From Candidatus Azambacteria bacterium (GTDB lineage Bacteria; Patescibacteriota; Minisyncoccia; UBA10092), in the NCBI GenBank assembly GCA_003455995.1, contig DMPO01000001.1:14945-78944 (forward strand): a stretch of 64,000 nt of DNA, in the 5' to 3' direction. The notes beneath the pieces were generated by a model. It was not told the origin of the DNA, did no database searches, and saw only the letters and a program-made list of their open reading frames with translations. The position numbers and the translations under genes were made by a program. How positions within the stretch are numbered: the stretch's first letter is position 1; each line of letters opens with the position of its first letter. Shown one piece after another: positions 1 to 64,000 of the stretch.

Positions 1-519
1 TTTGTTTATTTTTTCCAGCAATTTTCCGATTTCTTTAATCGGCTGTATCGTTCCGATTTCGTTGTTGGCGTAAATAACACTAATTAAAATCGTGTTATCT
101 TTTATCGCTTTTTCCAGATCGGCAATTTTTATTAATCCCGTTTTATCAACCGTCAAATAAGTTATCTCGTGTCCGCTTTTTTCCAATTCCTTCAATGGCT
201 CCAATACTGATTCATGTTCTATTTTTGTGGAAATAATATGAAATTTTTGGACATTCTTTACAATTCCCAGAATTGCAAGGTTATTCGCCTCTGTTGCCGA
301 GCCGGTAAAAATAATTTCCGAAAAATCACAATTAAAACATTGCGCGATTGTTTCTCGCGCCTTATCTACCGCCGCTATCGCTTCTTGGCCGAATGAATGA
401 GTGGAAGAAGCGTTGCCGAATTTTTCGCTAAAATACGGCATCATCACCTTTAGCACTTCCCTATCAACCGGCGTCGTTGCGGCAAAATCAAGATAAATCT
501 TGTTGTTTTTCTTAGACAT
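1..519 (-). CDS. Cysteine desulfurase (class V aminotransferase, IscS/NifS-like), N-terminal part; 3' end runs off window
   Basis: Reverse-strand translation from ATG at 517-519 gives MSKKNNKIYLDFAATTPVDREVLKVMMPYFSEKFGNASSTHSFGQEA...FTGSATEANNLAILG, typical of the IscS/NifS N-terminus. It is absent from the ORF track because no stop lies in the window. Confidence 0.75.
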   Translation of the reverse strand, partial: MSKKNNKIYLDFAATTPVDREVLKVMMPYFSEKFGNASSTHSFGQEAIAAVDKARETIAQCFNCDFSEIIFTGSATEANNLAILGIVKNVQKFHIISTKIEHESVLEPLKELEKSGHEITYLTVDKTGLIKIADLEKAIKDNTILISVIYANNEIGTIQPIKEIGKLLEKINK

Positions 520-1288
520 GTTCCAGAGTGGCGTTGCGTTCTTTGACTTCCTGTTCAGCTTTGGCGCGCCAGTCGCGGCCGGCGCACAATTCGTGATAGG
601 CGCAAAAATCACAGACAAAATTTACGGTCCATTTCCCCCGCTCTTTGTCAAAAACCACCGGATCCGACACTGGCGGAAGCTCGTCCATTTTCCAAGAATT
701 ATTCAAAATTTCCAACTGGTCAATGACGGGTTTGATGGCGCTTTCGGAATAATCTACGGGAATAATCAAGCGATTCAAATCGTCTCGGGAAACATAAATC
801 AGCCGACCCTGCAGATTGGAAAAATTTATTTCCGGACAATCCTGATGGCCGTAATTGCGCAACCGCCATAAGTAAAAAAGCGCTTGCAGTTTATGCTGGG
901 GCTGGGGTTGCTTATTCTTCATTTTATATTTGAAACTGAAGGAATTAGTCGATTTTATTTCGTAAAGAATCGGCTTGCCGCCCTCGTATAAAATTAAATC
1001 GACTTTCCCCGACGCTTCATATTCCGGCGCTTCGATTCTCAATTGTTCGGCAATCAAATGCCCCGATTGCTTTACTTTATTAACAATCCACTCTTCGACG
1101 ATCTTACCCACCTCCATGATACCCATTCTCCCCGGCGGGATGATTGATGTCGGAGGCAGTCCTTTGCGGCGATAAAAGGCGCCCCTCAAACAGGAATTCA
1201 GATCCGTCGCCCACCAGCTTTTCTTGGCGTAGGGCTCGCGGACAAAACTTTCGTTTATTATTTTGTCTAAAAAAGTGAAGGAGTCCAT
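512..1288 (-). CDS. Cas4/RecB-family PD-(D/E)xK nuclease with Fe-S cluster cysteines
   Basis: Carries an N-terminal Cys (NSCLRG), motif II D (DLILYEGG), motif III E-x-K (LYEIKST) and a QhxxY-like LQALFY. The C-terminus has Cx2Cx5C (CDFCAYHELC), the AddB/Cas4 4Fe-4S signature. Confidence 0.6.
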   Translation of the reverse strand: MDSFTFLDKIINESFVREPYAKKSWWATDLNSCLRGAFYRRKGLPPTSIIPPGRMGIMEVGKIVEEWIVNKVKQSGHLIAEQLRIEAPEYEASGKVDLILYEGGKPILYEIKSTNSFSFKYKMKNKQPQPQHKLQALFYLWRLRNYGHQDCPEINFSNLQGRLIYVSRDDLNRLIIPVDYSESAIKPVIDQLEILNNSWKMDELPPVSDPVVFDKERGKWTVNFVCDFCAYHELCAGRDWRAKAEQEVKERNATLEHV

Positions 1289-1887
1289 AATATTTTTGTT
1301 TTTCCGCCAGAGGCGGGTCCGCCTCTGGCGGAAAATCTTCGACTTGCGAAGTCAACTTTTAAAATTTTAATATACGGCAGATTGGCGTCGCGGGCAGTGA
1401 ATTTTATTTCTCCATTTTTCAATCCGTATTCATACAGATCGCGCGTCAGCCGCACATCATCGAGGCAGTATTTTTTTAGTTCGTCCATTCTCCCCTGCCG
1501 CCAATAATCGACGGCGATGAGGCCGTTGGCGCTTTTCTTTTTTCCCAAAGTGTTAACACAGAGATCGTCCAAGCTAACCCGATGCCCCATGGCATTGACG
1601 ATTTCAGTCATAATGTCCAAACTGGGAATTTTCATGATGTCCACCGATAGATATTTTTTTAAAACCGGCAAATCAAAACCGTCGGTGTTGAAGCCGATAA
1701 TCAATTCGGTTTTTCTCAACAAATCCTCAAACGCCGGCAATTCTTTTTCCGTGAAAGTCAGGAATTTTTTATCGGCGTAAGAATAAACGCCGGCCACCGA
1801 CAGCAGAAGCTTATGCAGATTTTCTTTTCCGCCGACATCGGAAAATAAATTTTGCGTTTCAATATCCAGAACAATATGATTAGCCAT
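1267..1887 (-). CDS. DnaQ-like 3'-5' exonuclease (DEDD family)
   Basis: The N-terminal LDIETQNLF is an Exo I motif, and the fold pattern is RNase T/DnaQ-like. It overlaps the downstream Cas4-like gene by 22 nt. The 3' tail reads through the GC-rich palindrome at 1303-1336. Confidence 0.6.
   Translation of the reverse strand: MANHIVLDIETQNLFSDVGGKENLHKLLLSVAGVYSYADKKFLTFTEKELPAFEDLLRKTELIIGFNTDGFDLPVLKKYLSVDIMKIPSLDIMTEIVNAMGHRVSLDDLCVNTLGKKKSANGLIAVDYWRQGRMDELKKYCLDDVRLTRDLYEYGLKNGEIKFTARDANLPYIKILKVDFASRRFSARGGPASGGKTKILWTPSLF
1303..1336. repeat. GC-rich palindromic element TTCCGCCAGAGGCGG-GT-CCGCCTCTGGCGGAA (copy 1 of 3)
   Basis: A perfect 15-bp inverted repeat. The 15-mer CCGCCTCTGGCGGAA recurs exactly at 32468-32482 and with 1 mismatch at 15218-15232. 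Confidence 0.6.
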
Positions 1888-1893
1888 AAGATT

Positions 1894-2967
1894 TTATTCT
1901 TCTTCCTCGATTGCCGGTCCTTCGATTTGCAGGGGCTCGATTTCCCCCGCTTTTCCCGTAATTTTTATCACATCTTTGTCGACCTTGCCGAATTCCTTGG
2001 AAGCGCGATTATAGGCATTAACCGTCGTGCCCAAATTATTGCCCAATTTTTTCATATATTCGTCATAGCTCAAAAGATGTTTTTGCAGCATTTCCACATA
2101 TTTGCGGATTTCTTTCGCCGATTCTTCAATTTGCAGCGCCCGCAGACCCTGCATAACGGTTTGCAGATAAGCGAAAAATGATGTCGGCGAAACGATAATG
2201 ACATGCTTTTCCTTAAAAGCGTATTCAATCAAATCGCGCGTGTTAACCTTAATCGCTCCGACCTGGTTAACCAATAAATCGTAATAAATTCCCTCGGCGG
2301 GAATGAACATAAACGCGAAATCCATAGTATTTTCATTCGGTTTGATATATTTAGCCGTTTCGTCAATACGGTTTTTTAAATCGGCTTTAAATTGTTTTTC
2401 CAGTTCTTCTTTCCTATCTTGGTCTTTTTCATTCAAAATCCGGTTGTAATTTTCAAGCGAGAATTTGGAATCGATGGGAATAATTTTATCTTTGACAAAA
2501 ACCACCGCGTCGACAATGTCGCCATTCTTAAATTCGTACTGCATTTGGTAATTTTTCGGCGGCAGAACATTTTTTAAAACATTTTCCAAAAAATATTCAC
2601 CAAGAACGCCGCGATGTTTGGGATTTTTCAAAACATCTTCCAGACCCTGCAATTGGTCGGCGACATTCATCACTTGCTTGTTGGTTTCGTCCAGTTTCGT
2701 CAGCCGTTCGGTAACATCGCGGACAATTTTGGCGCTTTGCGCGAATTGCTGTTGGAACATCTTGGCCGAATCCCCCATTTTATTTTCCACCTGCGAACCG
2801 AAATTCTGCAGGGTTTGGCGCATTTCTTTCAACTGATCCTGAATCATTAAAATCGCTTGATTGTCCTGCGGTTTTTCTCCGGACTTTTTTCGCAACAAAA
2901 AATAAACCAGCATGGCGATTACCCCTGCCATCAAAATTAAAATAGTTAATAAAATTCCCTGATCCAT
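1894..2967 (-). CDS. rmuC: DNA recombination protein RmuC
   Basis: An N-terminal TM helix is followed by a long coiled coil and an RmuC-like C-terminal domain (FMFIPAEGIYYDL...VSPTSFFAYL). ATG at 2965-2967 is preferred; the ORF-track start at 3126 is a non-ATG extension. Confidence 0.8.
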   Translation of the reverse strand: MDQGILLTILILMAGVIAMLVYFLLRKKSGEKPQDNQAILMIQDQLKEMRQTLQNFGSQVENKMGDSAKMFQQQFAQSAKIVRDVTERLTKLDETNKQVMNVADQLQGLEDVLKNPKHRGVLGEYFLENVLKNVLPPKNYQMQYEFKNGDIVDAVVFVKDKIIPIDSKFSLENYNRILNEKDQDRKEELEKQFKADLKNRIDETAKYIKPNENTMDFAFMFIPAEGIYYDLLVNQVGAIKVNTRDLIEYAFKEKHVIIVSPTSFFAYLQTVMQGLRALQIEESAKEIRKYVEMLQKHLLSYDEYMKKLGNNLGTTVNAYNRASKEFGKVDKDVIKITGKAGEIEPLQIEGPAIEEEE

Positions 2968-3029
2968 TAAAATGATTTTATCATGCTTTTTGGATATTTC
3001 ACAATTTGGTGTAAAATAAAACCAAATAC

Positions 3030-3509
3030 ATGTTGCTTGATTCCAAAAGACCGTTTTATTTAATATCCGGAATATTGATTTTGGGTTTGTTGGGTATTGT
3101 TTTTTATTTTCAATATCAAAAAACAATTGATAAAAACTCCATTACTGTTATCACCGGCGATAAGCCCATAAAAATTCAAGTTGAGTTTGTCAAAACTTCT
3201 GAAGAATTGACTCGGGGATTGATGAATCGCGTTTCATTGGACGAAAATTCCGGAATGTTTTTTGTTTTTTCCGACGAAGCAACGCGAAGTTTCTGGATGA
3301 AAAATACTTTAATCCCGCTTGATATAATTTTTATTTCTTCAAATGGCCATATAAACGAAATAACAACTATGAATCCTTGCCAAGAAAATAATATCTGTCA
3401 GCCATATGAATCAAAATTGCCGGCGCAATTCGTTTTGGAAATCAATGCCGACCAAGCCGAAAAACGGAACATATCCCCCGGCGACATCATCCAACTCCCT
3501 CAAAAATAA
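3030..3509 (+). CDS. DUF192-domain protein
   Basis: N-terminal TM anchor; GMFFVF...LDIIFI pattern characteristic of DUF192 (COG1430). Confidence 0.55.
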   Translation: MLLDSKRPFYLISGILILGLLGIVFYFQYQKTIDKNSITVITGDKPIKIQVEFVKTSEELTRGLMNRVSLDENSGMFFVFSDEATRSFWMKNTLIPLDIIFISSNGHINEITTMNPCQENNICQPYESKLPAQFVLEINADQAEKRNISPGDIIQLPQK

Positions 3510-3510
3510 T

Positions 3511-4281
3511 TTACTTTATCAAATAAGTCAGGGTGACGCTTATGGCGATGTCCTGACTGCCGGGTTCGATTTGCGGAGATGATTTTGCTATCGCGCCTCC
3601 CATGCCCATCGCTTCATAAAACATCGGCGGTTCTCCGGCTGAATTTTCGCTAAAACCAATGATGCGGCCAAGACGGAAACCTGCCGTTTTGCCGGTGATT
3701 TTAGCTTTTTCTTTCGCCTGCTTGACCGCTTCCTCGCGCGCTTTATTTCTTAATTCTTCCGGCCTGTCCACCAGCATCGATATGGAATTGATTTGATTGG
3801 CGCCATTGGAAACCGCGCCGTCCAAAATGTCGCCAACTTTGGCAATATCGCGAATCGTAACGGAAAGCGACTGATTCAAAATATAGCCGGCTAGCGTTGA
3901 CTTGCCTTTATTGTAATCGTATTTCGGAGACAGATTATAGTTGTTGGTTTTGATGTCCTCATCTTTTATTCCCTGATTTTTCAGAAATTTAATCACCGAG
4001 TTCATCTTGGAAGAATTCTCGTTCTGGACCGAAATTGAATCTTTGCCCTCAGTCGATAATCCAATCTCAACTTTGGCGGTATCCGGCGCGGCTTTTACCT
4101 TGCCTTCTCCGGAAAAACTGACCGTTTGATAGGCATTCACCGCTCCGCCGTTGCGATAACTGTTTACCGCGCCAACCAATTGATTGAAACCGGCAAAAAC
4201 CAAAAATAGCGTCAAAATGATAAGACCGACGCACACAACTCTTCGTTCGCATTCCGGCAATTTATTATAATCAAAAGCCAT
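3511..4281 (-). CDS. SIMPL/DUF541 (BP26/OMP28-like) periplasmic protein
   Basis: The signal/TM segment and the ...RAKAREEAVKQAKEKA... segment are typical of the SIMPL domain. ATG at 4279-4281 is used; the ORF-track start at 4308 is non-ATG. Confidence 0.55.
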   Translation of the reverse strand: MAFDYNKLPECERRVVCVGLIILTLFLVFAGFNQLVGAVNSYRNGGAVNAYQTVSFSGEGKVKAAPDTAKVEIGLSTEGKDSISVQNENSSKMNSVIKFLKNQGIKDEDIKTNNYNLSPKYDYNKGKSTLAGYILNQSLSVTIRDIAKVGDILDGAVSNGANQINSISMLVDRPEELRNKAREEAVKQAKEKAKITGKTAGFRLGRIIGFSENSAGEPPMFYEAMGMGGAIAKSSPQIEPGSQDIAISVTLTYLIK

Positions 4282-4286
4282 ATTTT

Positions 4287-4655
4287 TTATTTTAATGGTA
4301 ATTGACAACCGCTTTCTTGCGATAATTTTTCAATGCCCTGTTCCCCAACTAATTTCTTCCCATCCGGAAAAATCCATGTCGGATAACCGGTAACGCCTTT
4401 TTCCAGACACGCTTGCGGATTTTTGGGACATTCGACATAGGATACGAATTGAAACGAACTGCCGAACGCCCTTTTTTCATTCTGGCAATGGGAACACCAG
4501 TCGGCGCCGTACATAGCAACTTTCTTTTCCGCCAAACATTTGGCAAAATCATCATATTGGGAAATGGCCGGCGGCGCCGATTTGTAAAAATACCACGCGA
4601 CAATAACAAGTGCCAAAATAATCAAACCGATTATGTATAATAATTTTTTATTCAT
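4287..4655 (-). CDS. Membrane-anchored thioredoxin-like protein (WCSHC active site)
   Basis: N-terminal TM followed by a CxxC motif (DWCSHC) in a thioredoxin-fold context. Alternative ATG at 4673 overlaps the upstream gene stop (ATGA). Confidence 0.6.
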   Translation of the reverse strand: MNKKLLYIIGLIILALVIVAWYFYKSAPPAISQYDDFAKCLAEKKVAMYGADWCSHCQNEKRAFGSSFQFVSYVECPKNPQACLEKGVTGYPTWIFPDGKKLVGEQGIEKLSQESGCQLPLK

Positions 4656-4669
4656 AAAAATTATGCACA

Positions 4670-5188
4670 TCATTCATCGCAGCAATCGACTAATTTATTC
4701 ATAATGTCCGTCAGCGTCCACGGTTTTTCTTCAGACGCGATTTTCTTCAATTCGGTGGTGTCAATCAATTTAAGGCGCAACGCCCAAAACAGGGAGTAAA
4801 TTTCATTGGCTTTGCCGTAAATTTCCTTGGCTTCCTCTTTTTTGCCGTCGGACTGTAATTTGGTACCCACTTCAATTAACCGCATGGTCGTCCCCAAAAG
4901 ATGCTTGGAAATGCACCAGGTCTCGCCTTCGTGCTTGTCAATTAATTTTTTCAGCAGCGATTTTCTTATTTCCCGCGCTTCCAAAAGAAGATCCAAATAA
5001 CCGTCTTTACCGGTCTTGGCGTTGGTAAAAAAGAAGTGTTCCTCCAAAGAAACCAAATTCATCACCGCGATGCTTAAATCCTCTTCGGTCGATAAATCAA
5101 CCTCACCGGATTTTTTCATCCGTTCTATTTTCTTCATCAATTCAGAAAATTTGTCGTTTTCTTCATTCATATTTCTATTATAATACAA
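4670..5188 (-). CDS. Hypothetical protein
   Basis: A 172-aa ORF that overlaps its neighbours in an operon-like way; no recognisable motif. Confidence 0.4.
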   Translation of the reverse strand: MYYNRNMNEENDKFSELMKKIERMKKSGEVDLSTEEDLSIAVMNLVSLEEHFFFTNAKTGKDGYLDLLLEAREIRKSLLKKLIDKHEGETWCISKHLLGTTMRLIEVGTKLQSDGKKEEAKEIYGKANEIYSLFWALRLKLIDTTELKKIASEEKPWTLTDIMNKLVDCCDE

Positions 5189-5840
5189 AAATCGCGATTC
5201 CCAAAATTATCATGGCGATTCCGCTCCACAATTTGATTCTGATATTTCCATCCTCTTTCCACGACTGCATTTTGGCAAGAAGAGTTTTATTGCTTGCGAT
5301 TAATAACGCAATGACGAGAGGCGAAACAAAAACCAGGTTATAGTATATCAAATACACCAGACCCTTCGCAAAAGTGGCCTGATCATGCAGAAGCCCCAAA
5401 ATCATCAGATACGGACCTCCGGTGCAGGGAAATTCATAAAGGCCGACCAAAACGCCGAGAAAAAACGCCGCCGGAATCGAGCCCTTTTCAATCAATGTCG
5501 CCATTTTTGGCTTGATAAAAGCGGGAATTTTAAGTTTTATCGGAAAGGCGGGAAAAAATTCATTCAATATACTGATCGCTCCCGCCAAAATCAAAATTGC
5601 CGCGCCGATCTTGCCCATAAAATGAGGCACATTAAAAAAATTGAGCGCCCTCATGATGCCGAGCCCGATTGATACATATATTAAAAATATGCCTGCAATA
5701 TACACCCCGCCGATTTTTATAATATTGGTTCGCGTCTTGCCGGCGTTAAAAAGAAAAGCAATTGTCAAGATTAAAACCGAAAAAGCGCAAAAATTTACGC
5801 TGTCGATAACAGCGGCGATTGTTACCAGAGAAATACTCAT
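5178..5840 (-). CDS. ccdA: Cytochrome c-type biogenesis protein CcdA / DsbD-family thiol-disulfide transporter
   Basis: Multi-TM protein with two Cys sites (VNFCAF and FPCTGGP); the FPCTGGP motif is typical of the CcdA/DsbD_2 family. Confidence 0.7.
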   Translation of the reverse strand: MSISLVTIAAVIDSVNFCAFSVLILTIAFLFNAGKTRTNIIKIGGVYIAGIFLIYVSIGLGIMRALNFFNVPHFMGKIGAAILILAGAISILNEFFPAFPIKLKIPAFIKPKMATLIEKGSIPAAFFLGVLVGLYEFPCTGGPYLMILGLLHDQATFAKGLVYLIYYNLVFVSPLVIALLIASNKTLLAKMQSWKEDGNIRIKLWSGIAMIILGIAIFVL

Positions 5841-5894
5841 ATTTCCTCTTCTTCGTCGTCGCTTAATGGTTTAGGCAAGATTGAGAATTTCATT

Positions 5895-6386
5895 TTAGGT
5901 CCGTTTAGCGAAGTATACTCCATCGTTAAAAATTTTCCAAGTCGCGCCGATAATCAAAAATCCCAACAGCCAGCCGGCGATAACATCCGATGTCCAATGA
6001 ACGCCGAGATATATCCTTGAAAATCCGATAAGAAAAATGAACGCGCCGGCCGCGATTGAAATTATTATTTTCTGCCATTTTTTACGACATAATTTGTAAA
6101 TAAAATAACCGATTATTCCGTAAAAAATAATCGCCATCATCGCGTGGCCGCTGGGAAATGAATAACCGCTTTCCTGTATCAATGCCAAACTCGCATCAGG
6201 TCGCGGACGGCGAACAATAAATTTCAAAATTTCTTTGATAATTTCGCCGCTTATTAAAGCGGCGACAAGAAAAACGGTCTCTTGTTTTTTTCTCAATAAC
6301 GCCAATATCGCAACCGCGACAACGCCAAAGCCGACAATAACTTGCCAATTTCCGAGATAAGTAACAAAAACCATAATTTGAAACAT
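5895..6386 (-). CDS. PAP2-family phosphatase (undecaprenyl-diphosphatase-like)
   Basis: PAP2 motifs KxxxxxxRP (KFIVRRPRP), PSGH and SRxxxxxHxxxD (SRIYLGVHWTSD). Confidence 0.75.
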   Translation of the reverse strand: MFQIMVFVTYLGNWQVIVGFGVVAVAILALLRKKQETVFLVAALISGEIIKEILKFIVRRPRPDASLALIQESGYSFPSGHAMMAIIFYGIIGYFIYKLCRKKWQKIIISIAAGAFIFLIGFSRIYLGVHWTSDVIAGWLLGFLIIGATWKIFNDGVYFAKRT

Positions 6387-6445
6387 TATTTTTATTATAT
6401 AACTTATTTAAACAAATAAAAACCCCGTCTTAGCGGGGTATTTAA

Positions 6446-7537
6446 TTACCTACCGTGTCTTATTTCGGAAATGTGTTTTACACCGTCCCTGATCATCAAA
6501 TCTTTCAACCCTTCATTGATCTGATGGACGATGGCGGGGCCCTTATATACAAGGGCGGAATAAATTTGGATCAGATCGGCGTATTTTAACATTTCATACG
6601 CCCGCGCCGCGTTGGAAATCCCGCCGACCGCAATAATTGGAATTTTTTTATTAATTTTAATGCTCAAATATACAATCGTGGTAAGCGCTTTTTTCCAAAG
6701 CGGTCTGCCGCTTAATCCCCCTTCCTCGGTTGTCGGCACAGTTAGTCCGTCGCGAGTGACAGTGGTATTTACGGCAATCAAGCCGTCAACGCCACAATCA
6801 AAACAAACCTCTAACACATCATCAATCTCGTCCAATCCTAAATCGGGCGAAATTTTTACCAAAATTTTTTTGGGCTTTTGTTTAGTTAATTCCGCAAGCG
6901 CCTTATTCTCTTTTTTCAAGAATGAAATTATATCTTTCAAATGCGCTTTTTCTTGCAGCTTTCTCAATCCGGGCGTATTCGGCGAGCTGACATTTATTAC
7001 GAAATAGTCGCCACAAAGATACAGTTGCCTGAATGAATAACAGTAATCCATAGCCGCCATTTCAAGCGGTGTATTTTTCGATTTTCCCAAACTGATTCCC
7101 AGCGGAATATCCGATCCGGCAGTTCTTCTTAAATGCCAAGATACGGTGTCGGCGCCGGCGCTTGGAAACCCCATGCGATTGATAATTGCTTCATCTTCCG
7201 GAAAGCGAAAAATGCGCGGCTGTGGATTTCCCGGCTGTTCGAATCTTGTCACCGTTCCCATTTCCAAAAAACCGAACCCCAGCGATTGGAACCCTCTTAA
7301 AACGACTCCATTTTTGTCGAATCCGGCGGCCAGTCCGACAGGATTGCGAAATTTCAACCCAAATATTTCCCGCTCCAAAGCAGGGTCTTCAAAAGTCGCG
7401 CATTGCGCTACCAACTTTGCCAACCATCTTTGATTTCCGACAAAACTTAACAGGGCCAAAACCGCTTCATGAGCATCTTCCGGGTCTTTCCTAAACAACT
7501 TAAACAAAATCGGCCTCACCATCCATCTGTAGATCAT
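6446..7537 (-). CDS. pyrD: Dihydroorotate dehydrogenase (quinone), class 2
   Basis: FGLKFRNPVGLAAGFDKNG ... IGVGGI motifs; an N-terminal membrane-association helix is typical of class 2 PyrD. Confidence 0.9.
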   Translation of the reverse strand: MIYRWMVRPILFKLFRKDPEDAHEAVLALLSFVGNQRWLAKLVAQCATFEDPALEREIFGLKFRNPVGLAAGFDKNGVVLRGFQSLGFGFLEMGTVTRFEQPGNPQPRIFRFPEDEAIINRMGFPSAGADTVSWHLRRTAGSDIPLGISLGKSKNTPLEMAAMDYCYSFRQLYLCGDYFVINVSSPNTPGLRKLQEKAHLKDIISFLKKENKALAELTKQKPKKILVKISPDLGLDEIDDVLEVCFDCGVDGLIAVNTTVTRDGLTVPTTEEGGLSGRPLWKKALTTIVYLSIKINKKIPIIAVGGISNAARAYEMLKYADLIQIYSALVYKGPAIVHQINEGLKDLMIRDGVKHISEIRHGR

Positions 7538-7589
7538 CTTCTCCGCCCTCCTTTCTTTTTATACTTTTTTAAACAACTTGGTGACACTA

Positions 7590-7614
7590 AAATAACACGC
7601 AATGCGTGTTATTT
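7590..7614 (-). terminator. Hairpin AATAACACGCA-ATG-CGTGTTATT downstream of tRNA-Gln
   Basis: A perfect 10-bp stem lies immediately 3' of the tRNA on the minus strand, followed by a TTTTA run. Confidence 0.45.
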
Positions 7615-7623
7615 GTCAATAAC

Positions 7624-7693
7624 TGCGGGACAGGGAGTCGAACCCCAATTTCATGGTTCAGAGCCATGCGTGCTACCATTACACCATCCCGCA
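7624..7693 (-). tRNA. tRNA-Gln (anticodon CUG)
   Basis: Cloverleaf on the reverse complement: acceptor TGCGGGA/TCCCGCA, anticodon stem CATGG/CCATG, loop CTCTGAA, T-loop TTCGACT. Confidence 0.7.
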
Positions 7694-7705
7694 ATATATC
7701 AGTTT

Positions 7706-8614
7706 TCAAACTTTCAAATATTTTCGCACTGCCACCCAACTGGAAAAGACGCCCAATATTATGCCACCCAAGGTTTGAAAAAGCAATAATGGCCAAAAAT
7801 TATCGCCGATGTAACTTACAAGATTTATGTTAGGAAGAAAATCAAAAAGTTTCGGCCCTAAGAAACCGATGCCCGGAATAACAATCATGAAAGAAATTAT
7901 GGACGCGACAACACCATGCAAAACGCCTTCGACAATAAAGGGCCCCCTCACGAACCAATTGGAAGCGCCGACTAGTTTCATCACCGTTATTTCTTCCCGC
8001 GCGGAATAAATCGCCAGCCGCACCGTGTTGAAAGCCACCAGAAAAGCGATAAAAGCCAAAATTAAACTCGCCGCAACCCCGCTCTCGCGCAACACTTTGA
8101 TAATATTACTTAACCGATCAATGGCGTCTTTATTTTCCGTATAGGTAATATTGGTAATGATGCCCTTATATTGATCTTGATTCAAAAAAGCGGTGATAGC
8201 GGGATATTGCGATAAATTCTTAGCCAAAATATTTAAACTTGCTTCCAGCGGGTTGATTCCAATTTCTTGAAGCGACTTAATAAAGATATCGTTATCGGCA
8301 TGCCGTTTTTTAAAAATTGGCAGGGCCTGTTCCGCGGAAATATATTCGACGCTATTCACTTCTCCCATCCCTTCTAATTTTGACTTTAACGCCAAAATAT
8401 CCATTTCTTTGGCGCCCAAATTGAAATAGACGCTGATATCAACCTTTTCTACCAACACATCCAAAACCGAAGTTAACACCACATTTAAAAGAAAAATACT
8501 GGTCCAAACGACAAGAGTAACCGTCATTATCAAAACCGTGGCGGTCGATAGCCAGCCATTGCGCCAAAAATTTAACATTCCCGCTTTTATTATTCTATGG
8601 AGCGTTGTAAACAT
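7706..8614 (-). CDS. ftsX: Cell division permease FtsX
   Basis: Four-TM FtsX architecture with a periplasmic loop; lies directly downstream of ftsE. Confidence 0.85.
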   Translation of the reverse strand: MFTTLHRIIKAGMLNFWRNGWLSTATVLIMTVTLVVWTSIFLLNVVLTSVLDVLVEKVDISVYFNLGAKEMDILALKSKLEGMGEVNSVEYISAEQALPIFKKRHADNDIFIKSLQEIGINPLEASLNILAKNLSQYPAITAFLNQDQYKGIITNITYTENKDAIDRLSNIIKVLRESGVAASLILAFIAFLVAFNTVRLAIYSAREEITVMKLVGASNWFVRGPFIVEGVLHGVVASIISFMIVIPGIGFLGPKLFDFLPNINLVSYIGDNFWPLLLFQTLGGIILGVFSSWVAVRKYLKV

Positions 8615-8619
8615 AATAA

Positions 8620-9303
8620 TTATGAAAGAATGTAGCGACCGGGGTTTTCGTCTCTCGAAACCACGCCATTTTCCAAACTGACCACGCGCCGTTCGAGCGC
8701 GTTGATAATTTCTTTGTCATGCGTCGCCAAAATGACCGTAGTGCCCAGTTCATTAATTTTAATGAGAAGCCGGATAATATCCCAAGTATTAATGGGGTCA
8801 AGATTGCCCGTCGGTTCGTCGGCGACAATAACGCTCGGCCGGTGAACCATGGCGCGAGCAATGGCGACTCTCTGTTTTTCACCGCCGGAAAGTTCTCGGG
8901 GAAAATTGTCCTTTTTATTTTTCAGGCCTACCAAATCCAAAACCCTGCCGACATCATTTTGAATTTCCGCTTCGCTTTTACCGGCTACTTCCATCGCAAA
9001 AGCCACATTTTCATAGGCGGTTTTGTTGGGCAATAATTTAAAATCCTGAAAAACCGCCCCTATTTGGCGGCGCAAAAAAGGCAACTCTTTGGCCGGCATT
9101 TTCAGAATGTTTTGTTTGTTAAAAAAAATTCTGCCGCCGGTTGGTTTCTCTTCCGCGATTAAAAGTTTTAAAAGCGTCGACTTCCCCGCCCCGGAACGGC
9201 CTACGACCGACACAAATTCTTGGGGCTTAACCTCAAACGAAACGCTTTTCAAAGCCACGGAATGGCTGTTGTAAATTTTGCTGACATGTTCAAATCGTAT
9301 CAT
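8620..9303 (-). CDS. ftsE: Cell division ATP-binding protein FtsE (ABC ATPase)
   Basis: Walker A GRSGAGKST, ABC signature LSGGEKQR and Walker B VIVADEPT. ATG at 9301-9303 (MIRFEHVSKIY) is preferred over the upstream extension. Confidence 0.9.
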   Translation of the reverse strand: MIRFEHVSKIYNSHSVALKSVSFEVKPQEFVSVVGRSGAGKSTLLKLLIAEEKPTGGRIFFNKQNILKMPAKELPFLRRQIGAVFQDFKLLPNKTAYENVAFAMEVAGKSEAEIQNDVGRVLDLVGLKNKKDNFPRELSGGEKQRVAIARAMVHRPSVIVADEPTGNLDPINTWDIIRLLIKINELGTTVILATHDKEIINALERRVVSLENGVVSRDENPGRYILS

Positions 9304-9368
9304 CGCCGTGTATGTCGGTATTTTACCAAAATAAAAATCCCCAGGCAAATCTGAGGATGGTAACCGAC

Positions 9369-9572
9369 TCAAAAAAAGACAATACACGCCGCCCGCGCTT
9401 TTGATTTAGCCCGCGCAATTCTGTATGTATCCGCCTCTTTCGAGACCTTTCGAGCAACTTCCGCCCAGAAATTTGGCATATCAACGCTTTTCCACATCTT
9501 TTCGAGCTCGTCCGCTCTTTTGACAATCAATTTTTTATGTTGTTTTTGAATATTCATTCTTTTCTTAGCCAT
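9369..9572 (-). CDS. Small basic hypothetical protein
   Basis: A 67-aa ORF preceded by a strong SD (AAAAGGAGGGATT-ATG). Confidence 0.45.
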   Translation of the reverse strand: MAKKRMNIQKQHKKLIVKRADELEKMWKSVDMPNFWAEVARKVSKEADTYRIARAKSKARAACIVFF

Positions 9573-9663
9573 AATCCCTCCTTTTATTGTTAAAAAACCG
9601 TTTATGCGCTCAGAAGAATTCTGAGCCTGCGTCCAGGGTTGTTTATTTCACATAATTCCAAAC

Positions 9664-9736
9664 TGCGCCCAGCAGGATTCGAACCTGCGACCGTCTCCTT
9701 AAAAGGGAGCTGCTCTACCGACTGAGCTATGGGCGC
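9664..9736 (-). tRNA. tRNA-Lys (anticodon UUU)
   Basis: Reverse complement GCGCCCATAGCTCAGTCGGTAGAGCAGCTCCCTTTTAAGGAGACGGTCGCAGGTTCGAATCCTGCTGGGCGCA; anticodon loop CTTTTAA. Confidence 0.8.
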
Positions 9737-9829
9737 AGTTTGAAATTATATTTTTATATGAACAACCCGTTAAAAGTAATAACATTACTTTTAACCCATC
9801 TCCAAAAAGGGAGCCATTTCACTACTAAT

Positions 9830-10186
9830 CTATGGGCGCGAATAACTTAATATAATATAAACCCAAAAACCGGCGCATAACAAACTCAAAAATATAATCT
9901 GCCATGTTTTTTTGTTCAATTCTTTTCTTGAAAAACCGGATTTTACCAAAATCCAAAAGATAAACAATGTAAATACAAAAAAAGAAAACGATTTCAAAAA
10001 CACCCCTTGCGAGAAATTAAGACGGGATAAAAATCGCGCTTGATACGGAATATATTCATTTATCAAAGTAGCCGGATATGACGCCAACAATAACACGATT
10101 ATCCTGTTTCGTCCAACGATAAGCCCATACAAAAAGACCGCGGTAAAGAGAAATAAAAGCAATAAAATTTCGTTATTTAAGCTCAT
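9830..10186 (-). CDS. Hypothetical membrane protein
   Basis: Three or four predicted TM helices; overlaps the downstream dnaJ-like gene by 14 nt. Confidence 0.4.
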
Positions 10187-10787
10187 CGCGCAATTTTTCC
10201 AACAATTCCCGCGCTTTGCCGGATAAATTCTTGGGCATTTTTATATTCACCACAAAAATTATATCACTATTCTTGCCGTGATGCACCAAGGCCTCGCCGT
10301 TTTGGACCCCGGCGGGGATCTTTAATTTTATTCGTTCCCCTCTTACCAATACCTCAATATCGCCGCCGAGCGCCGCGGTTGCAAAATCCAAATTCAAAGT
10401 TGTTTGGACGGTTGATCTGGCTCGGCTGAAACCGCCGAAAAAATCATTAAACCCGCTGCGTCCGCGACTGCCTCTAGCGGAGAACCCGAATAATTCTTCC
10501 AGAATATCGGAAAATCCGCCGATATCTTCGAAACCGCCAAAATTTTCCCAACCCGGCGGCGCTCCGCCGGGAGCGCCGGAAAATGTTTGCCCGAATCGAT
10601 CGTATTGCTGTCTTTTATCTTTATGACCCAAAACCTGATACGCTTCGTTTATTTCTTTGAATTTTTTGTCTTCCCCGCCGCTTTTGTCGGGGTGATGCTG
10701 ATGCGCCAATTTTCTATAGGCCCGCTTGATTTCATCATCGGACGCGCCTTTGTTTACGCTTAAAATTTCGTAATAATCTTTCGGCAT
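10173..10787 (-). CDS. J-domain protein (short DnaJ-like co-chaperone lacking the Zn-finger domain)
   Basis: N-terminal J domain (DYYEILSV ... HPDK) followed by a G/F-rich region; no CxxCxGxG repeats. Confidence 0.8.
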
Positions 10788-10791
10788 TTAA

Positions 10792-12687
10792 TTATTTTTT
10801 CTCTTCTTCAGGTTTTGTATTTTGGTTTTGGTCATTGGGATTTGTTTCGGATTTAGGATTTTGGTCATTAGAGTTTTCCGCCGCTGGTGGATTATACATT
10901 GCCTCGCCGATTTTTTGAATTTCTGTTGATAATTCCTGCGACGCTTTTTTAATTGCTTCTATATCATTATTATCTTTTGTTTTTTTCAGTAATTCTATTT
11001 TTTCTTCAATCAATTTTTTGTTTTCCGGTTTTATTTTATCGCCCGCATCTTTAATCGCTTTCTCCGACATATAAATAAGCGACTCGGCGGAATTTTTGAT
11101 TTCAATCTCCTCTTTTTTCTTGGAATCCTCTTGCGCGTGAATTTCCGCTTCTTTTTTCATTTTTTCCACTTCCTCCTTTGACAGGCCGGTCGAGGCGGTA
11201 ATGGTTATTGCTTGCTTTTTGCCGGAGGCCTTATCAACAGCCGAAACATTCAAAATGCCGTTGGCGTCAATGTCAAAGGTGACTTCAATCTGGGGCACGC
11301 CCCGCGGCGCCGGCGGAATGCCGTCCAAAATGAATTTGCCGAGCGTTTTGTTGTTGGCGGACATCGGCCGCTCTCCCTGAAGAACATGAATTTCCACCTG
11401 TGGCTGGTTGTCGGCCGCCGTTGAAAAGACCTGCGTTTTGGCGGTCGGAATCGTTGTGTTTTTGGCAATCATCGGCGTGGCGACATTGCCCATTGTTTCA
11501 ATGCCCAAAGTAAGCGGGGTAACATCCAAAAGCAAAATATCCTTCACATCCCCCTGAAGCACGCCCGCCTGAATCGCGGCGCCGAGCGCCACCACCTCGT
11601 CGGGGTTAATGCCCTTGTGCGGCTCTTTTCCGAATAAATTCTTTACCGCGTCGGCAACCGCCGGCATTCTGGTCTGACCGCCGACCAAAACAATCTCGTC
11701 AATATCCGAAAGGGCAAAATTTGCTTCTTTTACGGCCTGCTTGGTGAGTTCAATAGAAGTGGCAATAAAATCATGGACCAATTCTTCCAGTTTCGCTCGC
11801 GTCAGTTTAATAATAAAATGCTTCGGCCCGGAAGCGTCGGAAGTGATGAATGGCAGATTAATTTCCGTTTCCATAACCGTTGAAAGTTCGTGCTTGGCTT
11901 TTTCCGCCGCTTCCTTAAGCCGCGACAGGGCCATCGAATCCTTTGATAAATCAATCCCCTGTTCTTTTTTATGCGCGTCAACCAGATAATTGGTGATTCT
12001 TTGGTCTAAATCGTCGCCGCCCAGATGGGTGTCGCCGCCGGTCGCCTTTACTTCTATGGTGTCGTCGCCGATTTCCAGAACCGAAACATCGAAAGTGCCG
12101 CCGCCGAAATCGTAAACCACAATTTGTTCCGATTTTTTCTTGTCCAGCCCATACGCCAAGGCCGCGGCCGTCGGTTCGTTGATGATTCTCAAGACCTTCA
12201 ACCCGGCGATTTCTCCGGCGTTCTTGGTCGCCTGTCGTTGAGAATCGTCAAAATAGGCCGGCACGGTAATGATGGCCTCGGTGATTTTCTCGCCCAATTT
12301 TTCTTCCGCGTCCTGTTTCAATTTTTGCAGAACCATTGCCGAAATTTCTTCCGGCCGATACCACTTGCCGGATATATTTATTTCCACGCCGCCCGAACTT
12401 GATTGCTGAATTTTATAGGGCAGCCATTTTTGGTCGCGCGCAATTTCCGGGTCGTTCCATCTGCGGCCGATAAGCCGCTTCATCGAGAAAATGGTGTTTT
12501 CCGGATTGACCACCGCCTGCCGTTTCGCTAAAAGCCCGACTAACCGTTCGCCGTTTTTGGCCGTCGCCGCCATCGAAGGCGTCGTTCTGTTGCCTTCCTT
12601 ATTTTCAATTATCTTCGGTTCACCGCCCTCAACAATCGCCATCGCCGAGTTTGTCGTTCCTAAATCTATACCAAGTATCTTGCTCAT
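10792..12687 (-). CDS. dnaK: Chaperone DnaK (Hsp70)
   Basis: Hsp70 signatures [16 protein letters not shown] and [11 protein letters not shown]; 631 aa. Confidence 0.97.
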
Positions 12688-12857
12688 AGTTTTTTATTAA
12701 TTATTTTAATTATTAATTGTTTAATTAAATTTCGACGCTTAATTTTCAATTTCTAATTTTCAATTTTCAATCAATGCTTCAATTTTCTAATGTTTTAATT
12801 TTGAAAATTAATTCATTGGAAATTCACTGGAAATTGAGAATTGAAAATTGGTAATTT

Positions 12858-13328
12858 TTATTTGTATACTTTCACCTTCGCCGGCCTCAAAACCTCGCCT
12901 TTCATTAAATATCCTTTTTGTTTTTCTTCCGCCACTACGCCCGATTCATCTCCATCAACCGATTCCATCGCCTCATGTTTCAACGGATCAAACTTCTCTC
13001 CAGCTACTTTCATTGCTTCTACCCCATTCGCTTTTAAATAGTCTTCCAGCTGTTTTTTGATGCTCTCGATGCCCGCGTCCAAAGTTCCCGCCCTGTCAAA
13101 ATTATCCATAATTTCCAAAAGGGGCAAAATAAACATTTTCGACATCCACTCTTTTATTTCTCTTCCCTGTTGCTCCATATCCTTCTTCAAGTTGAGGTAA
13201 TCGGCCTTGGCGCGCTTCCATCCGTTCAGATACTCCTCGGATTGTTTTTTGCATTGTTCCAGCTCGCTTAATTTAGTTGTTTCACCCTGCGGGTGACCAC
13301 CCGAAGGGTGGTTATTTTCTTCGTTCAT
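12858..13328 (-). CDS. grpE: Nucleotide exchange factor GrpE
   Basis: Coiled-coil N-terminus plus GrpE-like C-terminal fold; positioned between hrcA and dnaK as in dnaK operons. Confidence 0.8.
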   Translation of the reverse strand: MNEENNHPSGGHPQGETTKLSELEQCKKQSEEYLNGWKRAKADYLNLKKDMEQQGREIKEWMSKMFILPLLEIMDNFDRAGTLDAGIESIKKQLEDYLKANGVEAMKVAGEKFDPLKHEAMESVDGDESGVVAEEKQKGYLMKGEVLRPAKVKVYK

Positions 13329-13731
13329 AATTGTTAAATATTTTATCTATTAAAAATTTTCTTAAAAACTCTTCGGACATTTCAGGAAAAATTTTTGAAG
13401 CGCATTCTCTGACCTGCAATGACGCGCTGATTAAATTGGAAACGGAATTTTCAAATTTTAACGCTTCCGCTTCTTTTATAGAAGATGGTTCCCAAACCTC
13501 TTCCATAAAATAATGCCAGCCGTCGGCCGTGGGCACCCGGCCTCCGGAAGTGTGCGGTTTGGTCAAAAATCCCAACTCCTCCAAAAAAGCCAAATCGTTT
13601 CTTATTGTGGCCGAACTGACATCCAAATCATAATTTTCGGCTAAAAATTCGGAACCGATCGGCTTCGCCGTCTTGATAAATTCCCCCACAACGATCACAA
13701 ATATTTCTTTGGGCCTGCCTTCTAAGTTCAT
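13312..13731 (-). CDS. hrcA: HrcA-like heat-shock repressor, N-terminal winged-helix domain only (139 aa)
   Basis: SSATIRNDLAFLEELGFLTKPHTSGGRVPT matches the HrcA DNA-binding N-terminus; full-length HrcA is about 340 aa, so the C-terminal domain is absent here. Confidence 0.65.
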   Translation of the reverse strand: MNLEGRPKEIFVIVVGEFIKTAKPIGSEFLAENYDLDVSSATIRNDLAFLEELGFLTKPHTSGGRVPTADGWHYFMEEVWEPSSIKEAEALKFENSVSNLISASLQVRECASKIFPEMSEEFLRKFLIDKIFNNYERRK

Positions 13732-13736
13732 GATAT

Positions 13737-13789
13737 TTAGAACTCTATCAGAGTTGGCAATGTTTCGTCAAGAGTGCCAACATTGCCAA
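13737..13789. promoter_or_regulatory. CIRCE-like operator remnants overlapping the hrcA promoter
   Basis: TTAGAACTC (8/9 match to the CIRCE left half) at 13737-13745 and GAGTGCCAA (8/9 to the right half) at 13772-13780 are separated by 26 nt instead of 9. The inverted repeat TTGGCAATGTT-N14-AACATTGCCAA (13754-13789) overlaps a TTGACG -35 on the minus strand. Confidence 0.4.
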
Positions 13790-13867
13790 TTTGTTGCCGA
13801 GGAGGAGGATATGTTAAAATAATTTGTATTATTAATGAATTTCATAAATATCTAACAAAAAAATAAA

Positions 13868-14761
13868 ATGAAAACTATAACCGAAAATGGATTAACTTGG
13901 ACCGATATTGAAAAGCCGACTAAAAAAGACCTTGATTGGCTGAAAAACAGTTTTAATATTCATACCATTGTTTTGGACGAGTTAATCCCCGCATCCCAAA
14001 GGGAGAAGGTTGAATATTTTGACAACTATATGTTTTTGGCGATGCATGTGCCGGTTTTCCATCAGACGAAAAAAACTACCAAGCCGATTGAACTGGATTT
14101 TTTGATCGCCGAAAATCATTTGATAACAATTCATAACGAACCGATTGAACCGCTCAAGGATTTCCTCAAAAAATGCGAAAACAAGCCCGAATTGAAATCC
14201 AAGTATTTCAATTCCACAACCGGACATTTGTTTTACTTTATCAGCGAAGAACTGCTTAATTTCGCTGAAAGGCAATTAGTACATATCGGTAAAAATATCA
14301 ACCAAGTCGAAGACGATATGTTCAAGGGCGCGGAACGGGAACTCATCAGAGACATCTCGGTCATCAAGAGAGATGTTTTGGATTTCCGAGTCGCCATCAG
14401 ACCGCTTTGCAGGATATTTCATTCCTTGGCGAATCGGGGAATAAATTTTTGGCCGGAAAAAAGCGAAGATTTGAAAATTTATTTCAACGACCTCATCGAC
14501 GATTACGAAAGAGTGTGGAATGAAATAGCCAACTACACCGACACCATCAACGCTCTGGAAGACACGCACACTAATCTGTTGAGCCACAAAACCAGTACCA
14601 TTATCAGAACCTTCACCATCCTATCTTTCATCACTTTTCCGGCGATGCTGGTCGTCGCCGTTACCCAAATGAATCCGGCCGATTTTTGGATTGTGGCCAT
14701 AACCATTCTCTTTACAACGACATTTATGTGGGTGTATTTTAAGACCAAAAAATGGCTTTGA
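13868..14761 (+). CDS. corA: CorA-family magnesium/cobalt transporter
   Basis: Cytoplasmic domain followed by two C-terminal TM helices, with a GMN-like motif (TQMNP) at the first TM end. Confidence 0.65.
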   Translation: MKTITENGLTWTDIEKPTKKDLDWLKNSFNIHTIVLDELIPASQREKVEYFDNYMFLAMHVPVFHQTKKTTKPIELDFLIAENHLITIHNEPIEPLKDFLKKCENKPELKSKYFNSTTGHLFYFISEELLNFAERQLVHIGKNINQVEDDMFKGAERELIRDISVIKRDVLDFRVAIRPLCRIFHSLANRGINFWPEKSEDLKIYFNDLIDDYERVWNEIANYTDTINALEDTHTNLLSHKTSTIIRTFTILSFITFPAMLVVAVTQMNPADFWIVAITILFTTTFMWVYFKTKKWL

Positions 14762-16149
14762 AATTCTACAATTTTCTTACCCGTAAAAAAGAAAACTTTA
14801 AGTCCTTGCGCCCCAAGCAAGTTGGTTTTTACGCTTGCGGGCCGACGGTTTACGACTACGCGCACATCGGCAATCTGCGGACTTATATTTTTGAAGACAT
14901 TCTGAAACGAACACTGGAATATAACGGCTATAAAGTTAATCACATAGTAAACATCACCGATGTGGAAGATAAGATTATCCGCGAGTCGCAAAAAACCGGT
15001 AAATCCATCGCCGATTTCGTCAAGCCCTATGAAAAAGCGTTTTTTGAGGACTTGAAAAAATTGAACATAGAAAAAGCGCAAAAATATCCGAAAGCGACGC
15101 GGCATATTAAAGAAATGATAAAAATTATCGAGGCGCTTCTCAAAAAAGGATTGGCTTATGAATCCGACGGTTCAATTTATTTTGATATTTCCAAATTCTC
15201 CGCCAAAGGCGGATCCGCCTCTGTCGGAAAGTACGGAAAATTGAGCGGTCTGAAGAGCCGGGAGCTAAAGGCGGGCGCGCGAGTTGATGTCGATGAATAC
15301 GACAAGGCAAGCGCCGAGGATTTTGTTTTGTGGAAAGCCCCAAAGGAGAGCAATCTCCCTACTTGGAGCGCGTCTTTCGGCGCCGGCCGCCCCGGTTGGC
15401 ACATAGAATGTTCGGCGATGTCCATGAAATATCTGGGCGAAACATTCGATATTCACGCCGGCGCCGTTGATTTGCTGTTCCCCCACCATGAAAATGAAAT
15501 CGCCCAGTCCGAAGGAGCGACCGGCAAACCGTTTGTAAAATATTTTATTGAAGGCGAACATTTGTCGGTTAACGGCGAGAAAATGTCCAAATCCTTGGGC
15601 AATATATTCAATCTCCACGATTTGGAAGCGAAAAAATTCGATCCCCTCGCCCTTCGTTATTTGGCGCTTACCGCCCACTATCGTTCAAAACTGAATTTCA
15701 CTTGGGAGTCGCTCCAATCCGCCCAAAACGCGCTATCTAATTTAAGAGACTTAATTGTTAATCTGAAAAACCAACCGCGTAGCGATGTATTAATACATGA
15801 TAACCAAAAAATCGTTAACCGATTTAAGAAAAAATTCTTGGGCCGCATCAACAACGATATGGAAATGCCGGCCGTCGTGGCGCTTTTATGGGAAGTGGTA
15901 AAATCCGAAAAATTAAGCCCCAAAACAAAATACGATTTGATAATTGATTTTGATAAAGTTTTTGGGTTGAATCTCGGCAAAATAGAAGTTAAAAAAATTC
16001 CGGTGAAAGTTTTGCAATTGGCAAAAGAACGCGAAAAATATCGTCAAGCAAAAAACTTTGCCAAATCCGATATCCTCCGCAAAAAAATAGAATCCCTCGG
16101 CTGGCTCATTGACGACTCCTCCTCCGGCCCGAAAATAAAAAAGAAATAA
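14752..16149 (+). CDS. cysS: Cysteine--tRNA ligase
   Basis: HIGN motif (HIGNLRTY), KMSKS motif and the zinc-binding Cys/His pattern. The GC-rich palindromic element sits in-frame at 15203-15234. Confidence 0.93.
   Translation: MALKFYNFLTRKKENFKSLRPKQVGFYACGPTVYDYAHIGNLRTYIFEDILKRTLEYNGYKVNHIVNITDVEDKIIRESQKTGKSIADFVKPYEKAFFEDLKKLNIEKAQKYPKATRHIKEMIKIIEALLKKGLAYESDGSIYFDISKFSAKGGSASVGKYGKLSGLKSRELKAGARVDVDEYDKASAEDFVLWKAPKESNLPTWSASFGAGRPGWHIECSAMSMKYLGETFDIHAGAVDLLFPHHENEIAQSEGATGKPFVKYFIEGEHLSVNGEKMSKSLGNIFNLHDLEAKKFDPLALRYLALTAHYRSKLNFTWESLQSAQNALSNLRDLIVNLKNQPRSDVLIHDNQKIVNRFKKKFLGRINNDMEMPAVVALLWEVVKSEKLSPKTKYDLIIDFDKVFGLNLGKIEVKKIPVKVLQLAKEREKYRQAKNFAKSDILRKKIESLGWLIDDSSSGPKIKKK
15203..15234. 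repeat. GC-rich palindromic element (copy 2 of 3), in-frame within cysS
   Basis: CTCCGCCAAAGGCGG-AT-CCGCCTCTGTCGGAAA encodes ...SAKGGSASVGK... in cysS; compare ...SARGGPASGGK... at copy 1 in the exonuclease tail. Confidence 0.55.
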
Positions 16150-16151
16150 AA

Positions 16152-16177
16152 AAATCAGCATGCGCTGATTTTTTTGT
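16152..16177 (+). terminator. Intrinsic terminator after cysS
   Basis: AAAAAATCAGCATGCGCTGATTTTTTTG: a 6-bp stem followed by a T7 tract. Confidence 0.6.
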
Positions 16178-16531
16178 CTAAAAACCATTTCTACCGAAAA
16201 TTAATTTAACTCCATTAAATAAACACATCAAATGCGAATGATTAATGCTCGAGCCGCAATAGTGTATGGGATTTTTAATTAAAGCACCTCTGATTCTGTC
16301 ATTAAAAATTACAACGTCATTTCGATTTCCAACCACATCGATGTCGTGAACTGTCCAACCTCTCTTGTTAAGGCCGCCAACTATTTCTATGTTCAAATCT
16401 TTAATATGCCATCCCAAATCTTTTTTATAAAGTTTCTCCCATTTTCTATTTAGTAAAAACATAAAAATTCTTTTTCCCAGCAAGTGAGATATCATTTCGC
16501 AAAAGATACATCTTCCTCTCTTTTGTGCCAT
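16178..16531 (-). CDS. Minimal nucleotidyltransferase-like protein (Pol beta superfamily), hypothetical
   Basis: GGLNKRGWTVHDIDVV fits the G[GS]-x(9-13)-DxD nucleotidyltransferase motif. A strong SD (AGGAGGTGTAAGG-ATG) precedes it. Confidence 0.35.
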   Translation of the reverse strand: MAQKRGRCIFCEMISHLLGKRIFMFLLNRKWEKLYKKDLGWHIKDLNIEIVGGLNKRGWTVHDIDVVGNRNDVVIFNDRIRGALIKNPIHYCGSSINHSHLMCLFNGVKLIFGRNGF

Positions 16532-16611
16532 CCTTACACCTCCTCTTAAGAACTACAGAAATAATAACGCAAATGCCTATTTAATGTCAAAATAATTTGA
16601 TTTTTGAATTT

Positions 16612-16641
16612 AACCTATTTCAACGATCGTTGAAATAGGTT
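16612..16641. repeat. Perfect 30-bp palindrome AACCTATTTCAACGATCGTTGAAATAGGTT (ACGATCG-centred family, copy 1)
   Basis: Lies immediately 3' of the 16653..17198 gene. Related palindromes occur at 17238-17267 and 40723-40758. Confidence 0.6.
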
Positions 16642-16652
16642 AATAGATGATT

Positions 16653-17198
16653 TTATAATAAATCAAATTTCGATTTGAGCCGGTCATCGTCCGCGATGGT
16701 TTTCGCTTCAATAAAATTTATATATGGCCCAATTTGAAAAATTTCTTCAATAAACTGAATTTCGTTTAAACAAGGGTATGGATGAACGAAAACGCTTTTG
16801 TGCAATTGGCAAAATCCCAATTCTTTCAATTTATCGCGCAATGCGTTGCGGGCCAATTTTTTCTTTTCCGGAATATCAAAAGTCACAATTCGCCAAATAC
16901 CGTCCCATCTCTTGGGTTTTTTAATTTCCAAGTTATCAAGCTCATATATTAGTAGTTTTTTCTTCCCTTTTTCGGTAATGGTAATTTTAGAAATGTTCCC
17001 ATCTTCCCTAAAATCAATCAACCTATCTCGTTTTAGAATTTTTAATGACTTTGTAAAACTATGTTTTTTGGTTTTAAACTTTTTAATCAACGGACTAAAC
17101 ATTATGGCCGAGCCAGGCAATATCATCGCGGTAGTTATAATAAAACCAGCGGCCAAAGCCAACAAAATTTGTTTTCCCACCTCGCCTTTTTTGTTCAT
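16653..17198 (-). CDS. Membrane-anchored wHTH protein with C-terminal Cas2/VapD-fold-like domain (PaaX-like?)
   Basis: N-terminal TM helix, then a winged-helix-like segment (LKILKRDRLIDF...ITEKGKKKL). The C-terminus WRIVTFDIPEKKKLARNALRDKLKELGFCQLHKSVFVHP matches the Cas2 pattern (beta1 h-V-x-[YF]-D-I; helix; Q/HxSVF). Confidence 0.35.
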   Translation of the reverse strand: MNKKGEVGKQILLALAAGFIITTAMILPGSAIMFSPLIKKFKTKKHSFTKSLKILKRDRLIDFREDGNISKITITEKGKKKLLIYELDNLEIKKPKRWDGIWRIVTFDIPEKKKLARNALRDKLKELGFCQLHKSVFVHPYPCLNEIQFIEEIFQIGPYINFIEAKTIADDDRLKSKFDLL

Positions 17199-17237
17199 AG
17201 TGATTTTTTATTACTTGTTATTCACACTGCTCCCATT

Positions 17238-17267
17238 ACACTATTCCAACGATCGTTCAAATAGTGT
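17238..17267. repeat. Near-palindrome ACACTATTCCAACGATCGTTCAAATAGTGT (ACGATCG-centred family, copy 2)
   Basis: Lies between the Nudix gene 3' end and the wHTH/Cas2-like gene 5' end. Confidence 0.5.
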
Positions 17268-17279
17268 AAATATTTATTT

Positions 17280-17753
17280 TTAATCTTGTTTAATTAAGTG
17301 GTCTTTAATTAAATCATTGACCATTTTAATTTCGTCGGAGATGCCTTCAATAAGATCATAGTTTTTCAGTTCTTCAAAAGTTGCCCAAGCGTAGTTTATG
17401 CTTTCGTTGTCTAGTTTTATTTCTCCATTTTGATATGGGGCGTAAAAACTTAAAACAATAACCGGAACACCATCCGGTCTGATAAAAGTGATGTCGCAAC
17501 AATAACTCATTTTTCCGACTTCGATACCGGCCTCTTCTTTGATTTCGCGCCTTAAAGAATTTTCCAAAGCGTAATACCAATGATCGGATGTCGTTTTGGG
17601 AGTATTGATGTAATCGTCGGTAGACAGTCCCCCGCCCGGCACCGTCCATTTTCCCGGAAATGCCTTCTTGTTAAAACTACGCTGAAGCAAGAGAAATTTA
17701 CCATCTTTATGAATGATGCAAGTTGATGTTATCCTATGAAGTTCTTTGTCCAT
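17280..17753 (-). CDS. NUDIX hydrolase
   Basis: Nudix box GGGLSTDDY...LRREIKEEAGIEV. Confidence 0.85.
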   Translation of the reverse strand: MDKELHRITSTCIIHKDGKFLLLQRSFNKKAFPGKWTVPGGGLSTDDYINTPKTTSDHWYYALENSLRREIKEEAGIEVGKMSYCCDITFIRPDGVPVIVLSFYAPYQNGEIKLDNESINYAWATFEELKNYDLIEGISDEIKMVNDLIKDHLIKQD

Positions 17754-17879
17754 TTTATTTATCCGTTGGATCTTTTTTCATATTGCTTTAATACTACATC
17801 GACTTGCCACTATATACAATTCACAGGTTTTCAACTTTTTTATTTGCGGGAATTTTATCAAGCAACTATACTACTTTCT

Positions 17880-17985
17880 GAGATAGGGAAATGAAATTTT
17901 AAAATTCTAGGTGGGGGCGAGCCATTCCGAGCGGGACAGCGAGGAATGGGGCTAAGGAATTTTACAAATTTTATTTCCCTATCTC
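17880..17985 (+). promoter_or_regulatory. Nested hairpin element immediately upstream of dnaB
   Basis: Outer 20-bp inverted repeat GAGATAGGGAAATGAAATTT / AAATTTTATTTCCCTATCTC (1 mismatch) encloses an inner GC stem GCCATTCC-N14-GGAATGGG. It ends 8 nt before the ATG at 17994. Confidence 0.4.
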
Positions 17986-17993
17986 AAATCACC

Positions 17994-19382
17994 ATGCCAA
18001 TAAAGACCTACAAAAAAGAAATAAAAAAATCCCTTCCGTTCAACCCCAATCAGTTGCCGCCGCAAGACATTGAAGCGGAACAATCGGTTTTGGGCGCTCT
18101 TCTCATAGACAAAGACGCGGTTATTAAAATCGCCGACATTATCACTGCCAAAGATTTTTATCGCCGAACGCATGAAATAATCTTCGAATCCATGATGGAG
18201 CTCTACGCCAAAAGCGAACCCATTGATCTTTTAACCGTCAGTAGCAAACTAAAAGAAAAAAAACAATTCAAAGACATCGGTGGCATGTCGTATTTGACGA
18301 CTCTCGTGAATTTTGTGCCGACCGCGTCCAATGTTGCACATTACGCAAAAATCGTTAATCAAAAAAGGGTCTTGAGAGATCTGATCAGCGCTTCCGGCGA
18401 GATCTCGGCTCTGGCGTGGAATGAAACCGGCAACATCGATGAGATTTTGGACGAAGCCGAAAAAAGAATTTTCGGGGTCTCACAAACATCGCTCATTCAG
18501 GAATTTCAGCATATCAAGCCGCATCTTACCGAAGCGTTCGAGAGATTTGACCGACTGCACAAAGGCGATGATGTCTGGCGCGGTATTCCGACCGGTTTTT
18601 TGGATTTGGACAAGCGGTTGGCCGGATTGCAAAAAGCCGATTTGATAATTCTGGCGGCGCGTCCGTCTTTGGGCAAAACATCGTTGGCGCTTGACATCGC
18701 CCGCCACGCGGCCGTTAATGAAAAAATGGCCGTCGGCGTTTTCAGTTTGGAAATGTCCAAACAGCAACTGATAGAACGGCTCATCGCCGCCGAAGCCAAT
18801 GTCGATCTGTGGCGGTTGAGAACCGGGCAATTGTCAGACGAGGGCAAAGATAATGATTTTGATCGAATAGGCCAAGCTCTCAACAGTCTGTCTTCGGCGC
18901 CGATTTACATAGACGACGCCGCCTCGCCGAATGTTCTGCAAATCAGGACCATGGCTCGGCGGCTGCAGGCGGAAAAAGGCCTCGATCTTTTGATCATCGA
19001 TTATTTGCAACTGATGCAGGGAACTGGGCGAATAGAAAACCGAACGCAGGAAGTCAGCGAAATTTCAAGATCCCTAAAAAATCTGGCGAGAGAATTGAAT
19101 ATTCCGGTGATGGCCCTGTCGCAACTTTCACGCGCGCCGGAGGCGCGCGTCGATCAGGTCCCGAAACTGTCGGATTTAAGAGAATCTGGCGCCATTGAAC
19201 AGGACGCCGATGTCGTGATGTTCATCTACCGCGAAGATAAGGCCAAGCCCAACAACGAGACCGATCGGAAAAATATCGCCGAAATTCATGTCGCCAAGCA
19301 TCGCAACGGCCCGACCGGAAAAACAGAATTGTATTTTAATGAAAATTATGTCAGTTTTAAAAACTTAGACAAATTACACTAA
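17994..19382 (+). CDS. dnaB: Replicative DNA helicase DnaB
   Basis: N-terminal domain PPQDIEAEQSVLGALL, Walker A GARPSLGKTS and the RecA-like C-terminal domain. ATG 17994 is preferred; the ORF-track start 17946 lies inside the upstream hairpin. Confidence 0.9.
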   Translation: MPIKTYKKEIKKSLPFNPNQLPPQDIEAEQSVLGALLIDKDAVIKIADIITAKDFYRRTHEIIFESMMELYAKSEPIDLLTVSSKLKEKKQFKDIGGMSYLTTLVNFVPTASNVAHYAKIVNQKRVLRDLISASGEISALAWNETGNIDEILDEAEKRIFGVSQTSLIQEFQHIKPHLTEAFERFDRLHKGDDVWRGIPTGFLDLDKRLAGLQKADLIILAARPSLGKTSLALDIARHAAVNEKMAVGVFSLEMSKQQLIERLIAAEANVDLWRLRTGQLSDEGKDNDFDRIGQALNSLSSAPIYIDDAASPNVLQIRTMARRLQAEKGLDLLIIDYLQLMQGTGRIENRTQEVSEISRSLKNLARELNIPVMALSQLSRAPEARVDQVPKLSDLRESGAIEQDADVVMFIYREDKAKPNNETDRKNIAEIHVAKHRNGPTGKTELYFNENYVSFKNLDKLH

Positions 19383-19383
19383 T

Positions 19384-20010
19384 ATGTATCCGAAACCGAT
19401 AAAAGAATTTATAGACAATTTTTCCAAGTTGCCGGGAATCGGGCCGCGCCAGGCGGCGCGGCTGGCTTTTTGGATTTTAAACGGAGAAAAAAAAGTCCGA
19501 GATAATTTAAAAAAGGCGCTGGAAGGATTGGAGCATGATATAGATATTTGTTCTGTTTGTTTTTTTACCATGGAACATTCTCGGCACGGGGAAGATAAAT
19601 GTCATTTCTGCGACAACCCCGCCAGAGATCATAAAATGATTTGCGTTACTGAAAAAGAAACTGATTTGGCGACTATCGAAAAATCGGGAAATTACAAAGG
19701 ACTCTATCATGTTTTGGGCGGTTTGTTTTCCGCGCTGGATACGGCCATCCCCAAAAACCTGAAAATGCCGGAACTGATAAATCGGATAGAGAGCAAAAAA
19801 AACGGAGGTAAAAAAATTGAAGAAGTTATCTTGGCGCTTTCCTCCACTCACGAAGGCGATTTGACGGCGCATTATTTGGAGAGATTGTTGAAGCCGTTGA
19901 AAGTAAAAATTACCAGATTGGGGCGAGGATTGCCGTACGGCGCCGATGTGGAATTCGCCGACGCCAAAACGCTGTCCGGAGCGCTGGACGGCAGAAAAGA
20001 AACTAAATAG
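19384..20010 (+). CDS. recR: Recombination protein RecR
   Basis: HhH motif (LPGIGPRQAARLAF), a C4 zinc finger (CSVC...CHFC) and a Toprim domain. Confidence 0.92.
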   Translation: MYPKPIKEFIDNFSKLPGIGPRQAARLAFWILNGEKKVRDNLKKALEGLEHDIDICSVCFFTMEHSRHGEDKCHFCDNPARDHKMICVTEKETDLATIEKSGNYKGLYHVLGGLFSALDTAIPKNLKMPELINRIESKKNGGKKIEEVILALSSTHEGDLTAHYLERLLKPLKVKITRLGRGLPYGADVEFADAKTLSGALDGRKETK

Positions 20011-20308
20011 AAATAATTTCGACTTCCGTGAAATGTTGGCGATGGCCGGCTTTTTTCTTGTAGCGGGTCTTGTTGTGATAATGAAAAACAATGATTTTTC
20101 TGGAACGCCCCTGTTTTAAAACCTTAGCCGAGACACTTCCCCCTTCAATTAGCGGCGCCCCGATTTTCGTTTCTTTGTCGGCCACCAACAACACTTCATC
20201 AAAACTGAACTCACCGCCTTCCGCAGTATCGATTTTGCTGATTTTCAGCTTATCTCCCTCTTTAACCAGATATTGCTTGCCCCCGGTTTTAATTATCGCG
20301 AATTTCAT
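20003..20308 (-). CDS. rplU: 50S ribosomal protein L21
   Basis: MKFAIIKTGGKQYLVKEGDKL... matches the L21 N-terminus; 101 aa. Confidence 0.85.
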   Translation of the reverse strand: MKFAIIKTGGKQYLVKEGDKLKISKIDTAEGGEFSFDEVLLVADKETKIGAPLIEGGSVSAKVLKQGRSRKIIVFHYHNKTRYKKKAGHRQHFTEVEIISI

Positions 20309-20357
20309 ATTATTTCGTTTAGGTAAGATACAATGATTGCCGACCGGCCGTCAAGAA

Positions 20358-20699
20358 TCACTTGTTTATCATATACAAGGCGATGCCGCCGATCACAAGA
20401 AAACACTGGACTATGAGCGTTACCGCCGTTAAAAAATATGATAAAAAACGATTTTTTTTCCAAATTTTAAGCGCCAGAAATCCGTTGACCGCCATGATAA
20501 TCACGCCGACCAGAGGCAGAATGAAAATGCTTTTTACTTCTCCTAGATAATCGACGCCCCAGTCCACATTATAGTGGAGTACGATGGGAATATTGTTTTG
20601 TTTTATGAAAAAATAAAAAAACAAAAACAGCCAGATTATGATGATGGAACTTGCGCCGAGCAATATTCGATTGATGGCGTCTCTCAAAAATTCTTTCAT
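20358..20699 (-). CDS. Hypothetical membrane protein
   Basis: Three predicted TM helices in 113 aa. Confidence 0.35.
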   Translation of the reverse strand: MKEFLRDAINRILLGASSIIIIWLFLFFYFFIKQNNIPIVLHYNVDWGVDYLGEVKSIFILPLVGVIIMAVNGFLALKIWKKNRFLSYFLTAVTLIVQCFLVIGGIALYMINK

Positions 20700-20709
20700 G
20701 ATATTTTTA

Positions 20710-20784
20710 TACCGCCACCGGGATTCGAACCCGGGTTACCTGGATGAGAACCAGGCGTCCTGGACCGGACTAGACGATAGCGGC
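20710..20784 (-). tRNA. tRNA-Glu (anticodon CUC)
   Basis: Reverse complement GCCGCTATCGTCTAGTCCGGTCCAGGACGCCTGGTTCTCATCCAGGTAACCCGGGTTCGAATCCCGGTGGCGGTA. D-arm TCGTCTAG...CAGGAC is typical of tRNA-Glu; anticodon loop TTCTCAT. Confidence 0.75.
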
Positions 20785-20808
20785 ACTCTTGATACTATAG
20801 ACCAAATC

Positions 20809-21534
20809 ATGTCATTATTCAACATTATGGATTCGCAAAAAACGATTATTTTTCTTCACGGCTGGGGCATGTCTTCCAAAATATTTCGGCCATTTTATCA
20901 TTATTTCAAAAATGATTTTATCGTCTATTTTTTGGATTTACCAGGTTTCGGCGATACCCCCATTGAGAGGCCAATGGTTTTGAATGACTATGCCGAATTC
21001 GTTTATAAATTTATTCAAGATAACAATATTGTAGATCCTATAATTGTCGGTCATTCTTTTGGCGGCGCGGTTGCCACAAAATTGGCGATTATTCACCCAG
21101 AAATTTTATCAAAATTAATTTTGGTCGATGCCAGTGCCATTCGACAACCGCACCACATCATTAAACTGGCAAAAAAATTGGCAGATTTATTAAAACCTCT
21201 CATGCCATTTGGATTGAGAAAGTGGATTTTGAAATTATTAAATCTTGATAAGACCGACTATGCGCAAATTGAAAGTGACGAACTTAGGACAACATTCAAA
21301 AAGGTCATACATGAAGACCTGTCCCAATATTTGCCATCAATAAAATCGCCAACACTTGTTATCTGGGGCGAAAATGATACCGCGACACCACTTAGTGAAG
21401 GAAGACTTATCGCCAATTTAATTCCAAATGCTAAACTTTCAGTTATAAAACACACCGGCCATTTTTTATTTTTGGAAAAACCATTAGAATTTGTAAATGA
21501 AATTAAAAAATTTATTGTATCTCCTACAGCTTGA
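20809..21534 (+). CDS. Alpha/beta-fold hydrolase
   Basis: HGWGMSS (oxyanion/HG motif), GHSFGG nucleophile elbow and a C-terminal His (HTGHF). The ORF-track start 20638 overlaps tRNA-Glu and is rejected. Confidence 0.7.
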   Translation: MSLFNIMDSQKTIIFLHGWGMSSKIFRPFYHYFKNDFIVYFLDLPGFGDTPIERPMVLNDYAEFVYKFIQDNNIVDPIIVGHSFGGAVATKLAIIHPEILSKLILVDASAIRQPHHIIKLAKKLADLLKPLMPFGLRKWILKLLNLDKTDYAQIESDELRTTFKKVIHEDLSQYLPSIKSPTLVIWGENDTATPLSEGRLIANLIPNAKLSVIKHTGHFLFLEKPLEFVNEIKKFIVSPTA

Positions 21535-22678
21535 AGAATACGATTTGGAACGTTTTGACGAATGGTTGAAACGCAATCCGGGGCGAGTTGTTTTGGAAAA
21601 AAAGAATCATATAAATTGGACTCCCAAAGCCCGCGCGATTTTTATATTGGCTAAAATATTCGGCATAAAAAACGCCGTTTATATTTTGTCGCCAATCGAT
21701 TCGTTATTGAAAAAACTGGTTGTTTCCAGGGCGCGCGCGAAAATAAAAAAGATGGCTGATTTGACGATAATCGGCGTTACCGGTTCCTACGGCAAGACAA
21801 CAACCAAAGACGCCATTTCGCATGTATTAATACATAAATACAACTTATTAAAAACCGAAGGAAACCGCAATACCCTTTTGGGCATAGCCAAGACCATTGT
21901 TAATGATTTGAAACCGGAACATAAAATTTTTGTTTGCGAAATGGCCGCGTATCGGCCGGGCGATATAAAAGAAATCTCCAAATTGATTAAGCCAAAAATC
22001 GGCATCGTTACCGCCATCGGTCCGATGCATTATGAAAGATTCGGTTCGATGGAAAATATTTTGAAAACAAAATTGGAACTGATTGAATCATTGCCAGATA
22101 ACGGTATTGGTTTTTTGCCGAAAGAAATTGAGCCGCAAATAAAACAAAAAAAAATTGGCGCTAAAACAGAATTTTTTTCTTCAAAAGAAGCATTATTGGT
22201 GAAAATCGGAAAACTATTTGAATTGTCCGAAAATGAAATTTTGGGACGCTTGAAAACCATGCCTCCGATATCGCGCCGCCAAGAAATGATAAAGACCTCC
22301 GGCGATATCACCATCATTGACGACTCATATAATTCCAATCCTATGGGATTTTTATCGGCCTTGGCAGCATTGAAAAATATGGCCGTTCAAAGGAGAATTT
22401 TGGTTACCCCGGGAATGATTGAACTCGGCGAAAAGCAATTTGAGTTGAATAAAAACGCCGCCATTGCGGCGGCGCAGGTCGCCGACTATGTAATCATAGT
22501 CGGCGAAATCAATAAATCCGCTTTGGAAGATGGTTTGAAAGAAGAATGGAAAGATAATTTCGACAAAAAGGTCTTTTGGGCGCCAGATCTGGATTCGGCC
22601 AAGAAAAAACTATCCGAAATCACCATCCCCCATTCCGCGATTCTTCTGGAAAACGACCTCCCCGATCATTATTTTTAA
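21497..22678 (+). CDS. murF: UDP-MurNAc-tripeptide--D-Ala-D-Ala ligase MurF (Mur ligase family)
   Basis: Mur ligase P-loop GVTGSYGKTTTK and a DDSYNSNP-like motif; adjacent to ddl. Confidence 0.8.
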   Translation: MKLKNLLYLLQLEEYDLERFDEWLKRNPGRVVLEKKNHINWTPKARAIFILAKIFGIKNAVYILSPIDSLLKKLVVSRARAKIKKMADLTIIGVTGSYGKTTTKDAISHVLIHKYNLLKTEGNRNTLLGIAKTIVNDLKPEHKIFVCEMAAYRPGDIKEISKLIKPKIGIVTAIGPMHYERFGSMENILKTKLELIESLPDNGIGFLPKEIEPQIKQKKIGAKTEFFSSKEALLVKIGKLFELSENEILGRLKTMPPISRRQEMIKTSGDITIIDDSYNSNPMGFLSALAALKNMAVQRRILVTPGMIELGEKQFELNKNAAIAAAQVADYVIIVGEINKSALEDGLKEEWKDNFDKKVFWAPDLDSAKKKLSEITIPHSAILLENDLPDHYF

Positions 22679-22681
22679 CTC

Positions 22682-22709
22682 TTGACAAATTCTATGAATT
22701 TGGTAAAAT
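22682..22709 (+). promoter_or_regulatory. Sigma70-type promoter TTGACA-16-TAAAAT
   Basis: TTGACA at 22682-22687 and TAAAAT at 22704-22709, with a 16-nt spacer. Drives the sRNA candidate. Confidence 0.6.
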
Positions 22710-22715
22710 AGTCAC

Positions 22716-22852
22716 ATAAATGGCTCCTGTGGACACAGATGAGTGCAATGGATAGCAGAACGGTTCGAAAGAACCGGAGACCCCCGTCCGATTCGGGGTC
22801 TGTGTCCCTTGAGCCAAATATAACCTCCCAAAGCATTGGGAGTTTTATTTTT
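22716..22852 (+). ncRNA. Candidate small RNA (~137 nt) with its own promoter and intrinsic terminator; class unknown
   Basis: Predicted long-range helix GGCUCCUGUGGACACAG / CUGUGUCCCUUGAGCC. Internal hairpins ACGGUUC-GAAA-GAACCGG and AGACCCCG-N7-CGGGGUCU. Terminator CTCCCAA-AGCA-TTGGGAG plus TTTTATTTTT (22825-22852). No ORF; the downstream gene is convergent. Confidence 0.5.
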
Positions 22853-24014
22853 ACTTTTCACTTTCTTTACTGGCTTCAGAAATCAAATCAGAATCGTAAC
22901 TAAATATCAGTTTTTTCCGTTCTTTATGGCGTTCAAAGCCAAGATTTATCAGCCGATCAATTAATTCATCTATATCCAATCCGCTTTTTTCCCAAAGATA
23001 GAAAGACAAGGAGCCAGGCAAAGTGTTTATTTCATTTATCCAAACATCACCGCTTTGCTCGCTGACTATAAAATCAATTCTGGCAACACCGGAAGCGTCA
23101 ACTGATCTAAAGGCGGTTTTTGCCATTTCTTGAATTCTCCTGGCTAATTTTTCACTGATGGGCGCCGGCACCAAGCGTGAAAGTCCGGCCATACCTTTCA
23201 TTTTCCCACCCTTCATATACTTGTCTTCATAGGAAAGCATTTGTTCACTACCTAATGGCTGTTCGCAAACCGACGCGATCAATTCGCTATTCCCTAAAAC
23301 GGAACAATTAATTTCGATAATATTCTCTTTTCCTTCTTCAATGATAATCCGCCGATCAAACTGGGAAGCGATATTAATTGCCCCTTCTAATTCTTTAACG
23401 CCACTAGCCTTGTTAATGGCGACACTGCTTCCCAGGTTCGCTGGCTTAACAAATACTGGATAACTTAATTCTTTTTCTATATTTTTAATAATATCAATTT
23501 TATTATCTTCCCATTCGCTTTTTAAAAACCAAACATATTTTACAGTTGGCAATCCGACCTCTTTAAACACAGATTTTTGAATAATTTTATCCATCCCCAC
23601 GGCCGAGCCCGTAACACCGCTTCCCGTGTAAGCAGCATCAGCCATTTCAAAAAGACCTTGCAAAGTTCCGTCTTCTCCAAAAGTGCCATGAATCGCCGTA
23701 AAATATATGTCGGCTGAAATTTTATTCAGAAATTTAAACGCAGATTTCGGCGCCAGCGCTTTAACACTCGGCGAGACATTAAAAATATATTCCGGCGCTT
23801 TAATGTCAGTAAGTTTTAAATTCTTATAGCTTTCCAATTTTTCCAATTTCTTATCAACAAACCATCTGCCGGTTTTATCTATATAAATCGGAATAACTTC
23901 GTATTTGTCGCGATCGATATTTTTGAAAACCTGCATTGCCGTCATAATGGAGACCTCATGCTCCACCGAACGGCTTCCAAAAACCACCGCTACTTTTGTT
24001 TTATCGTTTCTCAT
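22851..24014 (-). CDS. ddl: D-alanine--D-alanine ligase
   Basis: ATP-grasp fold; VAVVFGSRSVEHEVS N-terminus and an EINTLPG-type C-terminal motif. Confidence 0.9.
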   Translation of the reverse strand: MRNDKTKVAVVFGSRSVEHEVSIMTAMQVFKNIDRDKYEVIPIYIDKTGRWFVDKKLEKLESYKNLKLTDIKAPEYIFNVSPSVKALAPKSAFKFLNKISADIYFTAIHGTFGEDGTLQGLFEMADAAYTGSGVTGSAVGMDKIIQKSVFKEVGLPTVKYVWFLKSEWEDNKIDIIKNIEKELSYPVFVKPANLGSSVAINKASGVKELEGAINIASQFDRRIIIEEGKENIIEINCSVLGNSELIASVCEQPLGSEQMLSYEDKYMKGGKMKGMAGLSRLVPAPISEKLARRIQEMAKTAFRSVDASGVARIDFIVSEQSGDVWINEINTLPGSLSFYLWEKSGLDIDELIDRLINLGFERHKERKKLIFSYDSDLISEASKESEK

Positions 24015-24016
24015 GC

Positions 24017-25657
24017 TTAAAGAGTAGGTTTATCCGGAGGAATTTGCAAATAATTGAATAAAAAATGAAACAGGTCCTTAGCCGCCGGCACCACCGTGCT
24101 TTCGGCGAATCTTATTCCTTGAGGACGATCCAATTTAATCAGGGCGATGAATTTTGGATTATAAGCCGGAGCGAAAGCCACAAAGGTGTGAATATATTCA
24201 TCAAGATAACCGCCGTTTTTTAAATCCGGTATTTGGGCCGTGCCGGTTTTCCCGGCAATGGTATACCCGGATACTTGCGCCCGCCGTCCGCTGCCATTTT
24301 CCACGACCTTAATGAGCATATCGATCAATTTTACCGATGTTTCAGAGGAGATGACTTGTTTTGATTGTTTGTTTTTCATTTCGCCGGTCTCGTTGCCATG
24401 GGAAATTATTTTGGCAACCAAACGCGGCTGAATTAATTTGCCTCCATTGGCTATTACCGACAAGGAACGAATTAATTCCATAGGCGTTACGGCAACCCCT
24501 TGGCCAAACGCAGCGGTGGCATAATTAACATCGCGGCCGCTCAAAAGCTGTGAAAGATCTCCGCTCATTTCCGGAATATCAATGCCGGTTTTGCTGTCAA
24601 CGCCAAAATTTTTCAGATATTTCAAAAATATATCCTTGGGCACTTTTTGCTGGACGAAAACCGCTCCGGTGTTTAAAGATTGCTCCAGAACCGTGGTCAT
24701 GGTCTGCCAGCCCAAAATTTTATCCGATAACGCGTTAGAAATGGTTCTATCGGCGACCTGAACGCTACCAGTGTTATAGTATTTGGTTTCCGGCGTCACG
24801 GCGCCCGTCTCAATGCCAATAGCCATAGTGATTGGCTTGAAAACCGATCCCGGTTCATAGCGCTTCAGGGTTGCCGGATTAATAAACAAATTTTTGTCAG
24901 AAACGGCGGAATAATTATTGGCATCAAAACTTGGCGAAGAAGCCATTGCCAAAATATTGCCGTTTTTTGGATCCATTACGATAATGGAACCCTCGCTTGC
25001 CCGCCATGTTTCAACCGCCTTGGAAATCAACGATCCGGCTTGCGCCTGAATCGCCGAATCAATGGTTAGAACCAAGTCCGAACTGGAAATAAAACCGGAA
25101 AGATTGTCGTTATAATATTCTTCCAACCCATATTGGCCGGTTTGCCCGTTTTTATCGAACCCCAAAAACCCAATAACCTGTGAAAGATGCAGCCCCTCAG
25201 GATAATATCTTAGGGTCTCGCTACCCACCTCAATACCGGGTTCATTCAGCGCTTTTATCGCGTCAACGATTTCGTCGGAAACTTTCTTCTTCAAAATCTC
25301 ATGCGGATCGTTCGGTTTTGATAATTTTTTCATCAGAGAGGCCTCGTCAAGTTCTAAAATAGGCGCTAATTTTTTGGCCAAGGTCATTGGATCGGTGATT
25401 TTTTGAGGGATGGCATAGATTAAAGAAAATTCCTTATTTAAAGCCGCCGCGTAGGGCGCATTGTCTTTATCCGTTAAAAAAATACTGCCACGAGGAACCG
25501 CGCTATTATTGTTATCGCTTATATTTTTAGCCCTGGCCAAATAATAATCGTGGCGAAAAATTGATAAATAAAAAAAACGCCCCCAAACCAGAAGAGTTAA
25601 TAAAATAAAAAAGAATATCAAAAATAAAATTCTATTTTCAGAATTGTATTTCGGCAT
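24017..25657 (-). CDS. ftsI: Peptidoglycan D,D-transpeptidase (PBP2/FtsI class B PBP)
   Basis: N-terminal TM, dimerisation domain and transpeptidase motifs SVFK (SxxK), SNA-like and KTGT. Confidence 0.88.
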   Translation of the reverse strand: MPKYNSENRILFLIFFFILLTLLVWGRFFYLSIFRHDYYLARAKNISDNNNSAVPRGSIFLTDKDNAPYAAALNKEFSLIYAIPQKITDPMTLAKKLAPILELDEASLMKKLSKPNDPHEILKKKVSDEIVDAIKALNEPGIEVGSETLRYYPEGLHLSQVIGFLGFDKNGQTGQYGLEEYYNDNLSGFISSSDLVLTIDSAIQAQAGSLISKAVETWRASEGSIIVMDPKNGNILAMASSPSFDANNYSAVSDKNLFINPATLKRYEPGSVFKPITMAIGIETGAVTPETKYYNTGSVQVADRTISNALSDKILGWQTMTTVLEQSLNTGAVFVQQKVPKDIFLKYLKNFGVDSKTGIDIPEMSGDLSQLLSGRDVNYATAAFGQGVAVTPMELIRSLSVIANGGKLIQPRLVAKIISHGNETGEMKNKQSKQVISSETSVKLIDMLIKVVENGSGRRAQVSGYTIAGKTGTAQIPDLKNGGYLDEYIHTFVAFAPAYNPKFIALIKLDRPQGIRFAESTVVPAAKDLFHFLFNYLQIPPDKPTL

Positions 25658-25659
25658 AT

Positions 25660-25980
25660 TTATTGATTCTTGGCGACCGAACCGGATATTTTGATATATT
25701 GAACTTGATCATTGGGAACAAGATTTAAATCTTGAATCGCCTGCTGGAGAAAGCCGATGCTGCGCTTGCCGGAAAGTTCCAAATTGAGAGTTCTTATTTC
25801 AATTTTTAAATTTTCAATATTTTTGTGCAATATATTTTTTCTATAATTCGCCATAATCACGCTGTTCACAATAAACAAGTAGGCGATTGTCAACCCGACA
25901 ACGGCGAAAATAAAAACTGTGTTTAAAGTTTCTATTTTGATGGTTTTTAACATATCTATTTTTATTGCGATACTTGTCAT
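25660..25980 (-). CDS. ftsL: Cell division protein FtsL-like
   Basis: Small bitopic protein with a TM helix and coiled coil, positioned between rsmH and ftsI. Confidence 0.6.
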   Translation of the reverse strand: MTSIAIKIDMLKTIKIETLNTVFIFAVVGLTIAYLFIVNSVIMANYRKNILHKNIENLKIEIRTLNLELSGKRSIGFLQQAIQDLNLVPNDQVQYIKISGSVAKNQ

Positions 25981-26852
25981 ATTTTTTCTATTACTCTTAA
26001 TTTCGCGCTTCGACTTTTAGGATTAATATTAATTTCTTCATCAAAAGCCATGATTGGTTTTTTATTTAAAATTTTGATGATGTTTTTCCGATGCAAATCT
26101 CGCGACCAATTTTTTATTAAACGATCTTCCAGCGAGTGAAAAGAAATGAAGGCGGCTTTTCCTCCTTTTGCCAAAACTTTCAAAATGTCGGCTAATGTTC
26201 TTTCTATTTCCGCCAACTCCTGATTGACTTCAATTCTTAAGGCCTGGAAAATAAGAGTGGCAGGATGCAGTTTGCCATGACGTCTGGATACTTTTTCTAT
26301 TATCTCCACCAGTTCTTTCGTTGTTTTTATTCTTTTCATTCTTCTGGCGGCCGCTATGGTCTTGGCGATTTTCTTGGCCTTTGTTTCTTCTCCGTACTTT
26401 TTAAAAATGTCTGCCAGCCGCGTTTCGGAATAATCATTCACGACATCTTCGGCCGTTAGCGGATTGTTGGAATCAAAACGCATATCAAGAATTTCATCTT
26501 TTTGAAATGAAAATCCCCTTCCGGAATTTTCCAGCTGGCTGGTGGACATCCCGAAATCAAAAAGAATTCCGCCAATATTGTTAATTCCGTTTTCTTCCGC
26601 AATCTTTAAAATATTTCCGAAAGAATCGTTTGTAAAAAGAACTCTATTCCCGAAATCCCTCAAATTACTCTTGGCTCGAATTATTGATTCAATATCTCTG
26701 TCAATCGCGATTAATTTTCCATTAGGCGCCGTTTTTTCCAATATCGCCTTGGCGTGACCGCCATCGCCTACCGTGGCGTCAATGAAATTCTGATTCGGCT
26801 GCGGATTAAAATACTCCAACACCGCATTTAAAAGAACTGGAATATGCGCCAT
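25977..26852 (-). CDS. rsmH: 16S rRNA (cytosine1402-N4)-methyltransferase RsmH (MraW)
   Basis: HIPVLL N-terminus and the SAM-binding motif DATVGDGGHA. Confidence 0.92.
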   Translation of the reverse strand: MAHIPVLLNAVLEYFNPQPNQNFIDATVGDGGHAKAILEKTAPNGKLIAIDRDIESIIRAKSNLRDFGNRVLFTNDSFGNILKIAEENGINNIGGILFDFGMSTSQLENSGRGFSFQKDEILDMRFDSNNPLTAEDVVNDYSETRLADIFKKYGEETKAKKIAKTIAAARRMKRIKTTKELVEIIEKVSRRHGKLHPATLIFQALRIEVNQELAEIERTLADILKVLAKGGKAAFISFHSLEDRLIKNWSRDLHRKNIIKILNKKPIMAFDEEININPKSRSAKLRVIEKI

Positions 26853-26854
26853 AT

Positions 26855-27286
26855 TTATATGCCAAACTCGCTTAGCCCTTCCGCGATATCACCGGATAAT
26901 TTTTCCGATTCGGCAATATATTTGTTCCAGACATTCTCGCCCCAAACTTCAATGCGATCCTGAACGCCGATAATCACGATTGATTTTTCAAGCTTGGCGT
27001 ATTTTTTAAGAGAATCGGAAATTAAAATGCGCCCCACTTCGTCAATTTCAATTTCAATCGCACCAGAAAGCATAAATCTCTTGAAGTCCCTGGCTTTTTT
27101 ATAACCCAGCGGTAAATTATTCATTTTTTCCGAAAAGAGCTGCCAATCACGGTTTGGATAGACGAACAAACAGCCGTCTAATCCCCTTGTCAAAACCGGC
27201 TTTTCGCCCAATTCCATTCTTAACTTAGCCGGAATCGTCAGTCGGTTTTTGGAATCCAGATTGTGTTTAAATTCGCCTAATAGCAT
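26855..27286 (-). CDS. mraZ: Transcriptional regulator MraZ
   Basis: Duplicated SpoVT/AbrB-like DxxxR motifs (LDSKNRLTIPAKLR ... IDEVGRILI). Confidence 0.9.
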   Translation of the reverse strand: MLLGEFKHNLDSKNRLTIPAKLRMELGEKPVLTRGLDGCLFVYPNRDWQLFSEKMNNLPLGYKKARDFKRFMLSGAIEIEIDEVGRILISDSLKKYAKLEKSIVIIGVQDRIEVWGENVWNKYIAESEKLSGDIAEGLSEFGI

Positions 27287-27313
27287 ATGGTTATCCCCTG
27301 TTTAGCATACTTA

Positions 27314-27340
27314 TCCACAAAGTTACCCACAATCTCCCAC
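27314..27340 (-). promoter_or_regulatory. MraZ operator: three direct GTGG[G/A] repeats
   Basis: On the minus strand GTGGG-AGATT-GTGGG-TAACTTT-GTGGA, upstream of mraZ. This resembles the known MraZ-box direct-repeat architecture. Confidence 0.5.
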
Positions 27341-27407
27341 CGACAGATTTATATTAATACAAATTAAAAAGGCCTGCAATAGGCTTCGTTGTGGATAAGT
27401 CAGGTTT

Positions 27408-27479
27408 TGGGCATTGCTGGAATCGGACCAGCGGCCTTTCCGATGTGAACGGAACGCTCTGCCACTGAGCTAAATGCCC
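27408..27479 (-). tRNA. tRNA-Val (anticodon CAC)
   Basis: Reverse complement GGGCATTTAGCTCAGTGGCAGAGCGTTCCGTTCACATCGGAAAGGCCGCTGGTCCGATTCCAGCAATGCCCA; anticodon stem TTCCG/CGGAA, loop TTCACAT. Confidence 0.7.
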
Positions 27480-28066
27480 TATATTTTCAATTTATCTACG
27501 AGTTTTTCGTGTTTGAAATCCAAAAGATCGCGAAGGAAGCGATCGTACATGCCGTAGCGATAGTAAAATTCTTTGGTTGTCATCAGCGCGTATTTTATTT
27601 CCTTGCCAACCTCCGCTTCCAAATCCTTGATAAAATTATTGAACTTGGCCGGTTTTACATTATCGCCGACAATCAGAAGGTCGGCGCGAGAAGTGTCGGA
27701 ATTTATGAACACCCCCGCCAGCAATGCCAGTTTGATTCTCCCCAAACTTTTAATGCGGTTCAGCATTTTATTTTTTGAAGCCGGACTGGTCTTTGCCAGT
27801 AATTCTTTGAGTTCTTCGTAAAATTCAAATCCCCTGTTGGCTCTAAAGGTTTTTTTGCCCTTTGAACCTTTTCGGATTAAAAATCCGATGTTCGCCAAAT
27901 CGTCGAGATTTCTATTAACTTGAACTAATTTGAAATCAATTTTTTTTGAAATGTCCTGCGGTCCAAAACTTTCGTCCGGATTGTACAAAAACAGTTTCAA
28001 AATCCGCACTCGCACGGGCGAATCGAATAGCGCATCTAAAGTTGATTCGGATAATATCTTGGCCAT
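27479..28066 (-). CDS. Hypothetical protein with probable winged-helix domain
   Basis: A 195-aa ORF. The N-terminal segment RVRILKLFLYNPDESFGPQDISKKI...VQVNRNLDDLANIGFL is wHTH-like. Its stop abuts the tRNA-Val 5' end. Confidence 0.45.
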   Translation of the reverse strand: MAKILSESTLDALFDSPVRVRILKLFLYNPDESFGPQDISKKIDFKLVQVNRNLDDLANIGFLIRKGSKGKKTFRANRGFEFYEELKELLAKTSPASKNKMLNRIKSLGRIKLALLAGVFINSDTSRADLLIVGDNVKPAKFNNFIKDLEAEVGKEIKYALMTTKEFYYRYGMYDRFLRDLLDFKHEKLVDKLKI

Positions 28067-28086
28067 CGGGCGTTTTGATTAGTTTT

Positions 28087-28467
28087 CTATTTCAATTCCA
28101 CCGCGGCGCCCGCTCCTTCCAATTTCTTCTTGAGTTCTTCGGCCTCGGCTTTGTTAACCCCGCTCTTGATAACTTGCGGAGCGGAATCAACAAGCTGTTT
28201 TGCCTCTTGAAGACCCTTATCGGTCGCTTCGCGAACTATCTTGATGACCGCGATCTTCTGGTCGCCGGCGCCGGCTAAAACGACATCAAAGGCCGATTTT
28301 TCTTCCACCGCCGCCACGAGCTCGCCCGCTCCGGCCGCCGGCATCGCCATCATCGGCGCCGATGCCGAAACCCCAAATTTTTCTTCCAGCGCCTTTACCA
28401 GTTCGGAAAGTTCCAGCGCCGTCAATTTTTCTATTTCTTCTATGATCTTGTTAAATTTATCACTCAT
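28087..28467 (-). CDS. rplL: 50S ribosomal protein L7/L12
   Basis: Ala-rich hinge and the conserved C-terminal domain ...[24 protein letters not shown]... Confidence 0.95.
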
Positions 28468-28494
28468 ATTTTTATTTTTTTATTTATTATTTTA

Positions 28495-29016
28495 TTATTT
28501 TTTCGACCTTATATTATTTAGTATGCCAACTAAATTGCGCATATTGCCCGATAACACGGTAACCAAACCGGAAAGCGGAGCGGCAATGGTTCCGACCACT
28601 TGCCCCAAAAGAATTTCGCGAGAAGGAAGTTTTGCCAAAGCGATAATTCCATCTTTGCCCTGCCAAGTTAATCCGAGAAAGCCGCCTAAAATTTTAAGCG
28701 CATCATTGATCTTGGAAAATTTCCAAATGGAATTCGCCACGGGCGCCGGATCGTCATAACCGAATACCACCCCGACCTGTGTCTTAAAATCATCAATTTT
28801 GGCGTCTTCAAACTTTCCGAATCTTAAAACGCGGTTAATCAGGGTTTTCTTGGCGACTTTATATTCGGCGTTCATCGCTTTCAGGGCTCGCCTTAATTCC
28901 ATCGCCTTGCTGACCGGCAATTTGTTGAAATCCACCAAAAACGCCGCTTTGGCCCGGCTGAATTTATCGGTTAAATCGTTTAAAATATTTGATTTTTGCT
29001 CTCGCGTTAATGGCAT
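28495..29016 (-). CDS. rplJ: 50S ribosomal protein L10
   Basis: L10 fold; positioned upstream of rplL. Confidence 0.88.
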   Translation of the reverse strand: MPLTREQKSNILNDLTDKFSRAKAAFLVDFNKLPVSKAMELRRALKAMNAEYKVAKKTLINRVLRFGKFEDAKIDDFKTQVGVVFGYDDPAPVANSIWKFSKINDALKILGGFLGLTWQGKDGIIALAKLPSREILLGQVVGTIAAPLSGLVTVLSGNMRNLVGILNNIRSKK

Positions 29017-29129
29017 ATATTTAAAATTTTCAATTATTAATTTTCAATTTTCAATAAATGTTTCAATTTTTGAACATTAATACATTAAAAAATTCATTAT
29101 AAATTAGAAATTTGAAATTTGAAATTAAA

Positions 29130-29262
29130 AATTGCGAACTAATGTTCGCAAACAACAGAGCTAAAAGCTTTTGTTCTCGGAGAGACTTACCGCGCCCTTC
29201 GTAGCTTTAGCGAAGAAGGGTATCTTGCTCTCTGTCTGCGAACATTCTCACTCTATCAAAAA
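29130..29262 (-). promoter_or_regulatory. Possible L10 (rplJ) leader structure
   Basis: The long 5' UTR upstream of rplJ has complementary segments (GCGAACTAATGTTCGC; CGAACATTCTCAC...). Its position matches the L10 autoregulatory leader, but the structure is not verified. Confidence 0.25.
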
Positions 29263-29295
29263 TAAAAAGGGGCGTCAAGCCCCTGTTTATTTTTG
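29258..29295. terminator. Bidirectional intrinsic terminator after trmD
   Basis: AAAAATAAAAA-GGGGC-GTCAA-GCCCC-TGTTTATTTTT, symmetric with A/T tracts on both sides. Confidence 0.65.
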
Positions 29296-29997
29296 ATGTT
29301 TTTTGCGCCACTCTTCTATTTTTTTGTGGTTGCCGGAAAGAAGAACTTTAGGAACTGGATATTTTTTATTTTTATATTTAATGACTTCCGGACGGGTATA
29401 TGTCGGAACGCCGACGCCGTATCTTTTTTCTTCAAGCGATTCGTCTTTGCCTAAAACGCCCGAAATGTGGCGCGACACCGCGTCAACGACGATCATTGCC
29501 GGTAACTCTCCTCCCGTTAAAACATAAGGACCGATAGATAATTCGCTAATTTTTAATTTCAAATTTCTAATTATTTTTTTAATTCGTTCGTCTATCCCTT
29601 CGTAGTGACCGGCAATCATTACAATATGTTTATATTTTTTTGCGAAGTCGCTCGCCATTTTAGAATTAAATTGTTTGCCCGAAGCGGAAAAAAGAATTAC
29701 AAGGGGGTTTTTCAACCCCTCTTTTTTTCTCCCCTTATCAGGGGAGAATTTATTGAGCGCTTTTGCAAGCGGTTCGATTTTGAACACCATCCCCGCTCCT
29801 CCGCCGTATGGTTTATCGTCAACCCGCCCGAATGACCATTCGGTCGGGCGGGCTTTCTTATGTTTGTCGTTAGTAAAATCGCGGAGATTGACTATATTTA
29901 TTTTTATTTTCCCGCTTTTCCGCGCGCGTTTAATAATACTCTCGTTTAGATAGGAATCGAAAATTTTCGGAAAAATTGTAATTATGTCGAATTGCAT
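29287..29997 (-). CDS. trmD: tRNA (guanine37-N1)-methyltransferase TrmD
   Basis: SPOUT fold; conserved ...GHYEGIDERI... and GGELPAM motifs. Contains a ~30-aa insertion (KFSPDKGRKKEGLKNP...) relative to typical TrmD. Confidence 0.9.
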   Translation of the reverse strand: MQFDIITIFPKIFDSYLNESIIKRARKSGKIKINIVNLRDFTNDKHKKARPTEWSFGRVDDKPYGGGAGMVFKIEPLAKALNKFSPDKGRKKEGLKNPLVILFSASGKQFNSKMASDFAKKYKHIVMIAGHYEGIDERIKKIIRNLKLKISELSIGPYVLTGGELPAMIVVDAVSRHISGVLGKDESLEEKRYGVGVPTYTRPEVIKYKNKKYPVPKVLLSGNHKKIEEWRKKHQK

Positions 29998-30008
29998 ATT
30001 GCTTAACC

Positions 30009-30038
30009 AAAACCCCTCCGCAACTGCGGAGGGGTTTT
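30009..30038. terminator. Perfect palindromic terminator AAAACCCCTCCGCA-ACT-GCGGAGGGGTTTT downstream of the KH gene
   Basis: A 12-bp GC-rich stem flanked by A4 and T4 runs. Confidence 0.65.
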
Positions 30039-30046
30039 GGAATAGA

Positions 30047-30367
30047 TTATAGTTGTCTTAAATCGTCAACAACTTGATCCATATCTCTTGTCGGTCTTTC
30101 TCTCACGGGACGAGTCGAACCCTCCGGCTCTTCTATCTTCAAATTGACGCGCGCGTTGTGACGGGCACCAATTATGCGAAGCAGAGTTCGAATGGCTTTC
30201 GCGGTGGATCCCTGTCGGCCGATAAGCATTCCCATATCTTCTTGGTTTACTTTAAGGTCTAAAAGGACTCCCATCTCGTCCACCTTGCGGTCAATTTTGA
30301 CATCATCCGGATGATCAACAATCGACTTCACAAGGTACTCAAGAAATTCCTGATCAACATTAGCCAT
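30047..30367 (-). CDS. KH-domain RNA-binding protein (KhpA-like, UPF0109)
   Basis: KH GxxG loop (IGRQGSTAKAIR); lies between rpsP and trmD as in conserved operons. ATG 30365-30367 is used. Confidence 0.75.
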   Translation of the reverse strand: MANVDQEFLEYLVKSIVDHPDDVKIDRKVDEMGVLLDLKVNQEDMGMLIGRQGSTAKAIRTLLRIIGARHNARVNLKIEEPEGSTRPVRERPTRDMDQVVDDLRQL

Positions 30368-30458
30368 TTCTTTGAACAATCTTTTTAAAGTTTTAGTAGG
30401 TCGACCTCCCCAAAGGGGTAGCTACTAATTGTCCGCAATATATCAAAAATTGATATGC

Positions 30459-30487
30459 TTGTCAAACGATTTTTTAATACTTACCAT
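30459..30487 (+). promoter_or_regulatory. Promoter-like TTGTCA-17-TACCAT immediately upstream of repeat copy 1
   Basis: -35 TTGTCA (30459-30464), 17-nt spacer, -10 TACCAT (30482-30487). Confidence 0.35.
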
Positions 30488-30536
30488 GGAGCCAAGAGCC
30501 GGCAAACCGGATGGACGAACCGAGAAACGGTGTTTA
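30484..30536 (+). repeat. 53-bp direct repeat, copy 1 (CCATGGAGCCAAGAGCCGGCAAACCGGATGGACGAACCGAGAAACGGTGTTTA)
   Basis: Matches 52 of 53 nt with 31513-31565. The flanks diverge completely on both sides. Confidence 0.85.
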
Positions 30537-30667
30537 TTGATTTTCCCAGCCCTGTGGACAACTGTTTGCAACTGTCAACGCATTGTGCTAATATAAGAAC
30601 GATCGAAAGATCGAGATTTCTAAAGCTTGGAGGCCTCGCAAGAGGTCTCCTTTGCGTTTTTATTTTG
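30494..30667 (+). ncRNA. Candidate sRNA (~170 nt) whose 5' module is repeat copy 1
   Basis: Predicted TSS is ~7 nt after the -10. Internal CGATC-GAAA-GATCG hairpin. Intrinsic terminator GGAGGCCTC-GCAA-GAGGTCTCC plus TTTGCGTTTTTATTTT (30629-30667), overlapping the 3' end of the convergent NYN gene. Confidence 0.4.
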
Positions 30668-31403
30668 TTATTTCTTTTTTCCAACAAATGAAATCCTTTA
30701 TTTTCTGTATATCAAATATGAATAACCCGCCCTCGACTAATTCGCTTAATTCACTGGAAACCCTTCTCGCAGTGGCAAATAATGTAACTCTTTTATCGTC
30801 TTTTAACAATTGTCTAACGGGATCGGCGAAATCACTATCCCCGCTCCATAAAATAAAATTATCAATATTATTTTTATCATAATCAATTAACATATCCCTT
30901 CCGATTTCAACATCAAAATTACATTTTAAATCTTCAACCGATTTGACGCCTTGATTGTTAAGTTGCTTTAACTGATTGTTTAAAAATTCTATCGTTTCAA
31001 TTGTTAATTTTTGTAATAAAGGTTTTCTAATAAATTCTTTTAAAATATTCGGCGAATTCGGGGGGACACTGGAAACATCTATAGAAAGCCGCATTATTTT
31101 TACAGGTTTTGTCTTAACATCGTATCCGAATCTGCCGATATCTTTTACAAACCGTTCTGATTCAGCGTCTCCTATTAAAGTGCCATTGTAAAATTTGACG
31201 GCGTTGATAGTGTCAAAAGAATCTAAAAATTGTTTTAATCTTTTGGGCTCAATATGCCAACCCAGTTTAACCGACCATGGCTTAACATTCGCATAGTCAA
31301 TATAAATATTTGTTTTTCCGCCAAAAATAATTTCTAATTCTTTAATCCTGTCGGGGTGCTGGTTGGATAATTCTTTTAATCTCGGAGTTTTAGGATTGAA
31401 CAT
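30660..31403 (-). CDS. NYN/LabA-like (DUF88, PIN-like) predicted RNase
   Basis: N-terminal NIYIDYANV and central ILWSGDSDFADPVRQLLKDDKRVTLFA match NYN-domain catalytic motifs. Flanked by the 53-bp direct repeats. Confidence 0.6.
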   Translation of the reverse strand: MFNPKTPRLKELSNQHPDRIKELEIIFGGKTNIYIDYANVKPWSVKLGWHIEPKRLKQFLDSFDTINAVKFYNGTLIGDAESERFVKDIGRFGYDVKTKPVKIMRLSIDVSSVPPNSPNILKEFIRKPLLQKLTIETIEFLNNQLKQLNNQGVKSVEDLKCNFDVEIGRDMLIDYDKNNIDNFILWSGDSDFADPVRQLLKDDKRVTLFATARRVSSELSELVEGGLFIFDIQKIKDFICWKKEITK

Positions 31404-31512
31404 TCATTTTTTAATTAGTTTTATTCGTGGATTATTATAAGATAATCTCAAATTTATGTAAATAAAAAAATCGCTTCACAATCGTGAAATGATTTTTTTT
31501 GCGCGATACTCG

Positions 31513-31565
31513 CCATGGAGCCAAGAGCCGGCAAACCGAATGGACGAACCGAGAAACGGTGTTTA
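31513..31565 (+). repeat. 53-bp direct repeat, copy 2
   Basis: CCATGGAGCCAAGAGCCGGCAAACCGAATGGACGAACCGAGAAACGGTGTTTA, one G/A difference from copy 1. Confidence 0.85.
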
Positions 31566-31929
31566 GAGGAGAGAGATTTATACCCTCTCCGAATAAACGG
31601 GTCGGGCATTTCTAACTCGCACTGTCACCCGATCCGATTCCGTTTACCGACTCGTTGGCTCGATAGCGATTATCTTTTCTGTTTCGTCCTCCGCAACTTG
31701 GAACCATTCCAAGCGCCGGACTTAACAAGAGGATTTATCCTCTTCTGAAACTTCCACTGAATAAGTGAAAATCTCGGAATAAGAGGGAGAGTTGCGTATC
31801 TCCCATGGCTTGCCGAAACCACTCGGCTGCCATACGGCGGGGAACCCTCCCCGCAAACTTCTTGATGGATCGAGTCTAGTCCCATTTTGGGAATCCCTCG
31901 TCAAGCCGTCCATCAACGGCAACGGCAAC
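31566..31929. other. GC-rich, ORF-poor structured non-coding region (strand and class unknown)
   Basis: About 360 nt with many local and long-range complementarities (GAGGAGAGAGATTTATACCCTCTCC; AAACGG...CCGTTT; GGGAATCCC; a GGCAAC x3 run). GC is well above the window average. Only short overlapping ORFs are present, none with a start context. Confidence 0.4.
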
Positions 31930-32235
31930 CTATGAGAGCGCTGCCCCTATAACTTCTATCGCGGCCTTGCGGCCTGCCTCCATCCCCCGGCCATGCGCAA
32001 ACCTGGCCGCATTCTGGCCCTGCCCGGACGGGTCTCTCTTAGACTCTCCGGACTCATCTGCCCACCTGGTATACTCTACATATGCCAGGTAGCACTCCTT
32101 TTTATAGGCCGCATTAGCGGCCTTTTCTGCCACTGCCTTTACAGCAGCGGCCTTTTCTGCCACTGCCTTTACAGCAGCGGCCTTTGCGGCTTCAGTGCCA
32201 AAAATTCGGCACAAAAAATTTACTAATTTTTTCAT
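31930..32235 (-). CDS. Small Ala/Lys-rich protein with internal 10-aa tandem repeat; GC-rich gene
   Basis: Strong SD (GAAGGAGGAAAAA-ATG) at ATG 32233-32235. An exact 30-nt tandem duplication at 32121-32180 encodes AAVKAVAEKA x2. Gene GC is ~55-60% versus ~38% for the window. Confidence 0.5.
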   Translation of the reverse strand: MKKLVNFLCRIFGTEAAKAAAVKAVAEKAAAVKAVAEKAANAAYKKECYLAYVEYTRWADESGESKRDPSGQGQNAARFAHGRGMEAGRKAAIEVIGAALS

Positions 32236-32454
32236 TTTTTCCTCCTTCGCCCCGCCTCCCTTTCGGTGAGGGCTTATGGGCACTCCATACTCTAACCGCT
32301 AGTAAGAAGGTTTCTGGAGACCAGACGGGTTTAGGTTTGCTCTCCAGCTTATCTCATTACTAAAAAAGGCGATTGAGAGCTCTTTACTTACTATACTTAA
32401 TATAGAGAAGAGAGTTTACAATCGCCTTTTTACAAGATTTACGGCTCTTATACG

Positions 32455-32482
32455 CCGCCTGTCCGCCTCTGGCGGAACCCTC
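32455..32482. repeat. GC-rich palindromic element (copy 3 of 3, partial), in the 5' region of the small protein gene
   Basis: CGCCTGTCCGCCTCTGGCGGAACC contains the exact 15-mer CCGCCTCTGGCGGAA. Confidence 0.5.
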
Positions 32483-32559
32483 TCCTCTAAAGAAAGTATT
32501 TAATATTAAAATGTTAATATTCAGCCAACTTTCACCTTACCTTTATAGTATAGCGTATC

Positions 32560-32605
32560 TAACAAACCCTGTCAAGTTTTTTGACGGGTTTTGGCGGGTT
32601 TTGGC
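32560..32605 (-). terminator. Hairpin plus T-tract downstream of rpsP
   Basis: On the minus strand AAAACCCGTCAA-AAAAAC-TTGACAGGG-TTTGTT. Confidence 0.45.
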
Positions 32606-32887
32606 TTAAATAAGCGGTTTTTTGGATGCTTTATGAACCGGTTTTTTGGCGCCGGAAATTATGCCCTGCGAAATAAGCAAATTATGAATTGAATCCGACG
32701 GTTGGGCGCCCTTGCCAATCCAATATAGGATCCTGTCTTTATTCAAACTGACTTTCTTTGTTTTGCGGTCAATGTTGCCGAGCAACTCCAAATACTTCCG
32801 GCGCGGGCCGGCGGTTTTTTGAGTCGCCACGACTCTGAAAGTCGCGGTATGTTTTTTTCCTACTTTCTGCAATTTAATGGTGAGCAT
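32606..32887 (-). CDS. rpsP: 30S ribosomal protein S16
   Basis: MLTIKLQKVGKKHTATFRVV... matches the S16 N-terminus. Confidence 0.9.
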   Translation of the reverse strand: MLTIKLQKVGKKHTATFRVVATQKTAGPRRKYLELLGNIDRKTKKVSLNKDRILYWIGKGAQPSDSIHNLLISQGIISGAKKPVHKASKKPLI

Positions 32888-32899
32888 ATTATTTAAAAC

Positions 32900-34534
32900 T
32901 TACATTTCCGGCATCCCCGACATTCCGCCGCCCATTGGCGGGTTATTTTTTTCCGGCAGATCGGCCACAAATGTTTCGCTGGTCAACAGCATCGAAGCCA
33001 CCGAGACGGCATTCTGCAGGGCGGTTCGGGTAACTTTCAACGGATCTATGATGCCGTCCTTAATCATATCGGCGTATTCTCCCGTGACGGCATTAAAACC
33101 GATTCCTTTTTCTTTGCTCCCCACAACTTGAATCACCTCATTGTCGTCTTTGTTGGAATTTTTGGCAATGGCGCGCATCGGCGCTTCCAGCGCGTTGACA
33201 ACTAAATTGACGCCCTTGGCTTCGTCGCCGAATTCGGTTTCGCCGACCAATTTGGCATTCTTGATTTCCTTAGCCGCTTCAAACAGCGCCACTCCGCCTC
33301 CGGAAACAATCCCCTCCTCAATGGCCGCTTTGGTCGCCGAGACGGCGTCCTCAATCCTGAATTTCTTTTCCTTCATTTCAATTTCGGTGGCCGCGCCGAC
33401 TTTAATGACGGCCACGCCGCCGGCCAGTTTCGCCAGCCGTTCCTGCAGTTTTTCTTTGTCAAAACCGGATTCGGTCTTTTCCATCTGCGACTTGATTTGC
33501 TTGATTCTTTTCTCTATTTCCGCCTTTGAACCGGAACCGCCGACAATGGTGGTATTGTCTTTGGTGGCGACCACTCTTTTGGCGCTGCCCAAGATATCCA
33601 AATCGGCGCTTTCCAATTTCATTCCCTTATCTTCGGAAATAACTTCGCCGCCGACAATGGCCGCGATATCTTCCAACATCTCTTTCCGCCGATCGCCAAA
33701 CCCCGGGGCTTTAATCGCCAGAACATGAAAAACGCCTCTCAATTTATTGACCACCAGAGTCGCCAGCGCTTCGCCTTCAATATCATCGGCGATAATGACC
33801 AGATTTTTATTTCCCGATTTCACCACTTTTTCGAGCAATGGCATTATTTCGGCCAGCGAGGAGATTTTCTTGTCGGTTATTAAAATAGAGGGTTTTTCCA
33901 AAACCGATTCCATCCGCTCGGTGTCGGTTACCATATAAGCGCTGACATAGCCGCGATCAAACTGGAGCCCTTCAACCAATTCATAATCCACGCCCAGAGT
34001 TTGCGCCTCTTCAACGGTTACCACGCCTTCTTTGCCGACTTTATTGATCACCTCGGCAATCAGCGAGCCCATTTCTTCGTCGTTGGCGGAAATGACGGCA
34101 ACATCTTTTATCTTTTCTTTGGTTACCGGTTTGGCATTCTTCTTTAATATATCAGAGACCTTGGACATCGCTTTGTCCATCCCCTTTTTCAAAACCATCG
34201 AGTTGGCGCCTGAATTGATTAAATTGATGCCTTCGGCGATCATCGCCTGCGCCAAAACCACCGCCGTGGTGGTGCCATCGCCGGCGACATCGTTGGTTTT
34301 TGAGGCCGCCTCTTTCACCAGCGAAGCGCCGATATTTTCAAACTTGTCTTTCAATTCAATGTCTTTGGCGATGGTGACACCGTCGTTGGTGATGGTCGGC
34401 GCGCCGTAGCCCTTGTCCAAAACGACATTGCGGCCGCGAGGACCGAGAGTAATTTTTACGGCATTGGCCAATTGGTCAACGCCCCTCTTGATAGCTTCTC
34501 TGGCGGCAACGCCGCTGATTATTTGTTTTGCCAT
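32900..34534 (-). CDS. groL: Chaperonin GroEL
   Basis: AAKQI... N-terminus, ATP-binding GDGTTTA and a C-terminal GGM-like tail ([10 protein letters not shown]). Confidence 0.97.
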
Positions 34535-34538
34535 AAAT

Positions 34539-34856
34539 TTATTCTAAAATCGCCAAAATTTCGTCCTCTTTCAATATCTTATATTCCACGCCGTCCATTT
34601 TAAATTCCGTGCCGGCGTATTTTTCAAATACAATCGTATCGCCTTTTTTGACGCCGGATTTTTTTATCTTGTCGCCCGCGCCCATAGCCACCACTTTGCC
34701 CTGCGCCGGTTTTTCTTTGTCGGCCGTTTCCGGCAGAATAATTCCCGATTTGGTTTTTTCCGATTCTTTTGCCGGCGCGACCACCACCCTGTCGCCCAAG
34801 GGTTTGATTGCCAACCCGAAATTTTGTTTTATTTGTTTGATTTTCTTCTTTGCCAT
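34539..34856 (-). CDS. groS: Co-chaperonin GroES
   Basis: [10 protein letters not shown]...GIILP... mobile-loop pattern; 105 aa. Confidence 0.95.
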
Positions 34857-34865
34857 ATGCGTTAT

Positions 34866-34893
34866 ATTGTATCCAAATCCCCTGTCTTGTCAA
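34866..34893 (-). promoter_or_regulatory. Sigma70-like promoter TTGACA-16-TACAAT for groES, giving a near-leaderless transcript
   Basis: On the minus strand TTGACA (34888-34893) and TACAAT (34866-34871). The -10 ends only ~9 nt upstream of the groES ATG (34856), so the leader would be 2-3 nt. Confidence 0.4.
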
Positions 34894-34921
34894 GATTTTT
34901 GCAACGGCATATACTTCAATT

Positions 34922-35278
34922 ATGATTTTCAGATTCTTGCTTCGCGTCATTGCCAACGCGCTGGCGGTTTTGGTGGCGGCGCGGTTTGCGCCGGGAGTCA
35001 CTTATAATTTTGAGCCATTCACTCTGGCAAAAATAGCGTTAATTCTCGCACTGGCCAACGCTCTTTTGAAACCGCTATTGAAATTAATCATGGGTCCTAT
35101 TATACTGATGACGCTCGGACTTTTCACGATTGCCATAAATATCTTTCTTATTTGGCTGACAGCCTATCTCGTCCCCGCGCTTCATATCAATGATTTCAGC
35201 GCTTATTTTTTCACCATGATAATAGTCGGTTTATTTAATTTCGCAATCTCGACCATAGCAAAAAAAGACGACGACTAA
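34922..35278 (+). CDS. DUF360 / phage-holin-4-like small membrane protein
   Basis: Four TM segments; the LKPLLKLIMGPIILMTLGLF...INIFLIWL pattern is typical of this family. ATG 34922 is preferred. Confidence 0.45.
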   Translation: MIFRFLLRVIANALAVLVAARFAPGVTYNFEPFTLAKIALILALANALLKPLLKLIMGPIILMTLGLFTIAINIFLIWLTAYLVPALHINDFSAYFFTMIIVGLFNFAISTIAKKDDD

Positions 35279-35285
35279 ATCAAAT

Positions 35286-35501
35286 ATGTCGCAATTTTTA
35301 CCAATAATTCAAATAGTAATCGCAACGCTCTTGATCGGAGCAATTCTTTTACAGTCGCGCGGCACCGGCTTGTCTTCCGTTTTCGGCGGCGAGTCGTCTT
35401 TTTACCATACGCGCCGAGGCATTGAAAGAATTATTTTTTGGGCGACAATCGTCCTGGCGACATTGTTTGTCATCACTAGCATCATATCGTTTTTGATCTA
35501 A
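35286..35501 (+). CDS. secG: Preprotein translocase subunit SecG
   Basis: LLIGAILLQSRGTGLSSVFGG motif; two TM helices; 71 aa. Confidence 0.85.
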   Translation: MSQFLPIIQIVIATLLIGAILLQSRGTGLSSVFGGESSFYHTRRGIERIIFWATIVLATLFVITSIISFLI

Positions 35502-35544
35502 TACCAACATTCGTAAATTCATAAAAGTTAAAAACTGGATAAGA

Positions 35545-37209
35545 GTGTGGAAAAAATTCAGCGCTTATGAAAAACTTTGGGCTGTTGCGTTTTGCGTTGC
35601 CGCGATTCTATCGCTGATGCTTTTGTTCAATAATTTCTACCGCGGCCGCACCAGCGAAGTCCCCACTTCGGAAGGCGCTTTCGTCGAAGCGGCGCCGGAG
35701 TCGCCCCATAACTTAAATCCCCTTTTATCGGTTAATGATTCCGACCGGGACTTGTCGCGTTTAATTTTTTCTTCGCTCCTAAAATACAACGAAAAAAATG
35801 AATTAACGCCCGATTTGGCGGAAAGTTATGAAATTTCCAAAGATGGCAAGACTTATACAATAAAATTGAGAAATAACATTTTTTGGCATGATGGAGAGCA
35901 ATTCAGCGCCAGTGATGTGGTATTTACTGTTAACGCCGCTCAAAATCCCGAATATAACAGCCCCTTGAGAACCGGTTGGCAAAGCGTCAAAGCCGAGGCA
36001 ACCGACGCAAATACGGTAGTATTAACTTTAAAAACCCCATATAGCGCCTTTGCCGAAAATTTAGCACTTTTGGGAATTTTGCCAAAACATATTTGGGAAA
36101 AAGTTGTGCCTCAAAATTTTCCGCTGGCCAATTTCAATTTCAAACCCGTTGGCACCGGTCCGTATCGCTTCGTAAAATTGCAAAAAGACGCGCTGGGCAG
36201 AATTATATCGGTCACTTTAATCGCCAACTCAAATTATTTCTCTTCGGTTCCATTCATAAAAAATTTTATTTTCAAATTTTATTTATCCGAAGAAGAAGCG
36301 GTTTCGGCTTTTAACAGAAAGGAGGCCGACGGACTATTGCTCCAGACGGCGCAAAACAAGAATCAATTGCGCGGTTTGCAAAATTCTTCCGTTTTTTCCC
36401 TGCCTTCTTTAAGGGTCTATGGTTTGTTTCTCAATACCAACGACCCATTGCTGGGAGCGAGGTATATTAGAGAAGCCATTAGTTATGCTGTTGACCGTAA
36501 AGAAATTTTAAGTAAATTATTTTCCGACGAGGGTAAAATAGCCGCGGGCCCCATTCCTCCGGCGGCGCTCGGCTCCAGCCCGGATATTGCGGGTTATTCT
36601 TATGACCCCAAAAAAACCGCGAAAATCTTAGAAAAAAACAAGTGGATAAAAAATGAAGAAGGAGTTTACGAAAAAAAGATAGGCAAAAATAAAGAGGCCT
36701 CACCATTGAAGTTTACTATCATTACCGCCAAATCAATGGAACTGCCGGCAACGCTAATCCGCGATTATTTGAAAAATGTCGGTATAGAAGCGGACTTGAA
36801 AATTCTTGGATTGAGAGAAATTCAACAGGACTATCTCCGAACTAAAAATTACAACGCTATTTTAATCGGCGAGTCCTACACCGATTCTGTCGATCCTTAT
36901 GTATTCTGGCACGGAACGGCCATAAAAGAACCCGGGCTCAATTTATCTTTATATGCCAACAAAAGCGTGAATAAAATTTTGGAGGACGCACGCCAAATAA
37001 CCGATTCCGTAAAGCGCGCGAAGAAACTTGAAGAATTTCAAAAACTAATTTTGAAGGACGCGCCGGCGGTTTTTCTTTATTCGCCCAATTATATTTATGT
37101 TGTCAATAATGCGGTTAGAAATATAAAACTGGATAGTTTGGTCATCCCGTCATATCGCTTTTCAAAAGTTAACGAATGGTATGTGGAAACGAAAAGAATA
37201 TGGAAATGA
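35545..37209 (+). CDS. ABC transporter substrate-binding protein, family 5 (oligopeptide/nickel type)
   Basis: N-terminal TM/signal segment, SBP_bac_5-like pattern (...LTPDLAESYEIS.DGKTYTIKLR...); 554 aa. Confidence 0.75.
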   Translation: MWKKFSAYEKLWAVAFCVAAILSLMLLFNNFYRGRTSEVPTSEGAFVEAAPESPHNLNPLLSVNDSDRDLSRLIFSSLLKYNEKNELTPDLAESYEISKDGKTYTIKLRNNIFWHDGEQFSASDVVFTVNAAQNPEYNSPLRTGWQSVKAEATDANTVVLTLKTPYSAFAENLALLGILPKHIWEKVVPQNFPLANFNFKPVGTGPYRFVKLQKDALGRIISVTLIANSNYFSSVPFIKNFIFKFYLSEEEAVSAFNRKEADGLLLQTAQNKNQLRGLQNSSVFSLPSLRVYGLFLNTNDPLLGARYIREAISYAVDRKEILSKLFSDEGKIAAGPIPPAALGSSPDIAGYSYDPKKTAKILEKNKWIKNEEGVYEKKIGKNKEASPLKFTIITAKSMELPATLIRDYLKNVGIEADLKILGLREIQQDYLRTKNYNAILIGESYTDSVDPYVFWHGTAIKEPGLNLSLYANKSVNKILEDARQITDSVKRAKKLEEFQKLILKDAPAVFLYSPNYIYVVNNAVRNIKLDSLVIPSYRFSKVNEWYVETKRIWK

Positions 37210-37922
37210 TGAATCTTCAGGAAATATTGGGATTGCCGATTTTGTTGGATAAACAAAAATTGGATTTAATTTTTGACGGCGATTTCGCGCCTATGAAAAA
37301 ATTTGAGCGAGAGTTGAATGAATTAAATCCTTTTCTCCGAGATTCCGACTCTCAAAGTGGCCCCGATCCAGTTTATTATGTTTGGCGCGGCGTTTATTTA
37401 AAAAACGATAAAGAAAAAATGAAAAATTCCGGCTTGCGTTTGGATTTAACGCTCATGCCGCCGGGCAAGATCGGCAATGAGTTTGTAAAAACCGCCGGCC
37501 ATTATCATTTGCAATATCCGGAAATGTATTTTATTTTATGCGGCCGAGCGCATATTTTAACGCAGTTGTATAAAAAAAATCCAAAAATTATAGAAATTGT
37601 TCATTTAACAGAAGCAAGCGCCGGAGAGCAGGTTTTTATTCCTCGAGGATTCGGCCATAATACCATTAATGTTTTTGACAAACCGCTTGTGTTCGCGACT
37701 TTAGCGGATGAAAAATTGGAAGACGATTACGAATCATATAAAAACAATCGCGGCGCTTCTTATTATTTTTTGACTAAAAATGGCCAAGTTGATATTGTTA
37801 AAAATCCGAATTATGATTCGATTCCGGAGTTAAAGAAAACCCCCGCCGAAAAAGCAAGCGCGGGCGCGTGGCGGAACTGGAATACGCGTACGCTTCAGGA
37901 GCGTATGGACGAAAGTCATTGA
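37200..37922 (+). CDS. Cupin-type glucose-6-phosphate isomerase-like protein
   Basis: PPGKIGNEFVKTAGHYH and ...EQVFIPRGFGHNTIN... resemble archaeal-type cupin PGI metal-binding motifs. The last ~60 nt of the ORF overlap tRNA-Leu, so the C-terminal extent is doubtful. Confidence 0.45.
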   Translation: MEMMNLQEILGLPILLDKQKLDLIFDGDFAPMKKFERELNELNPFLRDSDSQSGPDPVYYVWRGVYLKNDKEKMKNSGLRLDLTLMPPGKIGNEFVKTAGHYHLQYPEMYFILCGRAHILTQLYKKNPKIIEIVHLTEASAGEQVFIPRGFGHNTINVFDKPLVFATLADEKLEDDYESYKNNRGASYYFLTKNGQVDIVKNPNYDSIPELKKTPAEKASAGAWRNWNTRTLQERMDESH

Positions 37923-37945
37923 GGGTTCGACTCCCTCCGCGCCCA
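37862..37945 (+). tRNA. tRNA-Leu (anticodon CAG), long variable arm
   Basis: GGGCGCGTGGCGGAACTGGAATACGCGTACGCTTCAGGAGCGTATGGACGAAAGTCATTGAGGGTTCGACTCCCTCCGCGCCCA. D-arm TGGCGGAA.TGG.A.ACGC is typical of tRNA-Leu; anticodon loop TTCAGGA. Confidence 0.8.
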
Positions 37946-37974
37946 TAAAATTAGGCATAAAAAATAAAAAACAA

Positions 37975-39705
37975 ATGTTAAAACAAAGAATTGCGCCGCC
38001 CGCAGTGGCGGCGCCGACAAAACCCCATGCTAATAAAGAAAAATTAAGGATTATTCCTCTGGGAGGACAGGAAGAAGTGGGCCGCAATATGACCGTTTTT
38101 GAGTATGGAGAGAATATTGTGATTCTTGATATGGGGCTCCAATTTCCGGAAGAAGACATGCCCGGAATCGACTACATTATTCCCGACACTCATTATCTAA
38201 AAGGAAAAGAGAAAAATATTAAGGCGGTAATTTTAAGCCACGGCCACCTTGATCATATTGGCGCCGCCCCCCATATTTTACCGCTTCTCAATTGGCCTCC
38301 GGTCTTTGCAGGCAAACTTACGTTGAATCTTTTAAAAAGACGACTGGAAGAATCTAATTTGCTTAAATATTTAAAGGCAAAAGAAATTCAATCGACCGAC
38401 GAAACATTAATTTTCGGACAAATGAAGATCGGATTTTTTGAGGTCACTCATAGTATAATGGATGCCTTGGGCATTATTATCCAAACTCCTGTCGCCAATG
38501 TTTTAGATCTTGGCGACTGGCGATATGATCTTGATCCGGTAAGCGGATCTAAAACGGATTTTTCCCATCTTGCCAAATGGAATACCGAAACCATCCCCTC
38601 TATTCTTATGATGGAAAGTTTAGGCGCTACAAAAGAGGGCTCTCAACTTTCAGAACGGGAAGTCTTAAACAATATGCGCAATATTATCGTCAAAGCTCCG
38701 GGCCGCATAATCGTGGGCACTTTTTCATCTATGATTGAAAGAGTGGGGCAACTTATCAGCATTGCCGAGGAACTCGGAAAAAAGGTGGCGCTCGACGGTT
38801 ATTCAATGAAAACTAATATGGAAATAGCCAAAGAAATCGGCTATCTTAAATTTAACCCTTCCACTCTTATTGATGTTAAAAATATCCATGACTATCCAAA
38901 ACAAAAAATTATGGTTATATGTACCGGCGCGCAGGGCGAAGATCGCGCAGTATTGATGCGGATCGCCAATGGCGAACACAAATCGGTAAAAATTGAAAAA
39001 TCCGATACGATTATTTTCGATTCTTCTATTATTCCGGGCAACGAGCGCACCATTCAACGGCTTAAAGATACGCTCTATCGCCAAGGCGCCGATGTAATTC
39101 ATAAAGAAATCATGGAAGTGCATAGCGGAGGTCATGCGTTTATTGAAGATATCAAACTTCTAATCAATCAGGTGAAACCCCGCTATTTATTGCCGATTTA
39201 TGCCAATCATTATTTACTGCGAGAAGCGGCTAAAGTAGCCGAGACAATTAGCTTTCCTAAAGAAAATATTTTTGTTCTTGATAATGGCAATGTCGCGGAA
39301 TTGGACGGACAAAATTTAAAAGTACTAAAGGAAAAAATTCCAATTGATTATGTTTTTGTTGACGGTTTGGGCGTGGGTGACATCGGAGAAGTGGTTTTGC
39401 GCGACCGGCAATTAATGTCAGCCGATGGGATGTTTGTTATTATCGCCGTTGTTGACAGCCAGACCGGAAAAGTTAAAGGCGAACCGGATGTTATTTCGCG
39501 CGGATTCATCTATATGAAAGAGTCCAAGGACTTATTGCGGCAAACCCGCAAAAAAATAAAAGAAACTATCGCCAAAAGCGCCATTCCCAACTCCGAGATC
39601 AATTGGGTTTATATCAGAAATAACCTGCGGGATAATATCGGCAAGTTTTTGTACACAAAAACTCGCCGCCGCCCGATGATATTGCCTGTTATCGTAGAAA
39701 TATAA
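37975..39705 (+). CDS. rnj: Ribonuclease J (beta-CASP metallo-beta-lactamase)
   Basis: HGHLDHIGA motif, beta-CASP and C-terminal domains; 576 aa. Confidence 0.9.
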   Translation: MLKQRIAPPAVAAPTKPHANKEKLRIIPLGGQEEVGRNMTVFEYGENIVILDMGLQFPEEDMPGIDYIIPDTHYLKGKEKNIKAVILSHGHLDHIGAAPHILPLLNWPPVFAGKLTLNLLKRRLEESNLLKYLKAKEIQSTDETLIFGQMKIGFFEVTHSIMDALGIIIQTPVANVLDLGDWRYDLDPVSGSKTDFSHLAKWNTETIPSILMMESLGATKEGSQLSEREVLNNMRNIIVKAPGRIIVGTFSSMIERVGQLISIAEELGKKVALDGYSMKTNMEIAKEIGYLKFNPSTLIDVKNIHDYPKQKIMVICTGAQGEDRAVLMRIANGEHKSVKIEKSDTIIFDSSIIPGNERTIQRLKDTLYRQGADVIHKEIMEVHSGGHAFIEDIKLLINQVKPRYLLPIYANHYLLREAAKVAETISFPKENIFVLDNGNVAELDGQNLKVLKEKIPIDYVFVDGLGVGDIGEVVLRDRQLMSADGMFVIIAVVDSQTGKVKGEPDVISRGFIYMKESKDLLRQTRKKIKETIAKSAIPNSEINWVYIRNNLRDNIGKFLYTKTRRRPMILPVIVEI

Positions 39706-39717
39706 TAAAATAAAATC

Positions 39718-40704
39718 ATGAGAATACTATCCGGGATACAGCCATCGGGAGAACTCCATATAGGCAACTATTTGGGAGCGATAAAAAATTGGATCAAACT
39801 GCAAAACGAAAAAAATGAGTGTTGGTTTTTTGTTGCCGATTACCACTCTCTGACCGAGAACTACAACCCCAAAGAGAAATCGAAGGAAATTTTAAATTTG
39901 GCAACCGATTTATTGGCGCTGGGTTTAGACCCCAAAAAATCCACAATTTTTCAGCAATCGCAAATTGAAAGCCACGCGAATTTGGCCTGGATTTTTAATA
40001 CATTGGTCAGAATGTCCGAACTGGAACGAATGACCCAATATAAAGACAAGGCGTCAATTCAAAAAGAAAATGTCAACATCGGGCTTTTCGGCTATCCGAT
40101 TTTGATGGCGGCGGATATTTTGATTTACAAAGCCGACGCCGTGCCCGTTGGCGAAGACCAAATCCAGCATTTGGAATTGACCCGCGATATCGCCCATCGT
40201 TTCAACGAAAAATTCGGCCAGACATTTCCCGAACCGAAATCGCTTTTGACCGAAACGCCGCGAATTATGAGTTTGCTGGATCCGACCAAAAAAATGTCTA
40301 AATCGGGCGGAGAAAAATCGTATATCGCGCTTACCGATTTTCCGGAAATTATTCAAGAAAAAATAAAATCCGCGGTCAGCGATACCGGAGGCGGCAAAGA
40401 TAAAAGAGGCGGAGAGAATTTGTTGGAAATTTTTAACGCCTTCGCGGAAACAAAAAACGGGCAATCGGAATATTCAAACTATAAAAGATACCATGAAGAA
40501 GGAACGCTGAAATACGCCGAATTCAAGCCGGCGCTCGCCGAACTAATCTCTAATTATTTCGCCGACTATCGCGCCAAACGCGCCGAACTTTTAGAAAATC
40601 CCGACTTTGTCAAAAATGTCTTAACCGAAGGCAATAAAAAGACCTCTGCCATAGCGGAGGCAACCCTTCAAGAAGTTAAGCAAAAACTCGGCTTGATTAT
40701 TTAG
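39718..40704 (+). CDS. trpS: Tryptophan--tRNA ligase
   Basis: SGIQPSGELHIGNYLGA (HIGH motif) and KMSKS. Confidence 0.93.
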   Translation: MRILSGIQPSGELHIGNYLGAIKNWIKLQNEKNECWFFVADYHSLTENYNPKEKSKEILNLATDLLALGLDPKKSTIFQQSQIESHANLAWIFNTLVRMSELERMTQYKDKASIQKENVNIGLFGYPILMAADILIYKADAVPVGEDQIQHLELTRDIAHRFNEKFGQTFPEPKSLLTETPRIMSLLDPTKKMSKSGGEKSYIALTDFPEIIQEKIKSAVSDTGGGKDKRGGENLLEIFNAFAETKNGQSEYSNYKRYHEEGTLKYAEFKPALAELISNYFADYRAKRAELLENPDFVKNVLTEGNKKTSAIAEATLQEVKQKLGLII

Positions 40705-40722
40705 TGTTTAAATATTTTTTTA

Positions 40723-40758
40723 TTTACACTATCCCAACGATCGCATTTATAGTATAAA
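40723..40758. terminator. ACGATCG-centred palindrome between convergent trpS and the phosphohexomutase gene (family copy 3)
   Basis: TTTACACTATCCCAACGATCGCATTTATAGTATAAA: an imperfect palindrome centred on CGATCG with flanking A/T runs. Confidence 0.45.
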
Positions 40759-40760
40759 TT

Positions 40761-42011
40761 TTATTTATTTTTTATCAGATTAACTAAATTATCTTTTACT
40801 CGGTTCAAAACCATTTCATTGGTGGCCTCTATATTGAGGCGGAGCAATGGTTCGGTGTTTGAAGAACGCAGGTTCAGCCAGAAATCCGGAGTTTTAACGG
40901 TTAATCCATCCAACCAATCAATATCATAGCCCTCAAAATTTTTAGCGACTTTTTTTATCACTTCTTCCGGATTATCAACGGGGAAATTCATCTCCGGAAT
41001 GGAAATATATTTATTAAATTCCGATGTCAAAACCGATAAATTTTTATTTTCGTTACTTAAGATATCAAGCATTGTTAGAAAGCTAATAATTCCCGAATCG
41101 GCGTAAAAGTTTTTTTTGAAATAATAATGACCCGAGGCCTCAATGCCAAAAAGCCCGCCCACTTCTTTCAGTCGCCTTTCAATGAAGGAATGCCCCGCCC
41201 TTTCACGGATTCCTTCGCCGCCGCAGGCGGCGATGGTGTCGGAAACAATTTTACCCGTCGTCGCGCTGTAAATAATTTTTCCGTTATGATTTTTCTTTAA
41301 AAAATATTTTGCCATCAGCGCGCCAATAATTGATGGATTTATTGCCACCCCCCTTTCGTCCGTAAAATTGATTCGATCGCCGTCGCTGTCAAAAGCGCAG
41401 CCAAAAGCATAATTTTCGGCGTTTATTTCCACCGGCAGTTTTTCAAGAACCGATTTGAAAATTTTTCCGACGGCATCCGATTTCATATCAACAGCAATTT
41501 TCATCGGTCTTATTTTTTCCATATCAACGGCTCCCAAAACATGTTTGACATATTCATCCTTTATATCTTCCACGATGATTTTTCCTTTTTCTCGCGAAAC
41601 GCCCGACTTTTCTTCATTGATTATTATTTCCAGATCTTTGGCGGGAAAAAAATCAACGGCGCTTTTCATTAATTTGAAACCGTTCCACTCATTTGAATTG
41701 TGAGAGGCCGTAATCATAACGGCGGGAAGATTAAAATGCCCCGAAGCGAAATAAACCATATCAACCGTGGCAAGGCCGATGTCCAAAATATTAATTCCCT
41801 CGCTTACCGCCCCTTCTATAAACGATTCTTTTAAAATTGGCGAAGAAGCTCGTGAATCGTGTCCGACAACCATTTTTGAAGACGCGATATTATTTTCTTT
41901 CAAATACACGGCAAAAGCGCGCCCGATTTCATGGGCAGTTTCTTCATTTAGATCGCTCGGATAAATCCCGCGAATATCGTAAGCCCTAAAAATTGACGGA
42001 TTGATAAACAT
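40761..42011 (-). CDS. Phosphohexomutase (phosphomannomutase / phosphoglucomutase / phosphoglucosamine mutase family)
   Basis: Active-site TASHNSNEWNGFK (catalytic Ser) and the metal-binding FDSDGDR-type loop (AFDSDGDR). Confidence 0.88.
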   Translation of the reverse strand: MFINPSIFRAYDIRGIYPSDLNEETAHEIGRAFAVYLKENNIASSKMVVGHDSRASSPILKESFIEGAVSEGINILDIGLATVDMVYFASGHFNLPAVMITASHNSNEWNGFKLMKSAVDFFPAKDLEIIINEEKSGVSREKGKIIVEDIKDEYVKHVLGAVDMEKIRPMKIAVDMKSDAVGKIFKSVLEKLPVEINAENYAFGCAFDSDGDRINFTDERGVAINPSIIGALMAKYFLKKNHNGKIIYSATTGKIVSDTIAACGGEGIRERAGHSFIERRLKEVGGLFGIEASGHYYFKKNFYADSGIISFLTMLDILSNENKNLSVLTSEFNKYISIPEMNFPVDNPEEVIKKVAKNFEGYDIDWLDGLTVKTPDFWLNLRSSNTEPLLRLNIEATNEMVLNRVKDNLVNLIKNK

Positions 42012-42237
42012 GAACTTACTATTAAGTATAACACATTTTCATGTCTCTTAAGATAGGTATAGTTGGGATACAATCAGACATGATACCAGTGGCTCAAGCG
42101 TTAAATTAATACCTTTTGTTTTCATTATAAAACTACCGCCCCCGATGCAGAGAGGAGTAGATTATGGCTTTAGACCGGCTAAAATGGCCCCTACAAGCCC
42201 GCTTCAAGCTTCTGCCTGATGAATGACATTAGAATAA

Positions 42238-42702
42238 ATGCGTTATAATATTTTTATGCGCACACCAGAAGAAATTGATTATGAACTATTAGATAAGTGC
42301 CTCATTTCCGAGGATGCGAGAGCCCCCTTATCAAGGGCTTTGTCTTATTTGCCAAATGTTGTCATTGATTTTGTGATTGAAAATTGTGTTTTTATTTCTC
42401 CGGGTAAGGATGACAGAGGAATATATATAGCAACTGGTGATTTTCGTCTTAAACAAAAACAGTGCTTAATTATCTTGCCTAACATGCTTTGGTCCAAAAA
42501 CAGAAAAACCATAGCATTTGTTGTTGCCCATGAGGTCGCACACGCATATAAAAAACATGGATTTAAAAGCTTCGAAGACTCGGATCTTGTTCTTAATGGC
42601 AAAAGGGAAAGGGACGCCGACAAGCAGGCCATTCTATGGTTGCGCCCTCATTTTACGGGGTCATTCAAAGAATGTATGTATAAGAGTTGGCAACTATCGT
42701 AG
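42238..42702 (+). CDS. Putative zinc metallopeptidase (HExxH motif), hypothetical
   Basis: The sole recognisable motif is VAHEVAHAYKKHG; 154 aa. Confidence 0.35.
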   Translation: MRYNIFMRTPEEIDYELLDKCLISEDARAPLSRALSYLPNVVIDFVIENCVFISPGKDDRGIYIATGDFRLKQKQCLIILPNMLWSKNRKTIAFVVAHEVAHAYKKHGFKSFEDSDLVLNGKRERDADKQAILWLRPHFTGSFKECMYKSWQLS

Positions 42703-42720
42703 ACAAAGAAAAAATATTAT

Positions 42721-43362
42721 TTATTCAAGCGCAAACTCCTCCTTATCAGCATTCCACACATAATGATATATATGTGATGATTCCGAGCAATCCTTATCAC
42801 TCCCGTCTTTTGCGACGGAACAAATTTTCTCGGTGGTTTTAATATCCACCGCTGAATCATCCGGGTAACCCTCATTCATTATGTCTGTTCTCCCATATTC
42901 GTTTTTACCACTCTCACCGGGCACCCCAAGAGTTCGTGATTGATAAGACATTACCATTTTCATTTCTCCTGACCTTCCCAAGACATACCATTCGTCATTA
43001 TCAATTTGCATTCCAGTCCCCCAAGTTACCATTTTTGTAACAACAAGCCAGTCGTGTTTGCTACCCTTAATAATACGATAATCGGGTGTCCCACGAGCTG
43101 GATTTGTGATTGAAAGCGTAGTTACAATTTCGCCTGTTTTATTATCTAGAAAAATAAAATTCCTACTATTAAAGTATTCATTTGTAAGAATTTTTAGTTC
43201 CCATTCGTCAAAACTTGGCATCAGCCTCGCTATTTCGAACTCTTCTATTTCCAGTTTTACTGTTGTAGACGCCGGCATGGGTTGATGCGTAGAATACCAA
43301 AAATAAAAGAACCCCACGAAAAAGATGGCCATTATAGAGATGTAAAGTATTTTATTTTTCAT
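42721..43362 (-). CDS. Hypothetical secreted/membrane-anchored protein
   Basis: An N-terminal TM/signal segment is followed by a beta-rich region with no recognisable motif. Confidence 0.4.
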   Translation of the reverse strand: MKNKILYISIMAIFFVGFFYFWYSTHQPMPASTTVKLEIEEFEIARLMPSFDEWELKILTNEYFNSRNFIFLDNKTGEIVTTLSITNPARGTPDYRIIKGSKHDWLVVTKMVTWGTGMQIDNDEWYVLGRSGEMKMVMSYQSRTLGVPGESGKNEYGRTDIMNEGYPDDSAVDIKTTEKICSVAKDGSDKDCSESSHIYHYVWNADKEEFALE

Positions 43363-43399
43363 AGTTTAATTTACTTATCACAACTCTTTAATTTTTGTT

Positions 43400-44722
43400 T
43401 TATTGCAAAACTCCCCACCTTAATATTCTCCCTATACTCTCTATTTCACCTACCATAGAGGAGGTCGGTATACCAAAATAACAATCGCTTTTTGTAAGTA
43501 TCGCAGCTCCACCAGAATTACCGTGATCGATTTTTGCATCTGTAAGGTAATAATTCCCATCTATGCCCGAAATAATTCCTTTGGTAGCCGTAATGCTTCT
43601 CTGAGAGCCAATAGCGGGGTAACCTAAAACCAAGATATCATCTCCAATACCAACATCACTTAAGTCGCATATTTTAGGATTTTTAGGTGTGAATTTAGAA
43701 AAGAAGGGGTCTTCCGAAAGCAATGTAATCCACCCTATGTCTTGCGAATATTCTTTGGTAGCAAAATGTATATTTTCTCTCTCAACTATAAAGTCTTTTC
43801 CTGCAGAAAGAAACAAGATTCCACAATATGTGGGACGATATTCTTCTTCATCAGCCAAGACATGTTTATTTGTTAAAATGTTAAAACCGATTGTATCGAA
43901 ATTAAACAATGTTCCCGATCCCATGACCGTTCTGTAAAGTTGTCCTGTATCAGCATTTTTCCAAAAACATCTAACAAAAACTACTCTAGGGCTCCATTCT
44001 GCGATTATTTGAGCCGTTGTAGGGTCTTTTTTAATAGGTGGTGGGGTTTCCAAACTTTCTATCTGACTTTTAAAAGCATCTATTTCGTCTTGCTGATTAT
44101 TTTTTGATACTGGTGTTGGCGGAGAATCGCAATAAGCATCACTTTTACCATTTGTGGGGCATATAAGCGACTGCCCTGTTTCACACTTTTTCCAATAGTA
44201 GCCATTACAAAAAATATCGCTTAAATCTAAACCCGTACCTTTTGTTGCGAATTTTTGCGTAGTTGGCGTTGTTGGTGGAATATAATTCGGGACATTTATT
44301 ATAAAAGTGATTATCGAGGCAATTAAAAATGCAATTGCCCAAGTTATTTTTTGTTGTTTTTCACTCTTTTCCTTTCTGATTATTGAAAAGATATATGCGA
44401 CAAGCCTTGATATTGTTAATCCTCCTATTGCCATTCCTAATAAACCAAAAAATGGAATCTTGCTGGAGCCAAAAAACAAAATAATATAGATCAATAATCC
44501 TATGCCCATTAAAAACCAAAAAGTTTTTGAGCCATAACCTTTTTCTTTTTGCGTCTCTACAATTTTTTGCTTTAATGTTTCTAAATCTATGCGATAAAAA
44601 GTTTTCCTTATTATTGGCGGTACTGAAGTAGGCGTTGTCGAAAAAGCCACAATACTATGCCCACAGTTTTGACAAAATCCATCTCCTTCTTCTATTTTAC
44701 TTTCGCAATTTGAGCATTTCAT
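43400..44722 (-). CDS. Zinc-ribbon / TM / trypsin-like serine protease (S1 family) fusion protein
   Basis: N-terminal CxxC...CxxC zinc ribbon (CSNCESKIEEGDGFCQNCGH), two TM helices and a C-terminal trypsin-like domain with His (TNKHVLAD), Asp and Ser (DHGNSGGA). Confidence 0.55.
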   Translation of the reverse strand: MKCSNCESKIEEGDGFCQNCGHSIVAFSTTPTSVPPIIRKTFYRIDLETLKQKIVETQKEKGYGSKTFWFLMGIGLLIYIILFFGSSKIPFFGLLGMAIGGLTISRLVAYIFSIIRKEKSEKQQKITWAIAFLIASIITFIINVPNYIPPTTPTTQKFATKGTGLDLSDIFCNGYYWKKCETGQSLICPTNGKSDAYCDSPPTPVSKNNQQDEIDAFKSQIESLETPPPIKKDPTTAQIIAEWSPRVVFVRCFWKNADTGQLYRTVMGSGTLFNFDTIGFNILTNKHVLADEEEYRPTYCGILFLSAGKDFIVERENIHFATKEYSQDIGWITLLSEDPFFSKFTPKNPKICDLSDVGIGDDILVLGYPAIGSQRSITATKGIISGIDGNYYLTDAKIDHGNSGGAAILTKSDCYFGIPTSSMVGEIESIGRILRWGVLQ

Positions 44723-44734
44723 AGAATCGTATTC

Positions 44735-45250
44735 TTATTCAACTTCACGAAACGGTTTCCCACATGAGGAACAAAATTTTGTATCTTTCGTGTGCCTTAC
44801 CCCACAATGCCCGCAATATTTTATATTGTCATGCTGCATAGCCGTGTTTGTTGTCTTGTCTGGTTTAGCGGTAATTTTGATATTCTGATTATAAACACCC
44901 CCCACTCCCCCAACTTCCCTTGGATCAAGCCCATATTCGTTATTACCCCTAGTTCCGTCAGTGCAAGCCAGTATTAAGTTATAAATAGGGATAAGAAGGT
45001 ACCAACCGCTTTTATTAACATCGTGCATCCGGCGCACACCAACAGCAATAAGCGGAATCACAGTAGCTAACCAGTAGATGCCGTTTAAAAAATTCCAACC
45101 ATCTTCAGAATTGATATCGGCTATCTTTCCGATAATACTTAGCGCAAGAAGAATAAGGAAATTGAAAAGAAAAAACATCCAATATTCTTTTCTTCTCGCA
45201 CGCCCATCAAACACAGCATACTTTTTAAATACTTCAAAATAATAATTCAT
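44735..45250 (-). CDS. DUF805-family membrane protein with C-terminal zinc ribbon
   Basis: DUF805 hallmarks GRARRKEYW ... RRMHDVNKSGW, plus a C-terminal CGHCG...CSSCG. ATG 45248-45250 is preferred; the ORF-track start 45439 is GTG inside the upstream terminator hairpin. Confidence 0.55.
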   Translation of the reverse strand: MNYYFEVFKKYAVFDGRARRKEYWMFFLFNFLILLALSIIGKIADINSEDGWNFLNGIYWLATVIPLIAVGVRRMHDVNKSGWYLLIPIYNLILACTDGTRGNNEYGLDPREVGGVGGVYNQNIKITAKPDKTTNTAMQHDNIKYCGHCGVRHTKDTKFCSSCGKPFREVE

Positions 45251-45419
45251 TTTTTTAATTTGCCGTTCTTTAATTATAATTTTTTCCTCCTTAGTTTTAA
45301 TTTTTGTATCTATCGCATCAAGTAGACTGCCCTTACCAAGTAGTTGGTCACACAGTTTATCAAGCCAATCTTGTTTTTTATTTTCCATACTTTTTATTGA
45401 TAACCCCCCCAAATAAGTA

Positions 45420-45503
45420 AACAAAAAGCCCGTGTCCACTAGGTCTTGCGACCCAATATTTCTTTCGAAATATTGCCCATCGAAGAGTTGTAGAACACGG
45501 GTT
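45420..45503 (-). terminator. Long compound hairpin plus T-tract downstream of the 45672..46391 gene
   Basis: Outer stem ACCCGTGT/ACACGGGC encloses an inner AATATTTC-TTTC-GAAATATT hairpin, followed by TTTTTGTTT on the minus strand. Confidence 0.45.
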
Positions 45504-45671
45504 CTATATCTTCGATGGGTCTTTGTACCATGCCAGTATTGCTACTTGGTTTAGGCCACTTACTTATTAAATTTTATACTTATTACTATATTACAAATTT
45601 TTCTAAAAATCCAATAACAAATAAGCGGAGCTTGCTTCAGTTCTCAGTTAAGGTGTAGTGATTAAAAAAAC

Positions 45672-46391
45672 CTACGAGCCATATTTTTCTTTAATTTTCC
45701 GAATAATTTCTTTTTCATGCTCCTGGAGAGCACTTACCACCTCATCGACTGCCCGTGCCGGCTCCTTGTCGTAATTTGAATAAATAGTTGAAGAAAAATT
45801 AAGTTTTAAATAAAAGAGATCAATCGTACTTTGTATGATTTTAAACAATGTCCTGATTTGTATCCCAGTAATTTTAACATCATCTTTTTTTAAGTCATTG
45901 TGAACTAAATACTGATCTCTATATGTTTTTAAATCACTAATAAGTTCTTTGTTTCTTAGCAGTCGGTTGCGGATTCTTCTTATATCTTGAAGAGTAAATG
46001 GCTTATAACCCTCAAGAAGTGCTGGAATAAAGTTTTTTTCAATATGGTGTGCTAAAAACTCGTTTTTAGAAAATGAAGAAAAATTGTTTTCAACAAAATC
46101 TAACAATAACTCTATGGTTAATGATTGTTTTTTCTTATTTTTATCAAAAAACTTTGCTAACTCAACAAAGAAATAACAACGGGCGGCTTCTTGCAGCGGT
46201 GAAAAGAAATATGGGTACTTGCCGAATATTTTAACATTTGCATCTGCGTTCTTTTTCCCAACTACATTGGGTGCGGTAAGTTTTCTAAATCTCTCGTAAA
46301 TTCTAAGAGCAGCGAGAGTATTTAAGTATTGATCCCTCAAGTCCCCAGTCCATTTAAGCGCTTTTGCAAAGTTATTCTGATGAGAATACAT
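45672..46391 (-). CDS. Hypothetical protein with HEPN-like Rx4-6H motif
   Basis: YRDQYLVHND contains R-x5-H; lies immediately downstream of the DUF262/DUF1524 nuclease gene; 239 aa. Confidence 0.35.
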   Translation of the reverse strand: MYSHQNNFAKALKWTGDLRDQYLNTLAALRIYERFRKLTAPNVVGKKNADANVKIFGKYPYFFSPLQEAARCYFFVELAKFFDKNKKKQSLTIELLLDFVENNFSSFSKNEFLAHHIEKNFIPALLEGYKPFTLQDIRRIRNRLLRNKELISDLKTYRDQYLVHNDLKKDDVKITGIQIRTLFKIIQSTIDLFYLKLNFSSTIYSNYDKEPARAVDEVVSALQEHEKEIIRKIKEKYGS

Positions 46392-46459
46392 AGTTTAAAA
46401 ATTAAAGCTCCTCGAACTTTGATTCTATCTTAACTATATTCGCACCCACTTTAAGCCCG

Positions 46460-48112
46460 CTACTTTCCGGCTTGTAAATCATTGAAAATTTCTTTGAAAA
46501 TCAGGAATCGTTTGTGTAAAAAAGTATTAAATCTACTTCGTATCTTATTTAATTTCTTCTTCTTCTTTTTTCTTATTAGAAACGGACGGTCAAATTGTTC
46601 CAGGTTTTTCAAATCCTTGAAAGGCAGCAGTTCAGATTTTAAATAGTTGTTAATTTTTTCTATACTTATATTTCCATAAAATTCAATTTCAGATTTAAGC
46701 CATTTAGATGGAACTTCCTTACCTTTGCGGATATTTTGGTCCTTGTTAAGATAATGCAGATTTAATATATTATTTACCTCGCTACCAAGCACCCCCTTCT
46801 TATACAAATCAAATGGATAAAAATGGTCATCCTCCGGACTGTGTTGCTTTGTTTCTACATCTATTCGGTTGGTAGGATTGCCATCAATATAGACCGGATG
46901 CTGTTTCCATAAAGCTAATTTGACGATATTCCTTACAGAAGACCTTCCGGCTTTTATATCTGTTGTATCGAAAAATGATTTCACTATGTCAACTTTCTTT
47001 ATAGTAAGATTTGTTTCTTCTATTGCCAGTCGCTTCATTTCTATAGCATCCGGACCAATATTTCTATTATAACCAGAACCAATATATCTATTAGAAAGAG
47101 ATGCTCTCCAAAACCATTTTTTAAGTTCTGTTTGCTGTTTTGAGGTAGGCTTGTTATTAAAATAAAAGAATATACTTAACACAGTTAACAAAGTCTGAGA
47201 CGGTAGTTCACTTACTGAAATAATTCCATATTCTCCTTTTAGATACTGCATTGCATTAGATACGGCTTTGATACCATCATCGAATATCTTATTGTATTTT
47301 TTAGCATCCGCTTCCTCACGAACGGCTTGAGCAATTTTCTTCAGTGCTTTGATATCTATCTCTATAACACCTTTATCCTTTTTATTACCCATCTGCAACT
47401 GGCAAACAAGGGCGAAAACATGAATAAATGTTACCGTATTTATATCCCGAGTCAGGGATTCTCTGTTATGTCTTTTCCAAACTCTAAGCATTCTTTCAAA
47501 ATCAGTATGCTTGGTCCATGTTTCGGACAAGAAAATTGATTCCGTTGCTATCCTTGTCCCTGCTTGATTTATTCTTTCAAAAATCTCAATAGCATTTTTA
47601 TAATTATCTAAAGAAATAATAACCACCGGAAACATATAAGATCTCCCGATTAGATTAAGCAGTTTCTTAAATTTAATATCTCTAAAAACACGTTTATCAT
47701 AATCAAGAAAATATCCCTCCTCATTTTTATTAATGAAAAATTTATCAAAATCTATCAATTGGCTATAGCGAGTATCGCAAATATCATGAAAACTATCCCT
47801 AACTTGATGCTGTGAAAATACCTTTTGCCTTGCCAAATAATAAAGAGATAGAAGCCTTTGCTGACCATCTAATACAAGAAATCTTTTAGCCGGCACGTTA
47901 TCCCCATCAATGGTTCGAGCATCAATTTTTTGACCAGTTTCCCACAATACAAGGCTGCCAATAGGATATTTTTTTCTAAGACTATCGAATAGTTTCTTAA
48001 CTTGGGGAATTTTCCAAACATAACCTCGCTGAAATTCCGGAACGGCTACATGGTTTCTTTCAATAAATGAAATTAGCGTTTTTAGATTAAATTTATATAC
48101 TTTTGTAGACAT
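46460..48112 (-). CDS. DUF262/DUF1524 (GmrSD-like) nuclease
   Basis: N-terminal ParB/DUF262 motifs FQRGYVW and DGQQRL; C-terminal DUF1524/HNH-like region (DDHFYPF ... NILNLHYLNKDQNIRKGKEVPSKW). Confidence 0.65.
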   Translation of the reverse strand: MSTKVYKFNLKTLISFIERNHVAVPEFQRGYVWKIPQVKKLFDSLRKKYPIGSLVLWETGQKIDARTIDGDNVPAKRFLVLDGQQRLLSLYYLARQKVFSQHQVRDSFHDICDTRYSQLIDFDKFFINKNEEGYFLDYDKRVFRDIKFKKLLNLIGRSYMFPVVIISLDNYKNAIEIFERINQAGTRIATESIFLSETWTKHTDFERMLRVWKRHNRESLTRDINTVTFIHVFALVCQLQMGNKKDKGVIEIDIKALKKIAQAVREEADAKKYNKIFDDGIKAVSNAMQYLKGEYGIISVSELPSQTLLTVLSIFFYFNNKPTSKQQTELKKWFWRASLSNRYIGSGYNRNIGPDAIEMKRLAIEETNLTIKKVDIVKSFFDTTDIKAGRSSVRNIVKLALWKQHPVYIDGNPTNRIDVETKQHSPEDDHFYPFDLYKKGVLGSEVNNILNLHYLNKDQNIRKGKEVPSKWLKSEIEFYGNISIEKINNYLKSELLPFKDLKNLEQFDRPFLIRKKKKKKLNKIRSRFNTFLHKRFLIFKEIFNDLQAGK

Positions 48113-48131
48113 TTTTTATCAAGCAATGATA

Positions 48132-50930
48132 TTACCATTCAAACATCTCAACTATGTTTTCAATGGCGTTTTTAATGCGATCAATGATTCCCTGTCGTTC
48201 TTTGATTCGAGGCGCCTCCGGTAATAAATCGACAATATCTTGTCCGTTAGGCGGTTTTTGCGCGTACAGGTATTCACCGATCAGATGTTCAAACTTTTCA
48301 ATCGGGATATTTTCAGTTTGAGCGATAATCTTCAAACTCTCGGAACGTTCACTTGCCCAAAATTCACTAAACGCTTTTTCAACATCGTCTGACCTGCCAA
48401 TTTTGGGCAAATTTTCTTCAATGAATTTCTTGATTAAATCTTTCTTCTTACGAAGTTTGACATCCCTATCAAATAGACGCAAAATTTCTTCCGTTTTCTT
48501 TTTACGGACCACATCGGAGCTAATATTTTTAAGACCGGCAATGAGTTGGATAATATAGTCAAAGTTAATAATATCCCGAACGGTCAGTTCAATTTCAAAG
48601 TCAATTTGGTCCAAAATAGATTCAATTTCGCTATTATTATTTTTACGATCCTCATAAACATCCAAGTATTTGCTTTGATAATCATAAAATTCCTGCTCCG
48701 TTATTCCAATGTCATTAAAAGAAAATTCTGCGAATGTCTCGAGCGACGATTTGATACGAAGTAAATCACGAAATATCTTTACAAATTCCGCTTTTTCTTC
48801 TTCTCCTTGCAACCCATCGACACTAGAAACAGTCGGCACCTTTTCTCGTAATTCCGCCAGTTTATCTTCAAATTCTTTTTTCTGGACTTCATACGGTTTT
48901 TTAAACACAACATCTTTGGCGTTTTCATCACCAAAAAGCGCCAATGCTTTATCGGTTGCTTCTTTTAAGTTTCTAAATGAAACAATATTGCCGTGAGGTT
49001 TGTCAGAATTTAAAAGCCGATTTGTTCGTGAATATGCTTGAATCAATCCGTGATATCGCAAATTTTTATCCACATACAGCGTATTGAGCCGTGGACTATC
49101 AAACCCCGTCAAAAACATATTAACCACCAAAACGAGATCGACTTCCTTATTCTTTATTCTCTTCTGCAAATCCCGGTAATAATCATAGAAACGATCAGTT
49201 GAAAAGTTTGTTGAATATCGTTTGTTGTAATCCTTTATACAGTCCTCTAAGTAATCTCTTGAATGTTGATTGACAACTGCCCCCTCGTCGTCAAAGACAT
49301 CAACATCAAGTATGTCGGAGCTCTCGTCTTCGTTCGCTTTATAGGTAAAAATTGTCGCAATAGAAAAATCTTCCGCTTTCTTATCCTTGAGTAATTTATA
49401 ATACTTTTTTAATACCTCAATAGATGAAACGGCAAATAATGCATTAAACTTTCCCTGTTTTGTTTTTCGTTTCCAGTCCGCCAGTATATAATCCGTAATT
49501 TTATTCAACCGGTCGGCGCTTTCAAGCACTTCTTGGGTATTAATGCCTTCAATCATAACATCGGCAAAAATATCTGCGTCTAATGTATCCGGATCTTTTT
49601 GCGTGTATTTCCCAACATATTCAACAGCAAAACCAAGCACATTATTATCTGAAATCGCATCGGTAATAATATACTTATGCAAACATTCGCCAAAGACATC
49701 AACGGTCGTTACTCCTCCCACATTATTATCAGCAAAGATTGGCGTTCCGGTGAAGCCAAACAATTGAGCTTTTTTAAAGAATCCTTTTATCCGAGCATGT
49801 GTCTGCCCAAATTGACTTCTGTGACATTCATCAAAAATCACAACCACTTTTTCATTGGCTAAATATTCAAAATGCTTGAGATGAGATTCTCTCCCGATAG
49901 CGATATCAAGCTTTTGAATTGTAGTAACGATAAGTTTTCTATTTTTATCTTCAAGTTGCTTCACAAGACTATGCGTGTTATCAGTGCCATCCACCGCCCC
50001 TTCGGAAAAGGAGTTGAACTCTTTTGTTGTTTGAATATCCAAGTCCTTTCTATCCACCACAAAAAGCACCTTTTTAACTTCAGGCATTCGTGAAAGTACT
50101 TGACTTGTTTTGTATGAAGTTAATGTTTTGCCTGATCCTGTGGTGTGCCAAATATAGCCATTTTTATCAGATTCACGCACTCGGTCCTCAATCGCTCTTA
50201 CTGCATAATATTGATATGGGCGAAGGGTCATCGGGATTTGCGTTGCTTCAGCCAATACAATATATTCAGCAATCATTTCTGATAGAGCGCATTTTTCCAG
50301 AAATGCATCGGCAAACTCATCTATCTTGGTAATTTTTCTATTCTTCACATCCGTCCAGTAGAAAGTTTGTTCAAATGATTGTTTTGGATTATTTGAAAAA
50401 TATTTTGTATTTACTCCGTTTGAAATCACAAATATTTGGATATATTCAAACAGTGTTCCCGTAAATGAGTGTTTGTGATAGCGCTGGATTTGGTTAAAGG
50501 CCTCTTTGAGTTCCATACCTCGGCGCTTAAGTTCAATTTGCACCAATGGCAAGCCATTCACCAACAAAGTCACGTCATAGCGATTTTCATAGCGTCCGGC
50601 TTGAGTAATTTGCTGCGCAACTTGATATTCATTTTTGCACCACTGATCCATATTGAAAAACCGCACATAGAAAATGCTCTCATCATCACGAGTCAGGACA
50701 AGGCGATCACGCAAGGTCTTGGCTTTTTGAAAACGGTCGCTTTTGTTTATGTGATTCAATATGCGAATAAACTCATCATCAGAAAAAGTTGTTTGATTGA
50801 ATTTTTCAAGCTGTCCTCGCAGGTTCGCAACCATCGCAGCGGCGTCTTCCAAGACAACCGAAGAAAAACCCAACCGCCCAAGCTGTTCAATCAAGGTCTT
50901 TTCAAGTTGTTGCTCACTTTGGTGGGTCAT
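48132..50930 (-). CDS. hsdR: Type I restriction enzyme R subunit (HsdR)
   Basis: SF2 helicase motifs TGSGKT and DECHRS, an N-terminal PD-(D/E)xK nuclease region and the HsdR C-terminal domain; 932 aa. Confidence 0.9.
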
Positions 50931-50931
50931 A

Positions 50932-52800
50932 TTATTTTTTTATAAACGGTTGAATCGATCCATTAATAAAACTTTTCAACATAAGAGACCTTGGTGTTTT
51001 TTTGTTTTCAAACTTTTTTTCTATTTCTTTAATCCCACTTTTTAACCTTTTCTTTAATTTTTTGAGAAATGGGATTTCCTGCTCAATGCCATTTATTTGA
51101 GTCCTTAAATTTTCATACCTATCTTTAAAAGTTTTCTGTAATATATGTAACATAATTGGCCTACCTTTGATTAATATTTTTGCTATTTCTTCTACATCAA
51201 AATATTGAAAATAAGCATCTCCATTTCCTGTATTATGCAAAAAATTATAATTTATTAATAAATCTAAGCTCTGTTCAGTGTTTTTTTCTCCCTTTAAGAT
51301 AGGCATCAATTCGTTTTTAATCTTTTCTTTGATGAATATTTCTTTATGGCTCTTTATCTTTTCATTAATTAATTCAATCAATTTTCCCCACTCTTCATTT
51401 TCCATTCCAAAATATTCAAGCCCATAAGTACTTTTTCTCCAACTAAAACCCCACTCCTGTTCGCATAACTTTAAAGGAAATTTCTTTTCTTTAATTAATA
51501 ACTCGATGTATTCTTTGCCCTCTTTAAAAATATCTTTTTTGTCTTTCTTCAATAAACCTTCTTTAGAAAAATTCAAAAAAATTCCAAAAACATGTAACAC
51601 CACATAAAAATCATCATAGTCTCTATTTTCCCACTTTTTTTGTACATCTTTTAAGTTACTAAAAAAATCCTCATCGCTGTGATCATAGCGATGCCAAAGT
51701 TTTTGCCATGATTCTTTGTTTACACCAATAAGATTTTCAAAATTACCAACTAATTCTCCATTTTCTTTTTCTGATAAATTAATTCCTTGTAAAATTTTTC
51801 CTAATATATTCACATCAAAACAAGTGACCCAATGAGACAGTCCTTCGTCATATTTATCTAAAAAGTGGTCCTTATTTTTGTCATCTAATCCTTTAAAAAA
51901 TTGGGGATACTTTTTAAAAAAATCTTCACTTTTTATATTACCTCTCTTGTATTCAATAAAAATGACAACAAATTCATAGAACATTTTTTCAAACAATTCA
52001 ACATTTTCTTTTACCTTGCTTGAAAAACTTTTAAAGAAATACTCAAAGCTAGATAACGCTTGCTGTATTAATCTTAAATTATCATATTTAGACTGGGTAA
52101 AGATTTTTGAAAGTAATTTTTTTATATTTTCAGAATAATTTATTAAATCATCGCCCATCACCCCCTCGGTAAACAAAGTTATTGCCTCCTCCTGTGAAGG
52201 ATTAATGCAAAATTCTTTCCCAATCAATTTTTCTTTAATTTTTCTATATTTATCACCACTCTTAGACTCTAGAAGATCTTCTTCATTCGCAACTAAAATA
52301 ACCTTTTGATTTTTAAATTCAACGAAATTATTTATATACCCGAGTAATTTATCAATTTCAATATTACATCTTTCAAGATCATCAAAAACAAAAACACAGC
52401 CCTTACTTTTCTTTAAGAAAATATCCACCAACAACTCATCAGCGTCAGAAGGAACCCAGTCTCTAATTTTTGGTATTTTTTTAATGTTTCTGAGTATGCT
52501 ACTTGCAAAAATATTATATTTTTCTGGGACAAAAGGAATCAGTTCAATGATTATTTTTTCTTTTATCCCGTTAAAACTATCAACACCATACAAGCTAATA
52601 TGTAAAATCTTTTTTTCTTTTTTTATATCAATGTAGTTCTTAATAAAATAAGTTTTCCCGCAACCCCACTTTCCTTTTAATAAGACAGCAAATGGAAGAT
52701 TATTTTCGAAATCACAATAATAATCCAAATATTCTTCTATATGTTTGTTTATTATCATTGTATTTATACAAACAACCCCTGCATCAAGCCCCTTTTCCAT
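50932..52800 (-). CDS. KAP-family P-loop NTPase embedded in the hsd operon
   Basis: Walker [14 protein letters not shown] and Walker [11 protein letters not shown] fit the KAP pattern. Overlaps the hsdS 3' end by 37 nt (or starts at the alternative M15, 52758) and ends 2 nt before hsdR. Confidence 0.65.
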
Positions 52801-53984
52801 TGCTCGGCTTGGACGATTTGTTGTTGTTTTGATTCTATTATTTTATCTATTGAAGTTAAAAATCCCGCAATTTTTTGCTGTTCTAAGAATAAGGGGACCG
52901 GCACAAAAAAATTCTTTACAATTTTAGCATTCAAGTTTCCTTGCGTGCCGGTTTCAATGAAGCTATGCACTAACTTTTTATAAAAAAATAAATAATAATA
53001 TAAATATTCTAAATTAATAATTTTACTATTTGGTATTAAATTGATCATTGCCTGAGATGTTGCAAGAGGTATTTGGTTTATAGCAACAAACCCGACGCTT
53101 GCATACATTGAATATATGAGTGAACCCTTTGGCACAATCCATGCTGATGAATTTTTTAGACCCTCTTCACTTATACTTTTCTCAGTTTGCAATATATATT
53201 TTCCACTCTTTGTCATGTCGGCAATCGAAAGAAATGGGATACTGCCATCATAGTATTCTTTCTTTGTTGAGGTTGGCGTTCCTCCACTCTTTGCCTTATC
53301 ACAAATTTCCCCCAGTTTCTTCTCCTCCCACTTCGGGAACTCCTTTCCATCCTCATCCTTGAAACGGATTTCTTGTGCAAAGATTTTTTGCATCATTCCT
53401 TTTTTGTAAGATTCAAAAGATTCTTTTTGCGCCTGCAGATTTTCAATCCACGCATCCGTTGATCTTAAAAAATCAGAAATTTTTTGTTGCTCTGGAATGG
53501 ATGGAAAAATAACCGGGCATCTTAAAACTTCATCTTTTCTTAAGTTTGTTTGACTTACGCCATTATCAAATTTTAAAAAATATTTATTTCGATTTAATAT
53601 TCTAATCAAAAAGGGACTTACAATTTCTTTTGATTTAATTCCACCAATTCTTTGATTGAGTGTATAAGTATTATCCTCATTAACTAAAAAGCACTTACTT
53701 ATTGCCTTACCATTCGGAATATCACTCATAACAATAGCAATGTCGTCTTTTTTAAGTGAGGATATCTGTTTATCTGAATATTTTTTAACCTCGCCATTTT
53801 GTGAAATAAATTTTGAATTTACAACAATATATTTTCCATATTCTGAAATATCTTGCTCGTGAGCTTTTCCATTCCAAAATTTAGAAACCTCCCCCAACTT
53901 ATTCTCCTCCCACACACCAGAAAAACCTGGAAAGCGAAGTTTCGGTATTTTTTTAGTTTCTAATTGTACAGCTTTACTTGGCAT
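52764..53984 (-). CDS. hsdS: Type I restriction-modification specificity subunit (HsdS)
   Basis: Two target-recognition domains separated and followed by conserved coiled-coil repeats (...LPVPLFLEQQKIA ... IPEQQKISDFL...). Confidence 0.85.
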   Translation of the reverse strand: MPSKAVQLETKKIPKLRFPGFSGVWEENKLGEVSKFWNGKAHEQDISEYGKYIVVNSKFISQNGEVKKYSDKQISSLKKDDIAIVMSDIPNGKAISKCFLVNEDNTYTLNQRIGGIKSKEIVSPFLIRILNRNKYFLKFDNGVSQTNLRKDEVLRCPVIFPSIPEQQKISDFLRSTDAWIENLQAQKESFESYKKGMMQKIFAQEIRFKDEDGKEFPKWEEKKLGEICDKAKSGGTPTSTKKEYYDGSIPFLSIADMTKSGKYILQTEKSISEEGLKNSSAWIVPKGSLIYSMYASVGFVAINQIPLATSQAMINLIPNSKIINLEYLYYYLFFYKKLVHSFIETGTQGNLNAKIVKNFFVPVPLFLEQQKIAGFLTSIDKIIESKQQQIVQAEQWKRGLMQGLFV

Positions 53985-53986
53985 AA

Positions 53987-55564
53987 CTAAAATGGTTTAT
54001 TGATTTTCAATTCATTGCAAAATTTTTCAATCTTGTTTTTCAGACCGAGCTCGTTTGCGTGCAATTCTTTCAACCTCTTTGAAACCTCTTTAATATCCAC
54101 TGCTACTTCTTCCTCAACTGTGTCCACATAGCGTGGGATATTTAGATTGTATTCATTTTCTTTGATTTCTTTTATGCTTGCTCTGTGTGAATATTTTTCT
54201 ATTTCTTTGCGACTTTTATAGGTATTAAAAATCTTCTCAATATTTTCATTGGTGAGTTTGTTTTTATTACCAATCTTTTCAAAGCCTTTGGAGGCATCTA
54301 TAAACAGAATGTCTTCATCATCTTTGCGACATTTTTTAAAAATAAGAACTGTTGCTGGAATAGCTGCCCCATAAAAAAGATTCGAAGGAAGTCCAATGAC
54401 TGCATCAAGATAATTTTGCTTTTCTATGATGTATTTTCTAATATGGCCTTCGGCGCCGGACCGGAAAAGCGCCCCATGAGGCAATACAATAGCCATAGTG
54501 CCATTATCGCCGAGGTGATAGAGCATATGAGTTACAAAGGCATAATCAGCTTTATTTTTTGGAGCTAATCGCCCATATTGAGAAAATCGATCATCATGCG
54601 CTAGTTGTGGGTCGCTATTGCCTTTCCACTTTGAGGAAAAAGGTGGATTGGCGACGATTGCCTCCGCCTTAAGGTCTGCGTGCATATCCTCTCTAAGGGT
54701 ATCGCCTTGGCGTATTGAAAAACGATCAAAGCGCACTCCGTGCAAAATCATATTCATTCGGGCAAGGTTGTAGGTCGTCGGGTTGAGCTCTTGTCCATAA
54801 TATTTTACAACTTCGGTAAATTCGCCAAGACGAAGTAAAAGCGAACCAGAACCACAAGTTGCGTCATATGCTGATTTGATGCGTTTTTTATCTACAGAAA
54901 CAATTTGAGCAAGCAAGCGTGATACTTGAGCAGGAGTATAGAACTCACCACCTTTTTTACCAGCGCCGGCAGCAAATTCTCCAATCAAATATTCATAAGC
55001 ATCGCCAAGAAGATCGCTTTTGGCGTCTTCAAGCTTAAAATCAATACCATTAAGCAATGTGAGCACTTCAACAACAACTTCATTCTTTTCACTCTCACGA
55101 GAACCAAGTTTCGTGGAAGTCAGGTCCACATCATCAAACAGTCCTTTGAAGTCATCCTCACTTGCGGTTCCTGCCGAGGTTTTTTCAATAGCATTAAGAA
55201 TATTTTTAAGATCCTCCAGAATAAAAGTTTTTTGATCTTTTATTTCACCTTTTCCCTTTTTGACTAAATATGAAAAAAGCTGTGACGGTCTTAAGAAAAA
55301 ACCAAGTTCATCAATGCAAGCCTTTTCTATATGCTTCAAATAGTCCTTCCCCTCCTTTGTGTTTTCTTTTATTTCAGCAAAAGTGATTTTTTCACGAGCA
55401 AGAAGTTTTTCATTTACATATCGCTCAAGTTTTTCAGAAAGATATTTATAAAAAATAAAGCCAAGAATATAGTTTTTATATTCATCGGCATTCATTTTGC
55501 CTCGCAGCACATTAGCCACGCCCCATAACTGTCTCTCTAATATCCTTTTTTGTTCTTCTGACAT
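53987..55564 (-). CDS. hsdM: Type I restriction-modification DNA methyltransferase (HsdM, N6-adenine)
   Basis: HsdM N-terminal domain, an FxGxG-like SAM motif (DATCGSGSLL) and catalytic NPPF (VANPPFSSKW). Confidence 0.92.
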   Translation of the reverse strand: MSEEQKRILERQLWGVANVLRGKMNADEYKNYILGFIFYKYLSEKLERYVNEKLLAREKITFAEIKENTKEGKDYLKHIEKACIDELGFFLRPSQLFSYLVKKGKGEIKDQKTFILEDLKNILNAIEKTSAGTASEDDFKGLFDDVDLTSTKLGSRESEKNEVVVEVLTLLNGIDFKLEDAKSDLLGDAYEYLIGEFAAGAGKKGGEFYTPAQVSRLLAQIVSVDKKRIKSAYDATCGSGSLLLRLGEFTEVVKYYGQELNPTTYNLARMNMILHGVRFDRFSIRQGDTLREDMHADLKAEAIVANPPFSSKWKGNSDPQLAHDDRFSQYGRLAPKNKADYAFVTHMLYHLGDNGTMAIVLPHGALFRSGAEGHIRKYIIEKQNYLDAVIGLPSNLFYGAAIPATVLIFKKCRKDDEDILFIDASKGFEKIGNKNKLTNENIEKIFNTYKSRKEIEKYSHRASIKEIKENEYNLNIPRYVDTVEEEVAVDIKEVSKRLKELHANELGLKNKIEKFCNELKINKPF

Positions 55565-55568
55565 AAAA

Positions 55569-55751
55569 TTATTTTTGTTTGAGTAATTTTAATATATCAC
55601 CTCTTCTATACCGCCTGTCTTTCCTTGTACCATAGCGGATTGCCTTTAAAAACCCCGAATTATCCCATTTTCGCAGGGTATTTGGATGAAGAGCTAGAAT
55701 TGAGCAAGCTTCAGCCAGAGTTATAATTTGATCTTTTTTTGTGTCGGTCAT
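55569..55751 (-). CDS. Excisionase/MerR-type HTH (HTH_17-like) small DNA-binding protein
   Basis: LTLAEACSILALHPNTLRKWDNSGFLKAIRYG resembles the excisionase-family HTH; 60 aa. A paralogous gene lies at 58979-59155. Confidence 0.55.
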   Translation of the reverse strand: MTDTKKDQIITLAEACSILALHPNTLRKWDNSGFLKAIRYGTRKDRRYRRGDILKLLKQK

Positions 55752-55805
55752 ATATAAATCGCTTACTTACCATCACTTTACACCATCCAATAATTGAAAT
55801 CAATA

Positions 55806-55846
55806 AAAAACGGCGATCCCGTCTGTAGGACCGCCGTTTTTGTGCG
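55806..55846. terminator. Bidirectional terminator AAAAAACGGCG-N16-CGCCGTTTTT
   Basis: A perfect 7-bp GC stem flanked by A6 and T5. Confidence 0.5.
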
Positions 55847-55849
55847 ACA

Positions 55850-56407
55850 CTATCTTCTTAAGGATTGAATGGCTTCAGAGGCCTCACTTCTGGTGAGCCC
55901 ATCAACTTGTGATTCCCACCGGCTCTTTTCATCCTCGTCTGTAATATTCGTGTGTACAAGCTCAAGTAGATAGCTTTTCTGCCGGTCGGTTATAGAATCG
56001 TCTCGTTCAATCCCCGCCCCTTCATATACATTTTCAAGCCGCAAAATGTCTAAGCTCTTGCACGCTGAATTGGCTGCTGACATTAAAGCGCCGTTCAAAC
56101 AGGAGAAAATAATGCGCTCTATACCGCTATTGATTCTCGAGATAATCGATGAGCCGTGACCTATGCCCACAGGCCGGCCATCCTTGCTTAAGATGCATTG
56201 TACCGCAATAAGGCCAGGAGTCTTTAAGGTTGACAGGGTTCCAGTATCTTCGGAGAAAGTGGCGCTAAGATTATAGGTTCCACAAAGCTTTCTTACTTCC
56301 TGGCGGATTGGATGACTCTCGGACTGCGTGTCGAGCGTCTTCTCCATCGCCACCCTTACCGGATGTGGTTGAAAAGTAGCTATCGCCTGACTTTTGTAAT
56401 TGTTCAT
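55850..56407 (-). CDS. Hypothetical protein
   Basis: A 185-aa ORF with no recognisable motif; co-directional with the downstream small genes. Confidence 0.4.
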   Translation of the reverse strand: MNNYKSQAIATFQPHPVRVAMEKTLDTQSESHPIRQEVRKLCGTYNLSATFSEDTGTLSTLKTPGLIAVQCILSKDGRPVGIGHGSSIISRINSGIERIIFSCLNGALMSAANSACKSLDILRLENVYEGAGIERDDSITDRQKSYLLELVHTNITDEDEKSRWESQVDGLTRSEASEAIQSLRR

Positions 56408-56412
56408 GGTTT

Positions 56413-56610
56413 TTAGATTTTGTTAATTGTGATGAAATTGTCCGAATATTCGACCTCAACTTTACTGCCGACGGTAAACCCGGATTCGAGAAGGAACCTA
56501 TTAGCAATTCTAAGCATCGGCTTTTGCTTATCATCGCCGGGAGCCTCTAATATGGTCATTTCTCTTTTCGGACCATAACTTAATCTCATGATTAATTTAG
56601 CTTCGTTCAT
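56413..56610 (-). CDS. SymE/AbrB-fold (SpoVT-AbrB swapped-hairpin) small protein, toxin- or DNA-binding-like
   Basis: PMLRIANRFLLESGFTVGSKVEVEYSDNFITI matches the SymE pattern (l-lkG-WLeeaGF--G--v-V-v--g-ivI); 65 aa. Confidence 0.4.
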   Translation of the reverse strand: MNEAKLIMRLSYGPKREMTILEAPGDDKQKPMLRIANRFLLESGFTVGSKVEVEYSDNFITINKI

Positions 56611-56951
56611 AATTTTCGTTTTTCTACTTGTTTACAATAGAAAAGGCAAACACCTCTTTTGATTTTCTTAATAATGTTTCCTACTGGGTCTTTTACCTCG
56701 ACGAAAGTAATTGACCGAATGGCTTTTTCTCCCTTTTTTACTCGATACCCAAGCTTCCACCATTGGGCGAAAGTAAGGGCATTATTATACGGGTCATACT
56801 TCTTCACTTCTTCATGACCCCAGCGCTTTTCTATCTGTTTGGCTACCAGGTCATAGGTAACCGAAGACCCTGTATAGGGAGATATACGGGGAGGAACACT
56901 CATAATTTCATTTACACTTTGCATATACGGCTTGATTATCACTAACGCCAA
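56607..56951 (-). CDS. Hypothetical protein
   Basis: A 114-aa ORF whose stop overlaps the SymE-like gene start (4-nt overlap). Confidence 0.4.
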   Translation of the reverse strand: MALVIIKPYMQSVNEIMSVPPRISPYTGSSVTYDLVAKQIEKRWGHEEVKKYDPYNNALTFAQWWKLGYRVKKGEKAIRSITFVEVKDPVGNIIKKIKRGVCLFYCKQVEKRKL

Positions 56952-57145
56952 AATACGCTCGACTAGGCATATTAATGAAGAATTTGGCTAATTAATTATT
57001 TTTCTTCATCAATAATCAAGTGGTGTGAATTAAGGTTTGGGGGGTGATTCGATAGTTTAAAATAGAGGCTATGGATGTTATAAAAGGGAACCCGGAGACG
57101 GTTTTTCTTGATGGGGGGGCATTTTTGGATTCTTTTTGGGCTTTA

Positions 57146-57335
57146 AAAATCAACTGGCCTAAAAATTTTTGCGCAGATTTTAGAAAAAAGAGGCACAGAT
57201 AAGCCAAAATAATATTTTCTCGCAGAGAAAATATTATTAAAGTCACGGCGTGACTTTATTGACTTTATTAATTTTAACTTTTTCTAATTTTTCAAACTTT
57301 CCTTAAAAATCACTTGGCCTAAAAAAATTTTGCGA
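57146..57335. repeat. ~30-bp imperfect direct repeats (AAAAATCAACTGGCCTAAAAATTTTTGCG / AAAAATCACTTGGCCTAAAAAAATTTTGCG) plus palindromes, in the non-coding region of the island
   Basis: Direct-repeat copies at 57146-57175 and 57305-57335. Perfect palindromes AATATTTTCTC-GCA-GAGAAAATATT (57218-57240) and AGTCACG-G-CGTGACT (57242-57258). Confidence 0.55.
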
Positions 57336-57479
57336 AAAATTGAGGTTAAAGGGTGGGCAAGATAAAAAACACGGCTATAAAAGTCGTGTTTTGGCTTATT
57401 TATGCCAAATTGGTTGACTTCCGTAGAAATTTTTGACCTTTAGTATAATTTAATAAGAATCAAAGTTGTAATTCGATTT

Positions 57480-57960
57480 TGGTTCCTAACTTTTAAAACA
57501 AATGGTGAGCGGCCGGAGATAATAAAGCCCGGTACGTTGCAAAGGCAGCAATGCCAATGCGGGGAGATACTGGCAGGGTGTGGGGGCGATCGTTAACCCG
57601 CCTGTTGGAGGCCATTAAAATAACGACTCTCTCTGATGCTCTCTAGACAGCATTCTAGAGTCCTTATGCGGACAGTGCCTGATACGAATCGGACATTGTC
57701 GACATGAGGTTCAGATAGGGATGCAAACGCCTACGTAGTCCAACAGGTGAGCGTGGGTATCGCATACCAAAGCGGCGGGGCCTGAGGCAAAACTAATTGG
57801 TTCGGTGGCTGTAATGCCATGCGGATGAGCTAGGGGTACCCTGTACGACAGTCTGCCTGACGTGTACACCGAGAGACAGCGGGATTATGTACACAGGACC
57901 AAATGACGTATCCAAATAGGACGGCATTCTCCCCCCTCTTGTCCAAATCGGTAGCAGGGT
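57480..57960. other. GC-rich (~55%) ORF-free structured region, candidate ncRNA of unknown class
   Basis: No ORF of 60 aa or more in ~760 nt. Numerous stems (CTCTAGA-N6-TCTAGAG; GTGTACA-N19-TGTACAC; CCGGAG...; GGGGCGATCG...). Sharp compositional contrast with the AT-rich flanks. Confidence 0.4.
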
Positions 57961-58007
57961 AATTCACAAATCAATAACTGAAGTTTTTAATAGTAATATT
58001 TAAATCA

Positions 58008-58553
58008 ATGAACAATCATTACATGATTGAAGAATGTTTTTTTATAACGCCGAGAAATGTCGGGGGAAGGTTTGGCCATGTTAGGAAGTTAGGAATCAAT
58101 GAGCTCGAAAACCGCAGTGATATTTCTTATTGGTTTGACGATATGTCTGAGCCAACATGCCTATTTGTCAGCGTAAATGGCAATGAGCCGCAGAAATTTG
58201 ATTGGGAGCCGGTTGATATTACTTTTGGAGAAACAGCCTATATTCGCTGTCATTGCGGTTATAGAGCAAGAAAACTGTATCTACCTCCTAATGGCAAAGA
58301 ATTTAAATGCCGGAAGTGTCATAAATTACAATATCAGCTCACCAAATTCAACCGCCACTCAATTGCGGGCAGGTCTCTATATAAAATGAATCGTCTTCAA
58401 AAACTCGCCGATAGCAGGGCGAATATAGGTAGAATTTTATACAATGGCAATTATACAAAAAAGTTCACACGATTTCTTGGATTGTGCGACCGGGCTGGCT
58501 TGGAAAGCATTGTGCGGGGTGCTAAAGATCTAAAAACACTAATGAATGGATAG
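58008..58553 (+). CDS. Hypothetical protein with Cys4 zinc-ribbon-like motif
   Basis: CHCGYRARKLY...FKCRKCH; 181 aa. Confidence 0.4.
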   Translation: MNNHYMIEECFFITPRNVGGRFGHVRKLGINELENRSDISYWFDDMSEPTCLFVSVNGNEPQKFDWEPVDITFGETAYIRCHCGYRARKLYLPPNGKEFKCRKCHKLQYQLTKFNRHSIAGRSLYKMNRLQKLADSRANIGRILYNGNYTKKFTRFLGLCDRAGLESIVRGAKDLKTLMNG

Positions 58554-58709
58554 GTTATTTTAACGAAGTCAGAATATCCCCTATGTCTGTTTTAAGACAA
58601 ATTGTTCGCTACTGCCGTGGCCCCGTTAGGATAGAAGCCGGTTATTGTCTTAAATTGTATTCCTAAAGATGCTCAATTTTACCTTTTGGTACTGTAGTAT
58701 ACTAAGAAT

Positions 58710-58955
58710 ATGACTACAAAAGAAAACAAAATAAAGCTGGCGAGTATCATTTCGGTGTTTGTGCATGACGATATTGGCATTTTGGAAGCGTACACTGCAA
58801 CATCATGTTCATTTGTCGTCATTGAGGGTATCAGTTTTGGTTATCAATTCATTGAATCTGAAAATAGTGAAACTAATTTAAACAGGGCTTTTGACATTCT
58901 TTTTGACGAAACACTCAAGCGTTTAAAATCAAAGGGCATCCATTTGTCACTATAG
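58710..58955 (+). CDS. Hypothetical small protein
   Basis: An 81-aa ORF with no recognisable motif. Confidence 0.3.
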   Translation: MTTKENKIKLASIISVFVHDDIGILEAYTATSCSFVVIEGISFGYQFIESENSETNLNRAFDILFDETLKRLKSKGIHLSL

Positions 58956-58978
58956 ACAATTAAGTATAAAATAAACAT

Positions 58979-59155
58979 ATGGAATTTTTTACAAGAAAAG
59001 AAGTCGCAGAATTTTTTAGAGTTAACCCTAGAACAGTGGAGCGTTGGTTGAGAAATGGAAAACTAAAGGGCTATAAACTTGGCGAAGGCAAGACAGCGCC
59101 ATGGCGCATCGATATGGTGGAAATAAAAAAGTTTTTAGCAAAGAATAAAGTATAA
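58979..59155 (+). CDS. Excisionase-type HTH (Xis/HTH_17-like) protein, 58 aa, below the ORF-track size cutoff
   Basis: Manual translation MEFFTRKEVAEFFRVNPRTVERWLRNGKLKGYKLGEGKTAPWRIDMVEIKKFLAKNKV. Ends 4 nt before the serine recombinase ATG. Confidence 0.55.
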   Translation: MEFFTRKEVAEFFRVNPRTVERWLRNGKLKGYKLGEGKTAPWRIDMVEIKKFLAKNKV

Positions 59156-59159
59156 ACAT

Positions 59160-60806
59160 ATGGCCGATATCAACAACACTGAAAAACATTGGCTAATCGC
59201 CTTTTATGGTAGGGTCTCAACATCGCTGCAGGAGGAACAAAAAACAATTGAGACTCAACTCATGGCAATGAATGATTTCGCCGATAAGAAATTCGGTAAA
59301 GGTAACTATACTGTAGTCAAAGAATATCTCGATGAAGGTTGGAGCGGAGACAATATTGTAAGACCTAGTCTTGACCAGCTTCGGGTTGATGCAAAGAAAA
59401 AGATTTGGGACGCAGTAATAATTTATGACCCGGACCGATTGGCTCGCAGATATTCATTGCAAGAGTTGGTAATGGACGAAATAAAAGATGTCGGGATTGA
59501 AGTTATTTTTGTTACCGTATCTACTCCCAAAAACATAGAGGATAAGATCCTTTATGGGGTACGGGGACTGTTCGCTGAATATGAGCGAGCAAAAATATCG
59601 GAACGTTTCCGCCTTGGGAAACTTCTTAAGGTTAGAAATGGCAATATTCTTACAACAGAGGCTCTTTATGGATATGATTACATTCGCAATGACAAGATAA
59701 ATAAAAAGCCCGGCTACTATGTGATAAATGAAGAAGAAGCAAGGGTTGTAAGAATGATATTTGCTTGGGTTGGCGAAGAAGGATTAACGCTCCGGCAAGT
59801 AGTGAGACGATTGCAAGAAATGGAGATAAAACCAAGAAAAAGTAAAAGGGGGGTTTGGAATACAAGCACTTTATCTACTCTACTAAGACACAAAGCGTAT
59901 ATAGGAATGGCTCATTGGGGTAGTTCCTATGCGGTAGTTCCAAAGAATCCTACAAATAAGGAAAAATATCGGCAAGTAAAAAAGAGTAGTCGAAAAATCA
60001 AACCGGAAACAGAATGGATTGCGTCGAACATCCCAGTGCCACCTATCATTGGGGAAGAACTATTTATGAAAGTGCGAGAACAATTAAAAACCAATTTTGC
60101 GCTGTGCCAACGGAATACCAAAAATGAATATCTACTTGGCGGTAAAATATTTTGTTCTTGCGGCACAAAGAGATGTGGCGAAGGTCCTCAACATGGCAAA
60201 CATCTTTACTATCGTTGCAGTAATAGAATCTATAACTTCCCTCTGTCCCCTACATGCAATGAGAAAGGAATTAATGCGAGAATCGCTGATAAATTAGTAT
60301 GGCAAAAAATCAAAGAGTTTATGACTTCTCCGAAATTATTATCACGACAAATCAATCGACGGAAAGATATCCGGAAAAATAAAACTCTACCATTAATTGA
60401 AAATATAGGAATAGCGGAAAAAGAACTTGCGAAACTGAAAGCGCAGGAAGACCGCTACATCAAGGCATATGGAAACGGCGCATTAACTATTGAACAATTA
60501 AAAGAGCAAGTAACATCAATAAAAAGTCATATGGCAACATTTGAATCGCAAATAAGAAAGGTCAATCAAGAAAAAAGCCGGATTGATACTGCTCCAACAC
60601 CAACTGAAAAAGAAATAAAAATATTTACAGATGAGGCAGCCAAAACTATTAATGACTTGAATTTTGAGACAAAACGGACAATCATTAGAAATACTGTAGG
60701 AAGAATTATTGGCACACAGCGACAGCTACAGGTGTCTGGCGAAATACCATTAACACTAAATTATGTCACATACAAAACTAACTATCGGTATAGTTGGCCT
60801 GCCTAA
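59160..60806 (+). CDS. Large serine recombinase (resolvase/invertase N-terminal domain + recombinase domain + zinc ribbon)
   Basis: Catalytic Ser context FYGRVSTSLQEEQ, resolvase-like N-terminus, recombinase domain, Cys cluster (CSCGTKRCGEG...YYRCSNR) and a coiled-coil C-terminus; 548 aa. Confidence 0.88.
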   Translation: MADINNTEKHWLIAFYGRVSTSLQEEQKTIETQLMAMNDFADKKFGKGNYTVVKEYLDEGWSGDNIVRPSLDQLRVDAKKKIWDAVIIYDPDRLARRYSLQELVMDEIKDVGIEVIFVTVSTPKNIEDKILYGVRGLFAEYERAKISERFRLGKLLKVRNGNILTTEALYGYDYIRNDKINKKPGYYVINEEEARVVRMIFAWVGEEGLTLRQVVRRLQEMEIKPRKSKRGVWNTSTLSTLLRHKAYIGMAHWGSSYAVVPKNPTNKEKYRQVKKSSRKIKPETEWIASNIPVPPIIGEELFMKVREQLKTNFALCQRNTKNEYLLGGKIFCSCGTKRCGEGPQHGKHLYYRCSNRIYNFPLSPTCNEKGINARIADKLVWQKIKEFMTSPKLLSRQINRRKDIRKNKTLPLIENIGIAEKELAKLKAQEDRYIKAYGNGALTIEQLKEQVTSIKSHMATFESQIRKVNQEKSRIDTAPTPTEKEIKIFTDEAAKTINDLNFETKRTIIRNTVGRIIGTQRQLQVSGEIPLTLNYVTYKTNYRYSWPA

Positions 60807-61794
60807 TGTGGGTAAATCCACTTTATTTAAAGCGCTGACCAGAGAAAAAGTTAATATCGCCAATTTTCCCTTCGCCACCATCGATCCCAATGTTGGGATT
60901 GTTAAAGTTCCCGATCAACGGCTTATCCGACTTGCTGAAATGTCGAAGTCAAAAAAAATCGTTCCGGCGGCAATAGAATTTGTCGATATTGCCGGCTTGG
61001 TCAAAGGCGCCCATGAAGGCGCGGGGCTTGGCAATCAATTTTTGGCGCGCATCAGAGAAGTGGATGTTATTGTTGAAGTGGTGAGGGATTTTGAAAACCC
61101 GGACATTATTCATGTTGAAGAAACCGTTAATCCGTCGCGGGATATTGAAACAATCCAACTGGAACTGGTCATGGCCGATCTGCAAACGCTGAATAAGCAT
61201 CTGGCCACGATTGAAAAAGATGTCAGAGCGGGCAAAAAATACGCCCAAGAAGAAAAGATAGTTTTGGAAAAAATAAAAACGGTTTTAGAGGCCGGAGAAG
61301 GAGCCACAAAAGCAAAACTTTCCGAATCAGAATTATTGTTGATAAAAAATTTACATTTTATGACTCTAAAGCCGTTTTTATTTGTTTATAATATTTCAAA
61401 AAATATCGATAATGGAAATCGACTGGCAATTAATTTGCGATTGGAGGCGGAAATAGCGGAAATGAGCGAAGAGGAAGCCAAAGAATTTGAAAATGAATCG
61501 CGTTTGCCGGAATTGATAAAAAAGGCCTATGATTTATTGGATTTAATTACCTATTTCACCACCGGAGAAGATGAGACCCGCGGCTGGACTATTAGAGCCG
61601 GATGGACGGCGCCGCAGGCCGGTTCGGCAATCCATAACGATTTTGAACAAAAATTTATCAAGGCCGAAGTTATAAATTGGCAAAAATTGCTGGAGTGCGG
61701 TTCTTGGGCCAATGCCCGTCAAAAGGGATTCTTACGAACGGAAGGAAAGGACTATGTGGTCGAAGACGGCGATGTCATAGAATTCAAAATTTAA
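60763..61794 (+). CDS. ychF: Ribosome-binding ATPase YchF (Obg-family GTPase)
   Basis: G1 GIVGLPNVGKSTLF, the TGS-like C-terminal domain, and ...GEDETRGWTIRAGWTAPQAAG.IH.DFE...; 343 aa. Confidence 0.92.
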   Translation: MSHTKLTIGIVGLPNVGKSTLFKALTREKVNIANFPFATIDPNVGIVKVPDQRLIRLAEMSKSKKIVPAAIEFVDIAGLVKGAHEGAGLGNQFLARIREVDVIVEVVRDFENPDIIHVEETVNPSRDIETIQLELVMADLQTLNKHLATIEKDVRAGKKYAQEEKIVLEKIKTVLEAGEGATKAKLSESELLLIKNLHFMTLKPFLFVYNISKNIDNGNRLAINLRLEAEIAEMSEEEAKEFENESRLPELIKKAYDLLDLITYFTTGEDETRGWTIRAGWTAPQAGSAIHNDFEQKFIKAEVINWQKLLECGSWANARQKGFLRTEGKDYVVEDGDVIEFKI

Positions 61795-61832
61795 ATTGAC
61801 AGGTTGCCGCGCTCTGTGATAAATTATCACCG

Positions 61833-62722
<890 letters not shown>

Positions 62723-62723
62723 T

Positions 62724-62957
62724 ATGTATAACAATCCCATCAATCTAAAAAATCAAAAAACCACCTGTTATTTCTGCGCTCAGAACTTGCAGGAAATTGA
62801 TTACAAAAGCGCGGAGCTTTTGCGTCGTTTTATTTCGGCGCAGGCAAAAATTATGCCCAGAAAACGCAGTCATCTATGCGCCAAACATCAGCGCCGTTTA
62901 GCCATGGCCATCAAACGCGCCCGTTTCATGGCGCTCCTCCCCTTCACCGCCAGATAA
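62724..62957 (+). CDS. rpsR: 30S ribosomal protein S18
   Basis: CYFCAQNLQEIDYK... KHQRRLAMAIKRARFMALLPF matches S18. Confidence 0.9.
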   Translation: MYNNPINLKNQKTTCYFCAQNLQEIDYKSAELLRRFISAQAKIMPRKRSHLCAKHQRRLAMAIKRARFMALLPFTAR

Positions 62958-63971
62958 TTATACTACCGAAGATTTTTTCACTTCTTGAGTCAGTTTTTTG
63001 GTTAGATCTTGGTTCTCTTTCAGATATTGGCGGGCGGATTCAAGGCCTTGGCCGAGTTTTTGGTCGGCGTAGTTTATCCAGGTGCCGGATTTCGATAAAA
63101 CGCCGGATTTCAAGCCGCAATTTATTATATCCCCTTCTTTTGATATCCCCTCATTATACATGATGTCAAATTCGGCAATTTTAAACGGCGCCGCCACTTT
63201 GTTTTTGACCACTTTAACCGTAACCCTGTTGCCGACTATATCTTCTCCTTTTTTAATTTGAGCGTTTCGCCGAACATCGAGCCGCACCGAAGAATAAAAT
63301 TTAAGCGCCATGCCGCCCGGCTGGGTTTCCGGATTGCCGAAAAACACGCCGATTTTCATTCTTAATTGATTTATAAAAATAATGGCCGTATTGCTTTTAG
63401 CGGCGATGGCGTTTAATTTTCTCAACGCCTGCGACATCAGCCGCGCCTGAAGCCCCATGTGCGAATCGCCCATTTCTCCTTCAATTTCGGCTCGGGGCGT
63501 CAAAGCGGCCACCGAATCGACAACAACGACATCGCAAGCGTTCGATCTTACCAAGCTCTCCACAATCTCCAACGCTTGCTCGCCATTATCCGGCTGGGAA
63601 ATTAAAAGATCTTCAATCTTAACGCCGATTTTCTTGGCATATTCAGGATCCAAGGCGTGTTCGGCATCCACAAAAGCGGTTTGCCCGCCTCTTTTTTGCG
63701 CTTCGGCGATAATGTGCAACGCCAGTGTGGTTTTTCCGGATGATTCCGGGCCGTAAATCTCGATAATTCTGCCTTTGGGTATGCCGCCAACGCCCAGCGC
63801 CATATCCAAAGAAAGCGACCCCGTTGGGATAGCGTCAACATTAACTTTGGCGACATCGCCGAGTTTCATTATGGAGCCCTCGCCGAATCTTTCTTTCAAT
63901 CCTTTAACGGCATCGTCTAAGGCCTTATTTTTAATATCGATATTTGCCTCTTTTTCTTTTTGTTTTACCAT
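62958..63971 (-). CDS. recA: Recombinase RecA
   Basis: Walker [14 protein letters not shown]1/L2 loops and ...[12 protein letters not shown]...; 337 aa. Confidence 0.97.
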
Positions 63972-64000
63972 ATATTTTTATTGATTTCTAAAGACCTGCC

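Follow-up and report, generated by a model that had tools for sequence, protein, structure and literature searches.

Near-identical direct repeats around a NYN-family nuclease gene in Candidatus Azambacteria probably mark the insertion of a mobile cassette beside a long predicted RNA helix

In a 64,000-nt stretch of a Candidatus Azambacteria bacterium genome (GCA_003455995.1 DMPO01000001.1:14945-78944; hereafter the window, with positions counted from its first letter), two near-identical 53-nt direct repeats lie on either side of a gene encoding a NYN-domain protein, raising the question of whether the repeat is a functional module or the trace of a past rearrangement. A first-pass annotation made from the sequence alone had favoured a functional module, proposing that the copies are shared 5' modules of two small RNAs (sRNAs) transcribed from the plus strand. 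We arrive at a different reading, to which we assign a probability of roughly 0.62: the pair is the core of a 60-80-nt duplication that arose when a NYN cassette of ~0.97 kb inserted between a structured element, here termed X, and the promoter of khpA.

The core copies occupy 30484-30536 (copy 1) and 31513-31565 (copy 2) and, as first described, differ at a single position (30510 G vs 31539 A). Their flanks had been reported as unrelated on both sides, which holds on one side only. On the other the repeat lengthens to 60 nt at 95% identity (30477-30536 vs 31506-31565) and, after a 5-nt indel, continues through a stretch in which 13 of 15 nt are alike, so that alignment of the copy regions gives a duplication of ~77-82 nt, reached in copy 1 by a weak extension to ~30460 and terminating within the -35 box of khpA. 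The annotation had conceded that its proposal would fail if the 53-mer were found only as part of a larger recent segmental duplication, and an alignment over this length goes part of the way towards that outcome. It had also suggested looking for additional copies; in the 64-kb window there is none beyond the two, even allowing up to three mismatches (chance expectation 0, with none in shuffled sequences). Both copies recur at the same 1029-nt spacing in the independent assemblies L001, L008, L009 and L013, and the repeat is therefore not an assembly artefact. An exact 21-mer from the repeat matched only this organism (contig L094) among JGI metagenome contigs, and neither half of the repeat had a match in a scan of a viral collection, which argues that the 53-mer is not a dispersed functional module. 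Scans for tRNA and tmRNA indicated that the repeat is not the 3' end of either. Contigs L011 and L012, both short and each from a separate sample, stop alike at window position 31560, having entered copy 2 by 6 nt; the hairpin described below may have affected coverage at this point, or the ends may reflect an unseen variant.

All genes of this region are on the minus strand, along which the order is rpsP (encoding S16; 32887-32606), X, copy 2, an AT-rich hairpin, the NYN promoter-like site, the NYN gene, a hairpin at 30650-30629, copy 1, the khpA promoter, khpA (30367-30047) and trmD (29997-29287). Copy 1 thus lies directly upstream of the native khpA promoter-like site (minus strand, 30437-30465; TTGACA-17-TATATT with TG, 11/12 consensus positions), which is followed by a conserved 5'-UTR hairpin. 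The promoter and the 5'-UTR hairpin align with those of an Azambacteria relative (L014) and the similarity ends at the -35 box, indicating that the 53-mer is not ancestral khpA upstream sequence. Comparison with 80 related genomes fetched through TrmD shows rpsP and khpA to be separated by ~100-1000 nt in nearly all relatives in which both genes were detected, against 2.2 kb here, and the rpsP-khpA gap of these 80 genomes contains no NYN gene, no counterpart of the open reading frame of X (ORF101) and no X-like sequence. On this comparison, X itself is a lineage-specific insertion.

Element X (minus strand, ~31505-32340) stands out by its GC content of 50-60%, compared with roughly 30-45% in the region. 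It consists of an orphan 101-aa open reading frame, ORF101 (minus strand, 32235-31930), with an AGGAGG ribosome-binding site, and ~425 nt of structured non-coding sequence, and is full of short perfect hairpins. Searches of 5.8 billion clustered and 1.84 billion representative proteins with ORF101 returned only itself and a 91-aa strain variant that is shorter by one 30-nt repeat unit. There is no second copy of X in the 64-kb window, and a search of a phage database with X gave only chance matches to an alanine-rich repeat. At the gathering threshold, Rfam 15 had no match in the whole window for the repeat, X or the sRNA discussed below; at E <= 10 over 30300-32700 it gave only four chance-level matches, elsewhere in X.

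The position of copy 2 at the end of X offers a simple account of the extent of the repeat. The minus strand of 31935-31460 folds at -202.5 kcal/mol (z = -7.9), and in the minimum-free-energy fold 48 of the 60 nt of copy 2 pair with 31620-31673, a minus-strand 5' arm of single occurrence delimited by fold and duplex energy, through 41 Watson-Crick and seven G.U pairs. The duplex energy of the two strands is -69.5 kcal/mol as minus-strand RNA and -50.5 kcal/mol as plus-strand RNA, with shuffled partners giving -30.3 +/- 4.4; the minus strand of the 196-nt domain likewise has the lower folding energy (-84.3 kcal/mol, z -6.0, against -68.0 kcal/mol, z -3.6, for the plus strand). The 60-mer by itself folds like shuffled sequence (z 0.0 to -1.5), and the two minus-strand mini-hairpins to which the annotation had drawn attention, though they exist, are for that reason uninformative. 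Judging from these energies, the repeat unit is almost exactly the 3' strand of a single ~50-bp predicted helix closing X; the helix is a thermodynamic prediction, X having no homologues from which covariation could be scored. At all three positions where the copies differ, copy 2 forms a Watson-Crick pair, while copy 1 would form two mismatches and one G.U pair in its duplex with the same arm (-60.0 kcal/mol). Copy 2 is thus most likely the original, still predicted to pair, and copy 1 a slightly decayed duplicate. Between copy 2 and the NYN promoter lies the AT-rich hairpin with a T-run (minus strand, 31464-31499; recovered as inverted repeat I17, in the fold and in the alignment), which probably terminates X and whose 5' arm is a mutated duplicate of the khpA -35 region (TTGACA to TTCACG). 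Several known classes of element were considered for the long hairpin and discarded: a retron, 6S RNA and group II intron domain V have no Rfam match here and their defining motifs are missing. A diversity-generating retroelement was also rejected, there being no reverse transcriptase and the differences between the copies being a transition at 31539 and a CG-vs-TA dinucleotide, which are not adenine-specific.

The sequence between the copies behaves as a unit. The NYN cassette (minus strand, 30558-31468) carries a promoter-like site (31462-31434; TTTACA-17-TATAAT, 11/12), a NYN/LabA-like gene (31403-30660) and a convergent sRNA gene. The 247-aa product matches Pfam PF01936 (E = 6e-15) and the PADLOC model for a LabA-like, NYN family nuclease (E = 7e-12), with no family match for its N-terminal ~145 residues. 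Its relatives number more than 2000; identity is 64-91% among the best 120, of which those with a named source are annotated as Patescibacteria or Paceibacterota. In one contig of a congener (L002), positions 3936-4846 align with window 31468-30558 at 88.5% identity over 911 bp, spanning the promoter, the gene and ~100 nt downstream, and the similarity breaks off abruptly at both ends. There the cassette sits between genes for a PDDEXK nuclease and an aminotransferase, and the sequences flanking it match a distant part of the window, 2984-523 (78.5% identity, 2470 nt) and 498-1 (76.8%, 508 nt). In the window these two genes abut, with a stop-start overlap in ATGTCTAA, at the point where L002 has 1.3 kb including the cassette. 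By this alignment two related genomes carry the cassette at separate loci, and window 498-523 is the empty form of the L002 site.

Gene context varies more widely, the neighbours of NYN being different in every locus retrieved: integrases (L005), hsdM and hsdS within a type I restriction operon (L006), Mrr and rpoB (L096), PemK-like genes (L099), DivIC and RF-1 (L103) and an NgoPII-type restriction-modification system (L104). A search of viral contigs with the NYN gene yielded one locus (L095), 51% identical, which served only as an outgroup in the sRNA alignment described below. No flanking direct repeats were found around NYN in five other loci, suggesting that insertion of this cassette does not regularly entail a long duplication, and no tRNA abuts the other cassettes, the nearest being ~0.7 kb downstream in L103. 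The insert comprises the NYN gene and the sRNA gene only and encodes no recombinase; there is no transposase ORF, and the cassette ends have no inverted repeats. Insertion of the transposase type, by an insertion sequence or a miniature inverted-repeat transposable element (MITE), was accordingly discarded, the duplication being 60-80 bp as against 2-14 bp for such elements, with no terminal inverted repeats and no transposase ORF.

How such a unit could have produced the repeat is suggested by the position of the copies, which begin 44 nt and ~21 nt outside the ends of the unit shared with L002 (31468 and 30558, respectively). We infer that insertion of the cassette caused the duplication. 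The ancestral order would probably have been X, with the 3' strand of its helix, followed immediately by the khpA promoter. The cassette would have entered at or in the khpA -35 box with duplication of ~80 nt of target, a stretch running from the loop-proximal end of the 3' helix strand of X through the whole strand and into the -35 box. Copy 2 would have remained on X, pairing with the 5' strand, and copy 1 would have been displaced ~1 kb downstream to its present place beside khpA, where decay has begun; the upstream duplicate of the -35 box, altered as noted above, would now form the 5' arm of the hairpin at 31499-31464. The route we favour is integration of a circular intermediate carrying a copy of the target end, through a recombinase acting in trans or since lost, and an equally simple alternative is that the duplication was made during break repair. 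Under either route the repeat would need no function of its own. No empty site of the form rpsP-X-(single copy)-khpA turned up in a look-up by exact NYN and khpA matches and a TrmD relative: the insertion is present in all 24 long contigs read, the contig of the closest relative (L106) begins 383 nt upstream of trmD, and relatives that have no NYN gene between rpsP and khpA also have neither X nor the 53-mer.

The annotation had mentioned recombination sites as a fallback, a suggestion that comes close to the best explanation. Its stronger form is that the copies are live attL and attR sites, at which a recombinase from another part of the genome could still excise or re-integrate the cassette. 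Such a system would leave a demonstrably mobile unit between direct repeats of 53-80 bp, as seen here, and tyrosine integrase genes do occur near the NYN cassettes of L005 and L006. We nevertheless consider live sites unlikely, as one and the same arrangement recurs in every one of the 24 long contigs read for NYN and of the 24 read for khpA, the two proteins are listed in nearly equal numbers of blocks (134 and 137), and a weak tblastn search of the window with two tyrosine recombinases found nothing convincing. The shared end of L011 and L012 at 31560 could signal a structural variant, but an excision product would first diverge at 31539, not 31559, and these ends are therefore unlike simple excision.

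A second alternative ascribes to the 53-mer a function as a minus-strand cis-element in two places, as a 3'-end stabiliser, an RNase III processing site or an insulator immediately ahead of the NYN and khpA promoters; in read-through transcripts the lone 5' arm might moreover pair with one copy or the other. Each copy is followed, 20-50 nt downstream, by a strong promoter-like site on the minus strand, and copy 1 is predicted to be still able to form its -60 kcal/mol duplex with the arm. Such an element is missing upstream of khpA in L014, however, and no repeat lies beside NYN in the other loci tested. Both copies are unchanged in all strain contigs, but these are 99.8-100% identical overall, so the identity of the copies among them is uninformative. 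The divergence between the copies is moreover even (3/60 in the core, 2/15 plus the indel in the tail), which fits the neutral decay of a moderately recent duplication and not selection on the 53-mer. We regard a cis-element as quite improbable on these grounds.

A further possibility, which we consider very unlikely, is that the hairpin as a whole, with its 5' arm, its loop and the 53-mer, is a mobile DNA element of MITE-like or attC-like type, the extra copy being part of a second one. A ~170-nt imperfect inverted repeat with ~50-bp arms does resemble miniature inverted-repeat elements, and hairpin sites in single-stranded DNA are known to serve as substrates for recombination. However, the duplication involves one arm only, neither the 64 kb nor the scanned collections contain more copies, the helix is strand-specific by virtue of its seven G.U pairs, and on inspection the arms, reading AGCCAAC and CTTGGCT, do not have the integron core sites RYYYAAC and GTTRRRY. 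An integron attC site proper was rejected on the absence of these core sites from the arms, together with the failure to find an integrase in the window.

The proposal of the annotation itself, in which both copies serve as 5' modules of plus-strand sRNAs, one of ~170 nt ending at 30629-30650 and the other running into the GC-rich region, fares no better and appears highly improbable. The promoter-like site cited in its favour, TTGTCA-17-TACCAT, is present before copy 1 (plus strand, 30459-30487), but it agrees with the consensus at only 9/12 positions and mirrors the strong -35 box of khpA on the minus strand (TTGACA, 11/12 with TG). Nothing comparable precedes copy 2 at an equal distance, and a scan of 29900-32950 shows no plus-strand terminator-like site from copy 2 to 32798, which leaves copy 2 with neither a promoter nor a nearby plus-strand terminator. 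The intrinsic terminator, GGAGGCCTC-GCAA-GAGGTCTCC plus a T-run, is genuine, being found from 30629-30650 onward, 93 nt past copy 1; yet the conserved unit of which it is part includes a promoter-like site of its own, located 35 nt upstream, and occurs in genomes without the 53-mer. The repeat, finally, pairs better as minus-strand RNA.

What does survive of the proposed convergent transcript is a shorter candidate sRNA, of ~65 nt rather than ~170 nt (~30599-30665), that does not start in the 53-mer. Its gene (plus strand, 30566-30668) has a -35 hexamer TTGCAA (30566-30571), a 17-nt spacer and a TG-extended -10 hexamer TAATAT (30589-30594), the whole site agreeing at 8/12 consensus positions, followed by a first hairpin with a GAAA loop (30600-30613) and by the terminator hairpin with its GCAA loop (30629-30650), the T-run of which overlaps the NYN stop codon (30660-30662). 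Both hairpins and the promoter-like site are kept after the NYN stop codon in 9/9 distinct loci examined. Spacing within the site is 16-18 nt, the -35 reads TTGACx in 7/9 and the -10 reads TAnnnT in 9/9 at a fixed distance from hairpin 1; five of the nine loci pass the 9-of-12 promoter scan threshold there, and the hexamers of the other four were read directly from the sequences. The nine-sequence alignment of the terminator shows compensatory changes in 6/9 pairs, 96.6% of cells are paired, and the observed covariation was reached by 0/500 shuffles.

Two features of the alignment bear on the strand: one terminator G.U pair, invariant in 9/9, becomes an A.C mismatch when the NYN sense strand is read instead, and the hairpin loops read GNRA (UUCG in the outgroup) solely on the strand antisense to NYN. 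When the nine sequences were made into a covariance model and 974 kb of DNA from Patescibacteria was searched with it, the same nine sites were the only matches, and there was no hit beside the other NYN paralogues in L005 and L103. A conserved, cassette-borne plus-strand sRNA of ~65 nt does therefore seem, on comparative grounds, to use the terminator, and to be unrelated to the 53-mer. We found this sRNA neither in Rfam 15 nor in the literature searched, and the conserved NYN-antisense sRNA module appears to be undescribed. More tentatively, and with considerable doubt, the NYN/LabA-like gene and the ~65-nt sRNA may form an undescribed two-part mobile module of Patescibacteria, possibly toxin-antitoxin-like or of a defence type, with the nuclease mRNA under the control of the antisense RNA. 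On this view the module would insert beside hairpin-forming or terminator sequences, and the 53-mer would record one such event in which one strand of a target hairpin was duplicated.

The inserted locus can be set beside several known systems. Islands with tyrosine integrases target the 3' ends of tRNA and tmRNA genes, leaving att-site duplications. As in those cases, direct repeats of tens of bases surround the insert, and the duplicated sequence, which begins within a hairpin of what is predicted to be a structured RNA locus, crosses the 3' end of that locus; the upstream copy would keep the RNA intact, and the downstream copy is a displaced fragment at the original flank. Unlike those islands, the target here is an orphan predicted RNA, the insert is ~1 kb without an integrase, and other insertions of the NYN cassette are without such repeats. 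The homing-endonuclease genes of phages are free-standing selfish gene cassettes, and the NYN cassette is like them in comprising a lone gene of a nuclease family, equipped with a promoter and a terminator, that is placed in intergenic sequence between conserved genes and found at different loci in related genomes. It differs in having a conserved antisense sRNA, which to our knowledge homing-endonuclease genes do not have, and we know of no DNA-cleaving or homing activity of NYN/LabA proteins. TxpA/RatA and BsrG/SR4 of Bacillus subtilis are type I toxin-antitoxin systems with convergent, 3'-overlapping antisense RNAs. The predicted convergent sRNA resembles these in that its terminator region overlaps the 3' end of the NYN gene, and the NYN-sRNA pair moves together, often among restriction-modification, PemK and Mrr genes. 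A type I toxin, however, is a small, usually hydrophobic peptide that is toxic when expressed, whereas the product here is a soluble NYN-domain protein of 247 aa.

As a feature, the repeat is of an ordinary sort, a duplication on either side of an insertion. Its interest is that of a dated footprint, which records the movement of single-gene cassettes within very small and streamlined patescibacterial genomes, in this case into the rpsP-khpA-trmD operon, which is conserved. What the analysis yielded along the way outweighs it, namely the NYN-sRNA module and X, an orphan, strongly structured, GC-rich element in an AT-rich genome. A 2017 classification of NYN.COG1432/LabA-like proteins states that nuclease function had not been investigated for any of them, and mentions no sRNA in association with them (PMC5499597). 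A highly conserved NYN gene that travels with a structured antisense sRNA provides a handle on this family, whose nuclease role had not been examined experimentally by the time of that classification (PMC5499597).

In this subfamily of NYN/LabA-like genes, a small RNA gene of ~65 nt, predicted to fold into two hairpins, lies directly after the protein-coding gene in convergent orientation, and this arrangement is conserved at all nine loci examined. The RNA is located on the plus strand of the window (30566-30668) and on the minus strand of eight retrieved contigs carrying NYN loci (L002:4740-4806, L005:4737-4805, L006:4740-4808, L095:3761-3828, L096:3754-3821, L099:3737-3805, L103:1576-1644 and L104:2718-2787). 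It has a promoter-like site of its own, and its alignment displays covariation, an invariant G.U pair and GNRA/UUCG loops; the family is absent from Rfam 15. Two of these genomes also encode shorter NYN-domain paralogues a few kb away from the main cassette (L005:1546-2181 and L103:2823-3233), but the sRNA motif is missing beside these paralogues. In the congener represented by L002, the same NYN cassette as in the window is included in a 1.3-kb insertion (L002:3608-4915); the window has this insertion site in uninterrupted form at 498-523, where the start of an aminotransferase gene is overlapped by the stop of a PDDEXK gene. A different structured RNA, LOOT (Rfam RF03000, 75.4 bits), is present at 45441-45557 on the minus strand, and a translated match suggests that LOOT-related sequence may also lie beneath the over-called N-terminus of an integrase ORF at ~680-800 of L006.

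Element X (31505-32340, minus strand) is an orphan, GC-rich and strongly hairpin-rich region (z of about -7.9) that is missing from the rpsP-khpA gap in relatives and had no homologue in any of the databases searched. It contains an alanine-rich ORF of 101 amino acids with a good ribosome-binding site, in which the units of a 30-nt tandem repeat (32116-32190) are translated as AAAVKAVAEK. On contigs of the same organism from other assemblies (L008-L012), the ORF occurs as a strain variant (P0122) with exactly one unit fewer, giving 91 amino acids. Two of these contigs from independent samples, L011 and L012, stop at the same base, corresponding to window position 31560, 6 nt into the second copy of the 53-mer repeat; this shared end point may be due to an unseen structural variant or to reduced coverage at the hairpin. 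On the minus strand, rpsP is closely followed by a strong promoter-like site (32575-32547, TTGACA-17-TATACT) and, ~110 nt beyond it, by a hairpin with 26-bp arms, an A-tract and a T-tract (32431-32363); the interval 32357-32575 may encode a distinct sRNA of ~180 nt, or it may instead be the terminator region of rpsP.

Downstream of the cassette, AT-rich inverted repeats of 26-36 nt (29084-29133 and 29548-29583; 83-92% complementary, ~420 nt apart) link the leader region of rplJ, where one arm is located, with the trmD gene, which contains the second arm. The 5'-UTR of khpA contains a hairpin (UUAGUAGCUACCCC...GGGGAGGUCGACCUACUAA; 30385-30430, minus strand) that is conserved in an Azambacteria relative (L014:5400-5460). 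The outer stem is identical between the two and the apical part is replaced, a pattern suggesting that this hairpin may serve as a leader element of the khpA-trmD operon.

Follow-up and report, generated by a model that had tools for sequence, protein, structure and literature searches.

The window analysed here (the whole stretch of DNA, 64 kb in length, from a Patescibacteria genome) carries groEL, rpsP, a 101-codon open reading frame (ORF), a NYN gene, khpA, and trmD in this order, all on the minus strand (Table 1). Between the 101-codon ORF and the NYN gene is a 364-nt stretch that a preliminary description, made from the sequence by eye, had singled out as GC-rich, free of ORFs, and densely structured, and had tentatively read as either a plus-strand non-coding RNA (ncRNA) or a long structured 3' untranslated region (UTR). 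Its placement is as claimed there: it is bordered on one side by the end of the small ORF and on the other by the second copy of a 60-nt direct repeat (DR2), beyond which the NYN gene starts. Downstream of the NYN gene lies the first copy of this repeat (DR1). Three strong promoters were detected, all of them on the minus strand.

Table 1. Genes and sequence features around the flagged stretch (positions are those of the window).
Feature	Position	Strand	Remarks
groEL	34534..32900	-	
rpsP	32887..32606	-	
Whole insertion	32617..30468	-	~2.15 kb; approximate bounds, where homology to the closest relative (L014) ends
Sigma-70-like promoter	32575..32547	-	TTGACA-17-TATACT, 11 of 12 positions; just past the rpsP stop codon
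Long terminator-like hairpin	32431..32363	-	Followed by U6, A-run on the other side; -24.6 kcal/mol; between promoter and ORF
Orphan ORF, 101 codons	32235..31930	-	AAGGAGG 5 nt ahead of ATG; predicted Ala/Lys-rich product
Two tandem 30-nt units	32116..32175	-	Inside the ORF; each predicted by hand as an 8-bp hairpin
Flagged stretch	31566..31929	-	364 nt, ORF-free, 50.8% GC, directly 3' of the 101-codon ORF
Rod hairpin	31674..31505	-	170 nt; 5' arm 31674..31620, apical part 31619..31562, 3' arm 31561..31505 (= DR2); most significant fold in the 64-kb window
Direct repeat copy 2 (DR2)	31506..31565		60 nt; 3' arm of the rod hairpin
Intrinsic terminator-like hairpin	31500..31466	-	AT-rich, ~16 pairs including A/U run pairs, U7; -13.0 kcal/mol
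NYN module	31468..30558	-	Promoter, NYN coding sequence, and conserved 3' tail
NYN promoter	31462..31434	-	Strong; second strong promoter-like site
NYN coding sequence	31403..30660	-	
Direct repeat copy 1 (DR1)	30477..30536		Solo duplicate downstream of the NYN module, without a pairing partner
khpA	30379..30047	-	
trmD	29997..29287	-	
TCCGCCnnnGGCGGA sites	663, 1303-1332, 10877, 15199-15228, 32462-32476		Genomic REP-like or terminator motif by look

The GC content of the flagged stretch is 0.508, versus 0.403 across the whole window. The highest value for any 300 nt in the window (0.593) is reached at 31701-32300, and is therefore centred on the adjacent small ORF, not on the flagged stretch. 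On the minus strand, the longest frames at 31566-31929 would encode 71 and 68 aa; on the plus strand the longest would encode 77 aa and starts inside the repeat. The reported lack of a Shine-Dalgarno context was borne out on reading the sequence. Both strands fold far better than expected, the minus strand at -142.5 kcal/mol (shuffles -114.1, z -5.41) and the plus strand at -132.8 kcal/mol (shuffles -101.0, z -5.84); none of 100 dinucleotide shuffles folded as well on either strand. With z-scores of about -5.5 on both strands, a GC-rich, ORF-poor, and strongly folding stretch is confirmed.

The dense set of stems in the preliminary description is real insofar as the folding is strong, but its significance is concentrated in a single rod hairpin that reaches outside the stretch. 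Besides the 5' arm and the apical part of this rod, the flagged stretch holds seven short, mostly perfect local hairpins, and those aligned in a row over 31690-31929 give only modest z-scores (-1.6 to -3.4). Outside the terminal rod the z-scores are modest and alike on both strands, so that the rod, which crosses the lower boundary of the flagged stretch (31566), supplies most of the fold signal. When 852 windows of 150 nt on both strands were compared, 31516-31665 on the minus strand was the most extreme fold (-69.4 versus -42.6 kcal/mol, z -10.3), ranking ahead of the window with tRNA-Lys.

As minus-strand RNA, the rod hairpin is predicted to form 64 base pairs, eight of them G.U, at -83.8 kcal/mol (z -6.06; 20% of the ensemble), with only 1x1 mismatches and small bulges over ~55 bp of stem. 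The 5' arm matches the 60-nt repeat in inverted orientation, at ~75% identity. On the plus strand the same hairpin is 16 kcal/mol weaker (-68.0 kcal/mol, z -3.6). The arms differ by eight transitions, of which seven are G.U pairs in the main stem on the minus strand and favour that strand, versus one A.C mismatch that favours the plus strand; the asymmetry has a one-sided p of ~0.035 and could also stem from strand-biased mutation. The two repeat copies are also informative, as they differ at three positions, at all of which DR2 keeps a Watson-Crick pair in the rod, whereas DR1 in its place would give two mismatches and one wobble and an energy of -74.3 kcal/mol. Together, the G.U asymmetry and the pairing of DR2 suggest, modestly but consistently, that a minus-strand RNA is under constraint.

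The strand bias bears directly on the first option of the preliminary description, a plus-strand ncRNA starting after DR2. The plus-strand fold of the flagged stretch does beat its shuffles, and the two terminator-like hairpins (31466-31500 and 32363-32431) are each flanked by two runs and could act on either strand; the former, with an A-run on one side and a U-run on the other, looks bidirectional. However, no plus-strand promoter was found, the rod is 16 kcal/mol weaker on that strand, seven of its eight strand-informative differences favour the minus strand, and every neighbouring gene lies on the minus strand together with all three strong promoters. We therefore favour the minus strand because of promoter, terminator, gene orientation, and the 7:1 excess of G.U over A.C, and regard a plus-strand ncRNA as very improbable.

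On the minus strand, we infer a transcription unit of ~1.05 kb that would begin at the promoter just past rpsP, run through a leader with the long terminator-like hairpin, and reach the Shine-Dalgarno sequence and the 101-codon ORF; after the ORF, it would continue through the flagged stretch and the rod hairpin into the hairpin and U-run of the second terminator. This AT-rich terminator ends the GC-rich unit just ahead of the NYN promoter, and it is here, not in the 364 nt themselves, that the stem-loop and U-run of an intrinsic terminator are found. The leader is AT-rich and carries a copy of a REP-like palindrome. Its long hairpin might serve as an attenuator, or might mark where a separate RNA of ~180 nt ends (32357-32540 on the minus strand). 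As this hairpin lies between the ORF and its sole detected promoter, and no second promoter was found for the ORF, transcription of the ORF with its tail may depend on read-through, or may not occur at all.

The geometry of a 3' UTR is nonetheless present, since the flagged stretch is on the same strand as the ORF and directly 3' of it, with no promoter between them and a terminator at the end. Of the two options in the preliminary description, a long structured 3' UTR of the small ORF is thus the better fit in terms of promoter, terminator, and orientation, although translation of this ORF is a prediction only. A canonical Shine-Dalgarno sequence and an AT-rich, unstructured start region favour translation. 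The codon positions, in contrast, have GC contents of 0.60, 0.49, and 0.54 (first, second, and third, respectively) and show no enrichment at the third, and by our own estimate an open frame of 101 codons is not improbable in sequence of 54% GC. A HMMER search of 1.84 billion representatives returned only the 101-aa product itself and a 91-aa strain variant lacking one 30-nt unit, in agreement with a word-indexed search; in some strains there is one such unit instead of two. No family was found for the product in Pfam, PADLOC, PHROGs, or NCBIfam, and its AlphaFold model is a generic helical hairpin without a significant match in PDB. With neither a third-position signal nor a homologue, the ORF does not appear to be clearly coding.

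The GC-rich unit and the NYN gene together occupy a place where two genes are otherwise neighbours. In L014, the closest relative that we found in GTDB (KhpA and GroEL each 88% identical), the gene order is groES-groEL-rpsP-khpA-trmD, the rpsP stop codon is ~100 nt from khpA, and homology to the window resumes only at 30467..30382. Similarly, of 71 other Patescibacteria loci, 66 have fewer than 600 nt between rpsP and khpA, and the few large gaps among these loci hold unrelated protein genes. Because rpsP and khpA stay adjacent in L014 and in these 66 loci, the ~2.15 kb between them in the window is a lineage-specific insertion, i.e., a variable islet within an otherwise tightly conserved junction. 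Relative to its counterpart in the sister species, ribosomal protein S16 lacks 22 C-terminal residues (window 32606-32620 versus L014 4813-4891), and the insertion boundary is apparently within the last codons of rpsP.

No relative of any part of the GC-rich unit was found. In a blastn search of 80 khpA loci, none holds DNA similar to it, and against phages and plasmids the only matches were low-complexity ones to the Ala/Lys-rich tandem repeat. When halves of the direct repeat and three of the hairpins served as exact patterns, they gave 0 matches in GTDB genomes and 0 in viral contigs, and scans of metagenomes returned only the same organism and two chance 25-nt matches in contigs of 57-58% GC. 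A covariance model of the rod hairpin, run over 774 kb of related loci, picked up only a generic long hairpin in one of them (L029). A decayed pseudogene was also considered and rejected: with the ORF removed, the six-frame translation of 31470-32545 had no match at E<=1. The window sequence is identical to GCA_001774215.1 (MEZB01000001.1) and to many groundwater metagenome contigs; this population is near-clonal, and its variation consists of one SNP (31627, at an unpaired position of the rod) and the change in copy number of the 30-nt unit.

Among known RNAs, Rfam 15 at gathering score found only LOOT and five tRNAs in the whole window, none of them near the flagged stretch, and relaxing the threshold to E<=10 over 30300-32700 added four weak matches, all outside 31566-31929 and all far below gathering score. 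The families covered include group I and II introns and riboswitches. A tmRNA would combine a tRNA-like acceptor and T arm with a tag reading frame, and ARAGORN detected none in the window. That the stretch could not be matched by eye to RNase P, tmRNA, SRP, or 6S RNA agrees with these searches. A conserved structured ncRNA would be recognised by homologues with compensatory changes, and no homologue of any part is available for such a comparison; as far as sequence can tell, the flagged stretch is not a gene of a conserved RNA family.

One comparison is with 6S RNA, a rod of ~180 nt that is conserved across relatives and whose large central bubble imitates an open promoter. The rod hairpin resembles 6S RNA (RF00013 and relatives) in being rod-like, largely double-stranded, ~170-190 nt long, and on the strand of its neighbours. 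Unlike 6S RNA, it has a nearly continuous stem of ~55 bp with no large central bubble, it matches no Rfam 6S model at E<=10, and the unit to which it belongs is missing from the sister species L014, whereas 6S is a housekeeping RNA. A second comparison is with the large RNAs OLE, GOLLD, ROOL, HEARO, and raiA, which are families defined by conservation and covariation across many genomes. The GC-rich unit is similar to them in size (0.4-1 kb), GC enrichment, abundance of stems, and location in or near variable or mobile DNA, but gives no covariance-model match and is a sequence without any relative.

In a rival reading, the whole GC-rich unit (~31466-32300, perhaps extending to 32540) would represent a new, large, structured ncRNA or dual-function RNA, in which the flagged stretch would be the 3' domain and the ORF incidental or secondary. 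Consistent with this, stems are pervasive and extend into the ORF (windows 31966-32265, within or near it, fold with z -3.2 to -6.5), the ORF has neither homologues nor a third-position signal, the terminal hairpin favours the minus strand, and the unit is enriched in GC within an AT-rich genome, which is typical of structured RNAs. Against it, the start region described above favours translation, the lack of homologues means that no covarying pair can be demonstrated, the unit is missing from the sister species, and an inverted duplication of DNA can account for the terminal hairpin. We consider a new structured or dual-function RNA of this kind unlikely.

The other part of the insertion is the NYN module, which is 88.5% identical without gaps to three loci (L008-L010) where its neighbours are unrelated to those in the window, with a gene for a PDDEXK nuclease on one side and one for an aminotransferase on the other. 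The corresponding empty site is present within the window itself at 516-524, where the PDDEXK and aminotransferase genes have overlapping stop and start codons. NYN homologues number more than 2000 proteins (65-91% identical), and their neighbours differ in nearly every genome examined, including integrase, NgoPII-type restriction-modification, hsdM/hsdS, Mrr, and PemK-like toxin genes. We examined the contexts of the module in the window (30558-31468) and at L008, L011, L013, L102, L103, L105, L106, and L108. In four of nine distinct loci, the NYN gene is flanked by locus-specific direct repeats at a spacing of 894-1160 bp, i.e., 60 nt at 95% identity in the window, 63 nt at 100% in L105, 29 nt at 90% in L102, and 22 nt at 91% in L108. 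On this evidence, the NYN gene behaves as a mobile cassette of ~1 kb.

In the window, DR1 and DR2 are spaced by 1029 and bracket a 969-bp segment with the NYN gene, which resembles the arrangement of att sites or target-site duplications, as do the repeats around the NYN homologues. Unlike such elements, the bracketed segment contains no integrase or transposase, and at 22-63 bp the repeats far exceed the duplications that classical transposons leave. Insertion of the NYN module probably created the 60-nt repeat by duplicating the target. In the history of the locus this would be a later step, in which the module landed immediately behind the hairpin and the 60 nt of the 3' arm were duplicated, giving rise to both repeat copies; most simply, the GC-rich unit and its hairpin were already in place by then.

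An RNA shared by all NYN genes upstream of their start was rejected, as the upstream regions in L008, L011, L013, L102, and L105 have no similarity to the GC-rich unit beyond that of shuffles, and in L103 the NYN gene starts 10 nt after hsdM. The insert at L008 (4616-4935) starts with a promoter, followed by ~290 nt of structured sequence (z -3.25, with a possible 34-codon ORF) and a terminator; it has no sequence similarity to the GC-rich unit in the window. Downstream of the NYN stop codon (30600-30655 on the minus strand), a motif is conserved in seven loci, consisting of a hairpin, then AAGCUUUAGAAAUC, then a second short hairpin. The first hairpin of this motif has compensatory changes on both sides at six of ten pairs, and Rfam gave no match to the motif, which may be a cassette-specific RNA or DNA signal.

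Of the two marks of junk or foreign DNA named in the preliminary description, lack of transcription and lack of conservation in relatives, the second applies here, with no similar DNA at 80 khpA loci and none in the nearest relative, and it points to young, possibly foreign DNA. The GC-rich unit could thus be a foreign or selfish remnant (palindromic, MITE-like, or island debris) that folds by chance and is under no selection at the RNA level. In favour of this, the unit has a GC content foreign to its host, the two arms of the hairpin derive from a single sequence as inverted copies that have diverged, the ORF is separated from the promoter by a terminator, and the islet also carries the NYN gene, which is mobile and in relatives sits among restriction-modification, toxin, and integrase genes. 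MITEs and palindromic repeat elements are marked by many copies per genome, terminal inverted repeats, and a short target duplication; here, a 12-nt perfect inverted match (32491-32480 and 31573-31562) might represent TA-flanked terminal inverted repeats. However, such a match is expected ~0.15 times by chance in 2.2 kb by our own estimate, which makes it weak, and with these supposed terminal repeats as its ends, the element would include only one of the two hairpin arms, which does not suit a transposed unit. An element with terminal inverted repeats at 31566-32487 was therefore set aside, since it would split the hairpin arms between element and flank. Further, the 64-kb window (of a genome of roughly 585 kb) contains only one full and one half copy of the hairpin sequence, the half copy being explained by the NYN insertion; the G.U asymmetry and the pairing of DR2 suggest some constraint; and the sequence is identical across many samples, though in a near-clonal population. 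Non-functional young DNA is in our view a serious alternative, albeit on the unlikely side.

Taken together, the flagged stretch belongs to a species-specific insertion without relatives and most likely represents an untranslated tail on an orphan transcript rather than a conserved gene for an RNA. Our preferred explanation, to which we tentatively assign a probability of roughly 0.45, is that the flagged stretch forms 3' UTR of a minus-strand transcript, orphan and confined to this species, with the rod and the terminator at its end; there it would plausibly stabilise the 3' end and stop read-through. We infer that the string of hairpins and the rod would most plausibly act as a 3'-end stabiliser and a transcription stop; the former would shield the upstream RNA against 3' exonucleases, and the latter would insulate the NYN gene and khpA-trmD from read-through.

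Such an arrangement is comparable to the REP and ERIC palindromes of bacterial 3' UTRs and to stabilising 3' ends made of a hairpin plus terminator, in that stable stem-loops lie between an ORF and its terminator, and in that inverted copies of a single sequence make up a long imperfect palindrome. Unlike REP and ERIC elements, the hairpins here are unique sequences within the 64-kb window, with no sign there of a genomic repeat family, and the rod with its 64 pairs is much longer than a REP unit. Separately, a short REP-like palindrome, TCCGCCnnnGGCGGA, occurs at seven sites in the window versus 0.16 expected, twice as back-to-back pairs.

A more far-reaching combination would be that the unit is a functional, lineage-restricted, structured or dual-function RNA of ~1 kb, and that its rod was the landing site of an undescribed kind of mobile cassette, a free-standing NYN (PIN-like) nuclease gene of ~1 kb with a conserved, covarying 3' hairpin, which moves between intergenic sites in Patescibacteria and makes target duplications of 20-60 bp. 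We regard this combination as a long shot.

Elsewhere in the window, the LOOT RNA (RF03000) at 45441-45557 on the minus strand scores 75.4 bits versus a gathering score of 46.4. Further long stretches without an ORF of at least 100 codons are found at 56950-58007, 58554-59159, and 62238-62957, and none of the three has an Rfam match at E<=1. Within the first of them, 57166-57315 and 57616-57765 fold well (z about -4.4 to -5.5).

By itself, the flagged stretch carries little weight, being a singleton in a tiny streamlined genome, and it cautions that a recent insertion, instead of a conserved gene for an RNA, may lie behind the strongest fold of a stretch of DNA. Its context is more valuable, as a conserved ribosomal-gene junction is split here by a small variable islet, and the mobility of the NYN gene and its covarying 3' hairpin are more promising leads than the flagged stretch. 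If confirmed, the NYN cassette would have implications for the spread of PIN-like nuclease genes among Patescibacteria and for the reason why these genes are found among defence genes.

What the first reader, a model, noticed from the sequence alone, without database searches (positions are those of the whole stretch)
48132..55564. Type I RM operon with a KAP-family P-loop NTPase inserted between hsdS and hsdR (the PrrC-like slot)
The gene order is hsdM-hsdS-[KAP NTPase]-hsdR, with the KAP gene overlapping the hsdS end and stopping 2 nt before hsdR, which is a translationally coupled arrangement. In classical type Ic loci the anticodon nuclease PrrC occupies exactly this position and is kept latent by the RM complex. 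A KAP NTPase here (Walker A GKWGCGKT, Walker [10 protein letters not shown], 622 aa with a long C-terminal region of unknown function) suggests an analogous RM-guarded abortive-infection effector. It belongs to a different NTPase family and to my knowledge has not been characterised as such.
Basis: partly seen in the sequence, partly recalled or inferred. Interest (0 to 1): 0.75.

Follow-up and report, generated by a model that had tools for sequence, protein, structure and literature searches.

The report
Candidate defence NTPase inside restriction operon
A tightly packed type I restriction-modification operon in a Patescibacteria genome carries an extra P-loop NTPase gene that belongs to an already catalogued but untested family of candidate anti-phage genes, so it is a real example of a known pattern, not a new kind of system.

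Summary
On the minus strand the order is hsdM, hsdS, KAP-type NTPase, hsdR, with gaps of 2, 5 and 1 nt. Two corrections: the NTPase most likely starts at Met15 (608 aa, no overlap with hsdS), and 1 nt, not 2, separates it from hsdR.

The NTPase matches PADLOC candidate family PDC-S49 over its full length (E 1e-126). That family was defined by "guilt-by-embedding" in RM/BREX systems (Payne et al. 2024). KAP NTPase fusion proteins were shown to be anti-phage in 2025-26. The claim that nothing of this kind has been characterised is therefore out of date.

The protein has an ORC/Cdc6/TnsC-like AAA+ core, no membrane segment, and a family-specific 366-residue all-helical C-terminal region (residues 257-622). 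That domain has no nuclease or other effector fold.

The link to RM systems is real and involves several RM types (type IC, an EcoEI-like type I, type II, type IIG/PglX). It is facultative: 8 of 16 close relatives and 19 of 80 species-level relatives lie next to RM genes. Stand-alone and embedded copies interleave on the tree.

My best reading is an autonomous, AT-rich defence cassette that hitch-hikes in RM operons. A PrrC-like guarded effector is not excluded, but nothing here supports it.

The parts
53987..55564 (-). hsdM, type I RM methyltransferase subunit (525 aa), first gene of the operon
   Evidence: Pfam N6_Mtase 1.9e-108 and HsdM_N. NCBIfam TIGR00497 hsdM 1.1e-140, above its cut-off.
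52764..53984 (-). hsdS, specificity subunit (406 aa, two target-recognition domains)
   Evidence: Pfam Methylase_S 4.1e-46 in 2 stretches. It starts 2 nt after the hsdM stop. A near-identical strain variant (L089) loses DNA similarity upstream of window position 52857, which is consistent with a different hsdS segment there.
50932..52758 (-). Embedded KAP-type P-loop NTPase, PADLOC family PDC-S49. Probable product is 608 aa starting at Met15; the longest ORF extends to 52800 (622 aa).
   Evidence: PADLOC PDC-S49 1.2e-126 over residues 17-602 of the protein and 5-601 of the 624-position profile. Pfam KAP_NTPase 6.2e-18. PHROG phrog_4740 2e-63. GC 0.27 against 0.378 for hsdM and hsdR. AlphaFold2 model pLDDT 85.4. 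No transmembrane segment: the highest 19-residue Kyte-Doolittle mean is 1.25.
52033..52758 (-). N-terminal NTPase module (residues 15 to about 256): AAA+-like alpha/beta core plus helical lid. Walker A GKWGCGKT (residues 42-50), Walker [10 protein letters not shown] (residues 136-144).
50935..52032 (-). C-terminal family-specific all-alpha domain (residues 257-622), a putative sensor or interaction module
48132..50930 (-). hsdR, restriction/translocase subunit (932 aa), type IC-like
   Evidence: Pfam HSDR_N, SWI2_SNF2, ResIII, T1R_D3-like and EcoR124_C 1.7e-57. TIGR00348 4.1e-149. Its ATG lies 1 nt after the KAP stop.
55806..55841 (-). Terminator-like hairpin (15-bp stem plus T run) of the upstream gene. 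It marks the 5' boundary of the hsd transcription unit.
   Evidence: The hsd promoter would then lie in 55565-55805; this is inferred and was not identified.
46460..48112 (-). GmrSD_N (DUF262)-containing protein of 550 aa, starting 19 nt downstream of hsdR. Probably part of the same defence cluster or transcript.
   Evidence: Pfam GmrSD_N 3.3e-30. PADLOC PDC-M55C 1.6e-38 and HEC-05 2.4e-22.
45672..46391 (-). HEPN AbiU2-like protein (239 aa), a further defence-island gene
   Evidence: Pfam HEPN_AbiU2 6.7e-11.
59160..60806 (+). Large serine recombinase at the edge of the island. Housekeeping genes PGM (40761-42011) and YchF (60763-61794) flank the island.
   Evidence: Pfam Resolvase, Recombinase and Zn_ribbon_recom. 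A similar recombinase lies at the end of homologous locus L092 and in L099.

Best explanation
The gene at 50932-52758 (minus strand) encodes a soluble KAP-type P-loop NTPase of PADLOC candidate family PDC-S49. It has an AAA+/ORC-Cdc6/TnsC-like ATPase core and lid, followed by a family-specific alpha-helical solenoid domain (residues 257-622, 366 aa). It is an AT-rich accessory cassette lodged in the hsdS-hsdR junction of an intact type IC-like hsdMSR operon. That operon is part of a defence island of about 17 kb (GmrSD-like, AbiU2 and protease genes) beside a large serine recombinase in a Patescibacteria genome.

Shown:
- family membership;
- intact motifs;
- operon-like packing;
- recurrent but facultative linkage to methylation-based defence systems of several types;
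- absence of a transmembrane segment and of any recognisable effector fold.

Inferred: it is an autonomous second-layer anti-phage NTPase switch. The C-terminal solenoid would bind a phage-derived protein or other infection cue. NTP binding and hydrolysis at the Walker site would then drive a conformational or oligomeric change that blocks phage replication, as reported for other KAP-NTPase fusion proteins whose Walker B motif and C-terminal region are both required. Embedding would give co-expression and co-transfer with the RM system, and possibly back-up when restriction fails. It would not be needed to keep the protein latent.
For: - Identity: PDC-S49 1.2e-126 over the full length. Pfam KAP_NTPase is above its cut-off. 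1125 homologues were found; the listed ones are mostly about 600-650 aa.
- Fixed two-module architecture in the listed best hits among about 2000 50%-identity clusters.
- Cassette behaviour: KAP GC is 0.24-0.32, always 3-16 points below each neighbouring gene in 8 independent loci and in the window.
- Autonomy:
  - Close relatives at 45-65% identity stand alone among apparently unrelated genes (P0015, P0024, P0044).
  - Other close relatives sit in non-RM defence islands (P0017 with Schlafen-type helicases; P0040 with SIR2).
  - The stand-alone P0015 is sister to the embedded P0003 on an NJ tree.
  - 61 of 80 species-level loci have no RM gene within 8 kb.
- Defence context: the S-R slot of related type I operons carries other cargo, namely Abi_C, Uma2, an AAA_21/AAA_15 ATPase with DUF4276, Fic and KilA-N.
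- Literature: the PDC families were defined by embedding in RM/BREX/DISARM. KAP NTPase fusions protect E. faecalis from phage, need Walker B and the C-terminal region, and EF_KAP is not abortive.
Against: - No experiment exists for PDC-S49 itself; the name was found in none of the searched full texts.
- The validated KAP proteins (EF_KAP, PifA) are only distantly related. Profile comparison with PifA aligns only 41 columns around Walker A. EF_KAP has transmembrane helices, which this protein lacks.
- With no effector domain, it is unclear how a stand-alone copy would stop a phage.
- The enrichment next to RM genes is high: 8 of 16 close relatives, and 19 of 80 distant ones have an RM gene within 1.5 kb. 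The gene is often translationally coupled directly after hsdS or a methyltransferase gene, or directly before the nuclease gene. This leaves room for a real functional dependence on RM components.
- One near-identical strain variant carries a disrupted copy (L089).
Confidence: 0.55

Rival explanations
1. PrrC-like guard. The NTPase is held inactive by binding HsdM/S(/R). It is released as an abortive-infection effector, or becomes an activating sensor, when a phage anti-restriction protein disables the RM complex.
For: - It occupies the same slot as prrC in a type IC-like operon, with 5-nt and 1-nt junctions.
- The slot is used repeatedly by this family in type IC operons (window, L001, L081, L083, L092).
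- It follows hsdS directly in an EcoEI-like type I system with a different gene order (L094).
- It lies between M and R of a type II system (L098).
- It lies directly after type IIG/PglX-like genes (L003, L041, L080).
- Precedents for RM-guarded effectors exist: PrrC and Ronin.
Against: - Many close and most distant relatives lack any RM neighbour, and embedded and stand-alone copies interleave on the tree.
- The RM partners belong to unrelated enzyme families, which fits poorly with one conserved protein-protein interface.
- There is no nuclease, HEPN, membrane or other toxic-effector fold.
- The ATPase is AAA+-like, not ABC, and no PrrC profile hit was found.
- In many cyanobacterial loci the gene is convergent with or divergent from the hsd operon, not inside it.
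Confidence: 0.2
2. Accessory or regulatory factor of methylation-based restriction. An ATP-dependent, DNA-binding AAA+ protein (like TnsC, MuB or ORC) modulates loading, target choice or self-restraint of the neighbouring nuclease. It has no independent anti-phage activity.
For: - The best structural matches of the ATPase core are DNA-bound initiator-clade AAA+ proteins: TnsC, MuB, and Orc1/Cdc6.
- The gene often lies immediately upstream of the restriction gene (window, L081, L083, L092, L098).
- BrxC, an ORC-like ATPase integral to BREX, is also among the matches.
Against: - Classical type I, II and IIG enzymes work without such a factor (established knowledge).
- Closely related hsd operons carry different cargo, or none of this family, in the same slot.
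- Stand-alone copies have no nuclease partner.
Confidence: 0.1
3. Passenger with no current defence role: a mobile, AT-rich gene of other or lost function that merely tolerates insertion in RM operons, and may be decaying.
For: - The low GC is consistent with foreign origin.
- A 99.8% identical variant (L089) carries an 83-nt replacement that truncates the protein at 277 aa.
- Homologues also lie beside TniQ in Tn7-like contexts.
Against: - The reading frame is intact and all catalytic motifs are invariant across 27-77% identical homologues.
- The architecture is fixed in the listed hits among about 2000 clusters.
- No transposase or recombinase domain was found in the protein.
- RM and defence genes are strongly enriched among nearest neighbours.
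Confidence: 0.1

Closest known systems
PADLOC PDC-S49 (single-gene 'phage defence candidate' from guilt-by-embedding; Payne et al. 2024, bioRxiv 10.1101/2024.01.29.577857)
   Same: The profile matches over the full length (E 1.2e-126). The family was defined from genes embedded in type I RM, BREX or DISARM systems, which is the situation here.
   Different: Nothing structural differs. The family is a prediction only: no phenotype or mechanism is published, and the name was absent from the searched full texts. The window adds a Patescibacteria example, and the relatives fetched here add a type II RM context for the family.
PrrC anticodon nuclease in the EcoprrI (type IC) hsd locus
   Same: Same position between hsdS and hsdR of a type IC-like operon. 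It is also a P-loop NTPase N-terminal module plus a C-terminal module, co-expressed with the RM genes.
   Different: PrrC has an ABC-type ATPase and an anticodon-nuclease domain, and is described as almost exclusively RM-embedded. This protein has an AAA+/ORC-like core and a helical solenoid with no nuclease fold. It is frequently not RM-linked.
Experimentally validated KAP P-loop NTPase defence proteins (EF_KAP and three metagenomic KAP fusions, PMC13552941; PifA of plasmid F)
   Same: Shares the KAP Walker A (GxWGxGKT) and Walker B (DDLxR) signatures, followed by a long C-terminal region with no known fold. In EF_KAP both modules are needed for defence.
   Different: EF_KAP is modelled with transmembrane helices. 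This protein has none. Similarity to PifA is limited to about 41 columns around Walker A.
STAND/Avs-type and ORC-like defence ATPases (Avs3, RdrA of RADAR, BrxC of BREX)
   Different: There is no fused effector domain, except a C-terminal serine-hydrolase domain in two relatives, P0014 and P0022. There is no dedicated partner gene such as RdrB or the other BREX genes. No TPR or other known repeat family was detected by Pfam.
Ronin (RonA with HsdMS decoy; bioRxiv 10.1101/2023.04.06.535777)
   Same: It is a precedent for an effector genetically tied to type I HsdM/S that fires when anti-restriction proteins appear.
   Different: RonA is a 61-aa membrane toxin that is always linked to hsdS/hsdM and usually lacks hsdR. 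Here the RM system is complete, and the embedded gene encodes a large soluble NTPase that is often found without RM genes.

Membership tests
Pfam KAP_NTPase (PF07693) | Profile score above the curated gathering threshold | tested here: met
   65.5 bits against a cut-off of 20, E 6.2e-18, in two stretches. The match covers the profile only partly: the best stretch is residues 131-254 against profile positions 149-288 of 293.
Pfam KAP_NTPase (PF07693) | Walker A of the GxWGxGK[ST] type and Walker B hhhhDDL[DE]R | tested here: met
   GKWGCGKT and VFVFDDLER are present and invariant in 33 homologues. The motif definitions come from my knowledge of the 2004 description of the family.
Pfam KAP_NTPase (PF07693) | Transmembrane helices inserted in or next to the P-loop domain (typical of many KAP proteins, not universal) | tested here: not met
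   The highest 19-residue Kyte-Doolittle mean is 1.25, so no segment qualifies as a membrane helix. The Walker A to Walker B spacer is about 90 residues of amphipathic helices.
PADLOC PDC-S49 | Full-length match to the family HMMs | tested here: met
   PDLC05031 1.2e-126 (residues 17-602 against profile positions 5-601 of 624), PDLC05029 4.6e-104, PDLC05030 2.6e-77.
PADLOC PDC-S49 | Occurs embedded in type I RM, BREX or DISARM systems | tested here: met
   Found embedded in the window and in L001, L081, L083, L092, L094, L023 and L043 (type I). Also found in L098 (type II) and in L003, L041 and L080 (type IIG/PglX-like).
PADLOC PDC-S49 | Anti-phage activity | not testable with these tools
   No experimental report was found.
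PrrC anticodon nuclease family | N-terminal ABC-type ATPase | tested here: not met
PrrC anticodon nuclease family | C-terminal anticodon-nuclease domain | tested here: not met
PrrC anticodon nuclease family | Located between hsdS and hsdR of a type IC locus | tested here: met
   The EcoR124_C domain in HsdR marks the type IC-like family.
PrrC anticodon nuclease family | Near-exclusive embedding in type I RM, and latency imposed by the RM complex | tested here: not met
   Embedding: only 3 of 80 species-level loci are embedded in a type I operon on the same strand, and 61 of 80 have no RM gene nearby. About half of the close relatives are not RM-linked. Latency itself cannot be tested with these tools.
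Type I RM system, type IC-like (EcoR124I/EcoprrI group) | Complete hsdM, hsdS and hsdR, with the EcoR124-type C-terminal domain in HsdR | tested here: met
   All three are full-length matches above the curated cut-offs.
PifA (F plasmid phage-exclusion protein) | Full-length homology to PifA | tested here: not met
   hhalign of the family alignment against PifA aligns 41 columns around Walker A only, probability 74%.
STAND/Avs-type defence NTPases | NTPase plus repeat sensor plus fused effector domain | tested here: inconclusive

The most novel reading that the evidence does not exclude
PDC-S49 proteins could be general guards of methylation-based immunity. An ORC/TnsC-like ATPase with a new alpha-solenoid sensor would detect phage anti-restriction factors such as DNA mimics, or detect failure of the neighbouring enzyme. 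It would do so alongside unrelated RM types (type I of two families, type II, type IIG/PglX) and act without any canonical effector domain. That would make it a PrrC/PARIS/Ronin-like back-up layer built on a different NTPase class, here in a reduced Patescibacteria genome.
Probability: 0.15. Interest if true: 0.7.

Novelty: new member of a known kind. Interest (0 to 1): 0.35.

Why it matters
The locus is a clean, intact example of defence-gene embedding in the S-R slot of a type IC operon, in a candidate-phyla-radiation bacterium whose immune repertoire is little studied.

The comparative data gathered here sharpen what is known about PDC-S49:
- It is a fixed two-module, soluble NTPase.
- It is consistently AT-rich relative to its surroundings.
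- It is linked to at least four kinds of methylation-based systems, yet is often autonomous.

This turns a vague idea of a PrrC analogue into two testable alternatives: an autonomous switch, or a guard of RM function. It also nominates residues for mutagenesis: K49, D140/D141, and the conserved C-terminal residues E283, K316/Y317, W365, H403, R561 and E575.

It does not reveal a new category of system.

Tried and rejected
- Literature search for 'PDC-S49': 0 papers. The supplements of the Payne preprint held no PDC-S49 entry in the stored text.
- Metagenome scan with the single protein returned only 3 short loci. Context was obtained from encoding-contig look-ups and the genome scan instead.
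- The sequence profile against PDB found nothing meaningful (E about 1).
- tblastn against phage and plasmid collections matched mainly the N-terminal NTPase part, never more than 65% of the protein, so no annotated full-length relative was found there.
- The promoter scan was uninformative: 45 sites against 51 expected. The weak 7-bp hairpin inside the KAP gene (51693-51672) is treated as chance.
- A membrane-associated KAP was considered and rejected, because no hydrophobic segment was found.
- Orthology to PifA was considered and rejected.
- Pseudogene status was considered and rejected for the window copy.
- I considered whether the TnsC-like fold plus TniQ neighbours in Nostoc means the protein is a transposition ATPase. 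I did not adopt this. In the Nostoc loci the only flanking genes characterised are tniQ upstream and a convergent hsd operon downstream, which suggests the gene is transposon cargo. Other Tn7 genes were not looked for. The window has no Tn7 genes near the operon.
- The 83-nt insert of L089 is not a repeat found elsewhere in the window.

Full report
**Observation**

Four intact ORFs lie head to tail on the minus strand:
- hsdM, 53987-55564;
- hsdS, 52764-53984;
- a P-loop NTPase, 50932-52800 as the longest ORF;
- hsdR, 48132-50930.

Pfam and NCBIfam confirm the three Hsd subunits at full length. HsdR carries SWI2_SNF2/ResIII, T1R_D3-like and EcoR124_C domains, which is the type IC-like architecture of EcoR124I/EcoprrI. 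The inserted gene passes the Pfam KAP_NTPase threshold (65.5 bits against 20).

Two details need correction.
- Homologue alignments, the PADLOC and PHROG profiles and the family consensus all start at residue 15-18, and AlphaFold confidence is below 50 for residues 1-14. The real start is therefore probably Met15 (ATG 52758; 608 aa), 5 nt after the hsdS stop, not overlapping it.
- One nucleotide, not two, separates the KAP stop from the hsdR ATG.

The hsdM-hsdS gap is 2 nt. A strong terminator-like hairpin (55841-55806) lies upstream of hsdM and none of similar strength lies inside the cluster. The four genes are therefore very likely one transcription unit with translational coupling. This last point is inference from spacing.

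**What the protein is**

PADLOC profiles for PDC-S49 match it from end to end (E 1.2e-126). The PDC ('phage defence candidate') families were produced by Payne et al. They collected genes embedded in type I RM, BREX and DISARM systems, removed known defence, mobility and housekeeping families, and built HMMs from the rest (bioRxiv 10.1101/2024.01.29.577857). No paper in the searchable library mentions PDC-S49 by name, so it remains untested.

[quoted passage not shown] In that study both the Walker B motif and the C-terminal region are required, and the lead example does not behave as an abortive-infection system (PMC13552941).

**Structure**

A 33-sequence alignment gave an AlphaFold2 model with mean pLDDT 85.4.
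- There is no hydrophobic segment that could span a membrane. This differs from EF_KAP, which is modelled with transmembrane helices, and from many KAP proteins as I recall the family description.
- Profile comparison with PifA aligns only the Walker A region.
- A profile of this domain finds 1971 clusters at 50% identity. In the 150 best listed it sits at about 250-620 of proteins of about 600-650 aa, so the two modules form a fixed architecture.
- The only extra domain seen is a C-terminal serine hydrolase in two close relatives.

**Genomic context of relatives**

The host of the window is a Patescibacteria (CPR) bacterium. Its RNase J is 84-85% identical to proteins named from that group, and the closest KAP homologues come from Moraniibacteriota and Parcubacteria.

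Among 16 relatives at 40% identity or more whose surroundings I could read, 8 are RM-linked.

| Context | Members |
|---|---|
| S-R slot of type IC-like operons, sometimes with further cargo such as Fic, Abi_C or KilA-N | window, P0003, P0007, P0016, P0028 |
| Directly after hsdS in an EcoEI-like type I system ordered R-M-S | P0029 |
| Between the methyltransferase and the PF09520 endonuclease of a type II system, with 2-nt gaps | P0030 |
| 151 nt after a type IIG Eco57I/MmeI-like gene | P0023 (L003) |
| Other defence neighbourhoods (Schlafen-type helicases with DpnI; SIR2; UvrD-PLD) | P0017, P0040, P0014 |
| No obvious defence neighbour | P0015, P0024, P0044 |
| No RM gene detected | P0043 (L004; RNase H-domain gene upstream), P0045 (L006) |

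On a neighbour-joining tree the embedded and stand-alone copies interleave. For example, the stand-alone P0015 is sister to the embedded P0003.

Among 80 species-representative genomes holding more distant relatives (26-71% identity), 19 have an RM component within 1.5 kb.
- Three are embedded on the same strand in type I operons: L001, L023 and L043. In L043 the order is M-S-KAP-GmrSD-R.
- Three lie directly after type IIG/PglX-like genes: L003, L041 and L080.
- Five Calothrix-type loci are convergent with hsdS at 17 nt.
- Seven Nostoc loci have the order TniQ, KAP, then a convergent hsd operon.
- One (L079) is divergent from hsdM.
- The remaining 61 show none of these RM families within 8 kb.

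My rough estimate, not computed here, is that a random gene would lie this close to a type I system in well under 1% of cases. On that basis the enrichment is large, though the Nostoc and Calothrix groups are each probably one ancestral event.

The S-R slot of related hsd operons carries quite different cargo, namely Abi_C, Uma2, and an AAA_21/AAA_15 ATPase with DUF4276. This fits the published picture of that junction as a general docking site.

In every locus examined the KAP gene is markedly more AT-rich than its neighbours (0.24-0.32 against about 0.31-0.45). The window shows the same pattern (0.27 against 0.378 for hsdM and hsdR). This is consistent with a cassette that moves between contexts.

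**Interpretation**

The evidence supports a real, recurrent affinity of this NTPase family for methylation-based defence systems. It also shows that the affinity is facultative and spans enzymatically unrelated partners. That pattern fits an autonomous defence cassette that gains co-expression and co-transfer by lodging in RM operons. It fits less well a protein that must bind one particular RM complex to stay latent.

The fold suggests a nucleotide-driven switch plus a protein-binding module, not an enzyme-type toxin. I therefore favour, at about 0.55, an autonomous sensor-switch. Its helical domain would recognise an infection cue, and its ATPase cycle would execute or license the block. The executing step is unknown.

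The alternatives are these.
- The PrrC-like guard model keeps about 0.2. The gene is so often placed, with tight coupling, right after the specificity or methylase gene or right before the nuclease gene, and guards of RM function are an established concept (PrrC, Ronin, PARIS).
- A role as an RM accessory factor gets about 0.1.
- A functionless passenger gets about 0.1.

**Novelty and verdict**

The locus is a new member of a known kind. It is a type IC operon with an embedded gene from a catalogued candidate family, in a class of proteins (KAP NTPase fusions) recently shown to include anti-phage factors. The claim of novelty is out of date, and the specific PrrC-like mechanism is not supported by fold or distribution, although it is not excluded.

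Interest is moderate-low (0.35). Its value lies mainly in providing a clean test case and in the multi-type RM linkage documented here.

Noticed in passing
L089 1285-1367, corresponding to window positions about 52105-52108; also window 52857: A metagenome contig 99.8% identical to the window across the end of hsdS and the first two-thirds of the KAP gene has an 83-nt stretch replacing 4 nt at about KAP codon 231. This shifts the frame and truncates the protein at 277 aa. Upstream of window position 52857 the two sequences stop matching, which is consistent with a different hsdS segment in that variant. The insert is not found elsewhere in the window. It could be a real disrupted allele or an assembly artefact.
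   Followed up: partly
window 43400-48112 (minus strand): Four more probable defence or accessory genes lie directly downstream of hsdR. They are a 550-aa GmrSD_N-only protein (PADLOC PDC-M55C and HEC-05-like), an AbiU2-type HEPN protein, a DUF805 plus zinc-ribbon protein, and a zinc-ribbon, membrane and trypsin-like protease protein with weak similarity to the protease part of RT-Protease_XI. With the hsd operon they form an island of about 17 kb between phosphoglucomutase and YchF.
   Followed up: partly
window 59160-60806 (+) and 56607-56951 (-): A large serine recombinase (Resolvase, Recombinase and Zn_ribbon_recom) borders the island, and a short ORF has a weak ArdC-N-like match (E 2e-4). 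This suggests the island is or was an integrative mobile element. Similar recombinases occur in homologous loci L092 and L099. Attachment sites were not searched for.
   Followed up: no
L098 2202-6477: A 55%-identical homologue is embedded between the methyltransferase (N6_N4_Mtase) and the endonuclease (PF09520) of a type II RM system, with 2-nt gaps on both sides. The family's embedding is therefore not restricted to type I systems.
   Followed up: yes
L039, L046, L047, L049, L051, L053, L059 (Nostoc): In seven Nostoc genomes the homologue lies about 200 nt downstream of a TniQ gene (PADLOC TniQ_IB type) and is convergent with a type IC-like hsd operon. The S-R slot of that operon carries Abi_C plus Uma2, and in L046 also an AAA_21/AAA_15 ATPase plus DUF4276. 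This looks like defence cargo of a Tn7-like element.
   Followed up: partly
L014, L029, L034, L050, L052: In this cyanobacterial group (Calothrix, Rivularia and an unclassified cyanobacterium) the homologue is divergently paired with a protein of about 333 aa related to HSDR_N (probably the PADLOC PDC-S11 hits seen among these neighbours). In the four loci other than L052 it ends 17 nt from a convergent hsdS; in L052 the two reading frames overlap by 33 nt. This is a conserved three-gene arrangement of unknown meaning.
   Followed up: no
L043 5052-15193: In a Paraglaciecola genome the order is hsdM, hsdS, KAP homologue, GmrSD (N and C domains plus DUF5655), hsdR. A KAP homologue and a GmrSD-type protein thus co-occur next to a type I system in two very distant loci: here, and in the window, where the GmrSD_N protein follows hsdR.
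   Followed up: partly
P0014 and P0022 (L096 7001-9403): Two close homologues (59-64% identity) carry a C-terminal serine hydrolase domain (PF06821) fused after the helical domain. This is the only added domain found in the family and a possible hint at an effector. A separate PF06821 gene lies 4.5 kb from the stand-alone homologue in L097.
   Followed up: partly
window 37975-39705 and the whole window: Housekeeping genes place the window in Patescibacteria (CPR). RNase J is 84-85% identical to proteins from that group. A multi-system defence island in such a reduced genome is worth noting.
   Followed up: partly

Follow-up and report, generated by a model that had tools for sequence, protein, structure and literature searches.

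A structured RNA family and a predicted control region in serine-recombinase islands of Patescibacteria

Genes and control elements at the locus

The interval described here, positions 56952–58007 of a 64,000-nucleotide stretch of a Candidatus Azambacteria genome (the whole of which we call the window), is the gap between a leftward ArdC-N-like gene (56607–56951, minus strand, likely start 56924) and a rightward gene for a Zn-ribbon protein (58008–58553, plus strand). A preliminary description of this DNA had marked it as a non-coding region of about 1 kb between divergent modules, and both its coordinates and its content are borne out. The ArdC-N-like gene, whose Pfam ArdcN match (E=2e-4) is below the cutoff, heads a leftward operon of ArdC-like, SymE-like, 185-aa, HTH and type I RM genes; it has 25 homologues on Parcubacteria-type contigs, with synteny kept in all related loci (numbered here from L001), and it is context, lying outside the RNA described below. 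The 181-aa Zn-ribbon product belongs to a fold family without known counterpart: its AF2 model has a pLDDT of 84 and lacks a fold match in the PDB. Downstream on the plus strand lie an HTH_17 excisionase-like gene (58979–59155) and a large serine recombinase (59160–60806), the 3′ end of which overlaps the start of ychF (60763). This overlap, 60763–60806, is the right end of the island, which spans about 43–60.8 kb of the window; the ychF junction is also present in a Nomurabacteria relative, and both right ends that were examined, in the window and in L002, abut ychF. The island in the window carries a set of defence and anti-defence genes (type I RM, GmrSD, AbiU2, ArdC-like and SymE-like), and no relaxase domain was found among its Pfam hits. 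A second RNA, of the Rfam family LOOT, which has no known function, lies on the same island as the GC-rich block.

The AT-rich half of the interval (56952–57480) had been noted for direct repeats and perfect palindromes, which are confirmed and exceed chance in shuffled sequences. Copies 1 and 2 of the repeat (57143–57170 and 57303–57330) are 28 nt long, 160 bp apart and identical at 24 of 28 positions, against at most 22 matches for the best 28-nt window in 200 dinucleotide-preserving shuffles; a third, partial copy lies at 57417–57435, giving copy spacings of 160 and 104 bp. Two abutting perfect palindromes occupy 57208–57258. The arms of the first (57208–57221 and 57225–57238) are 14 nt long and 100% complementary, where the longest perfect arm among the shuffles was 11 nt, and the second, with 9-bp arms at 57238–57258, resembles a bidirectional terminator or an operator. 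Repeat copy 1 is contained within an operator-like conserved motif (57124–57181) that is ~76% identical over 57–59 nt to L002 5879–5935 and L033 3012–3067. Further to the right, an 11-pair hairpin on the plus strand (AAAACACGG..CGTGTTTT, 57366–57392) is followed by a T-rich tail and is terminator-like, with an equivalent at the same place in L026. Alignment of same-layout islands also places a ATCAAGTGGT box (57015–57024) near the start of the ArdC-like gene; it is near-invariant in four such islands (the window, L037, L026 and L033) and is probably a leftward promoter or 5′-UTR element. The promoter-like motif TTGACTTCCGTAGAAATTTTTGACCTTTAGTATAAT (57415–57450, plus strand, with TATAAT at 57445–57450) includes the third, partial repeat and is kept 5′ of the RNA in three lineages, those of the window, L037 and L019, as well as 5′ of unrelated GC-rich blocks in L026 and L033. 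Conservation of the small ORFs of the AT-rich half was sought and none was found.

Retention of the repeat and promoter-like motifs in related islands supports the earlier reading of the AT-rich half as a protein-binding or promoter control region, and from its sequence 56952–57455 is a putative divergent promoter/operator region of a large-serine-recombinase integrative island. Its elements would be the recurring operator-like sites, the palindromes or terminators, and the conserved promoter-like motif that points rightward. Spaced direct repeats of ~19–28 nt and palindromes beside a would-be initiator module are features shared with iteron-type plasmid origins; here, however, there are two good copies and one partial copy at irregular spacing, with neither a phased array nor an initiator gene. 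Because the third copy overlaps the promoter-like motif of the RNA, the repeats fit operator sites better than iterons.

Architecture and covariation of the RNA

The GC content rises to 0.50–0.55 across ~57500–57900, compared with 0.29–0.38 in the flanks. A stop-codon census confirmed that this GC-rich half has no ORF: stops occur in all six frames, at 3–9 per frame, and the plus strand has all three stop types, with TAA in every frame. The many stems previously reported could not be upheld from the single sequence, for which the minimum free energy z-score (−1.33 on the plus strand and −0.48 on the minus strand) is not significantly below shuffles, but they are upheld by comparison with homologues. 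Substitutions in the block are compensatory in helices and are not codon-patterned, and at least seven helices, the long-range helix and the pseudoknot included, carry compensatory changes. It is highly probable that ~57455–57950 on the plus strand is a gene for a structured RNA. The conserved core of this type-1 family extends over 57499–57947 (plus strand), from the GGUGAGCG 5′ motif to the C-rich tail CCCCCCUCUUGUCC, and covariance model R1 scores 178 bits on the core of the window.

All elements of the fold lie on the plus strand. The 5′ hairpin H0 (GAAUCAAAG / UUUUGGUUC, 57457–57485), where the transcript probably starts, is kept in L037 through changes of A-U to G-U and of G-U to G-C. 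H1 (AGCG-GCCGG / CCGGU-(A)-CGUU, 57508–57538) bears an invariant 12-nt loop, AGAUAAUAAAGC, and has 95.6% of cells paired with double changes at two pairs, while H2 (GCA..GGCA-GCAA-UGCC..UGC, 57539–57560) is 100% paired, shows a C-G to U-A change and is capped by a GNRA tetraloop that is GCAA in the window and GUAA in L037. The long-range closing helix LR then joins GGGGAGA at 57561–57567 to UCUCCCC at 57928–57934. Within it, H3 (CUGGCAGG-GUG-UGGG ... CCCG-CCUGUUGG, 57570–57608) comprises helices 3 and 4 of the alignment, and its loop forms the pseudoknot PK1 by pairing CGUUA (57591–57595) with UAACG (57621–57625). H5 (CUCUAGA-CAGCAU-UCUAGAG, 57641–57660) has a conserved CAGCAY loop and the invariant CUCUGAUG just 5′ of it; in the long hairpin H6 (57662–57709), an internal loop separates the outer stem (CCUUAUG/CAUGAGG) from an inner stem of 12 bp. 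There follows a variable middle domain (57710–57861), with a hairpin CCUACG...CGUGGG around conserved (A/U)CC.AAC...CGUGG, for which the comparison yielded no common fold across subgroups. H9 (GUGUACA-CCG ... CGG-GAUUA-UGUACAC, 57862–57894) precedes a conserved CACAGG, and the 3′ strand of LR runs into a conserved pyrimidine tail, CCCUCUUGYCC (57928–57947 together).

Of the cells in a MAFFT alignment of the 5′ core, 94.4% pair, compared with 23–45% when the partners are slid, and both-sided changes are seen at nine pairs; none of 500 shuffles reached the observed values. With the helix registers of H5, H6, H9, LR and PK1 set by hand, compensatory changes occur at four of seven positions of LR (GGGGAGA/UCUCCCC, GGAGC/GCUCC and GGGAAUA/UAUUCCC among lineages), at all five of PK1, for which there are three distinct complementary 5-mer pairs (CGUUA/UAACG, GGUCC/GGACC and CCCCA/UGGGG), at five of seven of H5, at seven of seven of the outer and eight of twelve of the inner stem of H6, and at six of seven of the outer stem of H9. 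Several G-U pairs are invariant (e.g., alignment columns 74–139 and 84–132); these and the GNRA loops (GCAA to GUAA) fit one strand only, which assigns the RNA to the plus strand. The molecule would thus be laid out as the hairpins H0 to H2, a pseudoknotted H3/PK1 core, H5, H6 and H9, the closing helix LR and a C/U-rich 3′ tail. We predict a highly folded RNA of ~450–500 nt that is encoded by a stand-alone gene and constitutes a new family.

Distribution and identity of the RNA family

Blastn and nhmmer located the block in L002, L016, L019 and L037, with identical copies in L014, L017, L018, L020, L024 and L025. Five distinct RNA homologues are represented, on Azambacteria-like, Nomurabacteria-like and other metagenomic contigs, and they have invariant loop and junction motifs in common. 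The search of other genomes placed every copy within one family of large-serine-recombinase islands, adjoining the 181-aa Zn-ribbon gene. The Zn-ribbon gene itself is known from more than 64 loci. In the window the block does stand directly before the recombinase module, as first described, but this is not a rule. The RNA is 5′ of the Zn-ribbon gene and on the same strand in the window, L037 and L019 (with an additional ORF of 84 aa and a strong hairpin in between), whereas in two lineages, L002/L018/L020 and L016/L024/L025, it lies 3′ of and convergent to that gene, on the opposite strand, with its structure intact. The unrelated GC-rich blocks of the sister islands L026 and L033 showed no homology to the type-1 RNA by nhmmer or by model R1 with filters off, and the L026 block contains a 115-codon stop-free stretch that is not protein-like. 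Scans of IMG/VR with three DNA patterns and with the Zn-ribbon protein, used singly and in aligned form, gave chance matches only, from which we take the island family to be absent from IMG/VR; blastn in its "distant" setting found no match for the block in phage and plasmid collections, and our literature search turned up no account of such an RNA, or of such islands, in Patescibacteria. As a family the RNA is real; it is specific to one strand, under structural constraint and confined to one island family, and the suggestion of an element-encoded RNA is supported, by homologues and compensatory changes, in the form of a structured RNA that matches no known family.

None of the 4227 covariance models of Rfam 15 gave a hit at E≤1 in 56000–59000, and cmscan at E≤10 on the block, L019 and L026 returned chance hits only, at 12–22 bits against gathering scores of 35–66. 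Over the whole window at gathering thresholds, Rfam gave nothing relevant to the block. The RNA could belong to a known catalytic or housekeeping class (a group I or II intron, or an RNase P-like or omega/HEARO-like RNA) from which it has diverged very far and for which its size range is suitable, and one account describes group I introns as common in Patescibacteria and missed by standard tools (PMC13011429). We consider this very unlikely: the Rfam searches covered three family members or neighbours, flanking exons were not found, and the islands lack a consistent IscB, TnpB, IS110 or RT neighbour. For group I and II introns, the flanking DNA is non-coding and varies from lineage to lineage, no split tRNA is present, and the catalytic core was found neither by the Rfam models, of which those for group I are insensitive, nor as motifs by eye. 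ARAGORN found no tRNA or tmRNA in the window, nor in four family members with introns of up to 700 nt allowed, and an intron-split tRNA is rejected. The absence of RNase P and tmRNA, previously judged by eye, is upheld by the RNaseP model, which gave no hit, and by ARAGORN. RNase P was sought through its P4 and CR-I to CR-V elements (GGAAAGUCC / ACAGAA..GGCUUA) and rejected; a GAGGACAGUCC-like string of L026 and GCGGACAGUGCC of the window both fall within the strongly covarying local hairpin H6 and not in a P4-type long-range helix. On inspection, neither GUGYG...domain V nor P4-type RNase P signatures hold across family members.

A decayed protein gene, such as a dead rep, or a recombinase att site is extremely improbable, even though the block fills the slot that rep occupies in sister islands. 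Stops interrupt all six frames, the changes are compensatory, and tblastn with six proteins from the slot upstream of the Zn-ribbon gene (five Reps and the 315-aa protein of L027) found nothing at E<0.1. An att region, one of the identities first suggested, is ruled out by position, since the block is internal to the island, ~3 kb from the end at which the recombinase overlaps ychF; att repeats around that junction were not found elsewhere in the window, as expected of serine recombinases. Neither of the identities against which the preliminary description had set its reading, a known RNA family and a decayed gene, was found in the Rfam searches, the stop census or the tblastn searches. A long cis-acting leader, riboswitch- or attenuator-like, of the operon of Zn-ribbon, p81, excisionase and serine-recombinase genes is suggested by the window, L037 and L019, where the RNA shares the strand of the Zn-ribbon gene and stands ahead of it, after the promoter-like motif; in the window no strong terminator separates RNA and gene. 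In the lineages of L002 and L016, however, the RNA is intact, downstream and convergent and so cannot lead the Zn-ribbon gene, the ORF and hairpin of L019 separate the two, and no riboswitch of Rfam matches; we judge a leader to be quite unlikely.

Alternation with a replication initiator and possible roles

In five sister loci (L001, L022, L029/30, L031/32 and L035/36), a gene for a rolling-circle Rep of the HUH type (PF23343) lies directly 5′ of the Zn-ribbon gene. The motif GGACTCGAT..AGGAACAC is found within ~30 nt 5′ of the rep start codon in all five and is absent from every RNA-bearing locus. Among the 10 distinct loci on which the count is based, five have Rep, five have the RNA and none has both; even in L002 and L016, where the RNA lies outside the Rep slot, Rep is absent. 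The RNA and an initiator gene replace one another among close relatives, which is the pattern of a Rep substitution, and because the RNA is mutually exclusive with the rolling-circle Rep module of sister elements, the interpretation of the block as an origin gains indirect support.

We tentatively propose that the RNA would stand in for the rolling-circle Rep module of the sister islands, so that replication of the excised circle would begin or be sustained with no initiator encoded by the element. It would serve as primer or origin RNA, or would recruit host enzymes. As the replaced Rep is an HUH nickase of rolling-circle type, an RNA primer would imply another mode of replication. This replication role, which we draw from comparison of sequences, is a possibility that we hold with considerable doubt; the account of the interval as two units, a control region and an RNA gene with a Rep-replacing role, is tenable though uncertain. 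Its most general form, in which a large pseudoknotted RNA class took over the HUH Rep role in CPR/Patescibacteria islands as a determinant of replication or maintenance made of RNA only, perhaps catalytic or a specific recruiter of host enzymes, with unrelated RNAs, if the L026 and L033 blocks are such, perhaps filling the same slot, is speculative and rather unlikely.

Two known systems are precedents for this proposal. ColE1 RNA II, a structured RNA of ~550 nt driven by a promoter, takes the place of an initiator encoded by the element and diverges fast between incompatibility types (summarised in PMC7157519). The likeness lies in the promoter-like motif, the structured RNA of ~495 nt and the absence of Rep from the window and the other RNA loci. 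Unlike in ColE1, neither an RNA I-like antisense partner nor a G-rich hybrid-forming segment was identified here, and the 3′ tail is C/U-rich; a pyrimidine-rich 3′ tail disfavours a ColE1-like persistent RNA-DNA hybrid on grounds of hybrid stability. Rfam includes RNAI, and the block gave no hit to it and no ColE1 homology. Some cluster A parABS mycobacteriophage prophages have an initiator gene and others a transcribed, ORF-less region of ~400–500 bp, which was shown experimentally to be necessary and sufficient for replication and whose RNAs were not reported to have a conserved secondary structure (Wetzel et al. 2020, PMC7157519). In both systems an initiator gene and a non-coding region alternate beside a maintenance or recombination module. 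The phage swap, however, replaces a theta-type RepA and the putative one described here an HUH Rep (PF23343). There is no sequence similarity, the hosts are Actinobacteria in one case and Patescibacteria in the other, and the islands described here integrate by serine recombinase.

A trans-acting ornate RNA without a replicative function, whether an anti-defence decoy, a scaffold or an early regulator of excision or transfer expressed from the control hub, is also possible, and we regard an ornate RNA in another role and a replication module as about equally likely. The pseudoknot, GNRA loops and invariant loops exceed the needs of a primer and recall ornate RNAs without known function, and together with the long-range helix they make for a complex fold on a mobile island that is rich in defence and anti-defence genes and that also carries LOOT, another Rfam RNA without an assigned function. 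The unrelated GC-rich blocks behind the same promoter-like motif in L026 and L033 suggest fast-evolving cargo, and the slot may be no more than a hotspot for cargo. ROOL, GOLLD, OLE, raiA and HEARO are RNAs of several hundred nucleotides, GC-enriched relative to the host, often borne by prophages or mobile elements, with many covarying helices and pseudoknots and mostly without known functions (PMC12286853). Size, GC enrichment, covarying helices and mobile carriage are thus shared; the present family differs from them in phylum, in its linkage to the Zn-ribbon and serine-recombinase genes and in its exclusivity with Rep, and the Rfam searches found no homology between the block and any of the five. 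An ornate RNA would also leave unexplained the loss of Rep and its upstream motif from every RNA island, even those with the RNA outside the slot. Complementary targets of the invariant loops or the tail were not found inside the five elements, and the guide-like RNA once suggested is not supported, the invariant loops having no conserved complementary target in any of them.

The block might instead act as a folded plus-strand ssDNA element, either the single-strand origin (sso) of a rolling-circle replicon or a Frpo/ssi-type single-strand promoter in a transferred leading region beside the anti-restriction gene, although we think this unlikely. Sister islands have an HUH Rep, so that relatives pass through ssDNA intermediates; the block is cassette-like, its position and orientation varying between lineages as do those of sso cassettes; it adjoins an ArdC-like gene; and G-T wobble is tolerated in ssDNA and so compatible with the strand specificity. 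The ssoA/T/U/W elements of rolling-circle plasmids and the Frpo/ssi promoters of conjugative leading regions are likewise non-coding, strand-specific, folded mobile cassettes near Rep or anti-restriction genes. Known sso and Frpo elements, however, consist essentially of one or two long hairpins of 150–330 nt and are shorter and simpler, acting as DNA, whereas the block combines a ~450-nt multi-helix fold, with long-range helix, pseudoknot and conserved GNRA tetraloops, with a conserved double-strand promoter-like motif directly 5′. The RNA islands moreover lack Rep and its cognate upstream motif, hence there is no rolling-circle replication for such an element to serve.

Beyond the classical set, few large structured RNAs are known from bacteria, and each has opened new biology, as with OLE, the cages of ROOL and GOLLD, and HEARO, which proved to be the IscB guide. 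As judged from the loci compared, the predicted RNA is previously undescribed, resides in islands of tiny groundwater CPR/Patescibacteria bacteria and occurs only in islands without the replication-initiator gene of their relatives. The family offers clear covariation, a defined island context in uncultured CPR bacteria and an invariant protein neighbour, and, as a separate gain, the control hub of a Patescibacteria defence-island vehicle is mapped here for the first time. The exchange of Rep for RNA among sister islands is a natural experiment that makes function directly testable. That exchange could also reveal how mobile elements replicate or persist in bacteria with minimal genomes, and even without a replicative role the RNA would stand as a new ornate family suited to structural study.

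A structured RNA family in the GC-rich block

Sequence comparison identifies the GC-rich block of the interval as a new family of structured RNA, one linked to a family of serine-recombinase islands in Patescibacteria. GC content climbs from about 0.30 to 0.50-0.55 across 57500-57900, and stop codons fall in every frame (3-9 per frame), in agreement with the preliminary description, which had seen no ORF here. A protein-anchored scan located the neighbouring Zn-ribbon gene in three CPR genomes, and L002, a Nomurabacteria locus, has the block too (73% identical across 160 nt), downstream of that gene and on the opposite strand. A degenerate DNA pattern was matched to metagenomes, and further loci were then sought through Zn-ribbon and ArdC-like homologues; five distinct sequences came out of this: W (window 57499-57947, + strand; identical copy L017), M (L037 3395-3894, +; partial copy L038), N (L002 6830-7284, -; identical copies L018 and L020), S (L016 10439-10894, -; identical copies L024 and L025) and X (L019 944-1421, -; identical copy L014). 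These represent about three deep lineages, with 52-61% pairwise identity between lineages among the metagenomic members other than L037, and 90% identity between L002 and L016. Loops and junctions hold long invariant motifs: AGAUAAUAAAGC, GGGUGUGGAG, CUCUGAUG, a CAGCAY loop, CACAGG and GACGGC..UUCCCCCCUCUUG.

The many stems noted earlier do not emerge from single-sequence folding, which is not significantly beyond shuffles (z = -1.33), but helices are supported by comparison of the homologues. In a MAFFT alignment, the proposed helices H1-H5 of the 5′ core are 94.4% paired; sliding their 3′ partners by 1-3 columns lowers this to 23-45%. Nine pairs have double-sided changes, and none of 500 shuffles equals the alignment in pairing, double changes or covariation. 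For helices that MAFFT misregisters, registers were fixed by hand, with a possible bias towards pairing; so aligned, compensatory positions number 5/7 in H5, 7/7 in outer H6, 8/12 in inner H6, 6/7 in H9, 4/7 in the long-range closing helix (57561-57567 with 57928-57934) and 5/5 in a pseudoknot between the H3 loop and the following linker. This pseudoknot is formed by three distinct complementary 5-mer pairs (CGUUA/UAACG, GGUCC/GGACC and CCCCA/UGGGG). Only the + strand of the window is compatible with several invariant G-U pairs and with the GNRA loops (GCAA to GUAA). Between 57710 and 57861 the middle domain varies, with no single structure found across the subgroups. The H5 loop region GACAGCAUUC (57646-57655) nearly recurs as GACGGCAUUC (57920-57929), just ahead of the 3′ strand of the closing helix, and the same motif pairing is found in the other lineages; the two copies may stem from duplication within the RNA or represent a binding motif that they share.

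Directly upstream of the RNA lies a promoter-like motif, CCGTAGAAATTTTTGACCTTTAGTATAAT, with TATAAT at 57445-57450, which is kept in W, M and X and also in the related loci L026 and L033. Because this motif is followed by a 9-bp hairpin, H0 (57457-57485), itself kept in M through G-U and G-C changes, the RNA is predicted to span about 57455-57950. No known RNA family was matched in Rfam 15 even at the permissive cutoff of E ≤ 10, W, X and the L026 block all lacking a relevant hit. ARAGORN found no tRNA or tmRNA, with or without introns allowed, and a decayed rep or slot gene was rejected, as five sister-island Reps and a 315-aa protein of L027 show no tblastn similarity to the block.

The AT-rich half and the host island

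The interval (56952-58007) is flanked by divergent operons. Leftward run genes for ArdC-N-like, SymE-like, 185-aa and HTH proteins, hsdM, hsdS, a KAP NTPase and hsdR; rightward run those for the Zn-ribbon protein (181 aa), a protein of 81 aa, an excisionase-like protein (HTH_17) and a large serine recombinase (548 aa). With its end at 60806, the recombinase gene overlaps the start of ychF (60763), after which come rpsF-ssb-rpsR and recA, so the interval and its surroundings form the right arm of an island that has integrated. The host belongs to the CPR/Patescibacteria, since neighbouring proteins are 100% identical to those of Candidatus Azambacteria GW2011_GWE1_42_9. The same overlap occurs in the window (60763-60806) and in Nomurabacteria L002 (10675-10742), whose ychF products share 48% identity; the 5′ end of ychF is therefore the target of this island family across CPR classes. 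As the recombinase junction sits at ychF in both, the interval is not the att region that had been considered.

Within the AT-rich half (56952-57480), the direct repeats and palindromes reported earlier were recovered, all beyond 200 dinucleotide-preserving shuffles: repeats at 57143-57170 and 57303-57330 (24/28 identical, 160 bp apart) plus a partial third one (57417-57435), which overlaps the RNA promoter-like motif, and palindromes with 14-nt arms (57208-57238) and 9-bp arms (57238-57258). The first repeat with its upstream flank (57124-57181) is about 76% conserved in L002 and L033, where its counterparts sit just upstream of the rightward promoters, and the four islands aligned share an almost unchanged ATCAAGTGGT box close to the ArdC-like start. 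Small ORFs of this half showed no conservation. These features fit a region of divergent promoters and operators, its hairpins at 57238-57258 and 57366-57392 resembling terminators; an iteron origin, to which such repeats might also belong, fits less well. Runs of G6 and G7 lie on the + strand at 57040-57046 and 57114-57120, with similar runs at the equivalent position in L033 and L037.

The island cargo is a defence cluster (45672-55564) of AbiU2 HEPN (45672-46391), GmrSD (46460-48112), type I hsdR (48132-50930) and a KAP-family P-loop NTPase (50932-52800) placed between hsdR and hsdS, with hsdS and hsdM completing it. Between a DUF805/Zn-ribbon gene and the AbiU2 HEPN gene lies a LOOT RNA (RF03000; 45441-45557, - strand; 75.4 bits, well above the gathering score of 46.4), and one island thus carries two structured RNAs. 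Translational coupling links the ArdC-like gene to a 65-aa SymE-toxin-like ORF (56413-56610, - strand; Pfam E=1e-5, below cutoff), and most related islands keep the pair in synteny. Elsewhere in the family the cargo comprises other type I RM sets, a Dcm/Vsr pair, radical-SAM genes or a DGR (bAvd and RT in L024/L025). The Zn-ribbon protein, for which a good model was obtained (pLDDT 84), has no structural relative in the PDB.

The Zn-ribbon slot and a possible role for the RNA

The 181-aa Zn-ribbon gene adjoins the RNA in every case. In W, M and X the RNA precedes the gene and reads in the same direction; in N and S it is downstream and convergent. A simple leader role is ruled out by this difference. 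Five other distinct islands (L001, L022, L029/30, L031/32 and L035/36) instead carry, immediately before the Zn-ribbon gene, a gene for a ~273-aa PF23343 (REP_ORF2-G2P) rolling-circle initiator, Rep; no locus among those compared has both Rep and RNA. In all five Rep islands a conserved motif, GGACTCGAT..AGGAACAC, precedes the rep start codon by no more than ~30 nt (L001 5120-5141; L022 4656-4678, - strand; L029 4154-4175; L031 3126-3148; L035 2766-2788). Absent from all RNA-bearing loci, this motif is a candidate for the double-strand origin or nick site of these CPR rolling-circle modules. In most loci it is preceded by a short inverted repeat, GGGAAAA(A)TCCC or similar. L026 and L033 combine the same promoter-like motif and Zn-ribbon gene with unrelated GC-rich non-coding blocks (4050-4470 and 3270-3800, respectively; GC 47-61%), which have no detectable similarity to the type-1 RNA described above or to each other; additional RNA families may thus occupy this slot. 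The L027/28 island has an unannotated 315-aa gene there.

The guide-like RNA suggested in the preliminary description is not supported, the invariant loops having no conserved complementary target within the elements. The lack of Rep in RNA-bearing islands and the RNA-type features of the fold make an element acting at the ssDNA level (sso or Frpo-like) less likely. A role in replication and some other role as an ornate RNA acting in trans are about equally probable. Against replication stand the pyrimidine-rich 3′ tail and a fold more elaborate than a primer needs. The replaced Rep is a rolling-circle nickase, such that priming by RNA would mean that replication proceeds in another mode, and the unrelated blocks in the same slot are compatible with a cargo hotspot. 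Substitution of the Rep module is the best-supported hypothesis for the RNA, as the Rep/RNA contrast matches the pattern documented for cluster A mycobacteriophage prophages (PMC7157519), with ColE1 RNA II as the classical model of RNA-based replication. We tentatively propose, solely from mutual exclusivity and position, and as a possibility we would not favour over its alternatives combined, that the RNA might allow the excised island to replicate or be maintained independently of Rep.
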